The notes below the pieces were generated by a model. That model searched no databases. It was not told where the DNA came from and was given only the letters and a program-made list of their open reading frames with translations. This document shows, one piece after another, positions 1 through 64,000 of a stretch of 64,000 nucleotides of DNA (position 1 is the stretch's first letter; the number at the start of each line of letters is the position of its first letter). The DNA is taken from sequence record PV435126.1; one strand, written 5' to 3'. A program made the translations under genes and the position numbers. Origin of the DNA: Escherichia phage EPFV3-03/2025.

Positions 1-717
1 ATGGCTACGCTTTATAGTGATATATTGATGGACCCACAGACAGGTGATTTGGCGATAGACAAAGGTCTTGAGTTGATAGACTCGAACCAAGTAAGTCTGC
101 GCCAGCGCCTGTGGATGAGGTTTAATACCTGGAAAGGGAGCTGGTACTTTGACGAGTTGTTTGGCTTCCCTTATATGGACTTTCTTAGTAAGAAGGTCAT
201 GAAGACTGTTCTTGATAACAAGATTATGGAAGTGGCAAGACAAGAGCCGGATGTGCTAAACATCATAAACTTCCAATCTACTATGGATCGAAGATCGAGA
301 ACATATCAAGCGTTCTTTGAGGTTGTTACCAAGGAGAACGAGATTGTAAGACTTGCTTTCGTAGGTCTTGATCAGTTTACCTATCCACAGCCTGATGCTG
401 GGACAACCTCTCTCTGTGATGATGAAGGTTGGATTAAGTGGGCTAATAAACTGTACTACCTGATCAACTTCAGATTGCCTAGAACCGGGGATGCCACATG
501 GTGGAACCAGTATGCTGGTCCTGAGATGGAAAACCCGATCCCTGTAGGCTCTCTGTTGACTCAGGATAAAGATCTGCTGATGACTGAGGCAGAACAAACC
601 ATTAACCGCAATACCTGGACGCTTGCTCCAGATGAGCGCGAATACTCTGGTGTTATTGCTACCTCCAATGATGAGGCTATTGCCAACCAGTCTGGTCGTG
701 CTATCGATGTTAACTAA
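1..717 (+). CDS. putative baseplate/tail structural protein
   Basis: 238-aa ORF from the track, ATG at window position 1 (may be the true start or coincidence). N-terminal motif LRQRLWMRFNTWKGSWYFDELFGFPY is reminiscent of baseplate wedge-type proteins; recalled resemblance only. Confidence 0.4.
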   Translation: MATLYSDILMDPQTGDLAIDKGLELIDSNQVSLRQRLWMRFNTWKGSWYFDELFGFPYMDFLSKKVMKTVLDNKIMEVARQEPDVLNIINFQSTMDRRSRTYQAFFEVVTKENEIVRLAFVGLDQFTYPQPDAGTTSLCDDEGWIKWANKLYYLINFRLPRTGDATWWNQYAGPEMENPIPVGSLLTQDKDLLMTEAEQTINRNTWTLAPDEREYSGVIATSNDEAIANQSGRAIDVN

Positions 718-726
718 GGAGAAATC

Positions 727-1395
727 ATGGCTGTAGCTTATCCTACAATACCAATTCCAGATCTTGAAGATGCAGAAACAGTCCTGAGTGATGACTTCTT
801 GGTTGTCAATCAGACTGATGGGACAAGAAAGGCTAAGATTGACGATGTTGTCAACGATCTCAGCATTACTAAAATAGTCTATTTCACAGAGGGCGGTTAT
901 CTTAAGAGCAAGAAGGACTTTGCTTATGACCCAGAGACCAAGCGCTACTACACGTGGAACGGGGACTATCCTAAAATAATCCTCCCAGACTCCACTGTAG
1001 AGGGTGCTGGGGGTGTGTCTGCAAAAGCCTGGTCTGTTTTTGGTGAGCTTGCTGCAACTTCTTCTGGCAGAATAGTTGACTACGGATCTATTGGTGGTCA
1101 GCTTGATATGGATCTTGAAGTTGCTGACACTTTTAAAGTTCGACTAACTTCAAATACCACAATCTCTTTTGAAAATCAAACAGAAGGTCTTGAAGGGGTG
1201 GCGAGAACTATAACCGTATGCATTACTCAGACCTCTGGCGGTAACAAAGTCTATTGGCCTGATAATGTTAAATGGGCATACGGAAGAGATCCTATCCTAA
1301 CATTTACAGCTGGTGCAACAGATATTTTCAAGTTAGAAACCTACGACAACGGGTTAACTTGGTACGGGGCACTGATTATAGCAGGAGCTATCTAA
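727..1395 (+). CDS. tail fiber/tailspike N-terminal anchor-domain protein
   Basis: 222-aa ORF. Its N-terminus (DDFLVVNQTDGTRKAKIDDVV...FTEGGYL...DFAY...AW) is clearly homologous to the N-terminus of the 4030-7830 fiber. RBS-like GGAGAAA upstream. Confidence 0.6.
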   Translation: MAVAYPTIPIPDLEDAETVLSDDFLVVNQTDGTRKAKIDDVVNDLSITKIVYFTEGGYLKSKKDFAYDPETKRYYTWNGDYPKIILPDSTVEGAGGVSAKAWSVFGELAATSSGRIVDYGSIGGQLDMDLEVADTFKVRLTSNTTISFENQTEGLEGVARTITVCITQTSGGNKVYWPDNVKWAYGRDPILTFTAGATDIFKLETYDNGLTWYGALIIAGAI

Positions 1396-1396
1396 G

Positions 1397-3994
1397 ATGC
1401 GTATTCAACACAACATTGATAACGTATTTCAGATGATTGAGGGGCACAGGAAGTGCCTCGATAACAACACAGGAATTACCAATCTCCCTACGCAGAACAA
1501 GCTGGTAAACCAGGATGGACTTATAGCGTCAGGTTGGTCAGGGAGTAAGATAAGTAATGATTGGGCAATGCATGAAGCTCAGGCTGTGTTGATTCTGGGG
1601 TACATTGAGGCATATAGGGCATCAAAAAGCGATTTTTATCTAGATAGGGCCAAAGAAGCTTGGGAAGCCTACAACAGTCATCTTCTGGGTGCATATGCAG
1701 TAGAAAGTAAAATGCAAAGATTGTCCCACTACCCATTATCCACAGATGGAGTTCCATCACATGGTGGGTTTAAAGATGTAGTGGTGTCTTTTACCAACGG
1801 TAGAGGAAAAATCCCAGCTGGATCTCCTACATGGGGTGAATACCTAGACAAGGCATTCCAAGCGTATAACGGTGTGCTAGGAAGAAACACTGTAGACTCT
1901 GATGTCTACGGCGGCACAGATGCTAACCCAAATTGGACAACATCTGGATTAAGTTGGTGGGTTGAGTGGTATATAGCATGGGATGGTAACCGCTATTGGG
2001 CCAACGGTAGCATAGCCGACAGTGGTCATACGTCTGTAGAGTTCGGCACAATCCAACTGCAGGACAAGGGTGTTACAGGCAGCCACAAGGTAACCTACTG
2101 TGTGAGATTGCCACAAGAGCAGGGTGGATCGGTGATACCTGCTGGATCCCCTGTAATTGTAAATCCTATAAATGTGGTTGCAGATAATCAAGCCCCAGAG
2201 TTGGACGGGGAGGAAATGTGGTGTGACGCTTGTTATCAACTCTACACCTTGACAGGTGAGGAAAAGTATTACACAGCGTTCAAGCAGTCTTACAACAAGC
2301 TGCTTAATTTCAGCGATATAAATGCCTACGACAAACTGTTTAGAAAGACCACGTTAATTAAGGCACCGTTCACAGATGGTACTTGTCTCGTCGCAGGAAC
2401 AGTTCCTGTCATGAGCAGGGACAGTGACGGGTATATCAATTTTAGAATGAACGCACGTCAGCCTTGCGAAATAATTCAAAAAGGGACTACATACAAGATA
2501 GGCAGAGATGCTGAAATTGTTATGAATTTCGGAGGAGAAGGGGTTCTGTTCCAGCCACACTTCATCCTTAATGATGGCAACAATAACAAAAAACAGTATA
2601 GGATAGGTGTCCCTTTTGGAGGGGCAGAGGTAACAGAGACAGTTGCCAAGGTTACTGATTTCGTAGAGGTGGTAGGTAAAGATGGTAACCCGTATCTCTT
2701 ACCAAAAGAGGAAAACATTGTCGTAAGCGGTGGCGCTAGTGTTAGTATGCAGTACGATACCGACATTTATAACCACTCAGACAACTTCACCCGTTGCAAC
2801 ATAGCAAGGGGCAAGGTAACTTTCAATTTTGGAAGAGAGATTTCTTTAAACTCAGTAACTTATCGATCAGATGATGAGATGATAAGGGTCAAATTTCTTG
2901 ACAAAGACCGTTGGTTATGGTATGCTGATCTATATGCCACTAACGGGCAATGGATAACAGAAACTCTTACCCTGGGCGATTTTAAATTAGACCCAACACA
3001 ACCTCATCACACAGAAGATGAGATTAAACCTTTCTTTGCTAATCCTAAGGGGCTCACCTCTGTAGATTTCAGCCTAAGCGACAGGCAGATAGGCAATGGC
3101 TTGTTCGATCTGTATTGCGTCAATACGCTGCCGCAATTTTATGTTGCAGATAGAGATGCTTATCTGATCTGGTTTAGTGTATGGATGGCAAGCAAGACAG
3201 AATCAACAGCCAAGGTTGGTGATTGCTATGTCAGAAACTACAAGCAAGGCGCATACAGACACACTCCTGGTGTGTTACCTGCTGGAAAGGTAATAGATAA
3301 GGAAAATTATCTTCTGGAAGAAAAGCCAAATTGGCCCTATCCTGGCATGCAGTATCCGGTAGTCTACTGTATGGGTGCGGAAAACATAGATCGTCAAAGA
3401 TTGGCAAATACAATTGGATTTATGTACGACTCCCAAGTTTGGTATAATAACACATTTAAAACAGAAGGACCAGTTGCATCTCGCTACGTATGGCAGAGGG
3501 GTAATGAGGGGTTGACTGGTTGGTGGGAGATGGTAGATAACTCTAAACTACAATCAAGAGCCTTTGTTGCTGCGTGCCGCACACTATATGAGCTTAAGAA
3601 ACATAAAGAACCTGTTGATGAAAGACTGTTCCTGTTCTGCCAGAAATGGGCATGGTTCCTCAACAGATTCCAGTCATCTCATTCCGGAAATCTCCCTACA
3701 GACTTTAATACCTCCGGTGGATATTCTTATCAGGACAGAGGGGACAGAATGTGGGTGGTAGGTGAATGGCTTGCAGGTTGCTGCTGGCTGGGTCTTTGCG
3801 GGTATTCAGAGACAATACCCCAAATAGATATTGTTGTAGAAGCCTGTGTGAAGTTACTGCAAAAGCACCACTTCATTAACGGGGACAATGTTTTAAACGG
3901 CTGCTGGGCAGTCTCTGATCCGGTGGGCTATCACTCTGGCGAAATCCTTCGCGGTCTAGGCCTTTATGCTCAATACCGTGGATTGTACCTTTAA
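1397..3994 (+). CDS. large structural protein, possible distal tailspike/receptor-binding module
   Basis: 865-aa ORF starting 2 nt after the stop of the anchor-domain ORF; sits in the tail-fiber cluster. No recognisable catalytic motif. Confidence 0.5.
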   Translation: MRIQHNIDNVFQMIEGHRKCLDNNTGITNLPTQNKLVNQDGLIASGWSGSKISNDWAMHEAQAVLILGYIEAYRASKSDFYLDRAKEAWEAYNSHLLGAYAVESKMQRLSHYPLSTDGVPSHGGFKDVVVSFTNGRGKIPAGSPTWGEYLDKAFQAYNGVLGRNTVDSDVYGGTDANPNWTTSGLSWWVEWYIAWDGNRYWANGSIADSGHTSVEFGTIQLQDKGVTGSHKVTYCVRLPQEQGGSVIPAGSPVIVNPINVVADNQAPELDGEEMWCDACYQLYTLTGEEKYYTAFKQSYNKLLNFSDINAYDKLFRKTTLIKAPFTDGTCLVAGTVPVMSRDSDGYINFRMNARQPCEIIQKGTTYKIGRDAEIVMNFGGEGVLFQPHFILNDGNNNKKQYRIGVPFGGAEVTETVAKVTDFVEVVGKDGNPYLLPKEENIVVSGGASVSMQYDTDIYNHSDNFTRCNIARGKVTFNFGREISLNSVTYRSDDEMIRVKFLDKDRWLWYADLYATNGQWITETLTLGDFKLDPTQPHHTEDEIKPFFANPKGLTSVDFSLSDRQIGNGLFDLYCVNTLPQFYVADRDAYLIWFSVWMASKTESTAKVGDCYVRNYKQGAYRHTPGVLPAGKVIDKENYLLEEKPNWPYPGMQYPVVYCMGAENIDRQRLANTIGFMYDSQVWYNNTFKTEGPVASRYVWQRGNEGLTGWWEMVDNSKLQSRAFVAACRTLYELKKHKEPVDERLFLFCQKWAWFLNRFQSSHSGNLPTDFNTSGGYSYQDRGDRMWVVGEWLAGCCWLGLCGYSETIPQIDIVVEACVKLLQKHHFINGDNVLNGCWAVSDPVGYHSGEILRGLGLYAQYRGLYL

Positions 3995-4029
3995 CATAGG
4001 GGGCTGTTTGCCCCCTTTCAGGAGAAAGA

Positions 4030-7000
4030 ATGGCTGATATTAAAGTTGTCAGAATTGAATCTCTTCCTGCCACTACTGCAGTGACAGAGGATGATTACCT
4101 GGTTGTTCAACAACCAGACCTGACCCGTCGTGTAAAAATTGGCGATGTTGTCCATATAGATGGGACTGTTTCTCATGTAATCTCCTTTAAGGAAGGTGGT
4201 AAGTTAAACGGCCCAATGGATTTTGCCTACTTCGAAGAGGAAGACCTCTACCTGCGTTGGAAAGGCGAATTTCCACACACTGTTCCTGCACTATCTTCAC
4301 CATACGCTGATGGTGGGATTACCGATGCTGCATGGATGGTATATACAGACCCTTCCTTGAGAGAGGAGCTGGAGTCTACCATTGGCGCATCTATGATCAT
4401 GACAGCCGAAGGGCAGTCTGTACAGGATGTAATGGATGTTACTGTTCAGACAGCCAACGATGCCAAAGCACTTGCACAGCGGGTAGATTTTGGTACAGTG
4501 CATACTGTAGGTGATGTTATTCACCTTGTCAACTTTGTTGGTCCTGCAGTTATTGAAGAGGGAAGAACTACTAACTACCCTTCTGAAGCAGCTGGTGAAA
4601 AATTTCTGAACGGTGTGGTATCTCGTCGTGATACTACAACTGTTGATGGTATTTTCCGTGGCGCTACCTCCGGAGCCATGTATACCATTGCAGTAACCAA
4701 TGGTGTGGCAACAACAAAAAGAATAGCACTTCGTGATGAATTTAAGCGCCTGGAGGCAAACAACCCAACAAGAACAGTTATCCGTGCCGGGGATGATTTA
4801 AACACGGCGGGGTACTTGCAGCTTGATGCAACAGGCCGTTGGGGTATGTGGAACCAGCAAACAGCTTCGTGGCAACCTCTTGCTATAGAGCAAGGCGGTA
4901 CAGGAGCCAGAGATGCCGCTGGAGTCCGTATCAATATCGGTGCTTTCTATAAGCAACGTGCAGCCCTTGAGGCAAATTTCAATATCAATAACTTGACTGG
5001 TAATCAGGACGGCATATACTATCAACCGATGACTGCTAATGCAACTGAGGCAAATGGTTATCCTGCAGGTTCTGGTGCTGGTCACTTGATTGTTTGGCAG
5101 AACAATGCTAACGGTGGCACAGGCTGTCGTCAGGAATACTATCCATTCTCTAACGTGGATGTTTGGTATTTGAGAACCTATCAGGCCAACACAAACCAAT
5201 GGACTGCATGGCAGCCGATGGTCAGACCTCGGAATGATGACACCTTCAGATCTCATATCGGCCTTGGTAAAAACAACTCCCCTGCTTTCGGGAACCTTTA
5301 CTTAGCTCAATACTCAGGAGATGTTAAAAATGCTTCAGGTATTCTCCATGGAGATAAATATGACGCTGATGGTGTTCTTGAGCACGGTTATAGGATCTAC
5401 TCAGAAGTAAGAAACGACAATAAGGCTTGGTTAACAATCCACCTTCACAAAGGCGCAAAAGGATCTGAAACTCATAGGTATTTAGGCTTCCGTGAGGATG
5501 GGGTATTAGACTGTCCTAAATACATGCAGGTTGGGGATCTTACTGGTCAGCTGACAAACTGGGGACTTGGAGAATGGATTCGTAGTTCAGGGGCAGAAAG
5601 AGGGTTCTGGGGTTCCAAGAAAGCTGCTAAGATGGTCGTCTGGGATGGAGGGATGGATGAGTCCGGTAACGGCACTTTGGAATGGGGTGTTTATAACAAC
5701 CGGAAGGCCAAGTGGGAACCTTTACCTCACGCCGCAGGTGGTACTGGGGTTACAACTTTAGCAGAGGCTCAGAATCTGTTCAAAGTTCCTGCGGCTGCAG
5801 GTGTAAAAGATTTCTTAACACTGCCAAGAACCGCAGGGATGGAAGATGGGAAATATTACCCAATCATCGTTAGGACAGATCCGTACTATGCTCCGACCAC
5901 AGGGACAGATATCACCCTAGTTACCAGATCGTCATCTGGCGGTGACCCTATGAACTGTTCTACACTACAGTGCCACTATAGGACTGGCGGTTGGACAGAT
6001 AGAGGAGACTCTTTCTACGGGGTAGTAAATTTCTACCAAAATGAAAAAGCACTTCTTGGAATGGTTGCTCCAACAAGGGGTAAACAAGAGTATGTTGCTT
6101 TCTATGCAGAGGCGCGCGCTTTCCCTGTCAGCGTATACGCAAGTAGAAATGTTGTCGAAGTGTTTACCAGAGAACAAGATTACCAAGTCGGCCCTGTAAC
6201 AGATAATCAGGATGGTGTTAAGTTTGTTGCACCTCTCCAGTCAGCTGACTTGAATCTTGCTGTTCTTGGAGATAACATTACTAACACCAGGCCTATTGTT
6301 GACTTCAAAGGCACCTCTGGGTTCTACACTGGTGGCGGCACACAGTGGCACTATATAGGCACTGCTGAACGCTATGCTGTGATGAGCAAAATGAATATGC
6401 CAAAAGTCGAGCTGTGGGCAGACGGTATTGACTATTTGTGCTACGGCAGTCCTAGAAAGGCATTATTCTCTAACGCTGGATTCCAGTGTGCATCGGACGG
6501 AACAGAGGATCTAACTAACGGCACGTTTACCTCTAAATGCGGTAATGGCGCTGGCCTTAAAGGCCAAGCAGAGTTCAGGTCTACTCCAGAAGCTGGTCAA
6601 GTTATTGTTCGAGATGTTGTGGGAACAGCTCATAGATTCTACAACTTCAACAAAGATGGTACTTTCTCAGCCCCAGGTGGTTTTGTATGCCATACTGGTG
6701 GAGACTGGAACAACCAGTTCGGGCCCAATAACCCGTCAAAAATAATGGCTGGCAACGTCAACGGACCAGAAGGTTCGATGGTTGTTGGTGGACTGTCTGT
6801 GGCTTTTTCTGGGAACTATGCTTTCCAAATGGCTGGTCGCCTTGATCAGTTATACACCAGGTCTATCGAGGGTGGTAACCATAGAGCGTGGAACAAGGTC
6901 ATACAACACAGAGGGCAAGGTCTGGGGGTTAATGACCTTAACGACTATAAAGGGGATAGGGAAGGTTTTTATCATCAGGAGGCCAATGCTCAAGCCACAC

Positions 7001-7830
7001 CTGATAGAAACTACCCATGCTCCCGAGCAGGTACGCTTATAGTGTATAGGAACTACGCCAATGTTCCAGAGAGTTGCGTACAGGAGTATATATCATATCT
7101 TGGGGAAAAATTCCTGCGTTATGGAACAACAATAGGTAGTGTTTTCACATGGGGACCTTGGCAGCAGCTTGGTGGTAAGGGAATTACTCTTAAAACCGCA
7201 GGCTCCAATCTTGACCCGGAGTTCATGATACATACAGGTGGCGGGACTGATGTTACCAACACTTCCAACATGCCTTCTAATACAGGCAGGATGTACTACT
7301 GGGGTAATGGCGCAGACAGGAAGAACGTGCTTGAGTTCCAGATAAACGACAACGCTACATCTGCCAGTTGGGTATGGCATTGTGGTGCTAAGACAGATGA
7401 GGCCAAGTCAAGGTACCTTGCTGTCAACGGCGTAGTAGAGTGCACCGCTGTCAGCCAGAGCTCTGACCGTGACCTGAAGGATAACATAGAGGTTATTCCT
7501 AACGCGCTGGAAGCTATCCGTAAGATGAAGGGCTATACCTACACTCTAAAAGAGAATGGTATGCCTCACGCGGGGGTAATTGCTCAAGAGGTCATGGAAG
7601 CATTACCTGAAGCTGTTGGCTCTTTCGTGAAAAGGAAAGAGGTTCCTGGTCCTACTCAAGATGGTATTCCTCTGATGACCGAGGAAAGATTCTATAATGT
7701 TGACTATGCGGCTGTAACAGGATTGCTTGTTCAGGTTTGCAGAGAACAAGATGATAGAATAACCTCCCTTGAGGAACAGGTTAAAAAACTAACAGAGGTT
7801 GTTACCGAGTTACAAGGAAAATTGAAGTAA
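4030..7830 (+). CDS. tail fiber protein with C-terminal intramolecular chaperone (peptidase S74-like) domain
   Basis: 1266-aa ORF. N-terminal anchor domain shared with 727-1395. C-terminal SSDRDLKDNIEVIPNALEAIRKMKGYTYTLKENG...HAGVIAQEV...VDY matches the autoproteolytic chaperone domain of endosialidase/L-shaped fibers. RBS GGAGAAAG upstream; terminator downstream. Confidence 0.8.
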   Translation: MADIKVVRIESLPATTAVTEDDYLVVQQPDLTRRVKIGDVVHIDGTVSHVISFKEGGKLNGPMDFAYFEEEDLYLRWKGEFPHTVPALSSPYADGGITDAAWMVYTDPSLREELESTIGASMIMTAEGQSVQDVMDVTVQTANDAKALAQRVDFGTVHTVGDVIHLVNFVGPAVIEEGRTTNYPSEAAGEKFLNGVVSRRDTTTVDGIFRGATSGAMYTIAVTNGVATTKRIALRDEFKRLEANNPTRTVIRAGDDLNTAGYLQLDATGRWGMWNQQTASWQPLAIEQGGTGARDAAGVRINIGAFYKQRAALEANFNINNLTGNQDGIYYQPMTANATEANGYPAGSGAGHLIVWQNNANGGTGCRQEYYPFSNVDVWYLRTYQANTNQWTAWQPMVRPRNDDTFRSHIGLGKNNSPAFGNLYLAQYSGDVKNASGILHGDKYDADGVLEHGYRIYSEVRNDNKAWLTIHLHKGAKGSETHRYLGFREDGVLDCPKYMQVGDLTGQLTNWGLGEWIRSSGAERGFWGSKKAAKMVVWDGGMDESGNGTLEWGVYNNRKAKWEPLPHAAGGTGVTTLAEAQNLFKVPAAAGVKDFLTLPRTAGMEDGKYYPIIVRTDPYYAPTTGTDITLVTRSSSGGDPMNCSTLQCHYRTGGWTDRGDSFYGVVNFYQNEKALLGMVAPTRGKQEYVAFYAEARAFPVSVYASRNVVEVFTREQDYQVGPVTDNQDGVKFVAPLQSADLNLAVLGDNITNTRPIVDFKGTSGFYTGGGTQWHYIGTAERYAVMSKMNMPKVELWADGIDYLCYGSPRKALFSNAGFQCASDGTEDLTNGTFTSKCGNGAGLKGQAEFRSTPEAGQVIVRDVVGTAHRFYNFNKDGTFSAPGGFVCHTGGDWNNQFGPNNPSKIMAGNVNGPEGSMVVGGLSVAFSGNYAFQMAGRLDQLYTRSIEGGNHRAWNKVIQHRGQGLGVNDLNDYKGDREGFYHQEANAQATPDRNYPCSRAGTLIVYRNYANVPESCVQEYISYLGEKFLRYGTTIGSVFTWGPWQQLGGKGITLKTAGSNLDPEFMIHTGGGTDVTNTSNMPSNTGRMYYWGNGADRKNVLEFQINDNATSASWVWHCGAKTDEAKSRYLAVNGVVECTAVSQSSDRDLKDNIEVIPNALEAIRKMKGYTYTLKENGMPHAGVIAQEVMEALPEAVGSFVKRKEVPGPTQDGIPLMTEERFYNVDYAAVTGLLVQVCREQDDRITSLEEQVKKLTEVVTELQGKLK

Positions 7831-7837
7831 CTGTTTT

Positions 7838-7866
7838 GCCCTCGCTTCGGCGGGGGCTTTTTGTTT
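7838..7866 (+). terminator. rho-independent terminator (GCCCTCGC-TTCG-GCGGGGGC + T-run)
   Basis: GC stem with UUCG tetraloop followed by TTTTTGTTT, immediately after the fiber stop codon. Confidence 0.7.
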
Positions 7867-7869
7867 GTA

Positions 7870-7898
7870 TTGCGTATTAACTTAAAATCTGGTAAAAT
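7870..7898 (+). promoter_or_regulatory. sigma70-like promoter with extended -10 (TTGCGT-17-TGGTAAAAT)
   Basis: -35-like TTGCGT, 17-nt spacer, TGG-TAAAAT; same architecture recurs near 13381. Confidence 0.4.
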
Positions 7899-7929
7899 AA
7901 CTATCATATTTGTTTAACCTGGAGGCACA

Positions 7930-8520
7930 ATGTTTTTATGGGAAAGGCCTAGATACCTCCCAGATATTAGATTGGAGTTACTGGCAGACATCGTTACATT
8001 TAAAAGCCCGTTTACAGGTAAGACGCAAAAAGTCACCTATGCCACTCCTAACTGGAAAGGCACTTTGACGGTTTCCAATATCAGCGAGTCTCAGTTGTTG
8101 GAGCTCAAAAGCTTTGTTGATCAGGTTTACAAAGATGGGAACATTTTTCTTATCAAGGCTTATGGGCATTCAGTTACCTCCAACGAGCCAATCGCTCTCG
8201 GACCGACTGGTAACGACGATTTTTTGAAGACGGTTGGTTGGGAGCCTAACAGGGATATAGCCAGAGCTGGGGATAAAATATCTGTCAATGATGAGTTGAA
8301 AGTGGTGACAGCCTCAGTACGAAGCGATGGTGTTGGGGCTGCTGTTATAAACATATCTCCAAGACTTAGGAAACCTATTGCCGCAGGGGATACCATGAAG
8401 ATAATAACTCAATCTCCGAAGGGTAGATTTCATATCAGAGATCTTTATAAAATTAAGCAAAAGGTTGATGCTATGCAGAAAGGTGACAATATAGTTATCA
8501 ACTTCTTTGAGGATTTCTAA
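7930..8520 (+). CDS. hypothetical structural protein
   Basis: 196-aa ORF with RBS GGAGG 6 nt upstream. Confidence 0.5.
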   Translation: MFLWERPRYLPDIRLELLADIVTFKSPFTGKTQKVTYATPNWKGTLTVSNISESQLLELKSFVDQVYKDGNIFLIKAYGHSVTSNEPIALGPTGNDDFLKTVGWEPNRDIARAGDKISVNDELKVVTASVRSDGVGAAVINISPRLRKPIAAGDTMKIITQSPKGRFHIRDLYKIKQKVDAMQKGDNIVINFFEDF

Positions 8521-9073
8521 GATGATAAGAGCGCCATTAGATAATTTATTTCTTGAAAAGCTAGAGCTTGATGGTGTTGAGATCTTAATTGCTGCAAAGC
8601 TAGAGCTGCCAACAGGTACTGTCAGGGTGTGCTCAGGAACTGGTGTTGTAGTGATTGAGGGTCAACATTTCATAGGGATAGGTGGATCAGCAACATTGAC
8701 TGCTGTGTCTGAGAAAGATGCCACCAACTTCGGATCTGTGGTAGCAACATTGAACGGGTTTGATCCCAAGTATGTAGGTGATCTTCTGAAGACTGAGTAT
8801 TCTGGTTGCCGTGCCACGTTGTATATCACCGCTATGGAGAATGGTTTACCTGTTACAACTAATGGCTTGTTTGACGGCCTTATAACAGACATGGCTATTC
8901 AGACAGGGGAGAATAGCGCTCTGTCCATATCCATCTCTTCTATCTTCAACAGTTGGTTAAGAGGTTTTCCTTATCGATACACAGAGGAAAGCCATAGCTC
9001 AAGAAACGATAATGACAGATTTTTTAAATATGTGGATCAGGTGGCAAGCCGCCCGATCATTTGGGAGGTTTAA
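8507..9073 (+). CDS. hypothetical structural protein
   Basis: 188-aa ORF; track start overlaps the previous gene, true start may be the in-frame ATG near 8522. Confidence 0.5.
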   Translation: MRISKMIRAPLDNLFLEKLELDGVEILIAAKLELPTGTVRVCSGTGVVVIEGQHFIGIGGSATLTAVSEKDATNFGSVVATLNGFDPKYVGDLLKTEYSGCRATLYITAMENGLPVTTNGLFDGLITDMAIQTGENSALSISISSIFNSWLRGFPYRYTEESHSSRNDNDRFFKYVDQVASRPIIWEV

Positions 9074-9498
9074 TGAGCACACATCCTCGTTTAGTAGACT
9101 GGCAAGAAAGGTTGTGGAAAGTATTTGACGAAGAAGCCACCGTCCCGTTTGAATGGGGATTCCACGATTGTTGCACTTTTGCGGCTAAATGTGTTGATGC
9201 CCAATACGGAACAGATTTTCTTTCTAACTTTGAAGGAACGTATAAAACAGAGTTGGAAAGCAAGAGATGGTGCATGCTCCGTTTCAAAACTACACACCTA
9301 CCTACTATTTTTGATCTCTTTTTGACTAGACTGGATACTCCTAAGCAGATTCAGCGTGGTGATATTGTTATTTTCGAAGGTCTGAACGGCCTCACGGCTG
9401 GTGTGTTCTGGAACAACCAGATTTGGGCGAAAGGTGATAAAGGGATCTTTACGTTCGATATGAAAGATTCTATCGTTGTTGATGTCTGGAGGTATTAA
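9073..9498 (+). CDS. hypothetical protein
   Basis: Track ORF 9061-9498; internal ATG near 9073 (MSTHPRL) follows GGGAGG and is the more likely start. Confidence 0.45.
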   Translation: MSTHPRLVDWQERLWKVFDEEATVPFEWGFHDCCTFAAKCVDAQYGTDFLSNFEGTYKTELESKRWCMLRFKTTHLPTIFDLFLTRLDTPKQIQRGDIVIFEGLNGLTAGVFWNNQIWAKGDKGIFTFDMKDSIVVDVWRY

Positions 9499-12400
9499 TG
9501 CCAATTGCAATGATTGAAAACATCGTTGCTTCTGCAAGATCTTCAAGCTATGACTGGAACGCATCCAAGGCAGCTCTGGCTGACAGCCTGAACACTGTTA
9601 CCACCAGAACCCTGGATAAGATTTTCGAGGGCAACAAATCTTACAGAAGTCAGCAAGATAGACAAAAGCTTCTCAGATCTTCTGCTGCACCTTGCTCTGT
9701 AGTGTATGGGAAGACACGCACATCTGGATTGCTTGCGTTTTTGGAGCAGGACAGGGACAGAACTCTTCATTGTGCTATTGTTCTTGCCAATCACCCTCTG
9801 GAAGGTATAGAAGATATACTTATAGACGGTAATCCTATTTCCTCGTATGGAGATTTGGTATCGTGGGAGCTACATAACGACAGAAAAACCTCTGATCCTT
9901 TCATGGGCACACACTGCCCATCGTGGTCACCGGACATGATAGGTAGAGGGATCAGTTGGCTACGGGTCAGCTTCAGGTTTGACCCTAACAAGTTTCCTTT
10001 TGGGTTGCCAAACGTCACACTTGTCAAGGTTGGTAAAAAATGTTATGATCCTCGCACCAGTAAAGAGGTATATACCAATAACGCTGCCTTGGTGATTTTG
10101 GACTATTTAAGAACGTACCTTAGATGTCCTGACGAAACCATCAACTGGGATTCCTTCAAGGAAGCTGCCAACATATGTGACGAGGCTGTAAGAAACGCAG
10201 ACGGAACCAGTGAGCGTCGTTACACTATTAATGGTGAGTTCGACATGGATGAAGCACCAGCAAGTATTATGGCAGAAATGCTGAAAGCTTGTGGTGCAGA
10301 TCTTAGCTATGTAGCTGGTAAATATGGTCTGCTGGTAGGTGCATACTATGGCCCAGCAACAATGACACTGAGCGAGGACTGTGTTTGTGGTGAGGTTAAG
10401 ATCTATCCGGAAGCCTCCTTCGACAAAAGATCGAACACAATAACTGGCAGATTCACCAGTCCAACCAAAGGGTATTCTGAAACAGACTTCCCATCGGTGT
10501 TCGTACCTGAGTGGGTAGAGAAGGATGGAGAAAGAAAGATAATTGATATAGATTATCGTTTTGTTACCAGTCCTTATCAGGCTCAGCGTGTTTCCGCAAT
10601 ATTCTTAAGACGTGCCAGAGCTGGCAGGATTATTGAAGTAACCTGCAATATGCGGGGTTTTAAATTTAAGCCTGGGCGTTACGTTACGATGGACCTTCCA
10701 AGTATTGGTATAGTGGGCCAAGAAATGAGGGTTCTTGAATGGGAGTTCACCAAAAAGGGCGGTGTCAAGGTAAAACTCCGTCAAGATGCTAAAGAGTGGA
10801 ATGATGCCACAGGGCAACTTCCAGACTCTGGAGATGTAAATATTCCGATATCTCCATCTGGTGTAGCTCAACCGCAAAACTTCAGATACTCTGTTCTTCA
10901 AGCTGGGGAAGTGACGCACGGTGTTTTGGCTTGGGACAACGTTGGGACTTATGCTCAAAACATTGTGCAGGTAAGAAAGAACGGAGAGATTATTTGGACA
11001 GCACAAACAGTCGAACAGTTTGTCCGCGTAGAGGGATTGACCAAAGGGTCATACACAGCAACCGTGGTTGCAACATCTTATAAAGGTGGGGTATCTCCAG
11101 AAGCGTACTGCGAGTTTAACATTCAGGCACCTGAAGCTCCGGTTTCTGTAGAAGTTAAGCAGGGATACTTTGCTATCACCTTGATTCCGCACAGTAGGGA
11201 CTTAGCAAGTGTAAGCACCCAGTATGACTTTTGGACATCTGGTATGACAAGGTTGCCTGACACAAGTGATGCAACCGTCACTTCAAAAGCCACCCGCATG
11301 GGTGTTGGTTCAACTTGGACATCTGAAGGTCTGCAGAACGATAAGATTTATTATTGGTATATTCGAACCACAAACGCTTTTGGTAGCTCCCAGTTTGTAG
11401 AATGCGCTGCACGCTGCTACACCTCTATTGAAGATTTGATGCCTCAAATAGATGCGGAATTTAAAAAGACAGAGACTTATAAAGAGTTGATGAGCACTTT
11501 AGATTCCTCTATTGAAGAGGTTGAAAATCGTGTCACAGAACTTAACAAGTACATGGACGGAAGGGTAGATGAGGCATTCCAACAACTTGGGGATAGGATA
11601 GGTGCGGTAGTTACAGAGACAACTCAGAAGTTTGAGGATGTCAATGGCAATATCGCAGCGCTGGATAATAAACTTGTTGCTGCACAGAACAAGTTCACCA
11701 ACGATCTGAACACTGAAAGTGGAAGACTGGCATCCCTGATTGAGACAACCAATAAAGCAACCACTGATCTTCTGAACAAAAAGACAGAGGCTTTGGACGA
11801 GAAATTGGTTGCAGCCAAAGGGGAGTTGGTAGAACAAATAAGTGGTGTGGAGAGCGGATACCTTGCTGGAGATAAAACTCTAGATGGCAAGATCAATACC
11901 CAGAGAACGGAACTTGATGCAAGCATCTTAAGCACCAACCAGGCGACAGTGGATCTTCTCAACAGGACCTCTGAAACTCTGGATCAAAAGATCAGTCAGA
12001 CAAACGCGACAGTATCTAAGAACTATACCACCCTTGATGGTAAGATAACTACCGCAAAAACTGATCTCAATACCCTGATTGCCAATACCAACAAGGCCAC
12101 CACAGATTTGTTGAATCAGAAAACCTCCGCACTGTCGGAGCAGATAACTTCTGCACGTGGGGAGATTTCTACCAACAAACAGGCGATTGCGGATTTGGAT
12201 GGTAAGCTGACCTCCACAAAAACAGCACTGGACGCTACAATCTCCGATACCAACAAAGCAACTGTGGATCTTATTAACGGCACAGCGTCAGCTATTCGTC
12301 AAGAACTTGCTGTTGCTAAGCAGGAGATCATTGATGATGTTGGGGATGTATCAGAGCTAAGAGCTGCAGTGGCTACAACATCTAAGGCTGTGACCGACTT

Positions 12401-13337
12401 AGAGGGCAAAGTAAATGCTCAATGGGGCACAAAAATACAGGTAGACTCTGCAGGGAATAAGTATGTGGCAGGTATCCAATTGGGCATGGAAGGCTCTGGA
12501 GGCCAAGTTCAATCATACTTCATGGTTAGTGCAAACAACTTTGCGGTATACAACCCTGGAAATGGAACAGCAACCCTTGCTTTCGCAATCAAGAACAACC
12601 AAGCGTTCTTGAAAGATGCTTTTATAGAGAACGGGACGATCTCTTCTGCCAAGATTGCACAAGAAATTTCGTCTAACAACTACGATGGCAACGGGTACCA
12701 CAAATACGGTTGGTATATTAACAAGAACGGGCACGCCCAGTTTATGGATGTGTGGGTGAAAGGTAACATCAACGCTAGTGCAGGTAACTTCACAGGGGCA
12801 GTTAACGCTACCAGTGGCACCTTCCGTGGAGATGTTTATGCCAATAATGGTAGCTTTAGAGGCACCATAGATGCAACAGGAGGTACATTCCGTGGACGTG
12901 TAGAAGCTTCCGTTATCCGTGCTAACCAGTTCGAAGGTGCAATCGTTGCACATAGGACCTATGGTGACTGTTCTCCGGTATATAACTCGCAGCAGAGGGT
13001 TTGCCGTTGGAGGTGGAGATATGTGGACAACGTTTCAGGACAAGGTAAGAACGTAACATTCTTCTTTAAACTAAACGGAACCTTGGCTAGCTCCCAGCTT
13101 AACGTTTGGATAGCCGGACATCAAATCCTTGCAGGTAAGAAGTACGGAAACGACAACAACGGTATGTGTGCGGTAGGGATAACGGGTCTTGGTGAACAAA
13201 CCATAGACATTGTCGTTGAGATATACACACCATGGTCAACGTCAAGCGTGACAGGAGTTACAATATCTTGTCCAACCGTAATAGTTAGTCGTTCAAACTC
13301 TAGCTTCCAAGGACCTTGGAACGAGTCTCACGACTAA
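9498..13337 (+). CDS. tail tip / host-specificity protein (lambda J-like N-terminus, FN3-like domain, coiled-coil repeats)
   Basis: 1279-aa ORF. N-terminal region resembles J-type tip-attachment proteins; FN3-like segment; four or more tandem ~40-aa repeats (TNKATTDLLNKKTEALDEKLVAAKGEL...); C-terminal GNFTG/GTFRG/GSFRG repeats. Confidence 0.6.
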   Translation: MPIAMIENIVASARSSSYDWNASKAALADSLNTVTTRTLDKIFEGNKSYRSQQDRQKLLRSSAAPCSVVYGKTRTSGLLAFLEQDRDRTLHCAIVLANHPLEGIEDILIDGNPISSYGDLVSWELHNDRKTSDPFMGTHCPSWSPDMIGRGISWLRVSFRFDPNKFPFGLPNVTLVKVGKKCYDPRTSKEVYTNNAALVILDYLRTYLRCPDETINWDSFKEAANICDEAVRNADGTSERRYTINGEFDMDEAPASIMAEMLKACGADLSYVAGKYGLLVGAYYGPATMTLSEDCVCGEVKIYPEASFDKRSNTITGRFTSPTKGYSETDFPSVFVPEWVEKDGERKIIDIDYRFVTSPYQAQRVSAIFLRRARAGRIIEVTCNMRGFKFKPGRYVTMDLPSIGIVGQEMRVLEWEFTKKGGVKVKLRQDAKEWNDATGQLPDSGDVNIPISPSGVAQPQNFRYSVLQAGEVTHGVLAWDNVGTYAQNIVQVRKNGEIIWTAQTVEQFVRVEGLTKGSYTATVVATSYKGGVSPEAYCEFNIQAPEAPVSVEVKQGYFAITLIPHSRDLASVSTQYDFWTSGMTRLPDTSDATVTSKATRMGVGSTWTSEGLQNDKIYYWYIRTTNAFGSSQFVECAARCYTSIEDLMPQIDAEFKKTETYKELMSTLDSSIEEVENRVTELNKYMDGRVDEAFQQLGDRIGAVVTETTQKFEDVNGNIAALDNKLVAAQNKFTNDLNTESGRLASLIETTNKATTDLLNKKTEALDEKLVAAKGELVEQISGVESGYLAGDKTLDGKINTQRTELDASILSTNQATVDLLNRTSETLDQKISQTNATVSKNYTTLDGKITTAKTDLNTLIANTNKATTDLLNQKTSALSEQITSARGEISTNKQAIADLDGKLTSTKTALDATISDTNKATVDLINGTASAIRQELAVAKQEIIDDVGDVSELRAAVATTSKAVTDLEGKVNAQWGTKIQVDSAGNKYVAGIQLGMEGSGGQVQSYFMVSANNFAVYNPGNGTATLAFAIKNNQAFLKDAFIENGTISSAKIAQEISSNNYDGNGYHKYGWYINKNGHAQFMDVWVKGNINASAGNFTGAVNATSGTFRGDVYANNGSFRGTIDATGGTFRGRVEASVIRANQFEGAIVAHRTYGDCSPVYNSQQRVCRWRWRYVDNVSGQGKNVTFFFKLNGTLASSQLNVWIAGHQILAGKKYGNDNNGMCAVGITGLGEQTIDIVVEIYTPWSTSSVTGVTISCPTVIVSRSNSSFQGPWNESHD

Positions 13338-13346
13338 CCTTTAAAG

Positions 13347-13371
13347 CCCCGCTTCGGCGGGGTTTATTTTT
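13347..13371 (+). terminator. rho-independent terminator (CCCCGC-TTCG-GCGGGG + T-run)
   Basis: Near-identical hairpin to 7838 and 39512; followed by TTTATTTTT. Confidence 0.75.
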
Positions 13372-13380
13372 ATGCTCAGA

Positions 13381-13409
13381 TTGACTATTGTTACAAAATT
13401 TGGTAAAAT
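13381..13409 (+). promoter_or_regulatory. sigma70-like promoter with extended -10 (TTGACT-17-TGGTAAAAT)
   Basis: Consensus-like -35, 17-nt spacer, TGn-TAAAAT; about 35 nt upstream of the next start. Confidence 0.5.
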
Positions 13410-13442
13410 ACCTTGTAGAGATTTTCATACCGGAGGAGTGAC

Positions 13443-14933
13443 GTGGCTAAGTATGGATTGACAGAGGCTGGTTTCGTTATACCAACCCTAAATGACCTAA
13501 TCGTTGAAACTAAGCAAAGCCTGATCCGTGCTTTTGGCGAAAACTTCAACGTACAAAGTAACTCAGTTGCAGATAAGCTGACCACTATCTTCAACGAGCG
13601 AGAATATCAACTTATTCTTATGGCAGCATCTGTATACGCATCCCAGACGCTGTACGGGGCAGAAGGTATTTACCTTGATGAACTTCTTGGAAGGCAAGGT
13701 ATTTACCGGAGAGGTCGTTCTAAATCATCAGGCACTTGCCAGTTGACAATCAACACAACTGTGCCGTACAATATGATTTATGATTCCAAAACCTACACGC
13801 TGGATAGTGGCAACTTTGTTCTTAGCAGTGACGTGCAGGTGGCGGGGAATCTTATTGCTCACAGGATAAACGCTCCAGATCTAAGAATTGGTAAATACAA
13901 CTTTCAAATTACCAACCAGACAGACGGAAGTATCAAAACAAAAAGTCTGGTTTTAACCGATAAGTCTCTGGACTCTTCTGATTTGCCAAGCTTTTACGGC
14001 GAGATTAAGCAATTCATTGTCGATAATACAACCCTGTTGAACGACGATTTAATTCAGATAGATATGTTGACAGGAACGTTGTGGATAGGATACAATTCGA
14101 ATCTTGATCAAGTTGGGCTTAATAGCAGAGTAGATTTCAGAGTATCCCCGATTGTAGGTGAAAGAACTATCACCCTGGATGTTATCGCTAACGAGGCAGG
14201 TGAGCTGTCAAGAGAGGCAGAAACTGTAACAACAATGTCGCCTACTCCAAGCGGATTTATCAAACTTACCAACCGAGAAAGATTCAATGATGGCAGGGAT
14301 GTTGAGAAGGACTCAGAGTATCGCTTAAGAGCTTCCAGCACTAAGCAGTTGACATCTAAAGCTACTCGCCCTGCAATCCTTAGCGCTGTGAGTGAAGTGA
14401 AAGGTGTTGAGAAAGTAAGAGTGTTCTCTAACAACACCGATAAAACAGATGCGAAAGGTATACCACCTTACAAGTTTCAAGTGGTAGTGTTCGGTGGTGC
14501 AACAGAGGATATTTGTCAAGCGCTGTATCAAACCATAGCTTGCACAAACAGAACTTATGGGAATATCTTCTACGATATTACCACATCAGACGGTCAGACT
14601 GAAAGGATTTATTATTCTAAGGCAAACACTTACCGCCTGGATATGAGAATTACTTACTCGGGTGCTGCACTTTCCACTACCGAAAAAGATGCCATTACAG
14701 AGGCTCTTTTGCAGGTTGTTAACGGCTTGGATGTTGCCGACACGTTGTATAATATCCAATTAGTTGGCGCTGCATCGGCTGCTGTGTCAATAGGCAGATT
14801 TAACAGACTTGTAATTCAAGTTAAACCTGTGGGAGCCTCTGACGAAGCTTACACTACAAACGATATTGTTGCAAACATGACCGAGGTGTTTGACCTCGAC
14901 GAAAGTAATATAACTTTCCAACAAACTATTTAA
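13443..14933 (+). CDS. putative baseplate J-like protein
   Basis: 496-aa ORF (GTG start after GGAGGAG RBS); N-terminal region reminiscent of baseplate J family; position in tail module. Confidence 0.4.
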   Translation: MAKYGLTEAGFVIPTLNDLIVETKQSLIRAFGENFNVQSNSVADKLTTIFNEREYQLILMAASVYASQTLYGAEGIYLDELLGRQGIYRRGRSKSSGTCQLTINTTVPYNMIYDSKTYTLDSGNFVLSSDVQVAGNLIAHRINAPDLRIGKYNFQITNQTDGSIKTKSLVLTDKSLDSSDLPSFYGEIKQFIVDNTTLLNDDLIQIDMLTGTLWIGYNSNLDQVGLNSRVDFRVSPIVGERTITLDVIANEAGELSREAETVTTMSPTPSGFIKLTNRERFNDGRDVEKDSEYRLRASSTKQLTSKATRPAILSAVSEVKGVEKVRVFSNNTDKTDAKGIPPYKFQVVVFGGATEDICQALYQTIACTNRTYGNIFYDITTSDGQTERIYYSKANTYRLDMRITYSGAALSTTEKDAITEALLQVVNGLDVADTLYNIQLVGAASAAVSIGRFNRLVIQVKPVGASDEAYTTNDIVANMTEVFDLDESNITFQQTI

Positions 14934-14944
14934 GGCGGCGAGAT

Positions 14945-15631
14945 ATGGCAGAGATTAAGTCGGATGTCAACCACATCCACACTCTGCCAGATTTTGTTCA
15001 GGGAGGTCTTGACTACCTGCCTGGAGATTTTCTGGCTGAGAAGGTTAATTTAGTCACATTCTTAACCGTGTACCTTAAAAGGTTGGAGAATGTTGATAAG
15101 ATGCTGGTAGGTTTGGCTGAAGGAAGACTGCTTAACAATGCCAGCGGAAGATACCTTGACGAAGTTGGTAATCAACTCGGTATTCTTAGGAATGGGCTTT
15201 CAGATGCAGATTTTCGTGCTACCCTGGTTATTCAGCAAGCAGCAGCATCAAGGGGCGGGACTCGTGAAGATGTCATCTCAACCTTGCGACAATTGTTCGG
15301 AAGAGACAATTTCGATACGTGGAAAGGTGACAACTTCAGATTTGACATAAATATTAGAAAAACTTGCTTTGACATATTACAGTCCATAGATCAGATCTTA
15401 GATATGCTGCCATTGCCTTGTCATTTGCGTCTTACAGAATCGCAAGGGCAAGCTTTTGGTTTTGAAGGGGACTCCACAGCTCTTGGCTTCGGATCAGTAT
15501 GGGAAGAAAACCAGTTCGGAGTTGGTGGGCTGGCTACTTTGCTGTATGTTCCTGACGTAAGACCTGATTGGGACACCACAACTATTTATTGTGAAAGTAT
15601 TATAGTAAACGCAACTAGACAGGAGGGTTAA
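14945..15631 (+). CDS. hypothetical tail/baseplate protein
   Basis: 228-aa ORF, tightly packed with neighbours. Confidence 0.5.
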   Translation: MAEIKSDVNHIHTLPDFVQGGLDYLPGDFLAEKVNLVTFLTVYLKRLENVDKMLVGLAEGRLLNNASGRYLDEVGNQLGILRNGLSDADFRATLVIQQAAASRGGTREDVISTLRQLFGRDNFDTWKGDNFRFDINIRKTCFDILQSIDQILDMLPLPCHLRLTESQGQAFGFEGDSTALGFGSVWEENQFGVGGLATLLYVPDVRPDWDTTTIYCESIIVNATRQEG

Positions 15632-17703
15632 TGGCAATAGCTGTTTTTAAACCTTACCGTGATTACTCTACAATGGCTGCACGGTTTCATTATCGCACAG
15701 TTCAAGATACTGCCGTTCCAGGCAGGGATTATGATCATGTTGAGGGCGATGTAACTATCCCGGTTGGGGCAACCAGTATTGAGATTCCTGTAGAAATTGT
15801 TGACAAATTGCCAAACAGGTTGCCAAGAAGCTTCTTTATGGAGTTTTCATCAAACTCCCAAGGGGTTATGATTGGAACACAAAGAGCAAAATGTACAATA
15901 GTTTCAGATGAGAATCTTGACAGAATATCTTGGGATACCGTTGAGGAGAGGATGTTTCACCCAAGATATTGGGTTACAAACACACAGCAGACTGAAAGCA
16001 CCTGTATTGTTGCGGATAATAACTGCTGTATTAACCGTTTAGTGTCAAGAACATATGGAGGCATGGCTGGGTGCATTTGGGAAACAGTTGACAAGTATGA
16101 CCATTTCGGCATTGGATTTGATGATCACTATGAGATGAGAAACACCAAGCTTTGGTTCAGAATGTCAATAACTAATGCCAGCAACTTCTCCACCCCTGAA
16201 AAGATGATTATGACTGTAGACCTTGTTGATGGCACAATCATCTATGTTCCTTTAGCTCAATATGCTGTCAGCATCTCAGAGGATAAGAATGTTGCAGAAA
16301 TTCATATTGATTTCGAGGACTGCGTCGGGATGGACCAGAACAACAACATGATGGGTGTTGATCCTCGACAGGTGAGAAGGATTCTAATACCCCTTATGCC
16401 TAAAGATTGGGTAAGTAATAGCACAGACCCAAGAACGGAAAATGTAGAGTGTGAGTTGCGCCTAGATTTGCTTCAGCCAGATACAGGCTGGAAAATGATG
16501 CAACTTAACAATATTCAGGTGAGAGAGCACGACGTTGGGATCTGCACCGCATATGACGATATGTGGAACGTATCTCCTTTAAGGGTGTTGAACAATATCA
16601 AGCGTCTGGGCTATACCGGAACCATAAACCATTATGTTGGTATGAGTCATTATTATGACTACACATGGTCAGGAACCCAATGGTCTATAAACAGAACAGG
16701 AGCGCTAAACGCTGCAGCTTATAAATGGCATGATGATTTTATGTACAATGCCAAACGACATAACTTCGACGTTATGCAATCTGTAAGTTTTGAGCTTTTC
16801 AGCGATGCCTGCCCGTTGGAATGGACCCAAAGAGACTGGAACGATAACTACGCTAAAACAGGATATACACCTTGTAGCTACCTCCTGTCTCCAACCATTG
16901 AAGAGGGTATGAATTTCCTTACTGCAGTATTTAAGAATTTTGCATCAGCCGCTATGAGAAACAACCTGCCAGTAATTATGCAGATTGGTGAACCGTGGTG
17001 GTGGTTCAATACCGATACTCGTAAGCCTTGTATTTATGACTACCCTACAAAACAGGCGTTTTATGATGAGACTGGTGAATATGCACTAGACATTGGGACT
17101 ATTGACGATCCTAAAACTGGTGGTGTTTATGACAAGTATGTAGCATTTTGTCGTGGTAAGCTTGGCGCTCGTATTGCAGCTATTTCAAAGGCAATAAAAG
17201 CACACGCTGCATCGGCTCAGATGACAGCCTTGCTGTTTTTCCCAACCATTATGGAAACCGAGCTTACGCAAAAACTGAACCTTGCCGACCAATATAAAAA
17301 GGAAGCAGGCGCTCTTGATTTCTTCTGCACTGAGTGCTACGATTGGGTGATGCAGGGTGGTATTGAAAAGGCAAAAGAGTCTGTAAACATACCTATCGTT
17401 AAGTTAGGTTGGCAACCGTCTGAAATACAATACCTTGCAGGGTTCGTTCCTAGCAAAGAGCTTGCTCCGGTATATGGCTACGACCCAACCAGGAATTACC
17501 AAGAATTTTTATGGAGATGTATCTGCGGGAACATGGCAACCATAGAGTATAGATACCCTGAGGTAAAACAGTATGTGTGGGCATACCCGCAAGTAATGTC
17601 TGACAGCATCACTGTTACCGCCAGAGATTCTACCGTGCTTCATATGGGGCAGGTTGCTCTGAAAGGGTATGTAGAAGATGTTGTCCCGCCAGACTTCTCA
17701 TAA
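15631..17703 (+). CDS. hypothetical structural protein
   Basis: 690-aa ORF; start overlaps the previous stop (translational coupling). Confidence 0.5.
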   Translation: MAIAVFKPYRDYSTMAARFHYRTVQDTAVPGRDYDHVEGDVTIPVGATSIEIPVEIVDKLPNRLPRSFFMEFSSNSQGVMIGTQRAKCTIVSDENLDRISWDTVEERMFHPRYWVTNTQQTESTCIVADNNCCINRLVSRTYGGMAGCIWETVDKYDHFGIGFDDHYEMRNTKLWFRMSITNASNFSTPEKMIMTVDLVDGTIIYVPLAQYAVSISEDKNVAEIHIDFEDCVGMDQNNNMMGVDPRQVRRILIPLMPKDWVSNSTDPRTENVECELRLDLLQPDTGWKMMQLNNIQVREHDVGICTAYDDMWNVSPLRVLNNIKRLGYTGTINHYVGMSHYYDYTWSGTQWSINRTGALNAAAYKWHDDFMYNAKRHNFDVMQSVSFELFSDACPLEWTQRDWNDNYAKTGYTPCSYLLSPTIEEGMNFLTAVFKNFASAAMRNNLPVIMQIGEPWWWFNTDTRKPCIYDYPTKQAFYDETGEYALDIGTIDDPKTGGVYDKYVAFCRGKLGARIAAISKAIKAHAASAQMTALLFFPTIMETELTQKLNLADQYKKEAGALDFFCTECYDWVMQGGIEKAKESVNIPIVKLGWQPSEIQYLAGFVPSKELAPVYGYDPTRNYQEFLWRCICGNMATIEYRYPEVKQYVWAYPQVMSDSITVTARDSTVLHMGQVALKGYVEDVVPPDFS

Positions 17704-17715
17704 TCAGGAGATAAA

Positions 17716-18756
17716 ATGTCAAAACCTAGTTTTCCATTAGAGATTTGGGCAGAGGAGGATCAGGTTCTGCCTAACACCCACAGACAGAACAGGCTACGCC
17801 CGATTGATGATTTGTGGAGAAAAGGTTGGGATCTTGGTCAAAAGCCATCCTGTGAAGAACTTAACTATATTTTCAATATGCTCGGGACTTGGGCAAAATA
17901 CATTGCTGACGAGCAGATCCCCGCTCAAGAAGGCCGTTATCTGGTACGTGATAATAACCTGAGTGATCTTTTGAACATCCCTGTTGCCCGTAGAAACCTT
18001 GGGATTATTACTAAGGAAGAGGCAGACGCCAGGTATGTAAAAGTTACAGGTGATACAATGACAGGCCCATTGGGTTTGCAACGTATCAACTTTAAAGCTG
18101 CCGAGACAGATAAGGCTTGGATAGAGACAACTATTGGCCCAGATAAGACAACCCTTGACTTTGGGTTAAGTGATAATATTGGGGCGTTCGATGATGGTGG
18201 CACATCTACAGTAGATGCGTTCCGTTGGAGATTCCAGCCAACTCAACCGGACATTAACCCAGAGTTCACTCTGATGTACCTGAACGCGATCACGGCTAAT
18301 CGTGCGTTGTTGAAAGTGGTGGGCAATGTTGAAGTTGTTGATAACATGCGATGTAATAACCTCACCATTAGCAGCACAGCAACATTCACCAACTGCAATG
18401 TAGCTAGTCAGCTGACGGCTGGGTCAGTATATGTCAATGGCGGTGCAAGTTGTGACAGTATGGTTGTAAGAAGCCAGCATTGTGTTGTCGGTAACAGAAA
18501 TGTGGTGCGCTCTGTGAATGGAGTGACGGCTAACGGCAACGGAGATGTAACGATCACCATCCCGCAGACAGGTGTACAGGATATCAGAATCGGTGCAAGA
18601 CTTGTTGATGGTGTTTCTGAATCTCCAGTTCGCAACGGCTACGTTGTCACAGGTTGGCATTTTGGTGATAAAAAAGAGATGCGTGGTTCAACCTACTGGG
18701 CAGGGCCTTTACAAAAACTTGTAAATGGTCAATGGATCACTGTTAATTATGCGTAG
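17716..18756 (+). CDS. tail fiber protein (paralog A)
   Basis: 346-aa ORF with GDTMTGPL motif typical of tail fibers; paralogous to 19769-20815 (shared N-terminus and C-terminal LVNGQWITVNYA). Confidence 0.7.
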   Translation: MSKPSFPLEIWAEEDQVLPNTHRQNRLRPIDDLWRKGWDLGQKPSCEELNYIFNMLGTWAKYIADEQIPAQEGRYLVRDNNLSDLLNIPVARRNLGIITKEEADARYVKVTGDTMTGPLGLQRINFKAAETDKAWIETTIGPDKTTLDFGLSDNIGAFDDGGTSTVDAFRWRFQPTQPDINPEFTLMYLNAITANRALLKVVGNVEVVDNMRCNNLTISSTATFTNCNVASQLTAGSVYVNGGASCDSMVVRSQHCVVGNRNVVRSVNGVTANGNGDVTITIPQTGVQDIRIGARLVDGVSESPVRNGYVVTGWHFGDKKEMRGSTYWAGPLQKLVNGQWITVNYA

Positions 18757-18770
18757 ATCGGAGGACTAGC

Positions 18771-19355
18771 ATGAAAATACTTCAAGAGTTTAAGCTTTAC
18801 CAGCCGGGATCTGGCGAATACTACACCAACAAGGAGACCAAGGAGCTGACTCCTCAGGAGGTTGAGGATTACACGGCATACACTGGATATTTTTTACGTA
18901 ATGATGATGGCGATTGGTATGTGCAATCACGAACACTACGACAAGAAAATCCAGGCTGTATCTTCCTACTTGTTGACGAGAAGGGTATTCTTAAGACATC
19001 TACAGAAGAACCTGATGCCTTGTGGCCTGCTCCAGGTCTTCGTGTGGTTATCGCCAAAAAAGAAGAGGTACCAGAAAACATTATGATCCACCACGACGCT
19101 TTGCGTTTAGTTGGTGACGAATTTGTCACAGACAATGAATTTTTTGTTCAACAGGCAGAGGGTGTCATAGAGACAGAACTTGCTTGGGCTACTGCTAGAA
19201 TTGGTGCCTATCAAGACATGATTGACCTTGAATACGATCTTACTGATGACCAAAAACGCAACATCAGAGATTTGAAAATGTACAGGGTAAAACTTCTTGA
19301 AATAGATACATCTAAAGCCCCTGACATTTTCTTCCCGGAACGACCTACCCTCTAA
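18771..19355 (+). CDS. tail fiber assembly chaperone (Tfa-like)
   Basis: 194-aa ORF; C-terminus YRVKLLEIDTSKAPDIFFPERP matches the conserved Tfa C-terminal motif; directly follows a fiber gene. Confidence 0.65.
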   Translation: MKILQEFKLYQPGSGEYYTNKETKELTPQEVEDYTAYTGYFLRNDDGDWYVQSRTLRQENPGCIFLLVDEKGILKTSTEEPDALWPAPGLRVVIAKKEEVPENIMIHHDALRLVGDEFVTDNEFFVQQAEGVIETELAWATARIGAYQDMIDLEYDLTDDQKRNIRDLKMYRVKLLEIDTSKAPDIFFPERPTL

Positions 19356-19366
19356 GAGGAGGTGTT

Positions 19367-19681
19367 GTGGAGTTGGATTTGGCGGCATTGTACGGTATCT
19401 GCATGGGTACCGTTGTCCCGATCTGTGTATGGGCTTTCAACCAGTGGCACACCAAATGGAAAGGCATTTCCAAGAGGCTGGATGAGCTGGAGAAAGACCT
19501 CATTTTAGTGAAAAATAGCATGGTTACAAAAGATAGACTTGATTCCATTATTGAGACCCGGTTAAGTAAGCTAGAGGCCGATATTAACGACCTTAAGCAA
19601 GATGTCAGGACAGATGTCTCCGGTATCAGAGCCGATGTGCAAAAGATTTTACACATGCTTGTAGAGCATAGTAAAAGGTAA
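19367..19681 (+). CDS. membrane-anchored coiled-coil protein (function unknown)
   Basis: 104 aa; N-terminal hydrophobic segment then heptad-rich region; RBS GAGGAGG. Confidence 0.45.
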   Translation: MELDLAALYGICMGTVVPICVWAFNQWHTKWKGISKRLDELEKDLILVKNSMVTKDRLDSIIETRLSKLEADINDLKQDVRTDVSGIRADVQKILHMLVEHSKR

Positions 19682-19690
19682 ACAAAGGTC

Positions 19691-19716
19691 AGAACGGCAA
19701 GGATGCCGTTCTTGCA
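19691..19716 (+). terminator. rho-independent terminator (GAACGGCA-AGGA-TGCCGTTC)
   Basis: Perfect 8-bp stem followed by TTGCATTTTGTT. Confidence 0.6.
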
Positions 19717-19739
19717 TTTTGTTCTCTAAAATGTTAAAA
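19711..19739 (+). promoter_or_regulatory. sigma70-like promoter (TTGCAT-17-TAAAAT)
   Basis: Overlaps the terminator tail; about 30 nt upstream of the fiber paralog B start. Confidence 0.4.
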
Positions 19740-19768
19740 TAGTCCTTAAGGAATTTTCTCAGGAGAAC

Positions 19769-20815
19769 GTGATGACTAAACCAGTTATCCCTCTTGATAT
19801 TTGGGCCAATCAGGATGTTGTGCTTGAAAATACAGGAGAGTTGAACAAATCTCAACCGAACAAAGAAGAGAGATTGAAAGGTTGGGATATGACACAAAGG
19901 ATAGCATGTGAAGTTGTTAACTTTGAACTCCACATGCTCTCTGCGTGGCTAAAGCATTTAACAGAAGATGTTGTCCCCGGATGGGATAATAGATTCTTAA
20001 GGGTCACTAATAATCTGGCAGACGTTCCAGACAAAGCTGCTGCACGTCAAGTTCTCAATGTATACTCGCCTGAAGAAATGGATGACCTTTATGTTGACAA
20101 GGCTGGAGACACAATGATCCAGACTCAAACTTTAGGTCTTCAAAGAATCGAGTTTGCATCCGCGTCAACAGATAGTGCGGCGATATACACCACCATAACT
20201 CCAGACAAGACGATGATGGATTTCTGGATTATGGACAACATCGGTGGTGCTGACGGCACAGACCTTGATGATCCCTCTCACCAAATAGACGGTTTCCGTT
20301 GGAGATTTCAACCTTCTGGTGGGCAGCCTGTGTTTTCGGCTATGAAGCTCAATGCTATAACTGCCAACCGTGCAAGACTGGCTATCCAAGGAAATCTTGA
20401 ATGCAATGATGCAAAAAGCTCCTCTGCAAATGCTAATGCGGTAACGATACCCAGATCCACTGTTAATGGGCAACAATCCTGCGGCAGCGCTCAAATAGGT
20501 GGAAGAGTAGATTGTAACGATAAAACCGCCAGAGGTCAATATGCAACAGTTGGTGGAAGAAACGTGGTCCGCAGGGTAAATGGTAGTAGCGCAGACAGTA
20601 GTGGTAACCTTACTATTCCTATGCCTAGTAGGGGTGTTGAAGATGTAAGGATAGCAAACCGTTTCAGAACCACCTACAGAGAATCAAGAGTATACCCTGG
20701 GCATGTAATGTGCTCCGGCAATTACGCATATAAACACCCGTATCAGGGCGACTATTGGACTGGAGCCATTCAAAAATTTGTAAACGGTCAATGGATCACC
20801 ATATCTTATGCTTAA
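19769..20815 (+). CDS. tail fiber protein (paralog B)
   Basis: 348 aa; GDTMIQT motif; C-terminal FVNGQWITISYA; homologous to 17716-18756. Confidence 0.7.
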   Translation: MMTKPVIPLDIWANQDVVLENTGELNKSQPNKEERLKGWDMTQRIACEVVNFELHMLSAWLKHLTEDVVPGWDNRFLRVTNNLADVPDKAAARQVLNVYSPEEMDDLYVDKAGDTMIQTQTLGLQRIEFASASTDSAAIYTTITPDKTMMDFWIMDNIGGADGTDLDDPSHQIDGFRWRFQPSGGQPVFSAMKLNAITANRARLAIQGNLECNDAKSSSANANAVTIPRSTVNGQQSCGSAQIGGRVDCNDKTARGQYATVGGRNVVRRVNGSSADSSGNLTIPMPSRGVEDVRIANRFRTTYRESRVYPGHVMCSGNYAYKHPYQGDYWTGAIQKFVNGQWITISYA

Positions 20816-20824
20816 AGAGGGTAA

Positions 20825-21091
20825 ATGAAATTAACTCAGTTTTTATGGGGACTGGTTGCAGCATCTGATGACCCTACAAAAGTGTCCCAATCTAAGCTAT
20901 GGTCAAACATAGGCATGGCAGTGATGACTGGGGTGTTTATTCATATGGGGTACAATGATACGCTTCCTGAATGGTATGCGTGGATATACGCACCTTCAGT
21001 AGCTTGCCCCCAGCTTATTAGCAAATTCATCTCGCTCCGGTGGGGTTGCCAGCACCCTGACCACGTTAAAAACGAAGAGCAAAAAGCTTAA
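20825..21091 (+). CDS. small membrane protein
   Basis: 88 aa with hydrophobic segments; function unknown. Confidence 0.4.
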   Translation: MKLTQFLWGLVAASDDPTKVSQSKLWSNIGMAVMTGVFIHMGYNDTLPEWYAWIYAPSVACPQLISKFISLRWGCQHPDHVKNEEQKA

Positions 21092-21100
21092 GGAGAAATC

Positions 21101-22846
21101 ATGGCGCAAGACATGACAAGCTTTGAGCAGGCGGTAGATCAAGTAATTGTTGATTCTGAACGTTTGCACCTGATTGTCAACGGTAACGCTGTGGATGAAG
21201 TTGTCGTAGAGGATGGGACCACCATCCCTACGGTACGAAAAGCCATGCTTGACACCCTTTATTTTAAAACGCCACCAATCCCTTGGGCGTATGGTGCATC
21301 CACAACAGTTTTTAACCAGTTGTATGAGTTTAAAGGGGATACAGGCCCTCAGTGGTGGTACGCCCCAGCAGCATCAAAATCTAACCCGGTTAGGATGCCA
21401 GCAGATCCTTCACAATCTCCGAACTGGAGATTATATACCGATTCTGCAGTAATGGCAAAATACTACGCAAAACTTAACAGCCCAAGATTCGAAGGTGACC
21501 CGCGAGTACCTACACCTCCAATGGACGATAAGTCCGAGTCTATAGCAAACACAGAGTTTGTTGTGGACTATGTGGATAGCATATTTAAAGCCATGGAGGG
21601 GATGAAAGTTACTGTAGGGTCTTTGGTGGTAAAAGGTCTTACAGAACTTGCTAACACCATAGTTGGTGGCACCCTTACCTTACACGGGCCTGTTAATGGA
21701 GCGGATTCTACTGCACGCTTCAGGAACCTAATCCTTACTGCAAATACTTCTACACTGACTTTTGCGTGGAGCGATCCTAAGCATGCAGACTGGAGAAGCA
21801 CAGAGCTGCAACCTCATGAAGTGGTCACCCACAGGGTTATAGCTGACACTATAACTTCTGGGAAACCAGTGGCTAATAATAACGATGTGCATTTTGATGG
21901 TCTAGGTAATAACTTTTTTGACTACGTGTACATTCGTGGTAACTCCATGAAGGCAGCAACCGAACCGACATTGCAGGTTGATGGGACCACCAGGGTTAAG
22001 AACCTTGAGGTGACAGGCACCGTTACAGGGATAACCTACTCTGTAGATGGCACCATGATCTACCCTAGCTATATTGAAAGCACGGGAGATGCACTGATCA
22101 ATGGAGATTTAGAGGTTGGCGGATCTATAGTCATTCGTGGCACAGCATCTGTCCAGAACATATCTTTAAACACTCTGAGGGTGAATGAGCGTGCCACTTT
22201 TGAAGGGGAAGGGCTTACCGCCAACAAAGGTACGATTACCGAGCTGACAACCACTACTCTAACTGCAACAACTGCAAACTCTGAAAACTGCAACGTTACC
22301 CGCAACTTGCAGGTAAATGGAGATGTTAGTTTAAACGCAGCAGGTACGGGAACCACTTATCTTCACAACCTTGAAATATCCGGCACGGTGACTGGGTGGC
22401 TGCCAGACTTCTCTAATGTTAACTTTGTCTGCAACGGCATTAACTCCAGTGGTAAGATAACCACCTCTCAAGAAATTGAGGCTGGTAAAACTATTACTGC
22501 CCCTACTTTCCACGCAGGGAAGGTAGATTTTGATTTAGAGGAGGTTGACGCATCTAGTGGGACATGGACACCTAACGGGCAGGCCAGCATGTATGTTGTC
22601 CACGCGAAAGGGGATTTTACAATAGGCCAATGGCCTGGGACATCGGCTGAAGATAAACCTTACCCGTTTACTGCAATCATCTATGTCATTCAAGATGCTG
22701 TAGGCCACAACGTGACTTTGCACGATAAATATGCCATACTGTCGGCTACCCCTGTCATTAACAACAAAGCCAACAGCGTTACCTTGCTACAATTGACATA
22801 TTGTGGTGTTGGTGATATTGTGGATGTGGTTATTGCACAACGTTAA
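21101..22846 (+). CDS. tail fiber-like protein
   Basis: 581 aa; N-terminal region with SESIANTEFV-type motif and repeated beta-rich GTVTG segments; RBS AAGGAGAAA. Confidence 0.55.
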   Translation: MAQDMTSFEQAVDQVIVDSERLHLIVNGNAVDEVVVEDGTTIPTVRKAMLDTLYFKTPPIPWAYGASTTVFNQLYEFKGDTGPQWWYAPAASKSNPVRMPADPSQSPNWRLYTDSAVMAKYYAKLNSPRFEGDPRVPTPPMDDKSESIANTEFVVDYVDSIFKAMEGMKVTVGSLVVKGLTELANTIVGGTLTLHGPVNGADSTARFRNLILTANTSTLTFAWSDPKHADWRSTELQPHEVVTHRVIADTITSGKPVANNNDVHFDGLGNNFFDYVYIRGNSMKAATEPTLQVDGTTRVKNLEVTGTVTGITYSVDGTMIYPSYIESTGDALINGDLEVGGSIVIRGTASVQNISLNTLRVNERATFEGEGLTANKGTITELTTTTLTATTANSENCNVTRNLQVNGDVSLNAAGTGTTYLHNLEISGTVTGWLPDFSNVNFVCNGINSSGKITTSQEIEAGKTITAPTFHAGKVDFDLEEVDASSGTWTPNGQASMYVVHAKGDFTIGQWPGTSAEDKPYPFTAIIYVIQDAVGHNVTLHDKYAILSATPVINNKANSVTLLQLTYCGVGDIVDVVIAQR

Positions 22847-22854
22847 TATATCTG

Positions 22855-22880
22855 ACCGCTCCTGACGGGGCGGTTTTCTT
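22855..22880 (+). terminator. putative terminator hairpin (ACCGC...GCGGT + TTTTCTT)
   Basis: 5-bp GC stem with 9-nt loop and T-rich tail; weaker than the others. Confidence 0.35.
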
Positions 22881-22894
22881 ATCTGGAGAACACA

Positions 22895-25800
22895 ATGCTT
22901 CCAATCCCTTTGTTAAAACTTGGTCGTCATTTCCTCGATAAGAGGGGTGGAGTTAAGGAACTTGCTGTTCTGTCATATCCAATAGACAACAGTGACGGTA
23001 CAAGCACTACAGTAGCCTATGTAAATAGCTTAGCTATACTTTTTGACAATGGTCAGCTTAATATTACGGGCTATAACAAGTTCGGGGAGTGTCGCACTGG
23101 GGATCGTAACCCTATAAACTACCCTAGCGAAACAGCCTGGAATGTTGATCATGTGTGGAGAGCAGACCGTGCGTTTGTGATCCGGACTTTTGATAACCAG
23201 TTTTTCTACATCGGCTGCACTGCAGGTCTTATCGGATCCACTGCGGCAGGTGGTAATGATGTTTGCGTAAACGAGTGGACACCTCTTCCTGAACAGATCG
23301 TTAAAGGATTGCACCTTGACACCCACCCAGAGCGCCTTGTTGAGGTGATGGGCGGTATTAACAACACCGTCTGGGTTATGGCAGAGGCAGAAGGCACTGG
23401 CATTTTACACCTGTACGGATCTGGTAACAACACCTACGGATCTTTGCATGTGGATAAAAACCAGCATGCAACTCCTGTAAAGATTGGTGAAACATCGGAA
23501 AATCCTGAAACAGGTCCTTGGAAAAACCCAAGCATTAACTGCGAGGTGCATGATAACTCTGTTATTTTCGGCGGTCCTAGAGGTTTCTGGATTGCGGGAT
23601 ACGACTTTCTGAGGAACAACAGCAGAAACGACCTTGTTTGGCCTCCTGCTCAGATTACCCGTGACGATTTGAGGGGCATTCCTACAGATGAGGAGTGGAA
23701 AGGGTTCATGTGCGGTCCGAACGGGGCAGTGGTTGTAACACAAAGAATGCACAGACCTGATGACCAGCAACTTGTTAACGTATTCTACGGGCAGGACGTT
23801 TGGGGAGATGATACCTGGCGTGCCTTGAATATCACCTACACCCATGAGGTAATAATGGCTCGTGGGTACGGCACAAGTGGCATTTTCTTCAACAATGGTA
23901 CTAAGCAGTACCGTGGATTCTCTCGCAACCTTTGCAATGATATCGGCGCACAATCTGCAAACAACAACCGTAGGGCCAATTTTATCCACTATCAAGCCCT
24001 TGCTACAGCCAAATACGTTGAGCAACGACTTCCAGTTAGCTGGACAGAGAGTGTTTATTTCCAAGGCATTCACAGAGAAGGTTTTTTAGGGACCTTTACT
24101 GTTGTTAATGGTAAACTTTGGTGGTCAGGTATCCCAAAGGGAAGTTTTGCAGGCTCTAATAACCTGTTTGGCGGCAGACTTAATAGCCAGGGGTTCACAG
24201 AGGTTCCTGAGAATTGGTATAAAAATGTCCCAGTAGACAGCTGGGCTGTTGATGATATTTTCGACGTTAACGGTGTTAGCAGCGTTAGTAATATTTACAT
24301 TGGTGATACGGTCAAGATGAAATTGAAGCCTCAGCCAGAAGGGGCCACGTTCATTATTGACAAGATTGAACTGGTAAACGCTGCAGGCACGGTTGTTACA
24401 GATGCAAATTACCAATTCTACACCAACTGGAACCACGGCGGGGCCAACGAAGTTATTGTTACCCAGTATAACAGGAATGTTAACAGACGTGGCCTGTACT
24501 CTGTAAAAATAACCTATCATGACAAACATGGCACAGGCAGGACCCACACAACAAGGACTTTGAACTGGAACACTATCGTCCCAGCGTACCCGTCTGATGG
24601 TAAATGGCATACTGCCGGTAGAAACAAACAGTTCCATGTTAATGACACCGTATACTTTGGACTGAATGCGGCTCAGCCTGCAGTAGAAGGGGATACATCG
24701 TATATGGTCAGACTCCATAGAATGGATGCTGGATCGGTAACTTATGATGTTACCCAAGAGATTTATAATCAGCGACGAAATACCTATGATAACTTGGTGC
24801 AGACACAGGCCCTATGGGAGTTCAACCCAAACGGAAGGGGTGGTAAAATGTTGCAGGTCAACGAACAAAACGGGACATCGTTGACTGTTCACGAACACCC
24901 AAACCCTTGGCCTGATCCTGGGAAACCGAATCCGGGTGCTCGTACACTAAAAATTGTCAGCCATGACGTAGGGTATTTCGGAATACGCTGGGAAGCCACA
25001 GTAAGATATGCCGACGGGACGACAAACAATATAGGGATTACTCTTGGTGGCACCAGTGAGGATAACTCGCTGAAAATTGCCTATACTCCTAGAGGTATTT
25101 CTATTGATAATATGGATGTTGTTCGCAACGGTTACGGGGATGTGAACATCAAAGTTACTCTTGGTGAACATCTTGGCGGGGAAAGGATCATCATGTATGC
25201 CTTTGATCATGACCCTCGCACCAATGGAACATATGCAGACCAGGCGTGGAGCCACCTGATAAGCGCACCTGAGCCAAATACTAAAGAATTCTACTACGGT
25301 ATGAAGCGAGATGTGTGCAAGAAAACAGGGACACATGACTGGATTGCGATCTGTGTTAAAGATGAACGTACCGCTTGGAACGAGCCTGTTAACAGATGGT
25401 TCATAGGTATTCCCACCAGAAGTGATAAATACGTTGAAGAATATATTGTGTGCATGGGCGGCACCAACCTTAATATGTGTTGGAACGAGGATGCAAACAA
25501 CAAATACTCTGATTATGACTATATGCGGGACTATTCTTGCAATCAGTGGTTTAACCAACCTGGATATGCCGATCGACAGGCAAGAGTGAATCCTGCAATC
25601 TTCACAGATACTCAGGTTTTCTTGACAAAACAGGCTAACGAGGTTCAGACCTTCAAGAACAACTACGACCCTAACAAGTGGTTTTATAACTGTTATGGCG
25701 CATATTTCTGGGGGCCTGCTGAACTGCCTGATACAGGTTCTTGCTTAGGGGCTGCAACCTATGGCAGTGACTATATTATGGGTCAGGTCAAGAAGTACAA

Positions 25801-26743
25801 GATAATTCCTGGACCTGCAATTCTAGGTAATGCTGTTGACCCGTACATAACTTTCGCAGCTGTGCATGCGAATATGAATGGTGAGAGATATCCGTTCGAC
25901 GTTCCAGTTGCCAACGGATACAGACGTGTCGTGATGATTATTAAATGCGATCTGATCGGGAAGCAAGTTCTTGCAGAAAACGGAACCTCAACACATTTAT
26001 TCGAGACTGCTCTGCACTACCAGTTTGCAGACTCACCATATGCAGGGGATAAAAGAATATCCGACACAGACTCTAAGCGCTGTAAGAAAGTTTTACTTGG
26101 AGCCGGGTGGTGGTGGTACGAGTTTGATTTGACAGATAAGTTCACAGATGATACCAAAACTCTCACAGGTATCCGTCTGGACCTTGGTGAGAACATGCAT
26201 AAAAGTGTTTGTGATGGCACCTACGGTGATCCTACAATATACTTGAAGTATGTCTCTTTGGAGCATCCAGAGGATGCAGTAATCGGTCCTAAACTGAAAT
26301 TGTTCGGCACATGGATTGCTAAGGACAGAGTAGGTATGGGTAAGAAAGTGAGAGGATTCCTGATAGATGCTGGGACAGAGGACATGCTGGTTAATGCAGT
26401 GTGGCCTACTTTAGAAGGCACTAACTACAACAATGCAGCTAGGTCTATAAACTGGTTTAACATTCACAGAGCTATGTGGACCACCAACTGCTACTTGTGG
26501 AGAGAGCTTAACGATCAGGCTTTCGGCTTCAGTAACGGTAGAAGGATGGCAATCATCTGCTGGACAACGCTGCAAAGATGTTATGACCATGACTACGAGA
26601 TTGGCGGTAGGGCATGGAAAGATATTAGGGATAGAATCATATACAATTTTGCAGATGATAATGGTGGCGGGGCGTATAACTTCGGCACAAGCAGGCTCAT
26701 CCATTTGAACGGATCAAGAAAGAAGGCTACTCTGGGTCCATGA
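22895..26743 (+). CDS. large structural protein (possible receptor-binding/tail protein)
   Basis: 1282-aa ORF; no catalytic motif recognised. Confidence 0.55.
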   Translation: MLPIPLLKLGRHFLDKRGGVKELAVLSYPIDNSDGTSTTVAYVNSLAILFDNGQLNITGYNKFGECRTGDRNPINYPSETAWNVDHVWRADRAFVIRTFDNQFFYIGCTAGLIGSTAAGGNDVCVNEWTPLPEQIVKGLHLDTHPERLVEVMGGINNTVWVMAEAEGTGILHLYGSGNNTYGSLHVDKNQHATPVKIGETSENPETGPWKNPSINCEVHDNSVIFGGPRGFWIAGYDFLRNNSRNDLVWPPAQITRDDLRGIPTDEEWKGFMCGPNGAVVVTQRMHRPDDQQLVNVFYGQDVWGDDTWRALNITYTHEVIMARGYGTSGIFFNNGTKQYRGFSRNLCNDIGAQSANNNRRANFIHYQALATAKYVEQRLPVSWTESVYFQGIHREGFLGTFTVVNGKLWWSGIPKGSFAGSNNLFGGRLNSQGFTEVPENWYKNVPVDSWAVDDIFDVNGVSSVSNIYIGDTVKMKLKPQPEGATFIIDKIELVNAAGTVVTDANYQFYTNWNHGGANEVIVTQYNRNVNRRGLYSVKITYHDKHGTGRTHTTRTLNWNTIVPAYPSDGKWHTAGRNKQFHVNDTVYFGLNAAQPAVEGDTSYMVRLHRMDAGSVTYDVTQEIYNQRRNTYDNLVQTQALWEFNPNGRGGKMLQVNEQNGTSLTVHEHPNPWPDPGKPNPGARTLKIVSHDVGYFGIRWEATVRYADGTTNNIGITLGGTSEDNSLKIAYTPRGISIDNMDVVRNGYGDVNIKVTLGEHLGGERIIMYAFDHDPRTNGTYADQAWSHLISAPEPNTKEFYYGMKRDVCKKTGTHDWIAICVKDERTAWNEPVNRWFIGIPTRSDKYVEEYIVCMGGTNLNMCWNEDANNKYSDYDYMRDYSCNQWFNQPGYADRQARVNPAIFTDTQVFLTKQANEVQTFKNNYDPNKWFYNCYGAYFWGPAELPDTGSCLGAATYGSDYIMGQVKKYKIIPGPAILGNAVDPYITFAAVHANMNGERYPFDVPVANGYRRVVMIIKCDLIGKQVLAENGTSTHLFETALHYQFADSPYAGDKRISDTDSKRCKKVLLGAGWWWYEFDLTDKFTDDTKTLTGIRLDLGENMHKSVCDGTYGDPTIYLKYVSLEHPEDAVIGPKLKLFGTWIAKDRVGMGKKVRGFLIDAGTEDMLVNAVWPTLEGTNYNNAARSINWFNIHRAMWTTNCYLWRELNDQAFGFSNGRRMAIICWTTLQRCYDHDYEIGGRAWKDIRDRIIYNFADDNGGGAYNFGTSRLIHLNGSRKKATLGP

Positions 26744-28521
26744 TTGAGTGGGGTCTGGTGAAAGATGCTCGCGTATTGATGGGTCAACAACTTGCTGCTG
26801 CAATAGGACCTAACGCAGTGCAGTCTGTCAAACCAGCGTGGTTCGATATCCCAATATGGTCATCTGGAACACCCGGAACTGCGGCAATCAACCCTACCAC
26901 CGGGGATCTGGAAATCTCTTGGGAGGACTTAAAGCAGGTTGGTGGCTGGGATAAGACAGGGTACCAGGTGCAATGGTGGAGATCTGACGGATCGTTAGCA
27001 GCTGATGAGTTTGTTAAGGACAATTTCTACACCATGTCCTCTGCAAAAGCACAGCAATTGTTTGGTCAGGCCACTCCGTCAACGATCACCATGTCCATGA
27101 GTTGTAAAGACAACAGGACTGGAGCTCTGGGACCAAGGGTTGCTAAAGTTTTCTCAGGTATTAAATGGAATCTCCCTGTTCAAAGTGTTTCATGGAAGCA
27201 AATAGGTGATAACAAGCTGCTGGTTACCCCAGCTTGTCAGTTCAACGCAACTCTTAACGTTGATCCTGCTGTTGCGGCAAACTCAGCTAAAGCTTCTGAC
27301 TTCTCTGTGTCTAACACTGCTATGGCAGATGTGAGGAAGATTGACACGCTGAACGCCAGAATTACCTGTAAAAACACTTATGGCACATTCCAGATCATCA
27401 ACAACTTCACAGATGCTGATTCTAAGGTAGTGAGGACAGCAAGCCAGACTCTGAGTTTAGGAACTCTGGCCTACGCGGCCCTGATCACTGAACAGTCGGC
27501 AACACTCCAAGGAGGCGGTGTAGGCAAGTCCATTGCAACACCTGTGTGGAAGCCAAATGAGTGGGTTGTGTTCGATTTGACTGTGGACTTCTCCAGCGAT
27601 AATAACTGGACATGGGTAAGGAATTGCTTGTCACAACTGATGGGTGGTCCAAGCTCCGTTAGTGATAGCCACGACTCCACTGACCCGAGTGTGTTTCAGG
27701 TGGGTAAAACTCACCCGGAGACTGGGGCACCGTTGCCTGACAGGAAGTATGCTTTGGTTTGCATCTCCAACGGCAAGGCAGATGTAACCTTCTCAGGGAC
27801 ACACACATATAACGGCACTTACAACTTCTCTAAAAAGTACAGCCTCAAGGCAGGTAACATTGTAGATGAAGTTGGTGCGTTGTATAATCCAGGTAACGGC
27901 ATAGGGATTGTAGGTGGTAAACTGCAGATGCAGGAACCTTCTATTACCCCTTCCAATGTGCCAGGAATCAGAAAGACTTGGGAAAGTAGTAATACCAACA
28001 TTGCAACAGTGGATGCTACCACAGGGCTGGTAACATTTAAAGCTACTGGGAATGTCACCATAAAGTTTGTAGTTACAGATGATGCAGGGCGCAAAACGTC
28101 TTCAACATCTTTTACTGTCAAACAGATGGCACCACAGTGGAGAATGTGGATAGGTACAGCAACAAACGGGGCATATCCTAATCCGGCAGGGACTTCTGGT
28201 ATGAAGACTTTCTCTACAAGCAAGCCGATGGAGTACGGCAGCGGTCCTAAGGTAGGGCAGATGGTGTACTTTGGTGCGTATATTCCTGAAATTATAGGGC
28301 TTCCGAGAAGTCAGATTCAGTTGCTGTTTGGGGCTGGTGTTGACGATCTTGCCACTTTCGGGTATAGAGACAACATCGAGGCTGCAAGGAGTTCAGGATG
28401 GGTAGGGTTCAGAATGGAGTCTGGAAAGGAAGGCAGGATTCTAGGGACAGCCTCTATAGGTGTTATGTTCCCTGGTGACCAGCAGTATCGTCTAGAAGCC
28501 TACGCAACATTTTCTCGTTAA
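26740..28521 (+). CDS. structural protein with bacterial Ig-like domain
   Basis: 593 aa; start overlaps previous stop (ATGA); segment NIATVDATTGLVTFKATGNVTIKFVVTDDAGRKTSS resembles a Big_2-type Ig-like domain. Confidence 0.55.
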   Translation: MIEWGLVKDARVLMGQQLAAAIGPNAVQSVKPAWFDIPIWSSGTPGTAAINPTTGDLEISWEDLKQVGGWDKTGYQVQWWRSDGSLAADEFVKDNFYTMSSAKAQQLFGQATPSTITMSMSCKDNRTGALGPRVAKVFSGIKWNLPVQSVSWKQIGDNKLLVTPACQFNATLNVDPAVAANSAKASDFSVSNTAMADVRKIDTLNARITCKNTYGTFQIINNFTDADSKVVRTASQTLSLGTLAYAALITEQSATLQGGGVGKSIATPVWKPNEWVVFDLTVDFSSDNNWTWVRNCLSQLMGGPSSVSDSHDSTDPSVFQVGKTHPETGAPLPDRKYALVCISNGKADVTFSGTHTYNGTYNFSKKYSLKAGNIVDEVGALYNPGNGIGIVGGKLQMQEPSITPSNVPGIRKTWESSNTNIATVDATTGLVTFKATGNVTIKFVVTDDAGRKTSSTSFTVKQMAPQWRMWIGTATNGAYPNPAGTSGMKTFSTSKPMEYGSGPKVGQMVYFGAYIPEIIGLPRSQIQLLFGAGVDDLATFGYRDNIEAARSSGWVGFRMESGKEGRILGTASIGVMFPGDQQYRLEAYATFSR

Positions 28522-28538
28522 CAAGGGGGTAAATAAAA

Positions 28539-28564
28539 AGGGGCCAAACGGCCCCTTTCTTTTT
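28539..28564. terminator. bidirectional rho-independent terminator (AGGGGCC-AAAC-GGCCCCT flanked by A-run and T-run)
   Basis: Perfect palindromic stem between convergent genes at the strand switch. Confidence 0.7.
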
Positions 28565-28568
28565 ATAG

Positions 28569-28772
28569 TTAGTAATACTCCCAACATGCCCCATCTTCAG
28601 ACGGCTTGACGCGCTTACCTTTATGGTCAACATAGGTATAGCCACAACCTTCACAAATAACAGGTGCTGCATAGCCGCCTTCCTTCCACTGATCCTCAGT
28701 GATCAGACCTTCCAAATCTTTGCAGTCAAAGCCAAACAACTCTTCAGAGCAATCTTTACAAAAATCAGCCAT
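28569..28772 (-). CDS. small zinc-ribbon protein
   Basis: 67 aa with two CxxC pairs (CKDC...CEGC). Confidence 0.5.
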   Translation of the reverse strand: MADFCKDCSEELFGFDCKDLEGLITEDQWKEGGYAAPVICEGCGYTYVDHKGKRVKPSEDGACWEYY

Positions 28773-28775
28773 TTC

Positions 28776-29240
28776 TCAGTCCTCGCATTTAACAAATTTT
28801 TCTATAGATCCACCAAGCACAGCTTGTTGTTTGATGGCACTTTCTTCATCATAGTGGATAGACTTATGTTCCGTACCTCCAAACTTACCTGTGTGGAAGG
28901 TGTGCACCCAAATCTCTTTAGGAAGGGATTTATTCTCTTCCTCCACCAACTCCCACATACCCCACAAGTGATCTGTGATATCTCTGATGAAATATCCCTC
29001 GCCGAGGTTTGTATTCACACTATAAGCTGATTCGTGATCTCCGCAAATATAACGGAAGGCAGTGTACTCTTTACCTGGTGTGAAGTGAGTATCCATTAGT
29101 ATGGCTGTTAAAGAATAAGGGTCTCGAAAGCCCAAGAACTTTAGTTTAACAATTTCGACATCTACCTCTGCAAGATTATCCATGACGATCTCCTCTGTTT
29201 GGTTGGTGAGAATTATATATAGATCTGGTGTTGGTGTCAA
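28776..29240 (-). CDS. hypothetical protein
   Basis: 154-aa ORF in the minus-strand cassette. Confidence 0.5.
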   Translation of the reverse strand: MTPTPDLYIILTNQTEEIVMDNLAEVDVEIVKLKFLGFRDPYSLTAILMDTHFTPGKEYTAFRYICGDHESAYSVNTNLGEGYFIRDITDHLWGMWELVEEENKSLPKEIWVHTFHTGKFGGTEHKSIHYDEESAIKQQAVLGGSIEKFVKCED

Positions 29241-29344
29241 GCTTAATTTTAAGAGATCTGAGAGGGTATTTTATTCAGGGAGGCAATCGCACAGGGTTGG
29301 GAAATTTATGAAGGCACAGGCCTCGTTTGAGGCCTTAAAATAGA

Positions 29345-29728
29345 TTACGACGATACCTTGACGGGTTTATCTGATAAGGCTGGGAAGCCTAAAGCAGCAC
29401 CTAGACCGCCATACGCTATCCACCATTGAAGTTCATCGTGACACCATTTTCCAATCAAGAAGGTGCTGTAGTAGCGGGTCAGTATCTTGGCATAGGCTTT
29501 AGGATCTGCATCCTCAGGTATGATAATGCTTGGTGGGCGTTTGTTATGACCACAGCAGCAGTTTAAAGTCTTCAATCCTGCTGCCCATAGACTCATGACA
29601 GGCTTAGCCATGCACTTATCAAGGCACACACGTTTTTTGCCGTCACGGAGCTTTTTAGGCACATCAACGATAACATTTTGATGCTTGGCACCTTTCACTT
29701 TCCAATTATAGGATTTACACTTGCACAT
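29345..29728 (-). CDS. hypothetical Cys-rich protein
   Basis: 127 aa with CKCK and NCCCGH motifs; possible metal-binding protein. Confidence 0.45.
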   Translation of the reverse strand: MCKCKSYNWKVKGAKHQNVIVDVPKKLRDGKKRVCLDKCMAKPVMSLWAAGLKTLNCCCGHNKRPPSIIIPEDADPKAYAKILTRYYSTFLIGKWCHDELQWWIAYGGLGAALGFPALSDKPVKVSS

Positions 29729-29946
29729 TTAATCAGTCCCCATTTAGAAATCCACACTATTACGTTTTTGAGGCATACCTTACTTAAAGTCTTTATCACC
29801 TGTTACGATTGCACGAATCCACTCATTGTGATGCGTAATGGCGGCAAGGTGTAACATAATGTGGTGATTGTCATTGCCAAGCACGGCGTGATAAGTTTTA
29901 GCAACACCCTGATATAACTTCCACATCAAGTAATGGTATCTTCGTT

Positions 29947-30426
29947 TCATGGCTCTTTCTCCGGTTCAGGATCTGGGTAATCTTCAATAATAAAGGGCCA
30001 TCCGTTACGCTTAGCGTCAGACTTATACTCAATTTCCTTCATTGCAAACTCTAACTGATTCTTGGCCGGAATGCAAGCTGGAGAATCATCAACCCAGATG
30101 TCTGGGTAGATATCAAACTGCGCCAGATAAGCGGCCTTCTGAACGCCTCCAGTATAAAACACTCCAACATCGAGCTCCTTGCGCCAGTATTCAATGTCCA
30201 CATTATCTTGAGTGATGAACCGAAAAGTCACAAGGTAGACTGTCCACCCTTCCTTCTTCAGGTCCTTAATCAAGCGGGAGAAGATGAAAGGGCTCGCATT
30301 AAACGTTCCATCAAAGTCAATGGCAATGATATGCGTGCCGTGGCGAGTCTCATATGGATTGCTCGTGGTAAGATTGCTGTAGTTAAAAGGCACTTCTTCC
30401 CCGCAGTAGCTGTAGTCCATATTCAC
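29947..30426 (-). CDS. HAD-superfamily phosphatase-like protein
   Basis: 159 aa; IIAIDFDGTF matches HAD motif I (DxDGT); WVDDSP resembles motif IV. Confidence 0.55.
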   Translation of the reverse strand: MNMDYSYCGEEVPFNYSNLTTSNPYETRHGTHIIAIDFDGTFNASPFIFSRLIKDLKKEGWTVYLVTFRFITQDNVDIEYWRKELDVGVFYTGGVQKAAYLAQFDIYPDIWVDDSPACIPAKNQLEFAMKEIEYKSDAKRNGWPFIIEDYPDPEPEKEP

Positions 30427-30698
30427 ACCTTCTCGTTGATAAATTTACGGGCGGTTTGGTGAGTTGTTTCCGCTGTCTTTAGAATAATATCGATCTTATT
30501 GTCAAGATCATTCATCTCAGCAGTTAATTCAGGGATCTCTCCAGCATGCATGGTGAAATCATACATAGACATGCCTATAATCTCATTGATGCGGCGGTTG
30601 CATTCTGCAGCACGCTGGTTCATTTTCCAAGCTAATACCAAAGCCTCCTGCGTGGCTTCTAGTGCAAAGTCTAATACATCTGCCTCTTCTTTCGTCAT
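30423..30698 (-). CDS. hypothetical protein
   Basis: 91-aa ORF, overlaps neighbour by 4 nt. Confidence 0.45.
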   Translation of the reverse strand: MTKEEADVLDFALEATQEALVLAWKMNQRAAECNRRINEIIGMSMYDFTMHAGEIPELTAEMNDLDNKIDIILKTAETTHQTARKFINEKV

Positions 30699-30753
30699 CT
30701 CAGTCTCTCCTGTTTATTGTTGATAGGTGTATGAATGCCTTATAACTAACTCT

Positions 30754-31320
30754 TTATTCAAATTGCAATAGCAAGTCCACCACCGCGCTAGGCCTGTCAA
30801 CAAACTCCCCAGGTCCGCATGCCCACAGAGGGTATCCGTCCACATACCTCCATATCCAACCTGAAGTGTGGAGCTCAAGAAGGGCAGTACCATCCTTACT
30901 GTTAACAACTCTTTCCCACAGTGTTGGGCAGCGAAGCTTTAGGATAGGATCCCCACCCTTATACCCGTCCATGTAGATACCCATTGCAAAGTTCAGCATC
31001 ATCTTTTTGTGCACTGACCTCTTACTGAGGGTGCTCATCACTTCCTCCTTGTGGATGTTTGTAAGCTTCTCCTTGGCTACCTGCAGATCGTTGCAGCCAT
31101 TGTTCAGAAGATCTTCCAGACACTTTACCCTAAGGTCGTGGATATCTTTGTCGTGCACCGTTGGTACAGGGTCGTAGCGATATAGCACTGTTGATACAAG
31201 GTTGCTAGGGTGTGGGTCTGACAGCAGTCCATAACCCCAATACTCTTCTGTATCTGAAAGGACAAGACACCCAATATCTCTGTCAAGCTTTCCTGTGTTG
31301 TAAGCCACATTGACCGCCAT
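30754..31320 (-). CDS. hypothetical protein
   Basis: 188-aa ORF. Confidence 0.5.
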   Translation of the reverse strand: MAVNVAYNTGKLDRDIGCLVLSDTEEYWGYGLLSDPHPSNLVSTVLYRYDPVPTVHDKDIHDLRVKCLEDLLNNGCNDLQVAKEKLTNIHKEEVMSTLSKRSVHKKMMLNFAMGIYMDGYKGGDPILKLRCPTLWERVVNSKDGTALLELHTSGWIWRYVDGYPLWACGPGEFVDRPSAVVDLLLQFE

Positions 31321-31322
31321 GA

Positions 31323-31568
31323 TTATAGCTCCACTAACAAAGTGCTTTCAAAATGCCTCTCATGCAGACCGCTATAAGGAACCACTTCCACAACACCGTC
31401 GCGGATATATGGAGTCATCATGGCAACATAATCACCGAATGGGTGGGCATTATCACTAACCACAACCACATGCTGCCCCTCCTTGGCAGAGTGCCAGATA
31501 GATCTGCATTTCATCATGTGTTCGAGAGCGCCAGGTAAAATCTTGTTACGTTCTTTACGGGTCTTCAT
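31323..31568 (-). CDS. hypothetical protein
   Basis: 81-aa ORF. Confidence 0.4.
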   Translation of the reverse strand: MKTRKERNKILPGALEHMMKCRSIWHSAKEGQHVVVVSDNAHPFGDYVAMMTPYIRDGVVEVVPYSGLHERHFESTLLVEL

Positions 31569-32014
31569 AACAGGTATAGCTCCTTATGAAAGTGGGCTTT
31601 CAATTTCTCACCGAGAAACTTCTTGATACCTTCCTCTAAGGTGTTTTCGATGTAGTCCAGCTTAACTGCTTCGATGGACATATCATAGATCGCCAGCTCT
31701 AAGCTGTCAAGTCCCATCATAGCATGAACCATAAGATTTTCATCTTCAGATACATTCAGGGGGCTTCCTATAACATCTGGAGGCAGAATAGTTTCCCAAT
31801 TATTCTGGGTGGTAGCTCCCCCGCCATCCACCTTACGTCGCAGCTCGAAGGTGTTCTTAGTGTAAAACACTTCATAAGAAACGATACGACTATCGCTCTC
31901 GTAATAAACGAAGTTAAGGTAGGAGCCGAGCCGTAGTCGGCAAACTTCTACCCCAAACCATTGTTTCTTATAAGAATTCAGGCTAATGCTGTCGCATTCA
32001 CGTTTGCTCAACAC
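31565..32014 (-). CDS. hypothetical protein
   Basis: 149-aa ORF. Confidence 0.5.
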   Translation of the reverse strand: MLSKRECDSISLNSYKKQWFGVEVCRLRLGSYLNFVYYESDSRIVSYEVFYTKNTFELRRKVDGGGATTQNNWETILPPDVIGSPLNVSEDENLMVHAMMGLDSLELAIYDMSIEAVKLDYIENTLEEGIKKFLGEKLKAHFHKELYLL

Positions 32015-32029
32015 GGCTCTCTCCTTTTG

Positions 32030-32263
32030 TTAATCTTCGTAAATCAGGATCTCTGCTTTAGGTTTTCGTGCTTTCAGGTCCAGCTCTATCCAGTGCACCA
32101 TAGCTGTTTCAAGAAAAACAGCCTGGATGCATCCGTCTTCAGCGTGTCCTACCAACATAACAAGATCTTCACCTTCGTCATCTTCATCACGAACATACAA
32201 AATCTCTCCGGACTCAAAGTCTTTTACAACCTGATTATTAGATAATTTACGAATTTTTGCCAT
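32030..32263 (-). CDS. hypothetical acidic protein
   Basis: 77-aa ORF. Confidence 0.45.
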   Translation of the reverse strand: MAKIRKLSNNQVVKDFESGEILYVRDEDDEGEDLVMLVGHAEDGCIQAVFLETAMVHWIELDLKARKPKAEILIYED

Positions 32264-32264
32264 A

Positions 32265-32528
32265 TCAGAAACCCTCTAAAAAGCTCTTGTAGAAAATAAT
32301 CTCAGTATCTACACCAGTCACGATCTTGTCGTTCCTGATTTCATCTGTAAGATAGGTGTCAAAACGCAGAACCTGTGTGGTGTTGTCACACATCCACTCG
32401 GCTGTGACCATGGCAAAAATCTTAGCATCTTCATTGTCCGGTGTGAATGTTACCACCTCACCGCATTTAAATTTTTCGATAGGCTGCGTGTTAGCTTTCG
32501 GTTCTGCAATGGTGATTTTTGTGGTCAT
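32265..32528 (-). CDS. hypothetical protein
   Basis: 87-aa ORF. Confidence 0.45.
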   Translation of the reverse strand: MTTKITIAEPKANTQPIEKFKCGEVVTFTPDNEDAKIFAMVTAEWMCDNTTQVLRFDTYLTDEIRNDKIVTGVDTEIIFYKSFLEGF

Positions 32529-32794
32529 TACTCTTCCTCCATAGTTTCACCAAATACTTCGATACGAGCGTCAAGCTCTGTTGCTTTCAGTTCTCCAACA
32601 AAATCTTTCAGTTCTTTCTCGTCAAGATCATATGCCCACACACAAGATGAGCATGCAGATTTCACGATCAGCAGTGTAGATACACGGCCTGACTCTGTAA
32701 TCATGCTCACAATGGTTCCTACAGGGAACGTGTTGATAGCTTTTTTAACTGGGCGTTCAGCTTTAATTACCACTTCTGTTGCCATAAATAACAT
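32528..32794 (-). CDS. hypothetical protein
   Basis: 88-aa ORF. Confidence 0.45.
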   Translation of the reverse strand: MLFMATEVVIKAERPVKKAINTFPVGTIVSMITESGRVSTLLIVKSACSSCVWAYDLDEKELKDFVGELKATELDARIEVFGETMEEE

Positions 32795-32800
32795 CCTCTC

Positions 32801-34282
32801 TTATTTGGCGTACTCGATTAATTCTACAGTTTTCCCAAAGCTTGGGATATAATTTTTATTATACCCTTCGGTGAGAACCCATAAAGTATCGTACTTTTTC
32901 CACTTGTTGTCAACAGCCTTTTGTTCAAAGTTATGCTCAAAGTATAGGTCGGTCAGGACGATGACATCTTTTGCATTTGGTATGTTAGCGTCCAGATACT
33001 CGAACACGCAAGCGGCTGTTGTTCCCCATGTTGAGTGGACCTCATAGTTGATCATCTCGTCGATGTTCCCCCGAGTGTATACTTTAACCTCTCCAACCTC
33101 GGTTGACCAGCAGAACATCGTAACCTTGAACTCTTTATACAGATTGCACAACCCAGTGATCTCATTGAACATTTTCTTTAAAGTTCTTTGAGAGATCGAT
33201 CCAGAAACGTCTAGAGCCACCACAATATCTATAGTGTTTTCCGGATTACGGCCCGGAACAACAACGTGCTGATTCTTGTTTATAGCCCCAACTTTTCGCA
33301 TTGTGCTGGTCAAAGACCCAGATCGGCGACCGGGTTTTCTGTAGGTTAGTTCAGCCTTTCGTTTAGACAGCATACGTTGCTTAATGATGTCTATATAATT
33401 GATTACAGGCTTACCTCTGTTCTTGACAAACTCACGCACAGCCTCAGGGCAACGACCTCCGGAAGCCTGCATTGCTGCTTCCAACATGTCACCAGAGTCC
33501 TGCATGGCTTGATCTTTATCAGATTGGCTGATCACTGGTTGTGGCTGATCATACCCCATCGCCTTTCCAAGATCATCACTAGTGCCACCGTTACCACTCA
33601 TGTGATCATCGGTTTGTCGTTTATCTCCTTGAGAGTTCTCGCCTTTACCGTTCTTACTTTTACCACTATTCTGATCTCTTTGCTTATCAAGAACCGCATA
33701 GACGTTCTCAGCAATCCATCCATGGAACCTCATGTCACAGTAGCAACTAGCTAAGAAGCCAAAAGGCTTACCTTTTACGAACTCAGTGCTTTTCCCCTTC
33801 GGGAAGAAAACACAAGGAGGCTTGCTAAAGTCAACCACAAGACCTGTGTTGATAACGTGATCACAAGCAATATTGAACAGTTCCGGCTCAAAGCTTTTAC
33901 CACGGACCAAATGATCACAGATAATATGCCCCACCTCATGTGACAGAAGAAAGGCCACCTCTTTCACAGATTTTGGGGAATAGAAAACCTCAGCCATCTC
34001 AAACTGCTTGTCAGTCAGAGATGCTTTAAGAATGGTTTTACGCTCATCTGCCAGCCCCATAATGAACTCAGGGCTGTAGTAGATGCGTTTATGGTCTGTT
34101 GCCATAGTGGAGCACCATGTGTGGTTTTCTACGAACTGCAACCCTGACAACAGTGTGCCATAAAACGGCAGCTTTTCAAGAAGATACATGCGTGCTGCCT
34201 GCAGCATTCGCAAGGCGTCATCTTTTTGTGCGGCAATGATTTCTGAACTTCTGCTATCCATTAAAACTCCAGAAGGGGCCAA
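32801..34282 (-). CDS. vWA-domain protein with N-terminal HExxH metallopeptidase-like motif
   Basis: 493 aa; HEVGHIICDH (HExxH) in the N-terminal half; C-terminal VVALDVSGSIS is a MIDAS-type DxSxS motif. True start is probably the internal Met (MDSRSS, near 34260) because the track N-terminus overlaps a hairpin. Confidence 0.65.
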   Translation of the reverse strand: MAPSGVLMDSRSSEIIAAQKDDALRMLQAARMYLLEKLPFYGTLLSGLQFVENHTWCSTMATDHKRIYYSPEFIMGLADERKTILKASLTDKQFEMAEVFYSPKSVKEVAFLLSHEVGHIICDHLVRGKSFEPELFNIACDHVINTGLVVDFSKPPCVFFPKGKSTEFVKGKPFGFLASCYCDMRFHGWIAENVYAVLDKQRDQNSGKSKNGKGENSQGDKRQTDDHMSGNGGTSDDLGKAMGYDQPQPVISQSDKDQAMQDSGDMLEAAMQASGGRCPEAVREFVKNRGKPVINYIDIIKQRMLSKRKAELTYRKPGRRSGSLTSTMRKVGAINKNQHVVVPGRNPENTIDIVVALDVSGSISQRTLKKMFNEITGLCNLYKEFKVTMFCWSTEVGEVKVYTRGNIDEMINYEVHSTWGTTAACVFEYLDANIPNAKDVIVLTDLYFEHNFEQKAVDNKWKKYDTLWVLTEGYNKNYIPSFGKTVELIEYAK

Positions 34283-34294
34283 TGGCCCCTGTCA

Positions 34295-35350
34295 TTATTT
34301 AACGTGCTTGAAAATACCAGCCAACTCGGTCATTGTCATGCGAGTGGTCTTCATAAGGTCTGTCATAGCCTTCTCCATGATTGGAGATACTACCATAAAG
34401 TTACCCTTGGTGAAACCTTTATTCCAGTCGGTCACTAATAGTGGTTTAAGTCCGGCCCCGAGACGCTCACCAGTCAAAGCACAACATTTTCGGATGTATG
34501 TGCTCTTAAATTGACTGAATGACAGATCAACTTTCATACCTGCATCGTAGAACGTCTGGCAATAGAAAGTGTAAGCTTTGGCAATCTCAACATCGTCAGG
34601 CAGTGCAGGAACCTCTTCTGTAAGCTCTTCTTCGACCCCTTTAGGCTCTTTTTCCTCTTCGTAAGTCTGTTGCATCATCTCTTCAATCTCCTCTGCTACA
34701 GGCTCGTTTACAATGTCAGAAATGTGCTTGTTTGCTCCACGATTAGCCATGAAGTTTTTAAAATCCTGCATTGGTGACATATCTTCCTCCCATTCTTCGT
34801 CAAAGAGTGCTAGTTTATCCTCTTCCGTTCCATATTGCAAGATGAAATCTTCAAAAGTGTAATCACCTTTCAATTTCTCCATACGCTCTTCGCTCAGGTG
34901 GAGCATCATCTGCTGGACAATTTTTCGATCAGTTTTGTCTTTAATCAAGACTGCGGTCTTTTTATCTACCAGGCAGTCCTTTAGAGAGTTGCATCTCAAT
35001 CCCACCACACAACAATTATCAACAGCATAAGGACCTTCATCATCTATCCGCTCTAGGGAGGGGTAGAAAGGATTTCCCAGTCCGTTTTCATCTGTGTGCA
35101 TGTCGAAAGGTATAAGGGTATAGTCGCACACCCCCTCTCCTAAAAGTTTTTTACCAAATAGGAGGTATTCTTCCCATGACAGGTTGAACTCTATATCTCG
35201 TTTCCGTGCATTATTTTGTTTGCGTCTGTATTTTTTGAGCAGGCGCTCTAACTCTTCTGGTGTATAATATTTTTCAAGATTCATGAGTTGTCTCTTGTGC
35301 TCTGTAGGTGAAGAAATCTTATCAAGTGCCTCAACAGATGTCAACCTCAA
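34295..35350 (-). CDS. hypothetical protein with HNH-like (His-Me finger) motif and acidic central region
   Basis: 351 aa; segment CDYT...SLERIDDEGPYAVDNCCVVGLRCNSLK resembles SLDRID-type HNH nucleases; a degenerate second copy (CALTGERL...KGFTKGNFMVV) near the C-terminus; Glu-rich middle. Confidence 0.45.
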   Translation of the reverse strand: MRLTSVEALDKISSPTEHKRQLMNLEKYYTPEELERLLKKYRRKQNNARKRDIEFNLSWEEYLLFGKKLLGEGVCDYTLIPFDMHTDENGLGNPFYPSLERIDDEGPYAVDNCCVVGLRCNSLKDCLVDKKTAVLIKDKTDRKIVQQMMLHLSEERMEKLKGDYTFEDFILQYGTEEDKLALFDEEWEEDMSPMQDFKNFMANRGANKHISDIVNEPVAEEIEEMMQQTYEEEKEPKGVEEELTEEVPALPDDVEIAKAYTFYCQTFYDAGMKVDLSFSQFKSTYIRKCCALTGERLGAGLKPLLVTDWNKGFTKGNFMVVSPIMEKAMTDLMKTTRMTMTELAGIFKHVK

Positions 35351-35357
35351 AAACGTG

Positions 35358-35386
35358 TTGACTTTACCCTAAATCCACGATATAGT
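35358..35386 (+). promoter_or_regulatory. sigma70-like promoter (TTGACT-17-TATAGT)
   Basis: In the 76-bp divergent intergenic region upstream of 35427. Confidence 0.5.
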
Positions 35387-35426
35387 TCACCCATTCGAAA
35401 GAAAACGAACACAGGAGTACTTAATC

Positions 35427-36326
35427 ATGGCAAATCTTAACAGCTTTAGCACTCGATGGAAACAAGATATCACAACCAATCTCTCTGCAGGCGATATCCT
35501 TTCTGCAATTTACGAGGCTTTGGATGATAAAGCTACTTCAAAATCGGTTTGTACCAACCCGTTAATTCCTATGGTAATGAAGGTGATTGAGCGTAGGTTG
35601 GTATCCGGATCTGATAAGTGGACATATCTGGATAATGGAGGCCACACTTACTCCAACGGCTATGTCGATATAAAAGTAGAATATGCGGTATCATATCGCC
35701 GGAGCGGCTCTGTAACTTTCAACTTCTCTGGTGGTTTCCGATCTCTGGCAACTTCACCTTTTGTTTCCTCAGAGGAGAAGTTTGAACTTCCGTTCCTTTG
35801 GATGATGGCTAACGCGACAGGCAAAACCCCTGTAAGCATTCGCGTAAAATACAACTACAACGGATCTAGTAAGATCTATGCTGAGAGTGTCTCAGCAAGT
35901 TTTTATTTTGTGATGGGGGATGGAATCCTCAAACATATAAAGATGTGCGATATGCATGATGTTATAAATGAAGTGACTGATAAGAATGTTCTGGTGAAGG
36001 ATCTCAACAATTTTTATACACCAGGGGACTATTACGTCAACCGTCCACTGTGCATCTTTAATGCTGCACACCCTTTAGGTGAGTATTTGATTGCCAATAG
36101 TGATATTGCCAATAACCGCTTCGAGGTAGCAAGAGTACAGAATGAGGTGTTGACATCTTGCAAGAGCGGTGATAAGTTTACCGAAGAAGAGATGGGTGTT
36201 TTAGAGATGATGGGATATAAGTGTAGCCTTTGGGTAGATGAGGTGTTTAATGACGGCATCTATGGACAGGATATTTACCCGTTAAAGAAGTATACTGATT
36301 CCAGTTTAATTTACGCGGGGATTTGA
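35427..36326 (+). CDS. hypothetical protein
   Basis: 299-aa ORF, first gene of the + strand early block. Confidence 0.55.
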   Translation: MANLNSFSTRWKQDITTNLSAGDILSAIYEALDDKATSKSVCTNPLIPMVMKVIERRLVSGSDKWTYLDNGGHTYSNGYVDIKVEYAVSYRRSGSVTFNFSGGFRSLATSPFVSSEEKFELPFLWMMANATGKTPVSIRVKYNYNGSSKIYAESVSASFYFVMGDGILKHIKMCDMHDVINEVTDKNVLVKDLNNFYTPGDYYVNRPLCIFNAAHPLGEYLIANSDIANNRFEVARVQNEVLTSCKSGDKFTEEEMGVLEMMGYKCSLWVDEVFNDGIYGQDIYPLKKYTDSSLIYAGI

Positions 36327-36601
36327 CTATGATGAAGGCATGTGGTAGTGTATACTATGTGGGTGAAAATGTTCAGGCAGACAGTGTGTGGAAATCCATT
36401 AAGTCCACCACCGATGATGCCTTCTTGAGCGGGTTATGTTTCCCCAATCCCGGAGACATTCTCCCTTACCCTGGGGATTTTGTTGTCAACAAGACGGACG
36501 GTTATACCGTGTGCCTGATGGTAGAAAAAATCTTTTTAGACACTAGACACAATCACCGTCTTGTGTTAAAATTTCAAGAATGTAAAATGACAGTTGCCTA
36601 A
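36323..36601 (+). CDS. hypothetical protein
   Basis: 92-aa ORF overlapping previous stop. Confidence 0.4.
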   Translation: MTMMKACGSVYYVGENVQADSVWKSIKSTTDDAFLSGLCFPNPGDILPYPGDFVVNKTDGYTVCLMVEKIFLDTRHNHRLVLKFQECKMTVA

Positions 36602-36613
36602 GGAGGCCTACCA

Positions 36614-36970
36614 ATGTCTAAAGTTACTTATCGTGCAGCTATTTACTGCAATGAGCAACCAATCAATAATGATGGTCACTGCTTTTTTAAAGAAAATCAG
36701 TTGGGCTGTATTGCCCTCCTTGATGAAGGGGAAGGTTATATGATTGCATTGACAGGGTTTGAGCCTGAAGCCTTGGAAGCCAATCTGGACTACCTGGTAG
36801 AGAAGGGTGCTGCAGACCTGGTTGCCAATGGCCTCTCCATAAGCCTTGAAGAAGTGGAGCGCTTCATGGGCAATTACCGTGTAGTGCGTGAGTTTACTAT
36901 CGAGGTGGAAACTCCGGAGTGGGGTAGCACTGAAACTAATGCTGAAGAAAAAGAAGAGGGGGTAGAATAA
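36614..36970 (+). CDS. hypothetical protein
   Basis: 118-aa ORF; RBS AAGGAGG. Confidence 0.45.
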   Translation: MSKVTYRAAIYCNEQPINNDGHCFFKENQLGCIALLDEGEGYMIALTGFEPEALEANLDYLVEKGAADLVANGLSISLEEVERFMGNYRVVREFTIEVETPEWGSTETNAEEKEEGVE

Positions 36971-37227
36971 TGAAAGTGCAGATCTTGACTAATGCCGAGA
37001 AGATGTTTATCGAAGATACGCCTTTTGAAACTGGTGAGCTACAGTTTGTATATTTTGTTGACTTAGATAAGGTTTTTCCTGCGCTGAATCTGGGTTTGGA
37101 GAAAGTACCTTATAAAACTCTATGCCAGGTTGTCCGTGCCTTAGCCGCAGATGGGGAGTTCCACACCCTTGAAGATATCCAGACCTATGGGTATCTTGAA
37201 CTGCAACGAGAAGAAGAGGTAGACTGA
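36970..37227 (+). CDS. hypothetical protein
   Basis: 85-aa ORF. Confidence 0.45.
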   Translation: MKVQILTNAEKMFIEDTPFETGELQFVYFVDLDKVFPALNLGLEKVPYKTLCQVVRALAADGEFHTLEDIQTYGYLELQREEEVD

Positions 37228-37229
37228 TA

Positions 37230-37610
37230 ATGGCCCAGTGGAAGACAACAGTTGACCTTCATGATCAGTGGTTAGGACGCATAACTGAAGACGGGAAACT
37301 GGTAGAGTGGGACAACAAGCATGTTAGCGAGTTGGCAAGTATTGTGGCTGGCAAGTTACGCTCCAAGTTCCCTGAACAACTGGATCCTGATAGTTCAAAG
37401 TTCGATCCTGAGTTGGAGGATGTTGTATACTACTTCGACACCGTGGATGACTACGATGCGTGGTTTGCAGCACTGGAGTTATACCCACAAGGATCCGCTA
37501 TGCGCCGGATGGAAGAAGATTACCCTCCGTGTGAGCAATTCAATAGTGCAATGACTTGCCTTTATGATTGGGCAGATAAGAACCTTGTCTGGATTCGGAC
37601 TGCATTTTAG
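37230..37610 (+). CDS. hypothetical protein
   Basis: 126-aa ORF. Confidence 0.45.
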   Translation: MAQWKTTVDLHDQWLGRITEDGKLVEWDNKHVSELASIVAGKLRSKFPEQLDPDSSKFDPELEDVVYYFDTVDDYDAWFAALELYPQGSAMRRMEEDYPPCEQFNSAMTCLYDWADKNLVWIRTAF

Positions 37611-37654
37611 TGGGTAGGGATGGCGGCAAGGATGCTGCTTAAGGAGCAGTAGAG

Positions 37655-37924
37655 ATGTTATACCAGCAGTACGAACTTCGTGCAGAAAAAGAATTAAATT
37701 TTGACAAAGATATTCACAGATATTATTATGGGAAAGTTAGAGGGCAAGCAAGAAAGTGTACTCCAACACTCTTTCATGCCAGCAGACGACTAGCTCCAGA
37801 AGAGGCAACAGCAGAAAGGGTTGCATATGGCTGGAGAGTTGCGTATGATATTGACAGATCCGATGTGATGTCTGTTTTGGAAAACTTTGAAAACACTTAC
37901 ACACAAGTAGAGGACTTTTACTAA
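37655..37924 (+). CDS. hypothetical protein
   Basis: 89-aa ORF. Confidence 0.45.
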   Translation: MLYQQYELRAEKELNFDKDIHRYYYGKVRGQARKCTPTLFHASRRLAPEEATAERVAYGWRVAYDIDRSDVMSVLENFENTYTQVEDFY

Positions 37925-39108
37925 TGTCAAGAAACGTATTCGAAAGTGGTCAAATCACTGTCCGCGAGTTGCCAGCTATTATTCAATTTGCCCAGCGTCA
38001 TAACCGATCTGTCCTGATTTTAGGACCGATGGGTGTGGGGAAGAGCCAGGTGATGAAGCAGATTGCTGATAATATGTTCGGTGAGCGAGATGACAACCTG
38101 GTTGACGTGCGGCTGTCAGATAAAGATCCTGCTGACTTGTCTGGACTGCCTATCCCTGTAGAGGCAGATGGAACTACACGCACAGTGTTTGCAATTCCAG
38201 AATTTTGGCCTGCAGACTCGGACTGGAGCGGAATTATCTTTCTGGATGAGCTTACTCATGCAGATAACTACCTGCAGAAGGTTGCAATGCAAATTATGCT
38301 CGACCACAAGTGCGGCACCTATGCATTTCCTAAGGGCTCTGTTTTTGTAGCTGCAGGTAACCGTGCTACAGATGGTGCTGTTCTTTCAGCGCTCGAAGCT
38401 CCTCTGGCTAACCGCTTTATCATTGTAGAAGTTACAAGCAATGCAGAGGTATTTATTGAGGACTACGCCTTCCTTAATGGTGTGCATTCCTCTGTAATTG
38501 GATATCTGAAAAGAGTTCCATCAGCTATCGATAATTATGAGGCTATGGCTGAGATTAATTGTCCATCTTTTGCCACACCGCGATCTTGGGTTGCTGCATC
38601 TGACATCCTGCACGATTTTGACAGCGGCATTATTTCTGACGCTATGGCTCGTGTTCTTCTGCAAGGTGCTATTGGTCACACTGCAGCGGTAGAAATCTGG
38701 ACCTACCACACCAAGAAACGAAACTTGCCAGAAATCGGTCGGATTATGGCAGGGGGTTGCAAAGAATATGTAGGTCCTAAGCAGCCAGATATCTTGTGGA
38801 TTCTTGGGTCTGAAGGCTGTATTGCTATTCGGAATATGATGGAAAATGCAAGTGTCTCAGATGAAGATCTTGTTAGCTGCGTGGCAAACTTCCTTGATTT
38901 CCTTTGGGAAAATTTCAAGGATGAGAACCGAGACTTTGTATTCTCAGTCTTTATGGCGATGATGAAACCCAACGCCCTAGGAAATGCCTTACTTATTGGT
39001 AAAGGTCGGGACAAGATCGTTGCTCAGCTGATCAAAGCATACCCGAACCTGATGAAGATTGTAAAAGAGTTTGGTGAAGAGTTTAGCGCCATTTTAGCTA
39101 AAGCTTGA
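37924..39108 (+). CDS. MoxR-like AAA+ ATPase
   Basis: 394 aa; Walker A GPMGVGKS, Walker B IIFLDELTHA, sensor-like AAGNRATDG and PLANRF; architecture as in MoxR/RavA/AAA_5. Confidence 0.7.
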   Translation: MSRNVFESGQITVRELPAIIQFAQRHNRSVLILGPMGVGKSQVMKQIADNMFGERDDNLVDVRLSDKDPADLSGLPIPVEADGTTRTVFAIPEFWPADSDWSGIIFLDELTHADNYLQKVAMQIMLDHKCGTYAFPKGSVFVAAGNRATDGAVLSALEAPLANRFIIVEVTSNAEVFIEDYAFLNGVHSSVIGYLKRVPSAIDNYEAMAEINCPSFATPRSWVAASDILHDFDSGIISDAMARVLLQGAIGHTAAVEIWTYHTKKRNLPEIGRIMAGGCKEYVGPKQPDILWILGSEGCIAIRNMMENASVSDEDLVSCVANFLDFLWENFKDENRDFVFSVFMAMMKPNALGNALLIGKGRDKIVAQLIKAYPNLMKIVKEFGEEFSAILAKA

Positions 39109-39117
39109 GGAGGTTGT

Positions 39118-39498
39118 ATGGCTAAAGTAGGTAAGCGGGGAAACTACTTGGTGGTATTGACAGAGGAGCCGGAGAAGGAGTACGAATGCAGCTCCACTTG
39201 CGTGATCGATATCCGAGAAAAAGATGTAGATGAAATCTGGTTTAAAATATTAGACGCTTGCGACAGCAGTGACTATTTCTTCATCTATGTCAACGATAAA
39301 GCGGGATTCTTCCATGACGATGGAGAGTTACCGTATGAAATCTATGAGCTTGTAGAGGCTTGTCATCGTGGAGATGCGGAGTTGTTTGGCCTACGGCTGA
39401 AAAGCGGTAAATTCTTCTACCAAGACGAGTGCATGAATCTTCACAACTTCGTAGAGGGAACTTGCAACGATGGAGAGATTCTGGCACACTACGACTAA
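39118..39498 (+). CDS. hypothetical protein
   Basis: 126-aa ORF; RBS GGAGG. Confidence 0.5.
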   Translation: MAKVGKRGNYLVVLTEEPEKEYECSSTCVIDIREKDVDEIWFKILDACDSSDYFFIYVNDKAGFFHDDGELPYEIYELVEACHRGDAELFGLRLKSGKFFYQDECMNLHNFVEGTCNDGEILAHYD

Positions 39499-39511
39499 TT
39501 TCTAAGACCAC

Positions 39512-39537
39512 CCCCGCTTCGGCGGGGATTTTCTATT
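39512..39537 (+). terminator. rho-independent terminator (CCCCGC-TTCG-GCGGGG + T-rich)
   Basis: Third copy of the UUCG-loop hairpin. Confidence 0.7.
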
Positions 39538-39547
39538 TGGAGTTATT

Positions 39548-40048
39548 GTGAAAATTAAAATCTTTGCTATTATTTTGAGCGCATTTTTATCGCTGCCTGT
39601 TGTTGCAGCACCAAAACAAAAAGTATACCACACCTGCAAGCCATCGGATACTAAGGAGAACATTCTGGCATGCAATATCTACAGGGAAGCCAGAGGAGAT
39701 GGCACGATGGGTATGCTGGCATCTGGGTTTGCCACACTAAACAGGAAATCTCACCCTAAATACCCAGACACTATAAGAAAGATTGTCTACCAACCTAACC
39801 AGTTTTCGTGGACAAACCACGGCAAAACTTTTAAGGTGACAGAAAAAGATTCATGGGATCACGCTAAAAGTCTTGCAAAGATGCTTCTAAAGGTCTATAA
39901 TAACAACCATGTTGCATACATGGCTATGGATATAACAGGTGGAGCAACACACTATCATACAACAAAAGTACGACCGGAATGGGCAAAAAAGATGCAGAGG
40001 ACAGCTCAATTCGGGAGTCATATCTACTACAAGGAGCGCAATAAATGA
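39548..40048 (+). CDS. secreted cell-wall hydrolase (SleB-like), candidate lysis enzyme
   Basis: 166 aa; N-terminal signal-peptide-like KIKIFAIILSAFLSLPVVAAP; core ILACNIYREARGDG...NQFSW resembles the SleB/Hydrolase_2 family. Confidence 0.55.
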   Translation: MKIKIFAIILSAFLSLPVVAAPKQKVYHTCKPSDTKENILACNIYREARGDGTMGMLASGFATLNRKSHPKYPDTIRKIVYQPNQFSWTNHGKTFKVTEKDSWDHAKSLAKMLLKVYNNNHVAYMAMDITGGATHYHTTKVRPEWAKKMQRTAQFGSHIYYKERNK

Positions 40049-42027
40049 TTGTAAACAGTAATGAAACTAAAGCAGTGCTAACTGGGAATTTGGAGGTCAC
40101 AAGGGGATCAATTTCTCTGAACAAAGAGACTTTTGGGTTAATCATTAAAGGGATTTATGAAGATAAGGTGCTGGCAAGCTGCCGTGAACCAATCTTCAAT
40201 GCTGTAGACTCCCATGTTGAGTCTGGACGTGGTGATGTTCCGATCATCATTCACTCCCCTACAGATCTTGAACCATACTTCTTTGTGCAGGACGTTGGCC
40301 TCGGTATGTCAGAAGAGATGGTCCGCAACACTTTCATGAACCTCGGTGAGTCAACCAAGCGCAACAGCAACGCTCTGGTAGGCAATAAAGGTGTTGGTTC
40401 AAAGGCCCCGTTCAGCATGGTGGACACTTTCGATGTAATCAGTGTGCACAATGGTGTGGAAAGCACATATCTATTGTTCTTGGATCAGGGTATCCCAAAT
40501 GTCACCAAGATCCGTGAGCGGAAGACTGAAGAGCACAACGGGGTAAAAGTTCAGTTTCATGTTAAGAAAGAGCATGTTCTGAAATATCGCACTGCTATTG
40601 CATCATGTCTGCGCTATGCAAAATTTCCGTTCACTGTCACCGATCCGATGACGAGCAAGATGCTGGAGGGAGACAAAGTAGAGGCGCAGTATTATTATGA
40701 AAAAGATGGTTGGAAGATGACCATCCTGAAGGGCTATACCAGCTCTGACGAGAGTCGTGTGGTAATGGGTCACCAACCTTACCGTTCTAAGTTCCTGGAA
40801 ACACTAACAGATTATCCTGCAATTTGTGTAGAGATCCCTATCGGAGATTGCAATATTAACCCAGGGCGTGAGTGGACCATAGAAGGTCACGACGATGGTG
40901 GATTCCAAGATCGTTTGGAAGCTTTTGTCAAAGAAGGCATTCGCCTTCGTGGAGCAGAAGTTGTTGCAGAACTGGAGACAGCAAAAACATCCTCAGAAGC
41001 ACGCGAGATGATGAAGAACAGTGGAGTGTTCGGGCACATTTTCGGCAAGAATTTTATGTATGACCGCTGGGAAGAAACAGGGTTAGGGAGTTTGGGGGAC
41101 TGCGAGATCTTCGCTGGCGGCTTAAATAAAGGCCGCATAGGTTACGCCTGCTACGGAAAGGTAGAATTCTTACGGGGAGTTTATTTAGTATTTAACGACG
41201 GAGACGGCAAATATAACCGGAATAAGTGTAACTACTTAAGCGAGATCACCGGACGCAACGTTTTCTATTGCCGGAACACGGATCTGGTAAAAGAGTTTAA
41301 AGAGGCGGCACACCATCCGTTCTTTGCAGATACGGTCAAATTGTTATCAGAGCTCCCTCGCCGACCTGTGAAGAAAGGTGAAACAAAAACTCGTTATGAG
41401 CCCGGTTATTGGGTTAAAAAACTTGAGAAGGATGGTTACTTCCGTCGTGAGCGTATTACCAAGGCAGAGTTCAGGAAGATTAAGCACTGCATACCATATG
41501 AGGGGGATATCCAACGTGGAAGTTGTTGGCTAGGTCAGATGAGTAACATCTACCAGCAAAATTATGACCGTGTGCGTGCGGCACTCCAGATCCCTGAAGG
41601 GGAAGATCTATACCTGGTATCGGAATCTCGTCTGCTTTGGACTGATCCTGATTGCCAGTATGTTACAGAGAAGAATGTGGAACATTTGTTGAAAGAGGAT
41701 GCTTGGAAATTCTTACTGACTCGCGCAGCAAATGAAACTTCATATGACAGCCTGTATAGACAGTTGGGAAAAATTATCCCTATGCAAGATTTTGGAAATT
41801 ATAAGCCACATTTCCACAAGTGGGAAGGTAACACCACGTGGAAGTACGGTGAGCTGAATCATCGTGCCAAAATCTTAATCGCCAACCGGGTTAAGTGCGG
41901 GAAGGCATATATTGCGAGACTGGAAAAGAAATATCCACTTTTGAAGCATGTAGGCTTGAAATATTGGGACACTCCTGCTATGATTGAATACCGTGAACTG
42001 ATTGATACAAAGAATAACATCAAATAA
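40045..42027 (+). CDS. rIIA: rIIA-like protein (GHKL-type ATPase fold)
   Basis: 660 aa; N-box-like REPIFNAVDSH, G1-like VQDVGLGMS, G2-like GNKGVGSKAPF as in T4 rIIA N-terminus; immediately followed by an rIIB homolog. Confidence 0.6.
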   Translation: MIVNSNETKAVLTGNLEVTRGSISLNKETFGLIIKGIYEDKVLASCREPIFNAVDSHVESGRGDVPIIIHSPTDLEPYFFVQDVGLGMSEEMVRNTFMNLGESTKRNSNALVGNKGVGSKAPFSMVDTFDVISVHNGVESTYLLFLDQGIPNVTKIRERKTEEHNGVKVQFHVKKEHVLKYRTAIASCLRYAKFPFTVTDPMTSKMLEGDKVEAQYYYEKDGWKMTILKGYTSSDESRVVMGHQPYRSKFLETLTDYPAICVEIPIGDCNINPGREWTIEGHDDGGFQDRLEAFVKEGIRLRGAEVVAELETAKTSSEAREMMKNSGVFGHIFGKNFMYDRWEETGLGSLGDCEIFAGGLNKGRIGYACYGKVEFLRGVYLVFNDGDGKYNRNKCNYLSEITGRNVFYCRNTDLVKEFKEAAHHPFFADTVKLLSELPRRPVKKGETKTRYEPGYWVKKLEKDGYFRRERITKAEFRKIKHCIPYEGDIQRGSCWLGQMSNIYQQNYDRVRAALQIPEGEDLYLVSESRLLWTDPDCQYVTEKNVEHLLKEDAWKFLLTRAANETSYDSLYRQLGKIIPMQDFGNYKPHFHKWEGNTTWKYGELNHRAKILIANRVKCGKAYIARLEKKYPLLKHVGLKYWDTPAMIEYRELIDTKNNIK

Positions 42028-42037
42028 GGAGACCAAG

Positions 42038-43243
42038 ATGATTTTCATCTACGAACATTTCAAAACCCGTAAAGAAGCACGAGACCGCCGTGCAGAACTT
42101 GAGAAGAAGGGTTTCACATGCGCTATTGAGAAAGGTAACACAACCTGGACACTGGCCGTGGGTGCCCCAGAGGTGTTCGATCCTGACCGTGACAGCGTTT
42201 GTTACACCCGTGAGGATTTTGAAACCCGTGAAGAGGCCCGTTTATTTCGATATGGGCTGGAAGACAACGGCAAGTACGCCATGATCTTGGATTTAGGGGA
42301 GGAGTCCTTTAAACGCTGGGGAGTGGTATACCCGCTGTGCGTTGTTCACGGTGTGGGGTTCACTGGGGTAGCAGTTAAGTCAGAAGAACCTTCGGTAGAA
42401 GTCAAAGATCCGGTTCTGGAGGTGGTGAGCAGTGTGTCTCAGCAACAGACTCGAAGCATCGAGCCTCTGGTAGTTATTTGTGGGGAACTCTTGCAGATCA
42501 CTTGCAACGAAGGCATTTTTGAAATTCGCCGCAGTGAAAGTGGGGAAGTTTACCAGAAAGTCTTCAACCATATCTCTGTTCAGGAGTATGACGAGGCAAT
42601 TGGTGAAATCCTTGTCTGGCTGGAACGCAAGAATGAGTTCACTACACTGGCAGACAACCTGATCATGAAAGATGGTAAGCTCTACTACTACGGTGTAGAG
42701 ATGCGATCTACCATTGCAAAGAAAATTGAGAAAGATTATGCAGATGGAACACTGGATGACCGCTATGTGAAATTCCTAGTTCGCCTGTTACGCAATCCGT
42801 CTGCAAAATCTGTAAACATGCTCTACGATTTTATGCAGGCAAACGACATTCAGATTGCAGAAGATGGTCGAATCATTTGCTACAAAGGGGTTCAGTTTAA
42901 CGGTAACAAGTGGGTGGATTGGCACAGCGGTAAAGTCCCACAATACCAGGGAGCTTTTGTATCCATGCCTCGTAACTTTGTAGAGGATGATCCGGAAGCT
43001 GCATGCTCTTATGGCCTGCACTGTGCCAGCAAAGAGTATGCAAAGAGCTACGGCACTGTGATGACGGTTATGGTTGACCCTGCCGATGTGGTCAGCGTAC
43101 CTTACCAACACAACAGCGCTAAGTGCCGTGCATGCCGCTACGAAATCGTAGTAGCTCCAGAATCGCGCAAAGATGGAGACCCAATCGAGTACGTGGTTGA
43201 CCGCGACGGCAACACTATCGACACTATCTACGAGGAGGCGTAA
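42038..43243 (+). CDS. rIIB: rIIB-like protein
   Basis: Track ORF 42002-43243; likely start ATG 42038 after GGAGACC RBS. C-terminal half (DFMQANDIQIAEDG...GLHCASKEY...VDPADVVSVPYQHNSAKCRACRYEIV) closely parallels conserved T4 rIIB blocks as recalled. Confidence 0.65.
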   Translation: MIFIYEHFKTRKEARDRRAELEKKGFTCAIEKGNTTWTLAVGAPEVFDPDRDSVCYTREDFETREEARLFRYGLEDNGKYAMILDLGEESFKRWGVVYPLCVVHGVGFTGVAVKSEEPSVEVKDPVLEVVSSVSQQQTRSIEPLVVICGELLQITCNEGIFEIRRSESGEVYQKVFNHISVQEYDEAIGEILVWLERKNEFTTLADNLIMKDGKLYYYGVEMRSTIAKKIEKDYADGTLDDRYVKFLVRLLRNPSAKSVNMLYDFMQANDIQIAEDGRIICYKGVQFNGNKWVDWHSGKVPQYQGAFVSMPRNFVEDDPEAACSYGLHCASKEYAKSYGTVMTVMVDPADVVSVPYQHNSAKCRACRYEIVVAPESRKDGDPIEYVVDRDGNTIDTIYEEA

Positions 43244-44613
43244 TGGAAAAAGGGCAGTACGATGTAGGCACAGATGCTGCCCTTGTTGCAATCATGAGTG
43301 GTGAGAATGTCTTCGTAAGTGGACCTGGTGGAACCGGGAAGACATATCTTATCAACATGATCCAGTCCATGTATGGAGACTCTTGCATAACGGTTGCCCC
43401 GACAGGGGTAGCCGCTTTAAACGTTAATGGAGCAACAGCGCACCGAACTTTCGATCTTGCCGCAGGTGTGAGCATGGAGTCAGACTGGACAGCAATAAGG
43501 GCAAAAACAGCAAAGCCTCTGAAAAGCAAGGCATTTACCATCCTAATTATCGATGAAATCTCTATGATCCGTGCTGACAAGTTCATAGAGATGGATAGAA
43601 AACTCCGCTTTCTTCGGAAAAATGACAAACCTTTCGGAGGCATTCAGGTGTTATTGTTTGGAGATTTCTACCAAGCGCCTCCAGTTGTCTCTTCCATGGA
43701 GAAAGAAGCCTACTTCAACTTCTACCACACAGATCTGTGTTGCTATACAGAATCTTGGGAGGATCTTAATCTTCACAATATAGCCTTAGTAGACCAGTTC
43801 CGTCAGGAATCTGTTCGCTTCGCCACAATGTTGAACTGTGTTCGTGAAGGTCGTCGCATAAAAGAGGTTGTAGCAGAGCTTAACACTCGTTGCTATCATG
43901 GAGGTGTCCCAACAGATGCTTTGACTATCTGCGCCACCAATAAGCAAGCAGAGGAGGTGAACAGACGTTTCTATGATGCCATTCAGGCCCCAGAGAAGAC
44001 CTACATTGGTAAAATGAAGGGTAAGTTCCCTTCCACACTGCCTGTGGAGCAGGAAATGAGGCTGAAGATAGGGATGAAGGTTATGATAACCTCAAACGAT
44101 GTTGACCCTACTCACAAAGTTCCGTATTATGTCAACGGTACACGTGCCACAGTGGTAAAATTCAAGACTAAATCCGTGATAGTTGAGCTAGAAGACGGGA
44201 CACAGGTTGAAATTGAGCCGAGATTGTGGGAGAATAACGAGTACAAACCTTCCCAGAGGTACAATATTGCCGAAAGGAAGATGGAGAAGTTCATAGAGAG
44301 GGTTGTGATCGGGTCTTATGAGCAACTCCCTTTGAAATCTGGGTACGCAGTAACATCGCATAAAAGTCAAGGACTTACGCTAGATTGTTACAACCTAGAC
44401 CTCGGAAAGAACGGAGCTTTCTCTCCCGGAATGACGTATGTTGCCTTGAGTCGGGTTAAGACGATACAAGGAATAAACTTGTTGCGTCCATTAAGAGAGG
44501 TGGATATTATTGTTGACCCGCGAGTCGTAGAGTTTTATAATACAACTTTCCCTGGCTTAGACGAGAAAGTCAGGAAAGATTTTGAAACTAGAGCAGAAAA
44601 GGGGGACGTATGA
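43243..44613 (+). CDS. dda: Dda-like SF1B DNA helicase (RecD/Pif1 family)
   Basis: 456 aa; Walker A GPGGTGKT, Walker B IIDEISM, GDFYQAPPV, and AVTSHKSQGLTLD...YVALSRVK motifs. Confidence 0.8.
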   Translation: MEKGQYDVGTDAALVAIMSGENVFVSGPGGTGKTYLINMIQSMYGDSCITVAPTGVAALNVNGATAHRTFDLAAGVSMESDWTAIRAKTAKPLKSKAFTILIIDEISMIRADKFIEMDRKLRFLRKNDKPFGGIQVLLFGDFYQAPPVVSSMEKEAYFNFYHTDLCCYTESWEDLNLHNIALVDQFRQESVRFATMLNCVREGRRIKEVVAELNTRCYHGGVPTDALTICATNKQAEEVNRRFYDAIQAPEKTYIGKMKGKFPSTLPVEQEMRLKIGMKVMITSNDVDPTHKVPYYVNGTRATVVKFKTKSVIVELEDGTQVEIEPRLWENNEYKPSQRYNIAERKMEKFIERVVIGSYEQLPLKSGYAVTSHKSQGLTLDCYNLDLGKNGAFSPGMTYVALSRVKTIQGINLLRPLREVDIIVDPRVVEFYNTTFPGLDEKVRKDFETRAEKGDV

Positions 44614-44948
44614 GTTTGTGGAGAAATATAGTTAACTACGTGTGTGGAAATCCAAATCCTGAAGAGAAGGCTGTTGTGATTCACGATTTTACTAAAAGAT
44701 CTCGTGAAAAAGACCTCCTGCTAACAAAGGTGATCGATAAAGACCCTGTAGGGGACTGGGCAGGGTTTGCGTTTACATCTGACAAATACACCTTTAACAA
44801 AGGTGACTACCTTGTTGTGGATTTTAACGAAGACATCGAGGGTGCTGAACCTTACTATCAGACCCTTGTCGTTGCGGAGTGTGTTGAGCTCTCTGCAAAC
44901 ATGCACAGTTTGATTCTTTTTGAGCTTGACTCTGAAGACCTTCAGTAG
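44610..44948 (+). CDS. hypothetical protein
   Basis: 112-aa ORF overlapping helicase stop. Confidence 0.45.
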   Translation: MSLWRNIVNYVCGNPNPEEKAVVIHDFTKRSREKDLLLTKVIDKDPVGDWAGFAFTSDKYTFNKGDYLVVDFNEDIEGAEPYYQTLVVAECVELSANMHSLILFELDSEDLQ

Positions 44949-45008
44949 TAAGATGTGAGCATAAAGGGGAGGAACTCCTCCCCACAAAACTGAGGAGAGC
45001 ACCAAACG

Positions 45009-45311
45009 ATGAAGCGTTACAAACCATACACTTTTGAAATCGATTTCGAACTTGACGATATGCTCACTGTAGAAGCTCAGGCAGTTGTCCAGTTGCCAGA
45101 TCCGGAGTGCCGTGATTCTGATGTTGATTATTATGGATTTAGACAGATTACCGATTTACATGTTTACCACAACGGAGAGGAGGTGGACTTTCACCAACTC
45201 CCGAACGATCTGCGACACTCTATTTACAAACGTGCAGCCCGTGAACTAGAATCATATCTGGATGCAGCGACAACAGCAGCAGCATTTGCTGAAGAAGTAG
45301 GGGGATTCTAA
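45009..45311 (+). CDS. hypothetical protein
   Basis: 100-aa ORF. Confidence 0.45.
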   Translation: MKRYKPYTFEIDFELDDMLTVEAQAVVQLPDPECRDSDVDYYGFRQITDLHVYHNGEEVDFHQLPNDLRHSIYKRAARELESYLDAATTAAAFAEEVGGF

Positions 45312-45706
45312 TGATTACGGATGTGAAGATTATCCAATACCACTTAACCAAATTGGAAGATGCTGAAAAAGAGCTTGCAGAAGTTCTGAATAGCGGGTAT
45401 ACTTTATTGACATGCTCCTGTTCAGACACATACATTGTGTGGACACTTGCTAAGAAGGGAGAACCAGCAGGAATCTTGGTGCCAAACCCTAAGATTATTA
45501 GTGAGGTGGACGACTACTCTCAGGATGGCCTGCCAGAGTGTTGGGAAGCATGGGAAGGTGGTGAAAACCCTGCACCAGGTAAGTGGGTAAAATACAAGCT
45601 ACGTAGCGGTGCACAGTATGCTGACTACTCTGATGACCTAGACTGGAGTCACGCTTCACCAGGATCGTCTGCAAGTGCATATGATATCGTTGCTTTTCAG
45701 GAATAA
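45311..45706 (+). CDS. hypothetical protein
   Basis: 131-aa ORF. Confidence 0.45.
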   Translation: MITDVKIIQYHLTKLEDAEKELAEVLNSGYTLLTCSCSDTYIVWTLAKKGEPAGILVPNPKIISEVDDYSQDGLPECWEAWEGGENPAPGKWVKYKLRSGAQYADYSDDLDWSHASPGSSASAYDIVAFQE

Positions 45707-45718
45707 TGGGAGAGTGTT

Positions 45719-46201
45719 ATGTCAGATTTCATGTGGAAGGTAGGCTATGCCTCTCCTGAAATGTGCGAGGCCTGCTTTGTGAAAATAGGCCGCGAGGATA
45801 TCGACAAAGTGATCCTTAAGTTTCGTGATGTGTCTGTGATCGGCAACCGAGTGCTTAAGCACTTAAAGAATCTGAAGCTCACCAAGAAGAAGTTCTTCGG
45901 ACTTTTCGAAGAGAAAGTCGATGCTTGGACCCATTGCATTCAGGAAGCTAAATCTCACTATAGTGCTATCGTTACCCCAGAACGGGTAGCCAAGATGGAA
46001 GGATTTATCAACAGCACAGAGTTTGAGTGCCTAAAGGCTGCCCTTGATAGCTATCCAAAGTGCCTCAAACACCTTGACAAGTATGTAGAAAAGGATGGGG
46101 AAATGTATCTCACCCTGGACGCATACTATGAGATGCAAGAAATTTTAAATTTAGATTTGACATTGGTATCCACCGAGTATACAATAGGTATCCGGGTTTA
46201 A
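45719..46201 (+). CDS. hypothetical protein
   Basis: 160-aa ORF. Confidence 0.5.
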   Translation: MSDFMWKVGYASPEMCEACFVKIGREDIDKVILKFRDVSVIGNRVLKHLKNLKLTKKKFFGLFEEKVDAWTHCIQEAKSHYSAIVTPERVAKMEGFINSTEFECLKAALDSYPKCLKHLDKYVEKDGEMYLTLDAYYEMQEILNLDLTLVSTEYTIGIRV

Positions 46202-46209
46202 CACTAGGT

Positions 46210-46235
46210 CCTGCCCGAAAGGGTGGGGCTTTTTG
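46210..46235 (+). terminator. rho-independent terminator (CCTGCCC-GAAA-GGGTGGG + T-run)
   Basis: GNRA-loop hairpin with two G-U pairs followed by TTTTT; same sequence recurs at 57612. Confidence 0.6.
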
Positions 46236-46252
46236 CATTAGGAGACAGCAAA

Positions 46253-47017
46253 TTGAAATTTATCTACAAAGAACACCACCACAAAGGTGTTGTGTGGAGT
46301 CTATTTGATGGGTCTGGTGGTGCAGTCATTGACTGGGCAAAAGCTGGGTATCTGTGCCTGTGCTTTAATGCAGAAGGTGCTGACCATGGTAGCTATGCAG
46401 AGGTGATAACCGATCATCCCAACATTCACTACGTGGATTATTGGATTGACCCGTGGTTCCCTCAAGAAACTTTTTGCATGTACCCAGCTCCAGACTTTAT
46501 TCTTGCATTTCCTCCGTGCACGCATTTAGCAGTATCAGGTGCTGCACATTTTAAGAAAAAGCTGGCTAAGGACCCCCTGATCCAAATTAATGCTGTAAAA
46601 GATGCTCGGGTTGCGGAAGAGCTGGGAGAGATCTACGATTGCCCGTGGCATGTAGAGAATCCTGTGGGTGTTATGTCCACACTGTGGCGCAAACCTGATT
46701 ACCGTTTTCACCCTTCGGATTATGGCGGGTATTTACCGGAAGATGATGTAAACCCATGGTTTCCTGAATTTATAGCTCCACGTGATGCCTATCCAAAAAT
46801 AACTTGCGGATGGATAGGTAACGGATTTATAATCCCGGCCACAAAACCTGTCCCGCAGATAGTGGATGCGGTTAGTGGTTATTCTATGCAACACGCTAAG
46901 CTAGGTGGAAAGAGTGCAAGGACGAAGATGATTCGAAGCCTTACACCACGTGGCTGGGCTAAAGCTGTATTCTTAGCAAACGAGCCTGCAGTAAGGAGCA
47001 GAATTAATGGGCAGTAA
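46253..47017 (+). CDS. compact DNA (cytosine-5) methyltransferase-like protein
   Basis: Track ORF 46223-47017 (GTG inside the terminator); more likely TTG near 46253 after GGAGA. Motif I-like LFDGSGG, motif IV-like FPPCTH (PC), motif VI-like ENPVG. Confidence 0.5.
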   Translation: MKFIYKEHHHKGVVWSLFDGSGGAVIDWAKAGYLCLCFNAEGADHGSYAEVITDHPNIHYVDYWIDPWFPQETFCMYPAPDFILAFPPCTHLAVSGAAHFKKKLAKDPLIQINAVKDARVAEELGEIYDCPWHVENPVGVMSTLWRKPDYRFHPSDYGGYLPEDDVNPWFPEFIAPRDAYPKITCGWIGNGFIIPATKPVPQIVDAVSGYSMQHAKLGGKSARTKMIRSLTPRGWAKAVFLANEPAVRSRINGQ

Positions 47018-49085
47018 ATTCATGGCATCTGCATACAACCGTTTCGGTGAGCCAAACCCGAAAGCAACCAAATATAAAAGTGGGGGGAGTGTGAAACGAG
47101 ACTATCGTGATGAAAAAGAGGTCGAAACTGTAGAGACTGTTTTAGAAAATACTAAAATTGTCCCTGTTCCACAACAAAATATCGGACTGATGGCTGCACA
47201 ATACTTCGGTGTGCGATCAGCATTGTCTCAAGAAGATGGGGTAACGGTCACTGCAACATATTTCCCATATTACGACCGCTACGGTAATCTATCTGGCTTT
47301 AAAAAGCGCGACTGGACAATCCCTAAAGAGCAAAGGGGCCATTTCTCAGTTGTTGGCATAGTAAAGGCCAACTCTCAGATGTTTGGTCAAAAGCTGTGTG
47401 CATCCTCCAACAACCGTAAACAGATTAACGTTTGCGAGGGGGAGGGTGATGTTATTGCAGCATGGCAAGCTGCATATCAGATACAAGTGAAAGGTATTCT
47501 CACCAATGCTAAAGCCCCAGCGAAGGTGAAGCAGTGGGCTAAAGAAGTTCAAGATGGGATTGATGCAGTTATCGACGGCGGGGATCTGGCAGGAAAACCC
47601 TGCCTGCCTTTTGTTGGAATTAACTGCGGGTGTGCAAACGCCGTAGATACTTTTGCTAACAATGAGAAATTTATCCGTAGCTACGGAACAGTGGTCCTTG
47701 CAATGGACAACGATGCAGCTAACGAGGTAGAGAAGCAAAAACACGTTATCAAAGGTGTTGAGGCCACACATAATATCGCAGCATTTTTGATGGCTGATAA
47801 CGTTTACCACGTGGAATACCCTGGTGAAGTAAACGATCCTGATGGTGTAAAAGACATTCGTGACATGCTGAAGGCTAAAAAGCTGGAAGATATTGTCAAC
47901 ATGTTCCGTCACCCAGTCAAATATGTGCCTGATGCTGTATCTGATTTAGAAGACTTCTCCATTGAGTCTCTTCGTAAGAAGACTTCCAATGGCGTAGATA
48001 TCAGTGCGGAGTTCCCTAAATTGCAGAAGATGCTGAAAGGGCTCCACAAAGGCACCTTGATGATGCTGACAGGCCCATCTGGCGGTGGTAAAACAACTGT
48101 AGCCAAGAAGCTGGAACACTGTATTGCAAGATACTTGATGGATCCAACATGCCCTAAAGCTGATGACTATGAAGAGGATGATCGCCTGTGCCTGATTCAC
48201 CTTGAAGAGGATCCTGAGGAAGCAATCAACTCTCTATACGCCAACCAGCTGGGATTTGATGTTAAAGAGTTTGTTGAAGACCCCAGTCAGTTCCTTACCG
48301 ACCAGGAGCACGCTGAGATCCATCAATCTTGGGCCAAGGCCGGAAAAATTAAAGTGTTCAAGCATTTCGGCTCCATCCCTGTGGATGAGCTGATCACTAA
48401 GCTTAAACAAATGGTGTGTCTGTATCACTGCCGTTACATTGTGCTGGATCACCTGTCCATGGTGATTTCAGGGCTTAATGTTAAGGATGAGCGCAAAGAA
48501 CTTGACATGGCTATGACTCAACTAGCTGCGTTCTGTAAGCAGTTTAATGTGTTTATCTTGGTTATTGCTCACCTGAAGCGCACAGAGATTATACCTCCTA
48601 AGGATAAGGATGGGAATCCGTTGCCTTTCTGGTATCCTGTACGAAAAGAGAACCTTCGTGGTAGTGCCGGATTGGAGCAACTCAGCTGGGTAGTTGTTGG
48701 GGTAGAGGCAGAAGAGATGGTGGATCGTTCTCGTGGGCGTGTCCGACTAGTAGGTCTTAAAAACCGCCCAGCAAAAACGTTAGGTATTGCGGACACTTTG
48801 GTTATGGATCCTCACACAGGCAAGTTCCACGATGCCAGCAATTGGTATTGGGATAAAGAAATGCAGATGTTTACAGACGGAGAAGGTGGGGAGGTTGTTT
48901 GGAGACCTCAGGCTATGTTTGAGGATCAGGATCATGCAGTTGTGGAAACACCCATGGGTAAGGTTGTGGCTGATAAGGTTGTAACTCCTACTGTTACCCC
49001 AGTTGACACGCAGGAAGATCCTCAGTATGATGATCCGTCCTCTAACCACGTCCCCGGTTTTGAAGACGACGAAACACCTTTTTAA
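47007..49085 (+). CDS. DNA primase/helicase (T7 gp4-like: TOPRIM + DnaB-type helicase)
   Basis: 692 aa; TOPRIM-like CEGEGDVIAAW and VVLAMDNDAAN; helicase Walker A LTGPSGGGKTT and Walker B IVLDHLS. Confidence 0.65.
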   Translation: MGSKFMASAYNRFGEPNPKATKYKSGGSVKRDYRDEKEVETVETVLENTKIVPVPQQNIGLMAAQYFGVRSALSQEDGVTVTATYFPYYDRYGNLSGFKKRDWTIPKEQRGHFSVVGIVKANSQMFGQKLCASSNNRKQINVCEGEGDVIAAWQAAYQIQVKGILTNAKAPAKVKQWAKEVQDGIDAVIDGGDLAGKPCLPFVGINCGCANAVDTFANNEKFIRSYGTVVLAMDNDAANEVEKQKHVIKGVEATHNIAAFLMADNVYHVEYPGEVNDPDGVKDIRDMLKAKKLEDIVNMFRHPVKYVPDAVSDLEDFSIESLRKKTSNGVDISAEFPKLQKMLKGLHKGTLMMLTGPSGGGKTTVAKKLEHCIARYLMDPTCPKADDYEEDDRLCLIHLEEDPEEAINSLYANQLGFDVKEFVEDPSQFLTDQEHAEIHQSWAKAGKIKVFKHFGSIPVDELITKLKQMVCLYHCRYIVLDHLSMVISGLNVKDERKELDMAMTQLAAFCKQFNVFILVIAHLKRTEIIPPKDKDGNPLPFWYPVRKENLRGSAGLEQLSWVVVGVEAEEMVDRSRGRVRLVGLKNRPAKTLGIADTLVMDPHTGKFHDASNWYWDKEMQMFTDGEGGEVVWRPQAMFEDQDHAVVETPMGKVVADKVVTPTVTPVDTQEDPQYDDPSSNHVPGFEDDETPF

Positions 49086-49143
49086 TGTTTAACCAAGAGT
49101 GGGAGGGGTAGTACAACCGCCTCCCCTTTAAGGAGAACTGTAT

Positions 49144-52100
49144 ATGAGCATGTGGTCGTTCGATTTTGAGGCCTCTGGCTTGCTGGAAGACCCAGATCTT
49201 TATTATCACTGCGGTTTGTTTAAAGAGCTGAATAAGAACCGTTTTATGCTGTTCCTCCCCCTAAATGACCGCACACACTACTCTGAAGAGGATGTGGAGA
49301 AAGCTAAGAACTTCATTCTGGCAAAAAAGACCCTTTATACAGATTTTGAGGCTCGCATAGCAGATTTTTCAGAGTTGGAAGGCTGGCTTACAGGTAATTC
49401 AGATTGGTCACCTACGGCTTTGAACTGTCATAACTGCTACAGCTACGACTTTATGCTGATGGAAAGATTATCCGGTATTCATTTTGATATGTTCCGTGAT
49501 CCTAAATGCATGGGAACTATCAACGACCACCAGGTTAATCTGTTTGATACGTTAGCGATGAGTCGAATCTTGTGGCCTGACCGCCCTTTGCCAAAAGGTT
49601 GTCCGGACGCAGTATTCAATCCAGTTACCAAGAAAATGCAGCCTGTTGGGCCTCATGGCCTTATGGCATGGGGCTATGCCCTTGGTAACCAGAAAGTTCA
49701 AATCGATGACTGGCGTGAGCTTCCGCTGTGGAAGTATGTGGATCGTGTGTTCGAGGACGTTATCATTCAGGAGTTGCTCTGGAAGGAGTTGGTAGCTGAA
49801 TCAAAAGGTGTATTCTACGGCAAATCTGACATGCAGAACTTTATGTATGACCCTGCCAAAGAGAAGCCTAAAGGATTCAAGAAGATTACCTGGAAGAATG
49901 CATTACGCCGAGGCATGCTGCAGCATTTCCTGATGGAGCTGCAGGCTCGACAGGGTGTGTATTTCGACATAGATGGGGCTATTGCTTTACGTGACCGCTG
50001 CGATGCGTGGATGAAAGAGATCGCTGATCGTGTTGAACCACAACTTCCTTTAAAAGAGTTATCAATGTCTCAGCGGCCTAAGTTCCCTGAAAAGCCGTTT
50101 AACCAGGATGGGACAATCTCTAATAACGGTTGGAAATGGTTAAAAGACAAGCTTGGCTATCCTGTGGATATGGGTGCTTTAGAATTCAAAGCTCCGCCTA
50201 AGCGAGCCTTTACCTCCACAGGAGATGTCAGCAAAATGGGGATAAAATGGTGTGAAGAGATGGGCTGCAAAGACCCCGATAAGATGGCTGATTTCTTAAG
50301 GGGGTATATTAAAGGAACCTCTACACCGCACCCTTTACCTAAAGAACTAATGGATCAGGCAATAAGTGATCTGCAGCAGAAGCGGATGCCTGACTGCAAG
50401 ATACCTATGAAGATCAGCAACCAGGACGACATCAAGCGATACCTGATCAGTGCTGGTTGGCTCCCAACAATGTGGAGAACTAAGGATGTAACTAAAGACA
50501 GCAAGAAGAAAGCTTTACCTGATGCAGATGTTGATGCACGAGTATATGCATATATGGACGAGCTTTTGGAGTCAGAGTATTGTGACCTGATTATCAACTT
50601 CTGGAACAAAACTGATGCCAAGTTCCAGACAACCGTGCACAAGTTCCGAAGCTTCCCTAACTCAGAAAGGATTAAAAAGGAAGTGTTTGGGAAGATACGT
50701 AGAAAAGCCAGAGCGCTTATTACTTCTCCGCAACTGAAAGATACGTTTGGACACCTGTGCCCGAATCTTGAAAAATTGAACGGGGAGATGGCTAAAGATA
50801 TCGTTTTGTGGTTATCATTGCGAAACCGCAGATCGGTCCTTGATCCAATCAAGGAGGATAAGGTTGATACTGGTCTTCTTAATCATCCACGTTTGAAGAT
50901 TGACCATAAGCTTCCTGCTAAAAGTTCTGGATTAACAAACACTTCAAGACAGAAACACAGCATTTGTGCAAACATGCCTAAACCATCTCCTAAAGTGGTT
51001 ATGGGTAAAGAGATGCGTAGTCTGTGGGGTGTTCCTCCAGGATACTTTGAGATCGGTATTGACGGGTCTAACTTAGAGCAGCTTATTGGGGCTTGGGGTG
51101 CCTTTGAGTTTGACAACGGCCTGTATTATGATGTTGTAAGTAACGGCGATGCACACTGTTATTCAGGAGATACACAAATTCTCACGGAGAAAGGGTGGGT
51201 GAGGTTTGAAGATCTTGATCCGGGAACACAAGTGTTCCAGTACGATCACAACACCTCGTCGATGAACCTTGTTACTCCATTAAATTACGTTAAGCGTAGT
51301 TATTGTGGGGATATGTATCATTTCCACAACAGCAGTGTGGATTTTATGGTTACAGATCAACACAGGATGCTGACCGTGGATCACAGAAGCAATAAATTGT
51401 TTGAAGATTTGGCAAAAGACCTGAAAGCAGGTAAAGGGTCTAATTCAGGAAGAAGGTTTATCCATGCGGCAGAGTTTTATGGGAATACAACCTTATCTCC
51501 TGCCCAGGTTAATTTGCTTATTGCTATTCACGATGATGGGTACTTGCATACAAATAAGGACGGCAGCATCGTGTGCAGGATTCAGGCCGGGAAGGGCAGA
51601 AAAGTTGCAACGCTTTTAGATACTTTTTCTGCTCTAAGCCTTAGTTATGTAGAGCAGAGCGGGAAAACCACAAAAGGAGGCTTACTGGCGAGAAGGTTCC
51701 AATTCCACGTTCCGTCCTGGGTATTTGAGTTTTTGGACAGCAATAAGGATTTCACCTACAACCTGATGGACCTTGATAAAGAATCTAAAAACCTGTTTAT
51801 AGCTTCTTTATCTAACTGGGACGGGTGGGTATCTCCCGAAGGTGGAAAAGTTGCCTACTACTCTCAGGCCGAGTGCAGGAAGAAATCTGTAGAGGTTGTG
51901 TCTGCGCTGGCTACTCAGTGTGGTTTACGGAATAATACGGTGGCGATTCACAAAAAAGGTCGTTCCGTACAGCACAGAATCACGATTGGTAGCAAACAGA
52001 GAGCAGGGTTGCTGACACTATCTAAAGAGCCTGTCGGGGTGAGCGGTTCTTTGGTTTATTGCGTTACCGTCCCTTCTGGAGCAATCATTGTGAGAAGGAA

Positions 52101-52536
52101 TGGTAAAGTGGCAGTGTGCGGTAACTGTAATAACGCCAAAGCTTACTCTTCTGTAGCAGGCAAGGAGATTTCCCGTAACGATGGTAAGCCTGTCACGTAC
52201 GGTGTTATGTACGGGGCACAAAAAGATAAAGTTGCAGACATGCTGGATATCTCTCCAGAGTTGGGGCAAAGGGTAATCGATGCGCTTTGGGATGCCAACC
52301 CAGGTCTTAAGGGGCGTAAAGAGGATCTGGAGAAATTCTGGGAAGCAACAGGTAAGAAATTTATCTACTCTTTTGACGGTCATGCCATCTGGACCCGATC
52401 TAAACACTCTTTACTTAATGCATACCAACAGAATGGTGGTGCATCGTTGTGTGACTTAGTTGGGATACTCATGCACCACCAAATGGTGAAGCGTGGGTGG
52501 TACGATGAAGGTGTCCGTCGTATTATTTATTACCAT
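49144..52536 (+). CDS. family A (T7-like) DNA polymerase, exon 1, containing an in-frame intein
   Basis: ExoI-like FDFEASGL and YHCGLF at the N-terminus; motif A-like GIDGSNLEQLIGAW; motif B-like RNDGKPVTYGVMYGAQ. The track ORF stops at HK* exactly where motif C (HDE) is expected; reading resumes in exon 2. Confidence 0.8.
51157..52125 (+). mobile_element. intein with LAGLIDADG-type homing endonuclease domain, inserted in the DNA polymerase
   Basis: 323 codons between polymerase motifs A and B. Begins CYSGDTQILTEKGW (intein block A), block B-like VTDQH, LAGLIDADG-like LLIAIHDDGY and FIASLSNWDGW, ends ...VAVCGN followed by Cys (+1). Flanking exteins (NGDAH / CNNAKAY...) align with the T7 polymerase GDIH-TKNQ region. 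Confidence 0.75.
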
Positions 52537-52812
52537 AAATAACATTGTGGCTTCATAGAGTAATCTATGTCGAATAACCTCTTTAACTGCGGGAAGCCTA
52601 AACCTTATGGCAAGGTAATCCGCAACGAAGCGCTCAAAAGAGCGAACGCTCAGAGGCCATTCCGAAAGGAAGTAGACCAGCAAGTGCGGTCGAAATGGGA
52701 GGATTCCTGTGGTTGCTTATCATAGGAATATGAGATGGTCCGATCCTACGTGAAAACGTATGGCTATGCACGTAATGGTGCGGGGTAGCTTAACGACCTA
52801 CCTGAACTATTG
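52537..52812 (+). ncRNA. group I self-splicing intron (no ORF) in the DNA polymerase gene
   Basis: 276 nt between exon 1 (ends ...YYH, last nt U) and exon 2 (DEYQ...). P-like AACUGCGGGAAG (~52585), Q-like AAUCCGCAAC (~52617), R-like GUAGACCAGCAAG (~52670), S-like GAGAUGGUCCGA (~52731). Possible P1 pairing of exon CCAU with intron GUGG; intron ends in G. Confidence 0.7.
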
Positions 52813-53166
52813 GATGAGTACCAACTTCAAGTCCCTGACACGCCTAAGTATAAGACTGTGTACACCTTCGACACAATTGAAGAACTGGAAGCATTTAAGG
52901 CAGAACAGGAGGCCAAACTTCATGTGTTTGACGGTCATAAGTACAAAAAGGCACGCAAGGATGAGAACGGAAACGAAGTGGTTGACAGAGACGGAAACAC
53001 GGTGTACGATCCTATTCTGAACGATGACGGAAAGCTTGAACTTATCTGGAGCCCTGTGGGTGAAATGGTGGTGCATTGCTTCTGGCAAGCTTCTAAAATG
53101 ATGGGCGTCCCGTTCCAGATCACAGGTGAATACCTGTGCGGTCGTAATTGGGGTGATTGTCACTAA
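52813..53166 (+). CDS. family A DNA polymerase, exon 2 (motif C to C-terminus)
   Basis: In the track as ORF 52810-53166 with an artefactual TTG start. Encodes DEYQLQV... (completing HDE) and ends ...GRNWGDCH, paralleling the T7 polymerase C-terminus ...GPNWAICH. Confidence 0.75.
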   Translation, partial: DEYQLQVPDTPKYKTVYTFDTIEELEAFKAEQEAKLHVFDGHKYKKARKDENGNEVVDRDGNTVYDPILNDDGKLELIWSPVGEMVVHCFWQASKMMGVPFQITGEYLCGRNWGDCH

Positions 53167-53215
53167 TGTAAACTATCAACACATGGAAGTGTTGTTGAGC
53201 AAAGAGGAGACTTTT

Positions 53216-53500
53216 ATGGTAGTAGAACCGACAAAAACATTTACCTCCATGACTATTCCTGTTATTATGCAGGTAGAGTGCGTTCAGGTGTCCCAAGTGT
53301 GGCCAGGTACTAAAATTCCAACAGGGCCTGATTTCTTCCAGGTTGGAAAGGTGTACAATGTATGGAAGGCACCGGATTGTTACCCTTTCATTAAAGATGA
53401 CCGTGGAATGTTATGGTATCTGGGAAATGATTTGACACTACATCTTGGAAATGCTATTATTGCAGTGTTCCGGCTCAACAAGAAGGGGGCAGATCAATGA
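53216..53500 (+). CDS. small protein, paralog family member 1
   Basis: Track ORF 53126-53500; likely start ATG 53216 after AAAGAGGAGA. Shares the pattern F..G..Y.V....D..G..W with the next two ORFs. Confidence 0.45.
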   Translation: MVVEPTKTFTSMTIPVIMQVECVQVSQVWPGTKIPTGPDFFQVGKVYNVWKAPDCYPFIKDDRGMLWYLGNDLTLHLGNAIIAVFRLNKKGADQ

Positions 53501-53724
53501 CAACTTTGGTTAAAGCTACGTTTGTAGAAGAAAAGATGACAGGCTTGTCATTCTTTAAAGAAGGAAAGACCTACAAGGTTTATTACGATAAGGATCGCGG
53601 AAACAATATGATCGAAGACGAGGAAGGTATTTCCTGGTATATCTCTCACCTGGCAAATGGTGAGTATCATATCTATGGAACCACCCTACTTGCCAAGTTT
53701 GTAGCTGCTGAAGAGGATCTATGA
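53497..53724 (+). CDS. small protein, paralog family member 2
   Basis: 75 aa; FFKEGKTYKVYYDKDRG...DEEGISWYI. Confidence 0.45.
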   Translation: MTTLVKATFVEEKMTGLSFFKEGKTYKVYYDKDRGNNMIEDEEGISWYISHLANGEYHIYGTTLLAKFVAAEEDL

Positions 53725-53915
53725 AAGTAAAGTATCTGGCTGAAGGTATGAGTAGGTATTTTACCCTTGGAGAAGAGTATTGGCCCTTTACGGAAAATGG
53801 AGATGTATACGTGAAGGATGACCAAGGTGTGCCGTGGTTTCTGCACCATAATGGGTTGGGGTATTCCATCTACTGCGGTGCAGTGAACAACACAACCCTT
53901 GCAGAGTTTGTCTAG
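53721..53915 (+). CDS. small protein, paralog family member 3
   Basis: 64 aa; YFTLGEEYWPF...DDQGVPWFL. Confidence 0.45.
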   Translation: MKVKYLAEGMSRYFTLGEEYWPFTENGDVYVKDDQGVPWFLHHNGLGYSIYCGAVNNTTLAEFV

Positions 53916-53925
53916 AGGAGGCAGA

Positions 53926-54297
53926 ATGTTAGTAAAAGGTACCCACACAGTCAAGCAACGTATTGAGGTTGAGATTGATGATTGTGAGCTGAAGCATATC
54001 TTACGGTCGTGCTCCAACGTTTTGCTCCTCAGTATTCTCCAGGAGCGAGCGGAGAACGAGTTCTTAAATGCACTGGCAGGCCGTCCTGGGGACTTCTGTG
54101 TGCGTAAGCGTGAAGATCATAAGTCATGGTTGTGGGAAATCGATGCCGACTGGGATTACCACAAAAATGAGGGCATAGATGAGCCTATTCGTGAATTGAC
54201 AGATAAAGAGATTCAGATGTACAATGAAGTTTGTCATTGGGCAAAACGCCAACAAATTTACCTCGACCCTGCGTGGATGATTGAAAATAGCCATTGA
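53926..54297 (+). CDS. hypothetical protein
   Basis: Track ORF 53899-54297; ATG 53926 after AGAGGAGG. Confidence 0.45.
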   Translation: MLVKGTHTVKQRIEVEIDDCELKHILRSCSNVLLLSILQERAENEFLNALAGRPGDFCVRKREDHKSWLWEIDADWDYHKNEGIDEPIRELTDKEIQMYNEVCHWAKRQQIYLDPAWMIENSH

Positions 54298-54322
54298 CAA
54301 GAAGTAAGATTGGGTATAAGAT
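54294..54322 (+). promoter_or_regulatory. sigma70-like promoter (TTGACA-17-TAAGAT)
   Basis: Consensus -35; upstream of 54374. Confidence 0.4.
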
Positions 54323-54373
54323 GCTTCACACAAACAGAGAGTTTATTTTTAAATAATTAAGGAGACTGCTAAG

Positions 54374-54628
54374 ATGAAAATCACTTTGAAGCCAGAATGT
54401 GTTGCAAATGACCGAGCTTTTAAAGATTGCACAATCGGTGCAATTTATGAAGCAGAGTTTTGTGAGAACCCTCTGGTAAAAGCCCTTCTGGAAGAAGGGG
54501 CACCTTTATCACAAGAAGAACTTGATGAGTTGGAAAACTCAGCCCAGTGCCTTACCTTTAAAGATGATGAAGGAGATTCTGTCTGGTGCACTGTTAACGA
54601 AGTAGTTTTTGTAAAACCTGAGCATTAA
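54374..54628 (+). CDS. small protein (KDD-G-D family)
   Basis: 84 aa; RBS AAGGAGA; paralogous to 54692-54964 (KP..L..D.AF.DCT....Y). Confidence 0.5.
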   Translation: MKITLKPECVANDRAFKDCTIGAIYEAEFCENPLVKALLEEGAPLSQEELDELENSAQCLTFKDDEGDSVWCTVNEVVFVKPEH

Positions 54629-54631
54629 TAC

Positions 54632-54660
54632 TTGACAACATCGATAGGGCCTAATACAAT
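54632..54660 (+). promoter_or_regulatory. sigma70-like promoter (TTGACA-17-TACAAT)
   Basis: Good -35 and -10 with 17-nt spacer; overlaps the track ORF start, so the downstream ATG 54692 is the likelier start. Confidence 0.5.
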
Positions 54661-54691
54661 GGCTCTATCAAAACGGAAGGGGACCACAACA

Positions 54692-54964
54692 ATGACCAAA
54701 CAGTATCAACGAATTAAAGCCAAGGTTAAGCCAGATTACTTAGAGAAGGACTCTGCTTTTCGGGACTGCACTGCAGATAAAGTTTACACAGGTGCTGTTC
54801 TGTTAAACGATAAATTTGAAGTGGATGGGCTTGGCAAAGAGGCTACTATCAAGGATGACCAGGGAGATTATGTTTGCTGCACCACACGCGAGCTAGAAAT
54901 CTTAGAATACTTCGGTGAAATCTTCACCTCTCTTGATGATTACTTAGATGACGAGGCAGAGTGA
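54692..54964 (+). CDS. small protein (KDD-G-D family)
   Basis: Track ORF 54632-54964 trimmed to the ATG after GGAAGGGGA. Confidence 0.45.
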   Translation: MTKQYQRIKAKVKPDYLEKDSAFRDCTADKVYTGAVLLNDKFEVDGLGKEATIKDDQGDYVCCTTRELEILEYFGEIFTSLDDYLDDEAE

Positions 54965-55365
54965 TGAAAAACATTTGGGATATCAATATCTTTGAAGCCT
55001 CTGAGCTTGACGGTGCCGATGGGGTTATTATAGTTTCTGATGGAAAGGCAACACTGACCTCTGGACTGACCTATGAGGACACTACCTACGCATTGGGCGA
55101 TCTTGCCTTGTTGAAATCAACAGGCGACTCTCTGGAAGAACGTCTGCAAGGATTTGCCTTTAAAGAAGGCACAAACACCACACTGATGTGCACTACACGC
55201 ACTGTTCAGTTGGGCAACGGGGTATATATGGTCATTGCAGTGTGCCCCAAATTCAGCAACATTAATAAAGATGATGCTGACGCTGTCAACGACGTGGTTG
55301 TCCTATTCGTGGGTGACGCTATGGCAGATCTGATGAATGCAGGAGAAGCAGCAAATGAAGACTGA
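54961..55365 (+). CDS. hypothetical protein
   Basis: 134-aa ORF. Confidence 0.45.
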   Translation: MMKNIWDINIFEASELDGADGVIIVSDGKATLTSGLTYEDTTYALGDLALLKSTGDSLEERLQGFAFKEGTNTTLMCTTRTVQLGNGVYMVIAVCPKFSNINKDDADAVNDVVVLFVGDAMADLMNAGEAANED

Positions 55366-55657
55366 AAACATTACACCAGAAGGATTCCTGAAAGTATACC
55401 GTGAACTATTGTATACCACAGAGGATAGTGTTCTAGAGTACCCAGAATATCTTTTGCTATATAAGTATCTGCAGGAAGCTGGTGAAAATCTTCCAATTAG
55501 CGCAGAAGGGGGTCCAAACTGGGTCTACAGTGCATGGAGAAAGGTTGACATTCTCCCAGATCCCGGTAAAGATATGGTAGTTTGGCAGCTTATCAACAAC
55601 ATCGGGATTCCAATCTTTGATGAAGCTGTTAAAATCTATTTTGAACTTGACGATTAA
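55355..55657 (+). CDS. hypothetical protein
   Basis: Track ORF 55337-55657; ATG 55355 after AGGAGAAG. Confidence 0.45.
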   Translation: MKTENITPEGFLKVYRELLYTTEDSVLEYPEYLLLYKYLQEAGENLPISAEGGPNWVYSAWRKVDILPDPGKDMVVWQLINNIGIPIFDEAVKIYFELDD

Positions 55658-55674
55658 TATCAGGAGACCTTAAG

Positions 55675-55920
55675 ATGGCTGAAGTAGTTGCTCGTGCAGG
55701 ACAGAAAGTGCGTTGTGTTGAAGTGGGTTTTGGTGGCAAAGGGTGTCAAAACTTGACTCAAGGTAAGGAATACACTGTTGTTTCTGGCGGTGGTGACAAA
55801 AGTATTGTGTTCGATGACCATATTCTGGATGTTGAAAACTTTGAAATAATTGACGATGATGGTGATCCAATCACCTGCCTGCTGGACGGGAATTGGGGAA
55901 CTTTTGAAGTGATTGGCTAA
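55675..55920 (+). CDS. hypothetical protein
   Basis: 81 aa; RBS AGGAGACC. Confidence 0.45.
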   Translation: MAEVVARAGQKVRCVEVGFGGKGCQNLTQGKEYTVVSGGGDKSIVFDDHILDVENFEIIDDDGDPITCLLDGNWGTFEVIG

Positions 55921-56002
55921 CAAATACCTGTTGTAATTTACAGAAGGAGATGCTAAAATGGTGTCTCCTTTATGTTGTTCAAATAAAATCGGAGATTCCA
56001 TA

Positions 56003-56368
56003 ATGGAACAAATGAACGATCAAGCGTCGGTTGCGATGAACGAGCAAGAACAACCTCAAGAATTTTTCTTAGGGTTAAGCAAAGATCAGGTGTCTCTCCT
56101 GCTAGTGCTCTCTTCTTTCATGGGGAGACTTCAGGAGCTCACACAACAACCAGAGGCTGAACAATTATTTCAGGCTCTGCGCGAAGAAGAAAAATATCGT
56201 CGTTTGGATTATGCCTTAGGTTGGGTAGCTCAGCAACGAGATATGCTAATGGCCCTTTCTGGGACGACAAGTTTTGCAATGGGCCTGTTGGCTCAAGTGC
56301 AAGACAAATTAATTCAAGCAGGGTTTGCACACACAGCAAACACCAACGAAGAACAAGGAGACAAATAA
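56003..56368 (+). CDS. hypothetical protein
   Basis: Track ORF 55958-56368; internal ATG (MEQMNDQ) is the likelier start. Confidence 0.4.
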   Translation: MEQMNDQASVAMNEQEQPQEFFLGLSKDQVSLLLVLSSFMGRLQELTQQPEAEQLFQALREEEKYRRLDYALGWVAQQRDMLMALSGTTSFAMGLLAQVQDKLIQAGFAHTANTNEEQGDK

Positions 56369-57594
56369 TGAGCGTTATTCAACAATTTGCCAACCCGATG
56401 AATCCGCGTGAAACTGTTTTACTGGCTCACGGTATGATTAAACGTGTCAGCATCAAACCTATCAAAGGTGCTGATCCTACAACAGGTATTAAAACCACTG
56501 TGTGGCAAGGTAAGAAAATCGAGTCCAGTCACACCATCTCTTTACTGATTTCTGAACTGGATTCTTCTGATAACCTACTTCAAGGTGGTGAAGAAGTTTG
56601 GATCAGCATGGGTGATAAATTGCTCAAACCAGGTCATCAAGATTCCGTCTCTGTTAAAATTGATGACAAGTGGGAAACAGTAACGCCGGGATGGATCGTA
56701 AATATCCCTTTAAAGGCAAATGAGCATAACGGTAAGACCTACTACAAAGGCTCATTGGCTAAAATGGTTAAGCTGGGGGCAGGAGAGGCTCCAGCAGCAC
56801 CACAGCAACAAAAACAGCAACAAGGCACACAATCACAAGGCCAGAAGCAGAAACCTCAGCAGAATGCCAATCAGGACGTTTTACGCATCTATGGTGATGT
56901 GACTCAGATTGTTGGCAATGTGGTTACTGTCAATGACCACAAGATCGGTGAAGGTGCTATGGTTGTCTCCGATGAGCAGCTTAAAGACCTGATAGTTGGC
57001 GGTCGTGTTGCAGCTATTGTTGACAAAGACACCGGGAATATTATCAGCGGCTTTAAGGCCTACCCACCTAAAGCAGAGAACGGCACTCAAGGTTCTGGTG
57101 GCAAGCGTAAATCCTCTTACGACCCTATTGGTGTAGAGACGGGGCACAGCATCAATGCGTTGCAAATCATCCTAGATCGCGGATTCAAGGTTGACAGCCC
57201 TTTAGATGTGGCTAAAACATTGCACGTGGTCACCATCGAGCTTAAGAAAGAGTACGCTCAAGCCACCAACCGGACCGAAGATGAAGTAGGTGCCAGTGTT
57301 GGTAACGCGGTATTGAACGCTTGTCGCCGTATTGACAAGAAAACGAAAGTTGATGATTTTGCAGCAGCAATTACTGCAGAGGCAAAAGATGTCTTGACTA
57401 ATCTTGCTGAACCGTTGTATGATTGGATCAAGAACGGTGCTGGAGCCACTGACCATCAAGAGCCTCAAGCTGCCAAACAGGAAGGCGCTCCACAGCAAAA
57501 CACTGTAGACGCCCCTCCTGTAGATGATGACGGAGATGACCCGATGGATCAGAATCCAGCACAGTATGACTTCTGTGATGACATACCTTTTTAA
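56368..57594 (+). CDS. putative ssDNA-binding protein (Gln-rich linker, acidic C-terminal DDIPF tip)
   Basis: Track ORF 56221-57594; likely start ATG 56368 after AAGGAGACAAATA. C-terminus ...DDDGDDPMDQNPAQYDFCDDIPF resembles the SSB acidic tail; Q-rich low-complexity linker mid-protein. Confidence 0.45.
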   Translation: MSVIQQFANPMNPRETVLLAHGMIKRVSIKPIKGADPTTGIKTTVWQGKKIESSHTISLLISELDSSDNLLQGGEEVWISMGDKLLKPGHQDSVSVKIDDKWETVTPGWIVNIPLKANEHNGKTYYKGSLAKMVKLGAGEAPAAPQQQKQQQGTQSQGQKQKPQQNANQDVLRIYGDVTQIVGNVVTVNDHKIGEGAMVVSDEQLKDLIVGGRVAAIVDKDTGNIISGFKAYPPKAENGTQGSGGKRKSSYDPIGVETGHSINALQIILDRGFKVDSPLDVAKTLHVVTIELKKEYAQATNRTEDEVGASVGNAVLNACRRIDKKTKVDDFAAAITAEAKDVLTNLAEPLYDWIKNGAGATDHQEPQAAKQEGAPQQNTVDAPPVDDDGDDPMDQNPAQYDFCDDIPF

Positions 57595-57611
57595 CATCTA
57601 GTTAACATAGC

Positions 57612-57638
57612 CCTGCCCGAAAGGGTGGGGCATTTTTG
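57612..57638 (+). terminator. rho-independent terminator (CCTGCCC-GAAA-GGGTGGGG + T-run)
   Basis: Second copy of the GNRA-loop terminator. Confidence 0.6.
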
Positions 57639-57656
57639 TATAAGGAGATCTGAAAA

Positions 57657-58073
57657 ATGACACTAGAAGATATCATTGTTAAACCTGAGAACTATGACCA
57701 ATACAATCTATCAACTCAATCTGTAGATCTTGGATGCGCCACTGTCAGTGCGTGGCTGGTTAACGGAAAAGAGCTGGATAAATGCTTAGAAGCTCACATG
57801 ACTGTTAACAAGTTCCTGGATGAAAATACTCACTGGCTGGAAGGTGCAGGTGTATACGCTTCGTGGCTGGAGAGCATGGGATTTGACTACCAGTCTGAAG
57901 AAGGGTGGTGGAGCTATTTAGCTATCTGTCCAGAGACGTTGAAATGCTTCATGAAATATTCTGAAGATTTGGAGTACCGGGCGGTGGTTGATAGTGCTAT
58001 TGCCCGTTATAGCCGCAAACCTTTTTCCCACGACATTAAAACTGTGGAAGAATTTGTTGAAGTTTTCTGTTGA
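57657..58073 (+). CDS. hypothetical protein
   Basis: 138 aa; RBS AAGGAGA. Confidence 0.5.
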   Translation: MTLEDIIVKPENYDQYNLSTQSVDLGCATVSAWLVNGKELDKCLEAHMTVNKFLDENTHWLEGAGVYASWLESMGFDYQSEEGWWSYLAICPETLKCFMKYSEDLEYRAVVDSAIARYSRKPFSHDIKTVEEFVEVFC

Positions 58074-58098
58074 CACAGGTTGGAAGGTGTGCAATTAT
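58070..58098 (+). promoter_or_regulatory. putative sigma70-like promoter (TTGACA + weak -10)
   Basis: Consensus -35 but poor -10 (AATTAT). Confidence 0.3.
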
Positions 58099-58169
58099 AA
58101 CCTTGCAGAGCTGGAGGGTGTGATGAACGAAGAAAACTGGGATGTGTAACTAACAGGAGGCCACTGCCC

Positions 58170-58367
58170 ATGATTTATCGAATCCGTGTAAGAGAAGATG
58201 CACCAGGCTGTTACTTTGACTGGCGTGGGTGGTGGTTTCTCCACCCGATGGATGGACTCACAGATAGAATGCTGGATGCTGCCCTTTATACAGATACAGA
58301 CATAGAATATAATCTCTATCTGAAGGACGGTATAGATAACGGTCTATTTGAAGCAATTCCTGTGTAA
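58170..58367 (+). CDS. small hypothetical protein
   Basis: 65 aa; RBS AGGAGG. Confidence 0.4.
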   Translation: MIYRIRVREDAPGCYFDWRGWWFLHPMDGLTDRMLDAALYTDTDIEYNLYLKDGIDNGLFEAIPV

Positions 58368-58435
58368 GAGGATGTGATAGCCATGTTTTATGATCTTCCT
58401 ATAGCGCCACCACCTGTTGAACCCGGAGAACTAAG

Positions 58436-58861
58436 ATGACCTATGAAATGCCAAAACTGATTCGTGATGATGCCCAAAACGCTCACACCATTATTATGGG
58501 CAAACGCATGGATATTATTTGTCATAAAGATTTCTGGGAAGGAAGTTACTTCACAGAGTATTTTGGTAAACTGGACAATGGTCTGCTGATCCAGTTCTAC
58601 ACCGATGCGGAAAACAACATTCACTGGGAGTTCGAAACTGAAGATATTCATAAACTTTTCACCTTCCTCGGTATTAAGGTTGAGGCCAAGTTTGAAGAAG
58701 GCGAGTGCGACGATTGTGGATTCTACGAGGTAACAGATTTCTATCTCCCAAGTGGTGAGAACCTTTACTATGAAAGCCACTTCGGCAACTCAAATATGCC
58801 ACAAGGTTGGGATGAGTTTTTTGAAATTGCGGAAGAGGAGCTGGCATACCGTGATTATTGA
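58436..58861 (+). CDS. hypothetical protein (translationally coupled to macro-domain gene)
   Basis: 141 aa; its stop overlaps the start of the downstream macro-domain ORF. Confidence 0.5.
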   Translation: MTYEMPKLIRDDAQNAHTIIMGKRMDIICHKDFWEGSYFTEYFGKLDNGLLIQFYTDAENNIHWEFETEDIHKLFTFLGIKVEAKFEEGECDDCGFYEVTDFYLPSGENLYYESHFGNSNMPQGWDEFFEIAEEELAYRDY

Positions 58862-59309
58862 TACTGTAGAGGGAGATTTAATCTCCCTTTTTAAGAGCGG
58901 TGCTGGTCACCTGATCCACGGTTGTAACTGCTTCCACACAATGGGCAAGGGGATAGCAAAACAGATTGCCCGTGAGTTCCCTCAAGCATTGGCAGCTGAC
59001 AAAGAGACCAGACACGGTTGCCTAAGTAAACTGGGTGCGTTCTCCCGATGGGAGCACTTATCTCCGAGAGGTATTGTCTACGGAATCAATCTGTATACTC
59101 AGTTCTACCCAGGACCTAATGCTGAATATTTCTCAATCCTGAAAGGCTTTGAGCTAGTCAATGAGGTATTCAGTGGATCGACTTTACCATTCTACATCCC
59201 TAAGATCGGGTGCGGCATAGGCGGTTTGAAGTGGGAGCACGTAGAGGACGTTATTAACCTTGCCACTTTTGATATGAATATTATCGTGGTGGAGTACAAA
59301 AAGTGTTGA
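58851..59309 (+). CDS. macro-domain protein (ADP-ribose binding/hydrolase fold)
   Basis: Track ORF 58752-59309; likely GTG start near 58851 after GGAAGAGGAG. HGCNCFHTMGKGIAKQI and IPKIGCGIGGL match macro-domain signature regions. Confidence 0.6.
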   Translation: MIIDTVEGDLISLFKSGAGHLIHGCNCFHTMGKGIAKQIAREFPQALAADKETRHGCLSKLGAFSRWEHLSPRGIVYGINLYTQFYPGPNAEYFSILKGFELVNEVFSGSTLPFYIPKIGCGIGGLKWEHVEDVINLATFDMNIIVVEYKKC

Positions 59310-59334
59310 CAGCGGGTTTTTGAGATGGTATAGT
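59306..59334 (+). promoter_or_regulatory. sigma70-like promoter (TTGACA-17-TATAGT)
   Basis: Near-consensus; drives a 56-codon ORF starting near 59363. Confidence 0.5.
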
Positions 59335-59559
59335 CACCACAACGATTGAGAGAGGGAGCACTATGGAGACTAAAATCTTAATTCTGGCTGTGATAGATAC
59401 AACCGAAGGGGCTGTGTTCGAATCTGCAGGAGGGTATTTCTACCTACCCTACGGAAAAAGAACTGCTGAACCAGGTAGAGATTCAATCATCAAAGTGTTC
59501 CCGTGTGCTTTCTGGCTGGAGATTTTGGTATAAGATTGCAGAGGATTTGGGAGAGAATT

Positions 59560-59754
59560 ATGAGAAACAAGAGAGAGCTTTACTCTGGCGAGTGGATAAA
59601 CGATCAACAGGTTGGAGAGGTAACCTGCTTCCGGTGTTTTACTCGGTACAATCTTAAAACTGCACCAAAAAGTGTTCCAAAGACTGATGGTTATTACATA
59701 AAAGAGCCTCATTGCCCGAAATGTAAATGCCGAGTATACTGGAGTAACCTGTAA
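59560..59754 (+). CDS. small zinc-ribbon protein
   Basis: Track ORF 59503-59754; probable ATG start near 59560; CFRC...CPKC pairs. Confidence 0.4.
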   Translation: MRNKRELYSGEWINDQQVGEVTCFRCFTRYNLKTAPKSVPKTDGYYIKEPHCPKCKCRVYWSNL

Positions 59755-59758
59755 AAGA

Positions 59759-59786
59759 TTGACATCTGAAAACTACAGTGTATAAT
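59759..59786 (+). promoter_or_regulatory. sigma70-like promoter (TTGACA-16-TATAAT)
   Basis: Consensus hexamers upstream of 59818. Confidence 0.55.
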
Positions 59787-59817
59787 ATACGCACAGACTA
59801 ACAGAGAGCGACGTATT

Positions 59818-60009
59818 ATGGTAATTTTTAACCGGGATGGCATCATAGTTAGACAGCACCCCTTCCTTGAATACTATCAAATTGAGCAATGGTGCTACGG
59901 AGATTGCAGTCACTCCTATGGGCAAAGTTGGGGATATCGCACAGTTTTTGAATCAACAGACCTTGACAAAGTAAGACAGAAAGTTTTAGAACTTATTAAC
60001 AACAAGTGA
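59818..60009 (+). CDS. small hypothetical protein
   Basis: 63-aa ORF downstream of the consensus promoter. Confidence 0.45.
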   Translation: MVIFNRDGIIVRQHPFLEYYQIEQWCYGDCSHSYGQSWGYRTVFESTDLDKVRQKVLELINNK

Positions 60010-60019
60010 GTATCGTGCC

Positions 60020-60352
60020 ATGGTAACATTGGAAAGACGTAAAGCTATCGCCGCCACACTGGCAGACATCTTTTGGGATTGCAACTTAAAAGATACCCGA
60101 AATTGTGGCGCATCTGTAGATGTATTATTCCCACGGCCCACCATTGTTGCTATGGGAAACCTGTTAAACGTAGTGTACGGAGCATGGGACAAAGAAGGTG
60201 GATTCTATATCTGGCAACCTGACTACGGAGCCTGGAAAGAGGTAAGGGGTGCGGATGACTTTGGGCCTACAGTTGCTAAGATGGATGGCTGGGAAATTTA
60301 TGTTGGAAACGACATGAGGCTGAAAGGCGAGATTGTTTACTGGTTACCTTAA
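60020..60352 (+). CDS. hypothetical protein
   Basis: 110-aa ORF. Confidence 0.45.
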   Translation: MVTLERRKAIAATLADIFWDCNLKDTRNCGASVDVLFPRPTIVAMGNLLNVVYGAWDKEGGFYIWQPDYGAWKEVRGADDFGPTVAKMDGWEIYVGNDMRLKGEIVYWLP

Positions 60353-60372
60353 GAAAGTGCAGGAGATAAAGT

Positions 60373-60618
60373 ATGAACAAAGGGTGGACATTTGTAGACG
60401 GCGTTAAAAACATGCCTCTAGGAAAGTATATCGTAGCCATGACTGATGAGGATGGCAATGTAGATTTCGGAGCTTGCGAGGTTGTTCTTGCAGGGTCTGG
60501 TAACTATGTGGACAAAACTGGGATAATTAACGGTCAGTTCTACTTTGATCACAACCCTGTTGTAGCGTATATGGCTATGCCAGAGTTCAAGTTCCCAAAG
60601 GGGGGTGCCGATGTTTAA
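60373..60618 (+). CDS. small hypothetical protein
   Basis: 81 aa; RBS AGGAGA. Confidence 0.45.
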   Translation: MNKGWTFVDGVKNMPLGKYIVAMTDEDGNVDFGACEVVLAGSGNYVDKTGIINGQFYFDHNPVVAYMAMPEFKFPKGGADV

Positions 60619-60805
60619 GCTTAAATCTGCATGGAACATTGCTGTAGGTGATGAGATCCGCATTCCAGGTGGTAAAACTATTATGAAAATATCTCGTATC
60701 GAGTACGAAGGTGACCGTGTATTCCACATCTTTGCAGAAGATGGTCGAGAAATTTATATACAGGCAGGCTCACACATCTATATTCGTAAATGGGATGACA
60801 AATGA
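60605..60805 (+). CDS. small hypothetical protein
   Basis: 66-aa ORF overlapping neighbours at both ends. Confidence 0.4.
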   Translation: MPMFKLKSAWNIAVGDEIRIPGGKTIMKISRIEYEGDRVFHIFAEDGREIYIQAGSHIYIRKWDDK

Positions 60806-61131
60806 CAGAGATCATCATTTCAACTGCAGGATATGTATTCCTGACAATCATTGCGCTGATCATCTTGGTGGTGGTGTATGGATTTGTTATCCTGCCTATT
60901 CTTGAGACATTTAGTTTGTGTCGGTGTTGGAGAAAGGCTTACGGACCACAGCCGTGGAGAGACTGGCCCCACCTGTTACGCATAGCGTTCTCTTATGCCT
61001 ATGATCACTCCAGTAGTGCATGCATAACCGGGTATCACGCCCACAACTGGAACTGGGAAGGGCTGGGGAGATGGAGTGTTATAAAAACTATACCTCTACG
61101 CATGTACAAGCCTAAAAACAAAGATAGTTGA
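60802..61131 (+). CDS. membrane protein
   Basis: 109 aa; strongly hydrophobic N-terminal segment IISTAGYVFLTIIALIILVVVYGFVILPIL. Confidence 0.45.
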   Translation: MTEIIISTAGYVFLTIIALIILVVVYGFVILPILETFSLCRCWRKAYGPQPWRDWPHLLRIAFSYAYDHSSSACITGYHAHNWNWEGLGRWSVIKTIPLRMYKPKNKDS

Positions 61132-61444
61132 TACTTGAAAATCCCTGGCACATCAAGTATAAGGGGGATTTCTAAAATGGATTTCCTCCTTTTGATATTT
61201 TACCTAGCCGGATATTTTAAAATTCCTAGAAAATCAGAAAATGGATCGAAAACTAAAATGGATTTTTTCAAGACAGGCACGATAAGCTGCGCTGCTCATT
61301 CTATCATTCGCACCGTACTCCAAATCACCGTTCCAGATTTTCCGCACACACTCTCGCCCTTCTACCAGAACTTTCCCAACTTACCTTCGGCCTTTTATGA
61401 CAATAAGTTAATTATTATCAGTAAGTTTTGATACATCTCTCTCA

Positions 61445-61625
61445 GTACTCGATCTGTTTTTCATTTCAAAGATTGGATTTTCTGAAAAATTTTCTCGATA
61501 AATTTTTCGGTACTCGATCTGTTTTTCGTTTTCTGAATCAGATTTTCTGGAAATCGTTCCGGCGCTCGACCTGAAATTTTTGGGGACGAAATCGATTTTT
61601 CGTTTTCAGAAACGGATTTTTAAAA
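61445..61625. repeat. three imperfect direct repeats (~55-65 bp; GTACTCGATCTGTTTTTC... / GATTTTCTGRAAA)
   Basis: Two near-identical copies of GTACTCGATCTGTTTTTC and a third degenerate copy, each with GATTTTCTG-like submotif; non-coding. Confidence 0.6.
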
Positions 61626-61737
61626 TTTCTATATGGGAATATTTTAGGAGGTATTATTTTATATAGAATTGTCACGGTAGGTAATTAGCATGCTAACTAA
61701 ATTTATGAAATGCGAAAAGTTCTCATTTAGAATTTTG

Positions 61738-62060
61738 AATGATAATCATTCTCGTTTGCAGAATAACGGGCACCCCCGGTGATTGTCTCCCGGCCCCTAC
61801 TGCCCCGGCTTGTTATTATAGTATCACACAGGACAAAGAAAGCAAGAAGTTTTTGCATAAATTTTTAGACGATAATGATAATCGTTCTCATTTCATGCAG
61901 CGCCCATCCCCGGTGGTTGTCTCCCCCGTCACCGGTGCCTGCCGTCCTTTCGATATGTATATTGTGCCACCTGGCGGGGCCGCTGTCAACACTTTTCAAA
62001 AAAAAAAATTCTAACCTGATGCGCTAACCGCTGCAACCTGGCGGGGCCAGCCTGGTGGGC
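61738..62060. repeat. GC-rich direct repeats in AT-rich context (GATAAT...CCCCGGTG.TTGTCTCCC twice; CCTGGCGGGGCC twice)
   Basis: Two copies of a ~60-nt unit and two copies of CCTGGCGGGGCC; contains an 11-nt A-run near 61995; overlapped by an improbable track ORF. Confidence 0.5.
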
Positions 62061-62102
62061 CTACGCTATAGGATAGGCAACAATTGAAGAGGAGGTACAA
62101 AA

Positions 62103-62279
62103 ATGAAAGGTAATAGGATCCCCCTGGAAAATGTAGCTATTAATAACGCTGAGGCTATCGCCCTGGTTGAAAAGGCTATGGCGGGAGCGTTGGAACATAA
62201 AGAAGAGTACGAAAAAATGATGGTCAACCTAGCAGGGGCGGCGGCTGGAGAATTCTACCCAAAAAATAATTTTAACTAG
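62103..62279 (+). CDS. small hypothetical protein (58 aa)
   Basis: Not in the track (under 60 aa); ATG after GAAGAGGAGG RBS; MKGNRIPLENVAINNAEAIALVEKAMAGALEHKEEYEKMMVNLAGAAAGEFYPKNNFN. Confidence 0.4.
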   Translation: MKGNRIPLENVAINNAEAIALVEKAMAGALEHKEEYEKMMVNLAGAAAGEFYPKNNFN

Positions 62280-62282
62280 TGG

Positions 62283-62311
62283 TTGACAGCTCGGACAGTT
62301 TTTGTTATTCT
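62283..62311 (+). promoter_or_regulatory. sigma70-like promoter (TTGACA-17-TATTCT)
   Basis: Upstream of 62365. Confidence 0.45.
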
Positions 62312-62364
62312 TATCCTCGCAAGGTGAACAACACCACACTAATCAACAGAGAGGATAAAAAATC

Positions 62365-62562
62365 ATGAACGCCTACGGAATTAAAGTACGTCGCAGCACT
62401 CGCCAGGTGGTCACCGATCAAATGATTTGCCAGGTGGATGTGACCATCAACAACGGGCAAGGCCTTTATAAATTCCGTCGCGGTCAGAGCTATACCCGGC
62501 AACAGCTTAATCGTTGCGCCCTGACAAAAGGCCAGATCAACCACTGGTTTAATAAAAAATAA
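62365..62562 (+). CDS. small basic protein
   Basis: 65 aa; RBS AGAGAGGA. Confidence 0.45.
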   Translation: MNAYGIKVRRSTRQVVTDQMICQVDVTINNGQGLYKFRRGQSYTRQQLNRCALTKGQINHWFNKK

Positions 62563-62565
62563 GTA

Positions 62566-62594
62566 TTGACATATAGGCCGACACCAAATACACT
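62566..62594 (+). promoter_or_regulatory. sigma70-like promoter (TTGACA-17-TACACT)
   Basis: Upstream of 62627. Confidence 0.45.
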
Positions 62595-62626
62595 AAAAGC
62601 ACAAAAGACACTGAGAGGATAAAATC

Positions 62627-63025
62627 ATGAAAACCACCACCTTTAATTTTGATAATGCGGACTTTTCTTTTTCTGATGTCAATAACTGCCGCCGTGATCG
62701 TGGATTTTACAAGGCCTATAATCTGGTGGGCCTGGATGATGACAATAATTTGCACGAAGTAGCTGAGATCCGGTATTATGCCGCCGCCAGCGGGAACACT
62801 CATTACTGCGTTTTTTGGATACACGACAACAAGAACAATAAGTACGGCTATACTGGCGGCAAGGCGAGCGGACACGGTTATGATAAAGCCAACGCAGCAC
62901 TTGAGAGCGCATTAAATGCTATGGGGATCACTGCCGACGGCTGGATCTACGAAGAAGAGTTTTTGTCGGCACTTGCTGACCGCCTGGGCTATAAAAAGCA
63001 CATTGTGACATGTGCCCACGAATAA
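62627..63025 (+). CDS. hypothetical protein
   Basis: 132 aa; RBS GAGAGGA. Confidence 0.5.
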   Translation: MKTTTFNFDNADFSFSDVNNCRRDRGFYKAYNLVGLDDDNNLHEVAEIRYYAAASGNTHYCVFWIHDNKNNKYGYTGGKASGHGYDKANAALESALNAMGITADGWIYEEEFLSALADRLGYKKHIVTCAHE

Positions 63026-63031
63026 AAATCA

Positions 63032-63060
63032 TTGACACGCTGCAAAATTCAAGTAAACTA
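63032..63060 (+). promoter_or_regulatory. sigma70-like promoter (TTGACA + TAAACT-like -10)
   Basis: Upstream of 63108. Confidence 0.4.
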
Positions 63061-63107
63061 GGCACAAAAGGCGGGAATGTCTCCCGCCAACATAAAGGAA
63101 AAAGATC

Positions 63108-63512
63108 ATGAATAAGAACGTACGCCGCATCATGAACGAGCTGGCAAACGATGAAAAAATTATTGACATGCATTTGATCAACATTTGCCGCCGTTGTGTA
63201 ACATACAACAACCGCGCCGCAAAAGCGCGTGAGATGAACGCAAAAGGCACCTTAAAGCCATTTCAGGTGGTGGTAAAGGCCATTAAAGATGTAACTAATA
63301 CGGCAAACCAGGCACAGGAGAACACCAACGAGAGTACCAATATTGATCCGGCTTACATCATGAAACGGATCCGGATCTGTAAGAATAAAGAGCAGATATA
63401 TAACGTCATAGATTGGTTGGATTCTATGGGCGACGTGGTGTACAACAGGTTTTCTGCAGCTATTGAGATCCAGCTTGACAGGTTGGACGGGAAAGTACTG
63501 AAAACTTATTAA
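63108..63512 (+). CDS. hypothetical protein
   Basis: 134 aa; RBS AAGGAAAAAG. Confidence 0.5.
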   Translation: MNKNVRRIMNELANDEKIIDMHLINICRRCVTYNNRAAKAREMNAKGTLKPFQVVVKAIKDVTNTANQAQENTNESTNIDPAYIMKRIRICKNKEQIYNVIDWLDSMGDVVYNRFSAAIEIQLDRLDGKVLKTY

Positions 63513-63530
63513 GTTTATTTTTAGATGGCC

Positions 63531-63560
63531 TTGACTCCAGGGCCATCAATAAAGTAAACT
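63531..63560 (+). promoter_or_regulatory. sigma70-like promoter (TTGACT-18-TAAACT)
   Basis: Upstream of the 39-codon ORF at 63593. Confidence 0.4.
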
Positions 63561-63592
63561 AGTCTCAACTAAGCGAAAAAGGGGGCTTTAAG

Positions 63593-63712
63593 ATGAGCAC
63601 TACACGCCCATACACAAAGGTAACTATTATCGTTTGCGTTGTCGGTTACATCCTGGCGCAAATGTTAATGAGTAGCGCCAACAGTTTTGCAAAATTTTTC
63701 TTAAATTTTTAA
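63593..63712 (+). CDS. very small hydrophobic peptide (39 aa)
   Basis: ATG after AAAGGGGG; MSTTRPYTKVTIIVCVVGYILAQMLMSSANSFAKFFLNF; one predicted TM segment. Confidence 0.3.
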   Translation: MSTTRPYTKVTIIVCVVGYILAQMLMSSANSFAKFFLNF

Positions 63713-63740
63713 TTGACAAGCTAACCCAAATCAGTATACT
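63713..63740 (+). promoter_or_regulatory. sigma70-like promoter (TTGACA-16-TATACT)
   Basis: Near-consensus; upstream of 63796. Confidence 0.5.
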
Positions 63741-63795
63741 TAAACACGTAAACGGGAAAACTTCCCAAAACACAAAAAAAAAAGGAGAAAACACC

Positions 63796-64000
63796 ATGAC
63801 TACTATGACCGCCGCAGAAAAAGCTATGCAGATCGCCGCGCTGAAAAAACAGATCGCAGACCTTGAGAACAAGATCGATAACTTTGAAATCGACGAGGAC
63901 AAGTACGACGAAAACTATGATGACTGGTTAGACGAGATCTACGGCGAAATTATGATCGGTAACATTTCTTTTCTTCCGTCGCGTATCCTCAAGGAGTTAG
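63796..64000 (+). CDS. hypothetical protein (3' truncated by window end)
   Basis: ATG after AAAGGAGAAAA; coiled-coil-like MTTMTAAEKAMQIAALKKQIADLENKI...; runs off the window. Confidence 0.45.
   Translation, partial: MTTMTAAEKAMQIAALKKQIADLENKIDNFEIDEDKYDENYDDWLDEIYGEIMIGNISFLPSRILKEL

Follow-up and report, generated by a model that had tools for sequence, protein, structure and literature searches.

The phage locus described here raises two linked questions: whether a small macrodomain protein, whose start codon lies inside the end of an upstream gene, serves the phage as a counter-defence against ADP-ribosylation by its host, and whether the upstream gene has any part in this. Both genes lie in the window, by which we mean the whole stretch of 64,000 nucleotides from Escherichia phage EPFV3-03/2025 (PV435126.1) that was analysed, and the source genome of the window is that of an rV5-like E. 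coli phage, a Vequintavirus. The original prediction paired the two genes as a translationally coupled unit in an early-gene context. We suggest instead that the macrodomain protein is likely an AdfM-type eraser of DarT2 marks, encoded beside a separate accessory partner.

Gene boundaries and genome setting

The features of the locus are as follows:

58170..58367, plus strand: 65-aa ORF 5' of the partner gene, with phrog_9903 matches
58436..58861, plus strand: partner gene, ATG 58436 to TGA 58859-58861 (141 aa, 426 nt)
58592..58600, plus strand: 9-nt microhomology CAGTTCTAC, second copy at 59100-59108 (sequence reading)
58834..58840, plus strand: Shine-Dalgarno-like AGAGGAG, 10 nt 5' of the macrodomain GTG and within the partner coding sequence
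58851..58861, plus strand: 11-nt overlap of partner stop and macrodomain start, GTGATTATTGA (direct sequence reading)
58851..59309, plus strand: macrodomain gene, GTG 58851 to TGA 59307-59309 (152 aa, 459 nt)
59306..59334, plus strand: sigma70-like promoter, TTGACA-17 nt-TATAGT with TG (promoter scan, 11/12 matches)
59560..59754, plus strand: 64-aa zinc-binding gene (PF23903; Pfam E 8e-23)

Both genes are real rather than chance ORFs, because over 115 phage records contain conserved copies of them and because both have strong PHROG matches (partner, phrog_8157, E 2e-81; macrodomain, phrog_335, E 4.8e-59). The GTG start of the macrodomain gene is correct, since the N-terminus that it gives (MIIDTV.GDL) lines up with those of the homologues in Krischvirus and T4, since the same frame in JohannBauhin carries an in-frame TGA three codons 5' of the GTG, and since genes of the same extent, 426 nt and 459 nt, are annotated in most public records of Vequintavirus. 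Some records place the start at ATG 58812, one of them giving a 165-aa product; this alternative is contradicted by the JohannBauhin stop and by the homologues' N-termini alike.

With these boundaries the macrodomain start does overlap the stop of the 141-aa ORF, as first described, by 11 nt, and the overlapping sequence is identical in JohannBauhin, rV5 and Bas54. By itself such an overlap is unremarkable; in the corresponding 10-kb stretch of a relative, genes overlap at 4 of the 19 junctions. The AGAGGAG before the GTG is also kept in JohannBauhin; with a Shine-Dalgarno-like sequence of its own, the macrodomain gene need not depend on the partner for translation.

The early-gene context that had been proposed agrees with the surroundings, where small genes follow one another on one strand and are served by sigma70-like promoters, an arrangement consistent with early expression by the host polymerase. 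The next transcription unit begins at the promoter at 59306..59334, whose -35 box overlaps the macrodomain stop codon, and the rV5 record annotates many sigma70-type promoters across the same genome arm. Beyond this promoter, the 64-aa zinc-binding protein is 77% identical to BN201_0091 of GEC-3S, the gene for which overlaps the 3' end of the GEC-3S macrodomain (tk.4) gene by 11 nt; macrodomain and zinc-binding genes together form a block that Krischvirus also has. A search of the window for tRNA genes gave none, and a second macro-like tblastn match at 19367-19480 (E 0.11) falls in an unrelated 104-aa ORF and was dismissed as a chance match.

Both genes are non-essential in Bas54 on K-12: in published Bas54 insertion data, the macrodomain gene (bas54_0092) was hit at all 31 of its 31 TA sites and the partner gene (bas54_0091) at 21 of 23. 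In one host comparison, with a host not identified as a DarTG2 carrier, bas54_0092 showed no conditional requirement. Frameshift and deletion alleles also occur naturally. One deletion, between the two copies of CAGTTCTAC, fuses residues 1-55 of the partner to the macrodomain protein from residue 85 onward, and this exact fusion is found as a protein (P0004) on a 135.5-kb contig.

The macrodomain and its likely substrate

The predicted fold of the 58851-59309 product is certainly a macro fold. Both motifs from which it had been recognised are present (HGCNCFHTMGKGIAKQI at residues 23-39, IPKIGCGIGGL at residues 116-126), and the two checks proposed with the original prediction, a structure prediction and a Macro-profile search, agree in making it a genuine macrodomain: the AF2 model (pLDDT 96.8, pTM 0.91) has a three-layer alpha/beta/alpha macro fold, and Pfam Macro (PF01661) scores 28.3 bits against a gathering cut-off of 22 (E 1.9e-6). 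Foldseek searches with the model returned 172 PDB matches at E <= 1e-3, and the named entries among the top 50 are all macrodomains except for a few designed serine hydrolases. The leading matches, at probability 1.00, are TARG1 (the best, TM 0.78/0.85), Poa1p, the Taq and Mtb DarG macrodomains, BT1257 and SCO6735. The family profile finds the same set in the PDB (DarG, BT1257, SCO6735, TARG1 and Poa1p, at 5e-17 to 1e-13), and the DarG models of NCBIfam and PADLOC match the protein at 1.6e-12 and 1.1e-13, respectively. By its nearest solved relatives, in both sequence and structure, the protein belongs to the ALC1-like or TARG1-DarG class.

Among phage proteins, the product aligns with T4 Tk.4 at full length (39% identity over 153 aa, E 4e-40) and with Tk.4 of ime09 at 43% identity; tblastn also recovers Tk.4 genes from T-even phages, with coverage of 97-99%, and the gene is named tk.4 in rV5's own record. 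A Krischvirus homologue, 69% identical, sits exactly where tk.4 belongs, between vs and tk, and a metagenomic homologue, 58% identical, does likewise. Judged from these alignments, the macrodomain protein is a full-length member of the T4 Tk.4/AdfM family. Identity with T4 Tk.4 itself amounts to only about 40%.

The residues that matter most are N26, G32, G34, Q84, G120, G122 and G125. Invariance was read from an alignment of 84 family sequences, in which Q84 is invariant and N26, G32, G34, G120 and G125 vary little or not at all. N26 and the Gly-rich loops, which bind ADP-ribose, align with those of DarG, AdfM and SCO6735, and the Asn whose mutation impairs PhiKZ AdfM (PMC13309987) is the counterpart of N26. 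Q84 stands at the position of the catalytic Lys of DarG and TARG1, which in DarG is K80 (PMC9411070), and it aligns with Gln85 of SCO6735 ('NMIGQHG'). In SCO6735 this Gln replaces the Lys; the enzyme removes thymidine-linked ADP-ribose, its Q85A mutant is dead, and it neutralises DarT (PMC9411070). The extended mobile loop that follows the Gln in SCO6735 has been proposed to act as a DNA clamp; compared with SCO6735 and BT1257, the phage proteins have a gap of 6-7 residues there.

The role of the Tk.4/AdfM family in counter-defence against DarT is already known. Tk.4 was named AdfM (anti-DarT factor, macrodomain) in 2025 in the HIDEN-SEQ preprint, in which T4 lost its resistance to DarTG2 when tk.4 was knocked out and a transposon screen returned no gene other than tk.4; the evidence for T4 AdfM is genetic and comes from that preprint (10.1101/2025.11.20.689424). 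In vitro, PhiKZ AdfM strips DarT2-made ADP-ribose from DNA (PMC13309987). Removal of ADP-ribosyl-thymidine has been shown for PhiKZ AdfM, which is of the Lys type, and for SCO6735, both of which stand outside the Tk.4 clade. Counter-defence against DarT-type systems, one of the roles originally put forward for the locus, is supported by this homology to Tk.4/AdfM and is further backed by the DarG-model matches and the SCO6735-type active-site Gln. Reversal of DarT-type DNA ADP-ribosylation would therefore seem, on homology, the best-supported function of the macrodomain protein, and we infer that its substrate in this phage would be ADP-ribosyl-thymidine in DNA and its phenotype resistance to DarTG2.

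Two other substrates have to be weighed. The original prediction had also allowed for a regulator of phage or host ADP-ribosylation, and this corresponds to a protein that reverses ADP-ribosylation of protein or RNA rather than DNA, the modifier being some other host-defence or phage ADP-ribosyltransferase. The macrodomain superfamily has many substrates, and TARG1, the top structural match, acts like SCO6735 on protein-linked ADP-ribose as well (PMC9411070). Yet the ALC1-like class is unified by the reversal of thymidine-linked ADP-ribosylation (PMC9411070), the only known phenotype of the family concerns DarTG2, and the annotations of about 50 kb of rV5 and, for a close relative, of 24 kb surrounding the gene list no ADP-ribosyltransferase. 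We regard a protein or RNA substrate as improbable.

The second alternative is a metabolite enzyme like Poa1p, with phosphatase activity on ADP-ribose-1''-phosphate or hydrolase activity on a related ADP-ribose derivative; during infection it would dispose of the side products of RNA repair or NAD metabolism and leave DNA alone. Poa1p, which has been described as a phosphatase of ADP-ribose-1''-phosphate, is among the best matches of the phage protein (E 2e-6 by sequence, 1.4e-13 by profile, 5.7e-10 by Foldseek). The two share the 'LIHxCNC' strand ('LIHGCNC' in the phage protein, 'LIHSCNC' in Poa1p), including a His that aligns with His23 of Poa1p and is mutated in Poa1p crystal structures; at the position of Poa1p Ser30, counted from the alignment, the phage protein has Thr (mutant names are those of the PDB titles). 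It is this resemblance, with its retained His, that leads many records to call the gene a phosphatase. The name given to phrog_335 and in many GenBank records would speak for such an enzyme, but it goes back to an old motif-based transfer ('contains A1pp phosphatase motif') and not to a measured activity. A homologue with 45% identity (on contig L023) does lie among RNA-repair-type genes, an Rnl2 ligase and a Thg1-like gene; there is, however, also a NADAR gene 0.5 kb away, NADAR being an anti-DarTG1 type of enzyme (PMC11825919), and the neighbourhood fits an anti-DarT island equally well. Moreover, no source of ADP-ribose-1''-phosphate of the Tpt1/KptA type was seen near the gene, and the phenotype of T4 Tk.4 is specific to DarTG2. 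A Poa1p-type role is in our estimate decidedly unlikely.

The partner and the two-gene reading

The partner is a protein of 141 aa and 16.8 kDa with a pI of 4.3 (phrog_8157), and its family is very small and acidic throughout, at pI 4.1-4.6. It had been said to lack any recognisable motif, which is borne out for the databases searched: neither Pfam nor PADLOC gave a match, and its confidently predicted structure matched no solved fold. The family alignment qualifies the statement, in that it carries an invariant signature, C91-x2-C94-G95 ... H115-F116-G117 ... P122-x2-W125. The idea that the partner might be a split-off C-terminal domain of DarG was rejected, the NCBIfam and PADLOC DarG models being unmatched. 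A word-indexed protein search with the partner found near relatives only, and the Krischvirus and metagenomic members were reached through profile search and exhaustive search. Five proteins from the exhaustive search (P0102, P0109, P0110, P0111 and P0113), which contain VWD/TIL, Ig and HA repeats of eukaryotic type, were treated as spurious, because their scores sum many weak stretches.

The expectation that the two genes make up a functional unit found no support in comparison across lineages. Adjacency and overlap of partner and macrodomain genes are confined to Vequintavirus proper and do not extend to the other lineages that carry both, and each gene is often found without the other: among about 50,700 phage records searched, the macrodomain occurs in 2782 and the partner in 176, and about 2,600 records, T4 included, have the macrodomain without the partner. 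A distance of 9 kb separates the homologues in Krischvirus. In two Vequintavirinae-like metagenome contigs (L021 and L022) the partner gene lies 1.1 kb downstream of the macrodomain gene, that is, in reversed order and with four genes between. Two further contigs (L010 and L017) have the partner with no macrodomain within 2-4 kb, and a nearby macrodomain is likewise missing in L011, L012, L013-L015 and L008/L009. The 65-aa phrog_9903 ORF, by tblastn, is syntenic with the partner homologues of the divergent relatives L010 and L021, whether the macrodomain is present or absent. The two proteins also differ in how well they are conserved, the partner being 97% identical in JohannBauhin versus 80% for the macrodomain protein, and 35% versus 69% in Krischvirus. 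We infer that the partner is independent of the macrodomain protein, and note that their co-occurrence in three lineages (Vequintavirus, the L021 type and Krischvirus) may reflect a loose functional link.

In a true two-component counter-defence module, the acidic partner might for instance bind and inhibit DarT2 in the manner of the C-terminal domain of DarG, or might bring the macrodomain to DNA, and translational coupling would fix the ratio of the two proteins. The conservation of the 11-nt overlap throughout Vequintavirus is what one would expect of such a module, as is the joint presence of both families in Vequintavirus, Krischvirus and L021-type genomes; DarG itself joins a macrodomain to a toxin-binding domain (PMC11825919), and in T4-like phages the partner family adjoins enzymes acting on DNA bases, namely Dam, Mom and a QueC-like protein. 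It is difficult to reconcile, however, with the unlinked genes of Krischvirus, the reversed and interrupted order in L021, the partners of L010 and L017 with no macrodomain within 2-4 kb, and the differing histories of the two genes. T4 Tk.4, furthermore, gives its phenotype in the absence of a partner, the partner resembles neither the DarG models nor any solved fold, and the macrodomain gene has its own Shine-Dalgarno sequence. We hold a module of this kind to be highly unlikely, and gene overlap should not, we caution, be read as functional coupling.

It is also conceivable, if unlikely, that the partner is a new kind of counter-defence or DNA-modification accessory factor in its own right. 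This reading takes its basis from the acidity of the protein, its unmatched fold, its invariant signature and its immediate neighbours in different phage lineages, which write or erase DNA base modifications: Dam, Mom, a QueC-like enzyme and, in this phage, the macrodomain. It might, for instance, block a host protein by which phage DNA, modified or not, is sensed or attacked, or it might bind DarT directly.

A proposed DarT2 eraser and its known relatives

The macrodomain protein belongs, as an unexceptional member, to a counter-defence family described not long ago, and is not part of a new two-gene system. We propose that this stand-alone ALC1-like macrodomain would be the Vequintavirus counterpart of T4 Tk.4 (AdfM), made from transcripts driven by the host polymerase together with the small accessory genes that surround it. 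It would most likely bind the ADP-ribose that host DarT2 places on thymidine in single-stranded phage DNA and hydrolyse the bond between ribose and base, restoring a replicable DNA and so neutralising DarTG2; it would, in effect, be an orphan antitoxin without the DarT-binding domain of DarG. Catalysis would be of the SCO6735 type, with the invariant Gln84 positioning the substrate and a water network, rather than following the Lys route of DarG and TARG1. The partner would be a separate small acidic accessory protein, and the 11-nt overlap would reflect the compact gene packing of the genus, possibly with some translational coupling, and no shared biochemical function. We further posit that the macrodomain gene and the 64-aa zinc-binding gene were exchanged as a cassette with Krischvirus-type T4-like phages, and that this cassette landed beside a resident gene.

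If this is true, rV5-like phages come equipped with an enzyme that erases the ADP-ribose placed on DNA by DarT2, and an AdfM-type eraser would help to explain and to predict their host range on strains bearing DarTG2. Phages of this type are candidate agents for the therapy and biocontrol of E. coli, both O157 and other strains. Current understanding is unchanged, and a family named in 2025-2026 is extended to another genus. That family is very widespread, with a homologue in about 2,800 of 50,700 phage records; it has two active-site flavours, Lys in PhiKZ and Gln in T4 and rV5, and it travels as a small cassette from one phage group to another, unrelated one.

Human TARG1 (C6orf130) and yeast Poa1p, both eukaryotic, are the best structural matches (TM 0.72-0.85), and the Lys84/Asp125 dyad of TARG1 (PMC9411070) is absent from the phage protein. 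SCO6735 and BT1257 (PDB 5E3B, 2FG1, 2AFC) share with it the Gln at the catalytic-Lys position and the His-x-Cys-Asn strand, but they are cellular proteins of 22-25% identity and have the extended post-Gln loop that the phage family lacks. The DarG macrodomain (PDB 5M31, 5M3E, 5M3I; NCBIfam NF048014) is of the same class and gives the best PDB sequence match, yet where DarG has Lys80 the phage protein has Gln84. The equivalog cut-off of NF048014 is 250 bits, against which the phage protein scores 47.4 bits over profile positions 3-139 of 338; with the PADLOC DarG model it aligns over positions 4-141 of 329, and the C-terminal DarT-binding domain of DarG is absent from a protein whose 152 aa are all macrodomain. 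No darT was found next to it, the upstream gene having no Pfam or PADLOC match and the two downstream ORFs no Pfam DarT match. The setting is a lytic phage genome.

Among phage proteins, PhiKZ gp104 (AdfM) is also a stand-alone phage macrodomain whose conserved Asn and Gly-rich loops align with those described here; it differs in being only 23% identical, in keeping the DarG-type catalytic Lys ('FPTKD'), in having an insertion before the last Gly loop, and in being imported into the phage nucleus. T4 Tk.4, like our protein, is a stand-alone macrodomain of about 150 aa, and the two share HGCNCFHTMG, NLYTQ.PGPN and IG.GI.G, including the Gln at the catalytic-Lys position; both genes lie among early or accessory genes, and neither is needed for growth in the laboratory. 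They differ in gene order, which runs vs, tk.4, tk.3, tk in T4, while in our phage the macrodomain gene follows the unrelated 141-aa gene; the two have diverged by about 60%, and an anti-DarTG2 phenotype is on record for T4 alone. Outside the genus, the nearest relative is the Tk.4 homologue of Krischvirus (RB49, GEC-3S), at 69% identity. These phages also carry the 64-aa zinc-binding gene (77%) and a homologue of the partner (35%), but in them the macrodomain gene occupies the canonical tk.4 locus, and the partner homologue, 9 kb off, stands directly 5' of dam.

Gene calls and expression context

The 2.8 kb around the gene pair share 95-98% identity with over 100 records of rV5-like Escherichia coli myoviruses, members of the genus Vequintavirus (Vequintavirinae). 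Public Vequintavirus annotations contain the same two genes, of 426 nt and 459 nt with an 11-nt overlap, and several records label the second 'macro domain protein', 'O-acetyl-ADP-ribose deacetylase' or 'phosphatase'. The rV5 reference calls it 'tk.4, phosphatase; similar to RB49 Tk.4', and notes the upstream gene (here, the partner) as resembling an RB49 hypothetical protein. Sixteen unannotated GenBank records (MG0656xx, host C. jejuni) bear the name 'Campylobacter phage' and match window positions 57600-60400 at 95-97% identity; these are probably mislabelled or contaminant genomes.

Features around the gene pair
58436-58861, + strand: partner ORF, 141 aa
58851-59309, + strand: macro ORF, frame open from 58752, true start GTG 58851
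58592-58600 and 59100-59108: copies of CAGTTCTAC
59363-59533: 56-aa ORF
59560-59754, + strand: 64-aa zinc-binding gene (PF23903), 77% identical to a Krischvirus gene (L003 2946-3140)

The original prediction placed the macro start over the stop of the 141-aa ORF, and we confirm this arrangement, with an overlap of 11 nt. The GTG start is established by an AGAGGAG 10 nt upstream, by an N-terminus (MIIDTV.GDL) that agrees with the Krischvirus and T4 homologues, and by an in-frame TGA three codons ahead of the GTG in phage JohannBauhin. That same TGA rules out the longer product, starting at an ATG, that one record annotates.

The arm that carries the pair also encodes a helicase, methyltransferases, a primase and a DNA polymerase, and after these come many small ORFs on the same strand. 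Sigma70-like promoters are frequent in it, and a strong one (TTGACA, 17 nt, TATAGT) overlaps the macro stop codon; this layout fits early expression of the pair, putatively driven by the host polymerase. In the DNA polymerase region we also observed a group I catalytic intron (52527-52762, + strand; Rfam RF00028, 64.7 bits against a gathering score of 50). The rV5 polymerase is annotated in two pieces, and the close relative VB-EcoM-WM has a single polymerase CDS with an HNH endonuclease annotated just downstream. An ORF-poor stretch of about 1 kb (~61150-62150), unannotated in relatives, contains three 47-nt direct repeats at 65-74 nt spacing (61435-61620) and several 17-21-nt repeat pairs at 67-136 nt spacing, and could be regulatory, origin-like or small-RNA sequence.

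Published transposon data for the Vequintavirus Bas54 list both genes as non-essential on E. coli K-12, with insertions in 21/23 TA sites of the partner (bas54_0091) and 31/31 of the macro gene (bas54_0092); gene lengths and the 11-nt overlap are the same as in the window. Natural loss-of-function macro alleles also occur, both frameshifted and internally deleted (P0057, P0039, P0023). In P0004, from a 135.5-kb Vequintavirus contig, an in-frame deletion between the two CAGTTCTAC copies joins the first 55 residues of the partner to the macrodomain's C-terminal half. Dispensability and natural loss are as expected for an accessory, condition-dependent gene. Further upstream lies a 408-aa ORF (56368-57594, + strand; phrog_4477, no Pfam domain), by position the counterpart of bas54_0087, which the Bas54 map classes as essential (8/57 TA sites hit).

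The partner and the question of a two-gene unit

The partner has no match in Pfam, NCBIfam, PADLOC or PDB sequences, and its sole family match is phrog_8157. The family is very small: a word-indexed search through 5.8 billion proteins gave 8 clusters, and when 1.84 billion representatives were searched exhaustively with an HMM, about 10 matches (138-145 aa) proved genuine and the rest were spurious, falling on long repeat proteins. 

It had been suggested that partner and macro gene form a two-gene unit, and comparative gene order does not bear this out. Krischvirus genomes (RB49, GEC-3S, Makalu) have a 69%-identical macro homologue at the tk.4 locus and, 9 kb from it, a 35%-identical partner homologue directly upstream of dam. 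Dam likewise follows the partner homologue in three more metagenomic lineages, which we class as T4-like by the genes around it; some have a QueC-like gene in between and one has Mom upstream, and the flanks of the partner homologue contain no macro gene. On the Vequintavirinae-like contigs L021/L022, four genes and 1.1 kb separate a 73%-identical macro gene from the 39%-identical partner homologue downstream of it; L010-L012, which are organised in a similar way, and L017, whose partner homologue is 70% identical, carry the partner but have no macro gene within 2-4 kb. Conversely, the macro gene stands without the partner in some 2,600 phage records, that of T4 among them. That both families co-occur in three lineages leaves a weak residual link, and we regard a true functional module as very improbable. 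Overlapping junctions are moreover frequent in this arm (4/19 in one relative), so the overlap by itself says little about function and would at most provide coupled expression. The T4-like partner homologues (L004 2501-2932, L006 1501-1932, L013 3502-3924, L015 2592-3008, L008 514-951) always stand directly upstream of the Dam methyltransferase or of the QueC-like gene and then Dam, and a neighbourhood of DNA-base-modifying enzymes is thus recurrent for this family in T4-like phages.

The two genes also differ in their histories, since the JohannBauhin partner is 97% identical to that of the window and its macro gene only 80%. A mosaic boundary falls at the partner/macro junction (L016 1086-1959 in JohannBauhin against window 58436-59309); across the collection, macro alleles are either at least 90% or about 80% identical, while the partner stays above 90%. 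This pattern points to replacement of macro alleles or to a macro gene that evolves faster. Between Krischvirus and Vequintavirus, the macro gene is accompanied by the 64-aa zinc-binding gene downstream of it: the Krischvirus copy overlaps the 3' end of tk.4 by 11 nt, and in the window the promoter and the 56-aa ORF stand between the two. Macro gene and Zn-ribbon appear to have moved as a block, and the simplest reading of these comparisons would be the exchange of a cassette with Krischvirus-like phages, landing downstream of a resident accessory gene.

The macrodomain and its probable role in DarT counter-defence

Both macro-domain motifs quoted in the original prediction are found in the protein, and the fold it called for is present. 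Pfam Macro scores above threshold (28.3 bits against 22), PHROG 335 matches at 5e-59, and an AlphaFold2 model built from 84 relatives reaches a pLDDT of 96.8. DarG models match the macrodomain part only (NCBIfam 1.6e-12, PADLOC 1.1e-13), with scores far under the equivalog cut-off. The best PDB matches of the model are TARG1 (TM 0.78/0.85), Poa1p, the Thermus and Mycobacterium DarG macrodomains, BT1257 and SCO6735, and these proteins also lead the sequence and profile searches; the protein thus belongs to the ALC1-like (TARG1/DarG) class. That it is a Poa1p-like metabolite phosphatase we consider quite unlikely.

Homologues occur in 2782 of 50,697 phage records (tblastn), and the T-even matches coincide with the annotated tk.4, between vs and tk; T4 Tk.4 is 39% identical over its full length (E 4e-40). 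In a 2025 preprint, T4 tk.4 was the single transposon-screen hit needed on a DarTG2 host, a clean knockout was sensitised to DarTG2, and the gene was renamed adfM, for anti-DarT factor macrodomain (10.1101/2025.11.20.689424). A 2026 paper also gave the name AdfM to PhiKZ gp104, which in vitro strips DNA of the ADP-ribose added by DarT2, and which detoxifies DarT2 (PMC13309987). The proposed counter-defence against DarT is hence supported by homology, and this part of the proposal is already known, as AdfM in the literature and as tk.4 in GenBank. We think it probable that the protein is a macrodomain of the AdfM (Tk.4) type with a Gln active site, that it would remove the ADP-ribose DarT2 puts on phage DNA, and that the acidic accessory gene beside it is unrelated. 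An alternative in which it acts on ADP-ribosylated protein or RNA is unlikely. In one further locus (L023 2274-4737), a macro homologue (45% identical) is overlapped by an upstream Thg1-like gene, with a NADAR gene (an anti-DarTG1 enzyme type) 0.5 kb downstream and an Rnl2 RNA ligase near; the locus could be an anti-DarT island, or its setting could be one of RNA repair.

One key position sets the Tk.4 clade apart from several relatives. The window protein, Krischvirus Tk.4 and T4 Tk.4 have a Gln there ('NLYTQ'), invariant in 84/84 relatives, whereas DarG (K80), TARG1 (K84) and PhiKZ AdfM ('FPTKD') have a Lys. SCO6735 and BT1257 share the Gln, which makes the Tk.4 clade a Gln-type ALC1-like macrodomain. 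SCO6735 is efficient at removing ADP-ribose linked to thymidine, neutralises DarT, and loses its activity in the Q85A mutant (PMC9411070); it differs from the Tk.4 clade in having a longer loop after the Gln. By analogy with SCO6735, Gln-type membership supports the view that Tk.4-like proteins may hydrolyse ADP-ribosyl-thymidine in DNA without a catalytic Lys.

What the first reader, a model, noticed from the sequence alone, without database searches (positions are those of the whole stretch)
61135..62100. Repeat-dense non-coding island: candidate origin, packaging site or structured RNA
About 1 kb with little convincing coding capacity; the two track ORFs here translate repeats. It contains three copies of CTAAAATGGAT-like motifs (61170-61265), an inverted repeat ACTTGA...TCAAGT near 61140, three ~60-bp direct repeats with GTACTCGATCTGTTTTTC cores (61445-61625), two ~60-nt GC-rich repeats (GATAAT...CCCCGGTG.TTGTCTCCC) and duplicated CCTGGCGGGGCC in otherwise AT-rich DNA, plus an A11 tract. 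Iteron-like arrays next to AT-rich DNA are typical of replication origins; the GC-rich units could instead encode a structured RNA.
Basis: seen in the sequence. Interest (0 to 1): 0.55.

Follow-up and report, generated by a model that had tools for sequence, protein, structure and literature searches.

The report
Phage non-coding island with Fur boxes
This roughly 1-kb gene-free stretch of an rV5-like E. coli phage is a conserved control region whose "GC-rich repeats" each follow a near-perfect binding site for the host iron sensor Fur, so a strictly lytic phage may read the iron status of the cell it infects.

Summary
The window is an rV5-like Vequintavirus. Region 61132-62102 is non-coding. 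ORF 61135-61431 is broken in 9 of 11 relatives. ORF 61739-62014 starts inside a repeat, has no ribosome-binding site and is absent in other genera.

Three of five segments are at least as conserved as the flanking genes (0.93-0.96 identity). An internal spacer has drifted to 0.75.

The new result concerns the two "GC-rich repeats". Each starts with a near-consensus Fur box. Box 1 shares 16 nt with the E. coli fhuA Fur site and 26 of 28 nt with the mntH Fur site. About 50 bp further on, each has a sigma-70-type promoter on the opposite strand, pointing back across the box toward the iterons.

The Fur-box module recurs in at least five Vequintavirinae genera, in Phapecoctavirus and in a jumbo-phage contig. 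No Rfam match, folding signal or covariation supports a structured RNA.

Best reading is an origin-like or early control region gated by host Fur. Fur binding, transcription and origin function were not tested. I found no published description.

The parts
61132..61159 (.). Inverted repeat TACTTGA / TCAAGTA (14-nt loop) directly after the stop codon (61129-61131) of the upstream gene. It may be a weak two-way transcription stop at the left edge of the island.
   Evidence: Sequence. Lies in conserved segment A. It does not meet the terminator-scan criteria.
61165..61270 (+). A-tract block. It holds AAAATGGAT repeats (61172, 61236, 61253) and GATATTTTA repeats (61194-61202, 61211-61219).
   Evidence: Mean pairwise identity is 0.959 among 9 Vequintavirus genomes, higher than the flanking genes. 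TGATATTT-type repeats also lie at the left of the islands of phiTE, L008, L016 and L018.
61271..61440 (.). Unconstrained spacer. It serves as the neutral baseline for the island.
   Evidence: Identity 0.751, only 41% invariant columns, and frame-shifting indels. It makes up the bulk of the spurious ORF 61135-61431.
61435..61620 (+). Three direct repeat units of 65-74 nt. Iteron cores are GTACTCGATCTG (61445-61456, 61510-61521), degenerate GCGCTCGACCTG (61562-61573) and GGACGAAATCGATT (61583-61596). Each is followed by T5 tracts and GATTTTC.
   Evidence: (family D1). Nearly invariant in Vequintavirus. Two to four same-orientation CTCGA(T/C)C cores, mostly 65-78 nt apart, lie upstream of the Fur module in Mydovirus, Certrevirus, Seunavirus and three IMG/VR contigs. 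The Hena1-like phage has homologous 69-76-nt units with a different core, GGGGACTTGAGAGG.
61709..61728 (.). Fur-like box 0 (AATGCGAAAAGTTCTCATTT). This is a degenerate copy.
   Evidence: Repeat families D6 and I2. It corresponds to the upstream box GAATGAGAAGCATTCTTATTT of Mydovirus and Seunavirus.
61735..61759 (.). Fur box 1. Two overlapping 19-mers lie 6 bp apart (61735 with 4 mismatches, 61741 with 5), centred on C61746.
   Evidence: It shares 16 consecutive nt (ATAATCATTCTCGTTT) with the E. coli fhuA Fur site (gel-shifted in PMC2189734). It matches 26 of 28 nt of the mntH promoter Fur site. It is the most widely conserved piece of the island across genera.
61735..61764 (+). Candidate rightward promoter P1, TTGAAT-N18-CAGAAT, overlapping Fur box 1. 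The predicted start is near A61772.
   Evidence: My reading of the sequence, plus (score 7.5). It is weak. The hexamer ..GAAT is conserved, but the critical A at -11 is not (CTGAAT, CGGAAT, TGGAAT in other lineages).
61769..61791 (.). GC-rich core of unit 1, GGCACCCCCGGTGATTGTCTCCC. The cross-genus consensus is GGCA-SS-YYC-GGTG-WTTGTCTC.
   Evidence: It is absent from bacterial genomes beyond chance: 9 hits in unrelated taxa in 596 Gb, and about 9 are expected by my own arithmetic.
61815..61845 (-). Leftward promoter of unit 1. The -35 is TTGCTT (61845-61840) and the -10 is TATAAT (61820-61815) with a 19-nt spacer. The predicted start is near 61808, reading into the GC-rich core and Fur boxes 1 and 0.
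   Evidence: A minus-strand promoter-like site falls at the same relative position (+73 to +83) in 10 of 16 modules from different genera, while the spacer sequences differ.
61871..61895 (.). Fur box 2, GATAATGATAATCGTTCTC (2 mismatches to the consensus). It is the best match in the 64-kb window and has a 6-bp-shifted partner at 61877.
   Evidence: (0.00 matches expected by chance).
61905..61925 (.). GC-rich core of unit 2, CATCCCCGGTGGTTGTCTCCC.
   Evidence: family D4, 90% identical to unit 1. Nearly invariant in 11 Vequintavirus genomes.
61961..61989 (-). Leftward promoter of unit 2, TTGACA-N17-CACAAT with an upstream TG. The predicted start is near 61954. The first CCTGGCGGGGCC copy forms its GC-rich spacer.
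   Evidence: Promoter scan, 10 of 12 matches plus TG. Also. The hexamers are invariant and the spacer nearly so in 11 Vequintavirus genomes.
61996..62102 (+). Variable right edge. It holds the A11 tract (61998-62008, length-polymorphic), the second CCTGGCGGGGCC copy (62037-62048), a site where relatives carry 48 extra nt (after 62059), and the ribosome-binding site GAGGAGG (62089-62095) of gene 62103-62279.
   Evidence: Identity 0.889 with 30% gapped positions.

Best explanation
The island is a conserved non-coding control region shared by rV5-like phages (Vequintavirinae), Phapecoctavirus and at least one jumbo-phage contig.

Its left and middle parts hold phased A/T tracts and three 65-74-bp units with a phage-specific iteron. 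These look like the assembly site of a phage DNA-binding protein, most plausibly a replication origin.

Its right part holds two tandem modules of about 135 bp. Each module has three pieces. The first is a near-consensus operator for the host iron repressor Fur. The second is a phage-specific GC-rich core. The third, about 50 bp from the box, is a sigma-70 promoter on the strand opposite to all neighbouring genes.

The proposed mechanism is as follows. Host RNA polymerase starts at these leftward promoters and transcribes across the Fur boxes into the iteron region, as activating or priming transcription does at other phage origins. Fur-Fe2+ bound to the boxes blocks or modulates that transcription. 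It may also repress a weaker rightward promoter that overlaps box 1. Activity of the region would then depend on the iron status of the infected cell.

Shown here:
- the region is non-coding;
- parts of it are under purifying selection;
- the boxes are near-identical to real Fur operators;
- the opposite-strand promoter-like site is positionally conserved;
- the architecture recurs across genera.

Inferred, not shown:
- Fur binding;
- use of the promoters;
- the direction of regulation;
- origin function.
For: 1. Non-coding and constrained. ORF1 is broken in 9 of 11 relatives. Segments A, C and D have identity 0.959, 0.927 and 0.960. The internal spacer has 0.751 and the neighbouring genes 0.907-0.953.

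2. Fur boxes.
- The only two strong consensus matches in 64 kb lie here (2 and 4 mismatches).
- Each has a partner shifted by exactly 6 bp. This spacing is the hallmark of Fur site clusters (PMC2189734).
- Box 1 shares 16 nt, and the whole right half-site, with the gel-shifted fhuA site. It matches 26 of 28 nt of the mntH site.
- No Vequintavirinae record encodes a Fur homologue, so the cognate protein would be the host's.
- All named hosts among the blastn hits are Enterobacterales, apart from records labelled Campylobacter or Acinetobacter.

3. The boxes are the most widely conserved part.
- Blastn from this window reaches other genera only through 61706-61793.
- Arrays of 1-6 boxes occur in Mydovirus, Certrevirus, Seunavirus, a Hena1-like phage, Phapecoctavirus and a 347-kb contig.

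4. Leftward promoter.
- TTGACA-17-CACAAT with an upstream TG scores as well as the early-gene promoters next door.
- A minus-strand -35/-10 pair sits at the same offset in 10 of 16 modules, although the spacers have diverged.

5. Iterons. Cores lie in the same orientation, mostly 65-78 nt apart. The core differs between genera, as expected if it co-evolves with a phage protein.
Against: - There are no expression, binding or replication data. Every functional step is inferred.
- The Fur boxes lie about +50 to +100 downstream of the predicted leftward starts. They do not overlap that promoter, which is not the usual geometry of Fur repression.
- The rightward promoter that does overlap box 1 lacks a conserved -11 A in several genera.
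- Many phage boxes carry the symmetric variant TGAGAAT-N-ATTCTCA rather than TGATAAT-N-ATTATCA. This could mean a different, phage-encoded dimer is the real ligand.
- There are no DnaA boxes, no IHF consensus and no GATC enrichment.
- There is no GC-skew inflection at this site. The rV5 authors also found none that was independent of transcription direction.
- No initiator gene was identified next to the island.
- Phapecoctavirus, the Hena1-like phage, L018 and the jumbo contig keep the Fur module but lack CTCGATC iterons. The two parts may therefore be functionally separable.
Confidence: 0.45

Rival explanations
1. The boxes bind a phage-encoded dimeric protein, such as an early repressor or an origin-binding protein, rather than host Fur. 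Their resemblance to Fur operators would be convergent or vestigial.
For: - Phapecoctavirus has six separate, well-spaced boxes (24-58 nt apart). Their consensus AAATGAGAATNATTCTCAT differs from the Fur consensus symmetrically in both half-sites.
- In that genus the boxes take the place of the CTCGATC iterons.
- Arrays this large are unusual for a simple repressed promoter.
Against: - The ATTCTC half-site also occurs in the fhuA and mntH Fur sites of E. coli.
- The Vequintavirus left half-sites are canonical (TGATAAT).
- Box 2 has only 2 mismatches to the full 19-mer.
- The 6-bp-shifted overlap typical of Fur is present.
- The box sequence stays nearly constant across genera, whereas the true iterons diverge. 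This fits a conserved host ligand better than a co-evolving phage protein.
Confidence: 0.2
2. The box array acts as a Fur decoy. As the genome replicates to hundreds of copies, the boxes titrate Fur. This derepresses the host iron and manganese regulon, which would include uptake systems, RyhB and the Mn-dependent ribonucleotide reductase. This reading is compatible with the best explanation.
For: - There are two to six near-consensus boxes per genome, and several do not overlap any promoter.
- Multicopy Fur boxes are known to derepress the regulon; this is the principle of the Fur titration assay (PMC2189734).
- My own estimate is that 200 genomes, each with 3-6 boxes binding 4 monomers, amount to 2,400-4,800 monomers. 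From memory, a cell holds several thousand Fur monomers.
Against: - A decoy would not need the conserved spacing to a promoter or the GC-rich core.
- The time available in a lytic cycle may be too short for new uptake systems to matter.
- No measurement exists.
Confidence: 0.15
3. The island is the packaging initiation (pac) site of this headful, circularly permuted phage. The iterons would bind the small terminase subunit.
For: - rV5 is reported as circularly permuted (PMC3606486), so a pac-type signal may exist.
- From my own knowledge, repeated motifs flanked by bent DNA are typical of the SPP1 and P1 pac sites.
- The iteron motif is essentially unique to this locus in the window.
Against: - From the gene order described for rV5, the late and morphogenesis block lies tens of kb away. 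This was not checked with tools here.
- The island sits inside the early-gene region.
- Promoters and host-repressor sites are not expected parts of a pac site.
Confidence: 0.12
4. The two modules are genes for short antisense-oriented RNAs. These would be transcribed leftward from 61954 and 61808, and their G-rich 5' parts (GAGACAAWCACCGG) would act on a target RNA or protein.
For: - The leftward promoters are conserved.
- The distance from the promoter to the Fur box is about 50 nt in most lineages.
- A long-range pairing AUAGCGGG / CCCGCUAU is 93% paired across 12 lineages. It uses G-U pairs that would be A-C mismatches on the other strand.
- The sequence GAGACAA falls in a predicted hairpin loop in both units.
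Against: - No Rfam family matches.
- Folding is no better than shuffles.
- Covariation is not above control.
- No intrinsic terminator follows either unit.
- In Vequintavirus unit 1, the 5' arm of the long-range pairing overlaps the -10 element, so it would not be transcribed.
Confidence: 0.12
5. ORF 61739-62014 (91 aa, rV5 gp193, phrog_14993) is a real small protein, and its coding constraint explains the conservation of the right half.
For: - The frame is open in 10 of 11 Vequintavirus genomes.
- Variable columns show a mild excess at the third codon position (11/8/19).
- A PHROG family exists for it.
Against: - The codon-position bias is not significant (my chi-square gives p about 0.08).
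- The start codon lies inside the Fur box and has no ribosome-binding site.
- The C-terminus changes frame with the polymorphic A-run.
- One relative has an internal stop.
- The ORF does not exist in other genera, although the underlying DNA elements do.
- There is no Pfam match.
- The PHROG family is built from the same near-invariant DNA.
Confidence: 0.04

Closest known systems
Fur operators of the E. coli fhuA and mntH promoters (Fur regulon)
   Same: - Same sequence class. The right half-site ATTCTCGTT of box 1 is identical in all three.
- 16 consecutive nt are shared with fhuA, and 26 of 28 nt with mntH, including the GAATAAC that follows the mntH box.
- The overlapping sites are shifted by 6 bp, as in the Fur clusters described in PMC2189734.
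   Different: - These boxes lie in the genome of a strictly lytic phage, in a gene-free island, not in front of an iron or manganese gene.
- They occur as arrays of 2-6 boxes.
- They are followed by a phage-specific GC-rich core in place of the MntR operator.
- The best-conserved promoter nearby points at the box from downstream rather than overlapping it.
Fur-regulated cargo of temperate phages (the sitABCD operon on lambdoid coliphages; the stx1 promoter)
   Same: A phage genome carries a host Fur box, which ties a phage-borne function to the host Fur regulon (PMC6969025; stx1 from my own knowledge).
   Different: Those boxes control accessory cargo genes of prophages. Here the boxes sit in a conserved core non-coding region of virulent phages, with no iron-related gene nearby.
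Iteron-type and transcription-activated phage origins (lambda ori, P1 oriR, T4 oriE with iterons; T7 primary origin and T4 oriF/oriG with a promoter next to an unwinding element). Cited from my own knowledge.
   Same: Same-orientation repeats with A/T tracts lie in a gene-free stretch. Promoters are aimed into the repeat region.
   Different: - There is no sequence similarity to these origins.
- No adjacent initiator gene was identified.
- There are no DnaA or IHF sites.
- There is no evidence of replication initiation.
- No known phage origin uses Fur.
The repeat-rich untranslated region in the left terminal repeat of phage T5 (injection stop signal)
   Same: A large gene-free region of a virulent coliphage that acts in cis (bioRxiv 10.1101/866236, abstract seen).
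   Different: T5 has fixed ends and injects its DNA in two steps. rV5-like genomes are circularly permuted, so an injection stop signal at a fixed distance from an end is not applicable.

Membership tests
Fur box (operator of the enterobacterial ferric uptake regulator) | Match to the 19-bp consensus GATAATGATAATCATTATC (the 7-1-7 inverted repeat) | tested here: met
   Position 61871 has 2 mismatches and 61735 has 4. These are the two best matches in 64 kb, with 0.00 expected at up to 3 mismatches. The core is identical to the fhuA and mntH sites.
Fur box (operator of the enterobacterial ferric uptake regulator) | Overlapping sites shifted by 3 or 6 bp (site clusters, PMC2189734) | tested here: met
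   The pairs 61735/61741 and 61871/61877 show this. The same 6-bp pairs occur in L007, L008, L018 and L030.
Fur box (operator of the enterobacterial ferric uptake regulator) | Overlap with the -35/-10 elements of the repressed promoter | tested here: inconclusive
   TTGAAT-18-CAGAAT overlaps box 1 in Vequintavirus, but the A at -11 is not conserved in other genera. The conserved promoter is on the other strand, about 50 bp away.
Fur box (operator of the enterobacterial ferric uptake regulator) | Binding of Fur with its metal cofactor in vitro or in vivo, and iron-dependent expression | not testable with these tools
   This needs gel shift or footprinting, a Fur titration assay, and RNA mapping with and without iron in wild-type and fur-deletion hosts.
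Iteron-type replication origin | Three or more direct repeats in the same orientation, conserved in relatives | tested here: met
   Three units are present in the window. Two to four same-orientation cores occur in seven other lineages.
Iteron-type replication origin | Adjacent A+T-rich unwinding region | tested here: inconclusive
   The iteron segment has GC 0.33 and contains six T5 tracts. Other genera have a conserved GAAAAAATTTTTT element. No unwinding calculation was done.
Iteron-type replication origin | Host factor sites (DnaA boxes, IHF), as in lambda, P1 and plasmid origins | tested here: not met
   No DnaA-box or IHF consensus occurs on either strand of 61100-62110. GATC is not enriched. 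This feature does not define all phage origins.
Iteron-type replication origin | Initiation of replication at the site (marker-frequency peak, autonomous replication) and a cognate initiator protein | not testable with these tools
   No coverage or replication data are available. No initiator was identified. The neighbouring genes have no known function.
pac site of headful-packaging phages | Location in or next to the small terminase gene | not tested
   The terminase gene was not located with tools. The only indication is the published rV5 gene order, from which the late-gene block appears to be distant.
pac site of headful-packaging phages | Preferred DNA ends at the site in virion DNA | not testable with these tools
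   This needs read-termini analysis.
Structured non-coding RNA or small RNA gene | Match to a described RNA family | tested here: not met
   Rfam 15 gives only chance-level hits (E of 3 or more) in 60000-64000. It gives none at E up to 0.1 in five related loci. No tRNA or tmRNA was found.
Structured non-coding RNA or small RNA gene | Folding more stable than shuffles, and base pairs supported by compensatory changes | tested here: not met
   z-scores range from -1.43 to +1.50. The one conserved long-range pairing has covariation equal to the shuffled control.
Structured non-coding RNA or small RNA gene | Own promoter and intrinsic terminator delimiting a short transcript | tested here: inconclusive
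   Promoter-like sites are present. No intrinsic terminator follows either unit.
Protein-coding gene | Reading frame preserved in relatives with codon-position bias | tested here: not met
   ORF 61135-61431 is broken in 9 of 11 relatives and shows a flat 53/49/55 pattern. ORF 61739-62014 is open in most, but its bias is not significant, it has no ribosome-binding site, and it is absent in other genera.

The most novel reading that the evidence does not exclude
Host Fur-Fe2+ is a built-in component of the replication or early-transcription control region of a whole group of virulent enterobacterial phages (Vequintavirinae, Phapecoctavirus and others). Under this reading Fur either gates primer or activating transcription into an iteron origin, which would make phage DNA replication conditional on iron, or it is titrated by the amplified box arrays, which would reprogram the host iron and manganese regulon. 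Either way it would be the first host metal sensor known to be wired into the core lytic programme of a phage.
Probability: 0.25. Interest if true: 0.8.

Novelty: new variant of a known kind. Interest (0 to 1): 0.6.

Why it matters
rV5-like phages are among the broadest-host-range coliphages. They are common in the infant gut (PMC6969025) and are used in phage-therapy cocktails against E. coli O157.

Iron is scarce in the gut and in infected tissue. If Fur controls the early programme or the replication of these phages, their performance there could differ from that in iron-rich laboratory broth, where Fur is active.

The finding also turns an unannotated "non-coding box" into a set of defined, mutable elements. 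It suggests where to look for the unknown origin of this phage group. It gives simple tests with an existing protein (Fur) and existing assays.

More generally, it would add a metal-sensing host repressor to the short list of host regulators that lytic phages exploit in cis.

Tried and rejected
- **tRNA or tmRNA.** None was found in the window or in relatives. The tRNA-Met, tRNA-Ile and tRNA-Lys features of Klebsiella phage record OY978796 that overlap the homologous region are not recovered by ARAGORN and are probably mis-placed coordinates.
- **Known RNA family.** No match.
- **pseudo-ToxI of phiTE.** The homologous phiTE island is at 38.9-39.8 kb. The anti-ToxIN locus is at 106.7 kb, so the two are unrelated.
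- **Sigma-54 promoter in GGCAC-N-GGTG.** By eye, the spacing fits GG-N10, but the -12 GC is replaced by GA or GT in all lineages. Rejected.
- **DnaA boxes, IHF sites, GATC clustering.** Absent or not enriched, although the iteron core contains GATC.
- **Host origin of the GC-rich core.** Only chance-level hits appear in 185,579 bacterial genomes.
- **A second copy of the GGTGATTGTCTC core at 36546.** This is a chance hit with no module around it.
- **Phage-encoded Fur.** None in Vequintavirinae.
- **Compensatory base changes in the module.** None were contiguous.
- **Literature.** Searches for Fur boxes, origin, transcriptome or pac site in rV5-like phages found nothing relevant. The mntH promoter paper (PMC99535) is not held, so the mapped mntH start site could not be compared.
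Full report
**What the window is.** Megablast of 60800-62400 finds 121 phage records. Of these, 111 cover at least 80% of the query, at 80-99% identity. Nearly all are rV5-like coliphages of the genus Vequintavirus. The best hits are VB-EcoM-WM at 98.8% and FV3 at 97.3%. The finding lies between the last gene of one run of small plus-strand genes (60802-61131) and the first gene of another (62103-62279). In the second run each gene has its own sigma-70-type promoter.

**The observation.**
- The iteron core GTACTCGATCTG occurs exactly only at 61445 and 61510 in 64 kb.
- The region has no tRNA and no Rfam match.
- ORF 61135-61431 is not a gene. In a MAFFT alignment of 11 Vequintavirus genomes it is interrupted in 9, and its variable columns are equally frequent at the three codon positions (53/49/55).
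- ORF 61739-62014 stays open in most genomes. However, its ATG lies inside a repeat and it has no ribosome-binding site. Its end shifts frame with the polymorphic A-run. Its codon bias is weak (11/8/19). It has no counterpart in other genera that keep the same DNA elements.
- Annotators of related genomes disagree on what to call here.

**Selection.** I split the island into five segments and compared nine Vequintavirus genomes.

| Segment | Coordinates | Mean pairwise identity |
|---|---|---|
| A, A-tract repeats | 61132-61270 | 0.959 |
| B, spacer | 61271-61440 | 0.751 |
| C, iterons | 61441-61700 | 0.927 |
| D, the two "GC-rich" units | 61701-61995 | 0.960 |
| E, right edge | 61996-62102 | 0.889, with 30% gapped positions |

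The neighbouring genes score 0.907-0.953. Segment B shows what unconstrained DNA looks like in this group. Segments A, C and D are held at least as tightly as coding sequence.

**The new element: Fur boxes.** The start of each GC-rich unit matches the binding site of the enterobacterial iron repressor Fur.
- With up to 3 mismatches, the 19-mer consensus GATAATGATAATCATTATC matches only at 61871 (2 mismatches), against 0.00 expected.
- With a looser cut-off, the next best site in the window is 61735 (4 mismatches). Each of the two has a partner shifted by exactly 6 bp (61741, 61877).
- Overlapping sites 6 bases apart are the signature of Fur site clusters in E. coli (PMC2189734).
- The only E. 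coli hit of 61700-61800 across 5,426 complete genomes is the mntH promoter. The phage reads TGATAATCATTCTCGTTTGCAGAATAAC and mntH reads TGATAATCATTCTCGTTTG--GAATAAC. It is centred on the position where PMC2189734 places a 19.9-bit Fur site at -56 of mntH.
- The fhuA promoter site, which the same paper confirmed by gel shift (19.5 bits, -45), reads TATAATAAT-C-ATTCTCGTT. The window reads AATGATAAT-C-ATTCTCGTT. The right half-sites are identical and 16 consecutive nt are shared.
- A tblastn search with E. coli Fur finds no homologue in any Vequintavirinae record. If a Fur-type protein binds here, it is the host's.

**Conservation beyond the genus.** A sensitive blastn search of the island against 50,697 phage records reaches other genera only through 61706-61793, which is the Fur boxes and the first GC-rich core. 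Two pattern scans of IMG/VR and eight further fetched records gave 15 distinct lineages:
- Vequintavirus;
- Mydovirus;
- Certrevirus (phiTE, F1M1E);
- Seunavirus (4MG, LNA4, GE_vB_MG);
- a Hena1-like Erwinia phage;
- Phapecoctavirus of the separate subfamily Stephanstirmvirinae (phiWec179, phiWec190);
- four unclassified contigs of 116-149 kb;
- one 347-kb jumbo-phage contig.

The common layout, read in window orientation, is:
1. TGATATTT-type repeats and A-tracts.
2. A variable spacer.
3. Two to four repeat units of 65-78 nt with a genus-specific core. The core is GTACTCGATCTG in Vequintavirus, GG(G/T)TCTCGATCG in Certre-, Mydo- and Seunavirus, and GGGGACTTGAGAGG in the Hena1-like phage.
4. 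In other genera, an A/T element (GAAAAAATTTTTT).
5. One to six Fur-like boxes.
6. The motif GCAGAAT-RAC-GGCA-SS-YYC-GGTG-WTTGTCTC.
7. After a conserved distance of about 50 nt, an A/T hexamer that reads as a -10 element on the minus strand, with a TTGxxx -35 element 16-19 nt from it.

phiWec190 has six boxes in 200 nt and no CTCGATC iterons. The GC-rich core is phage-specific. A degenerate 21-mer finds only 9 hits in unrelated bacteria in 596 Gb. By my own arithmetic this is the number expected by chance.

**Promoters.**
- The consensus scan finds TTGACA-17-CACAAT with an upstream TG on the minus strand at 61989-61961. It scores 10 of 12, as good as the early-gene promoters to its right.
- My own scan of 16 modules puts a top-two minus-strand promoter candidate (the top one in nine) at +73 to +83 from the Fur-box anchor in 10 of them. 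The intervening spacers are not alignable.
- Conserved hexamers with free spacers is the pattern expected of a real promoter.
- The two Vequintavirus copies would start near 61954 and 61808 and transcribe leftward. This is against the direction of every neighbouring gene. The transcripts would cross the GC-rich core (which is G-rich in the RNA) and the Fur boxes, heading toward the iterons.
- A rightward promoter TTGAAT-18-CAGAAT overlaps box 1. This is the classical Fur geometry. However, its -11 A is replaced in Mydovirus, phiTE and the jumbo contig, so I rate it uncertain.

**Is it a structured RNA?** The evidence does not support this.
- Single-sequence folds of both strands of both units are no more stable than shuffles (z between -1.43 and +1.50).
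- RNAalifold on 12 lineages finds nothing on the plus strand apart from the Fur-box palindrome and a four-pair stem with no compensatory changes.
- On the minus strand it finds a long-range pairing, AUAGCGGG with CCCGCUAU, that is 93% paired. It uses G-U pairs that would be mismatches on the other strand.
- Its covariation equals the shuffled control. An exhaustive column-pair search finds no contiguous compensatory helix.
- No intrinsic terminator follows either unit.
- A short leftward RNA is therefore possible but unsupported.

**Origin, pac site or something else?**
- The left and middle parts have the look of a protein-assembly site. They have same-orientation repeats with regular spacing and phased T-tracts (six T5 runs in 160 nt). 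Their core changes between genera while the frame of the unit stays.
- Together with promoters aimed into the repeats, this resembles iteron-type and transcription-activated phage origins. That comparison rests on my own knowledge of lambda, P1, T4 and T7.
- Against this, there are no DnaA or IHF sites and no GATC enrichment. There is no skew signal (rV5 paper), no identified initiator, and no homology to plasmid origins.
- rV5 is reported as circularly permuted, so a pac site is a legitimate rival.
- The rV5 paper marks a "non-coding" box without interpretation.
- Full-text searches found no description of Fur boxes, an origin, a pac site or a transcript map for this phage group.

**Verdict.**
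An origin-like cis-element is plausible. A structured RNA is not supported.
- The main result is new. A conserved array of near-consensus host Fur operators, paired with opposite-strand promoters, sits in a core non-coding region of virulent enterobacterial phages.
- I estimate about 0.7 that Fur binds these sites in vitro, about 0.6 that the leftward promoters are used, and about 0.35 that the island is the origin. The combined mechanism gets 0.45.
- A phage-encoded ligand for the boxes (0.2) and a Fur-decoy role (0.15, not exclusive of the best explanation) are the most serious alternatives.

Noticed in passing
window 62280-63760: Each small early gene to the right of the island has its own near-consensus sigma-70 promoter: TTGACA-16/17-TATTCT, TACACT, TAAACT and TATACT at 62283, 62566, 63032 and 63713. 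This is a tandem array of single-gene early units of unknown function (PHROGs 21957, 7119, 7028, 13245).
   Followed up: partly
window 63070-63088: A GC-rich hairpin GGCGGGAATGTCTCCCGCC lies between the promoter at 63032 and the start codon at 63108. The scan flags it as a minus-strand terminator, but on the plus strand it is a stem-loop in the 5' leader of gene 63108-63512.
   Followed up: no
window 62103-62279 and the aligned positions in L005, L037, L038: The first gene after the island is unstable among relatives. ECP26 has ATA in place of ATG. LL12 lacks the 5' part of the gene. rV5 has an early stop (annotated as the shorter gp192). The gene appears to be dispensable or decaying.
   Followed up: partly
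window 62059/62060, versus L001, L005 and L015: Several relatives carry an extra 48 nt (GGACCTAACTGACCAGGTAGGAGAGAATGAAGGCTT...) that this window lacks. Others have partial versions. This is a hotspot of insertion and deletion next to the second CCTGGCGGGGCC copy.
   Followed up: no
L003 2504-3199 (Klebsiella phage vB_Kpn_K45PH128C2, OY978796.1): Three tRNA features (Met, Ile, Lys) are annotated over the homologous non-coding island. ARAGORN finds no tRNA there, and the sequence is the Fur-box module. The record's tRNA coordinates look misplaced.
   Followed up: yes
one search hit list (MG0656xx 'Campylobacter phage' records): Sixteen records named Campylobacter phage, with host given as C. 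jejuni, are about 91% identical to this E. coli rV5-like sequence over the whole query. They are probably coliphage contaminants or mislabelled.
   Followed up: no
CP057073.1 17008-17997 (PLSDB 'plasmid', 137,565 bp): A complete rV5-like genome is filed as a non-mobilizable plasmid of an E. coli isolate from cattle faeces. This could be a carrier state or co-assembled phage DNA.
   Followed up: no
L003 2819-3004, L043 1819-2010, L046 1781-2047 (minus strand): In Mydovirus, Seunavirus and Phapecoctavirus, a small minus-strand gene lies just right of the Fur module and points toward it. It is DUF7170 in L003. phiTE has an unrelated 93-aa protein with no Pfam match at this position. Vequintavirus has no such gene and instead has a second copy of the module.
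   Followed up: partly
L003 2660-2745, L004 2650-2735, and also L016, L018, L043, L044: A well conserved non-coding element (CCGGCGATCCACCTTCC...TTAGCCCCGCCTTTTCGCCGTGGGGTGGCG) lies right of the module in the other genera. It is preceded by a doubled CTTTACAA motif. It is absent from the window and has no Rfam match.
   Followed up: partly
L011 1470-1670 and L030 6230-6300 (IMG/VR contigs unrelated to rV5): Other viral contigs also carry arrays of near-consensus Fur boxes. L011 is GC-rich and has about seven boxes in 200 nt. L030 has tandem 44-nt repeats that each contain a box. Fur-box arrays may therefore be more widespread in phages.
   Followed up: no
L002 2809-3006 (PQ014731.1): The homologue of the 66-aa ORF 60605-60805 is annotated as '30S ribosomal protein S2'. 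This is implausible for a protein of that size. It matches only a PHROG of unknown function.
   Followed up: partly
window 30000-36000: This is the only stretch of the window with negative GC skew, meaning a block of minus-strand genes. From the published rV5 map, it should correspond to rV5 genes 11-26.
   Followed up: no
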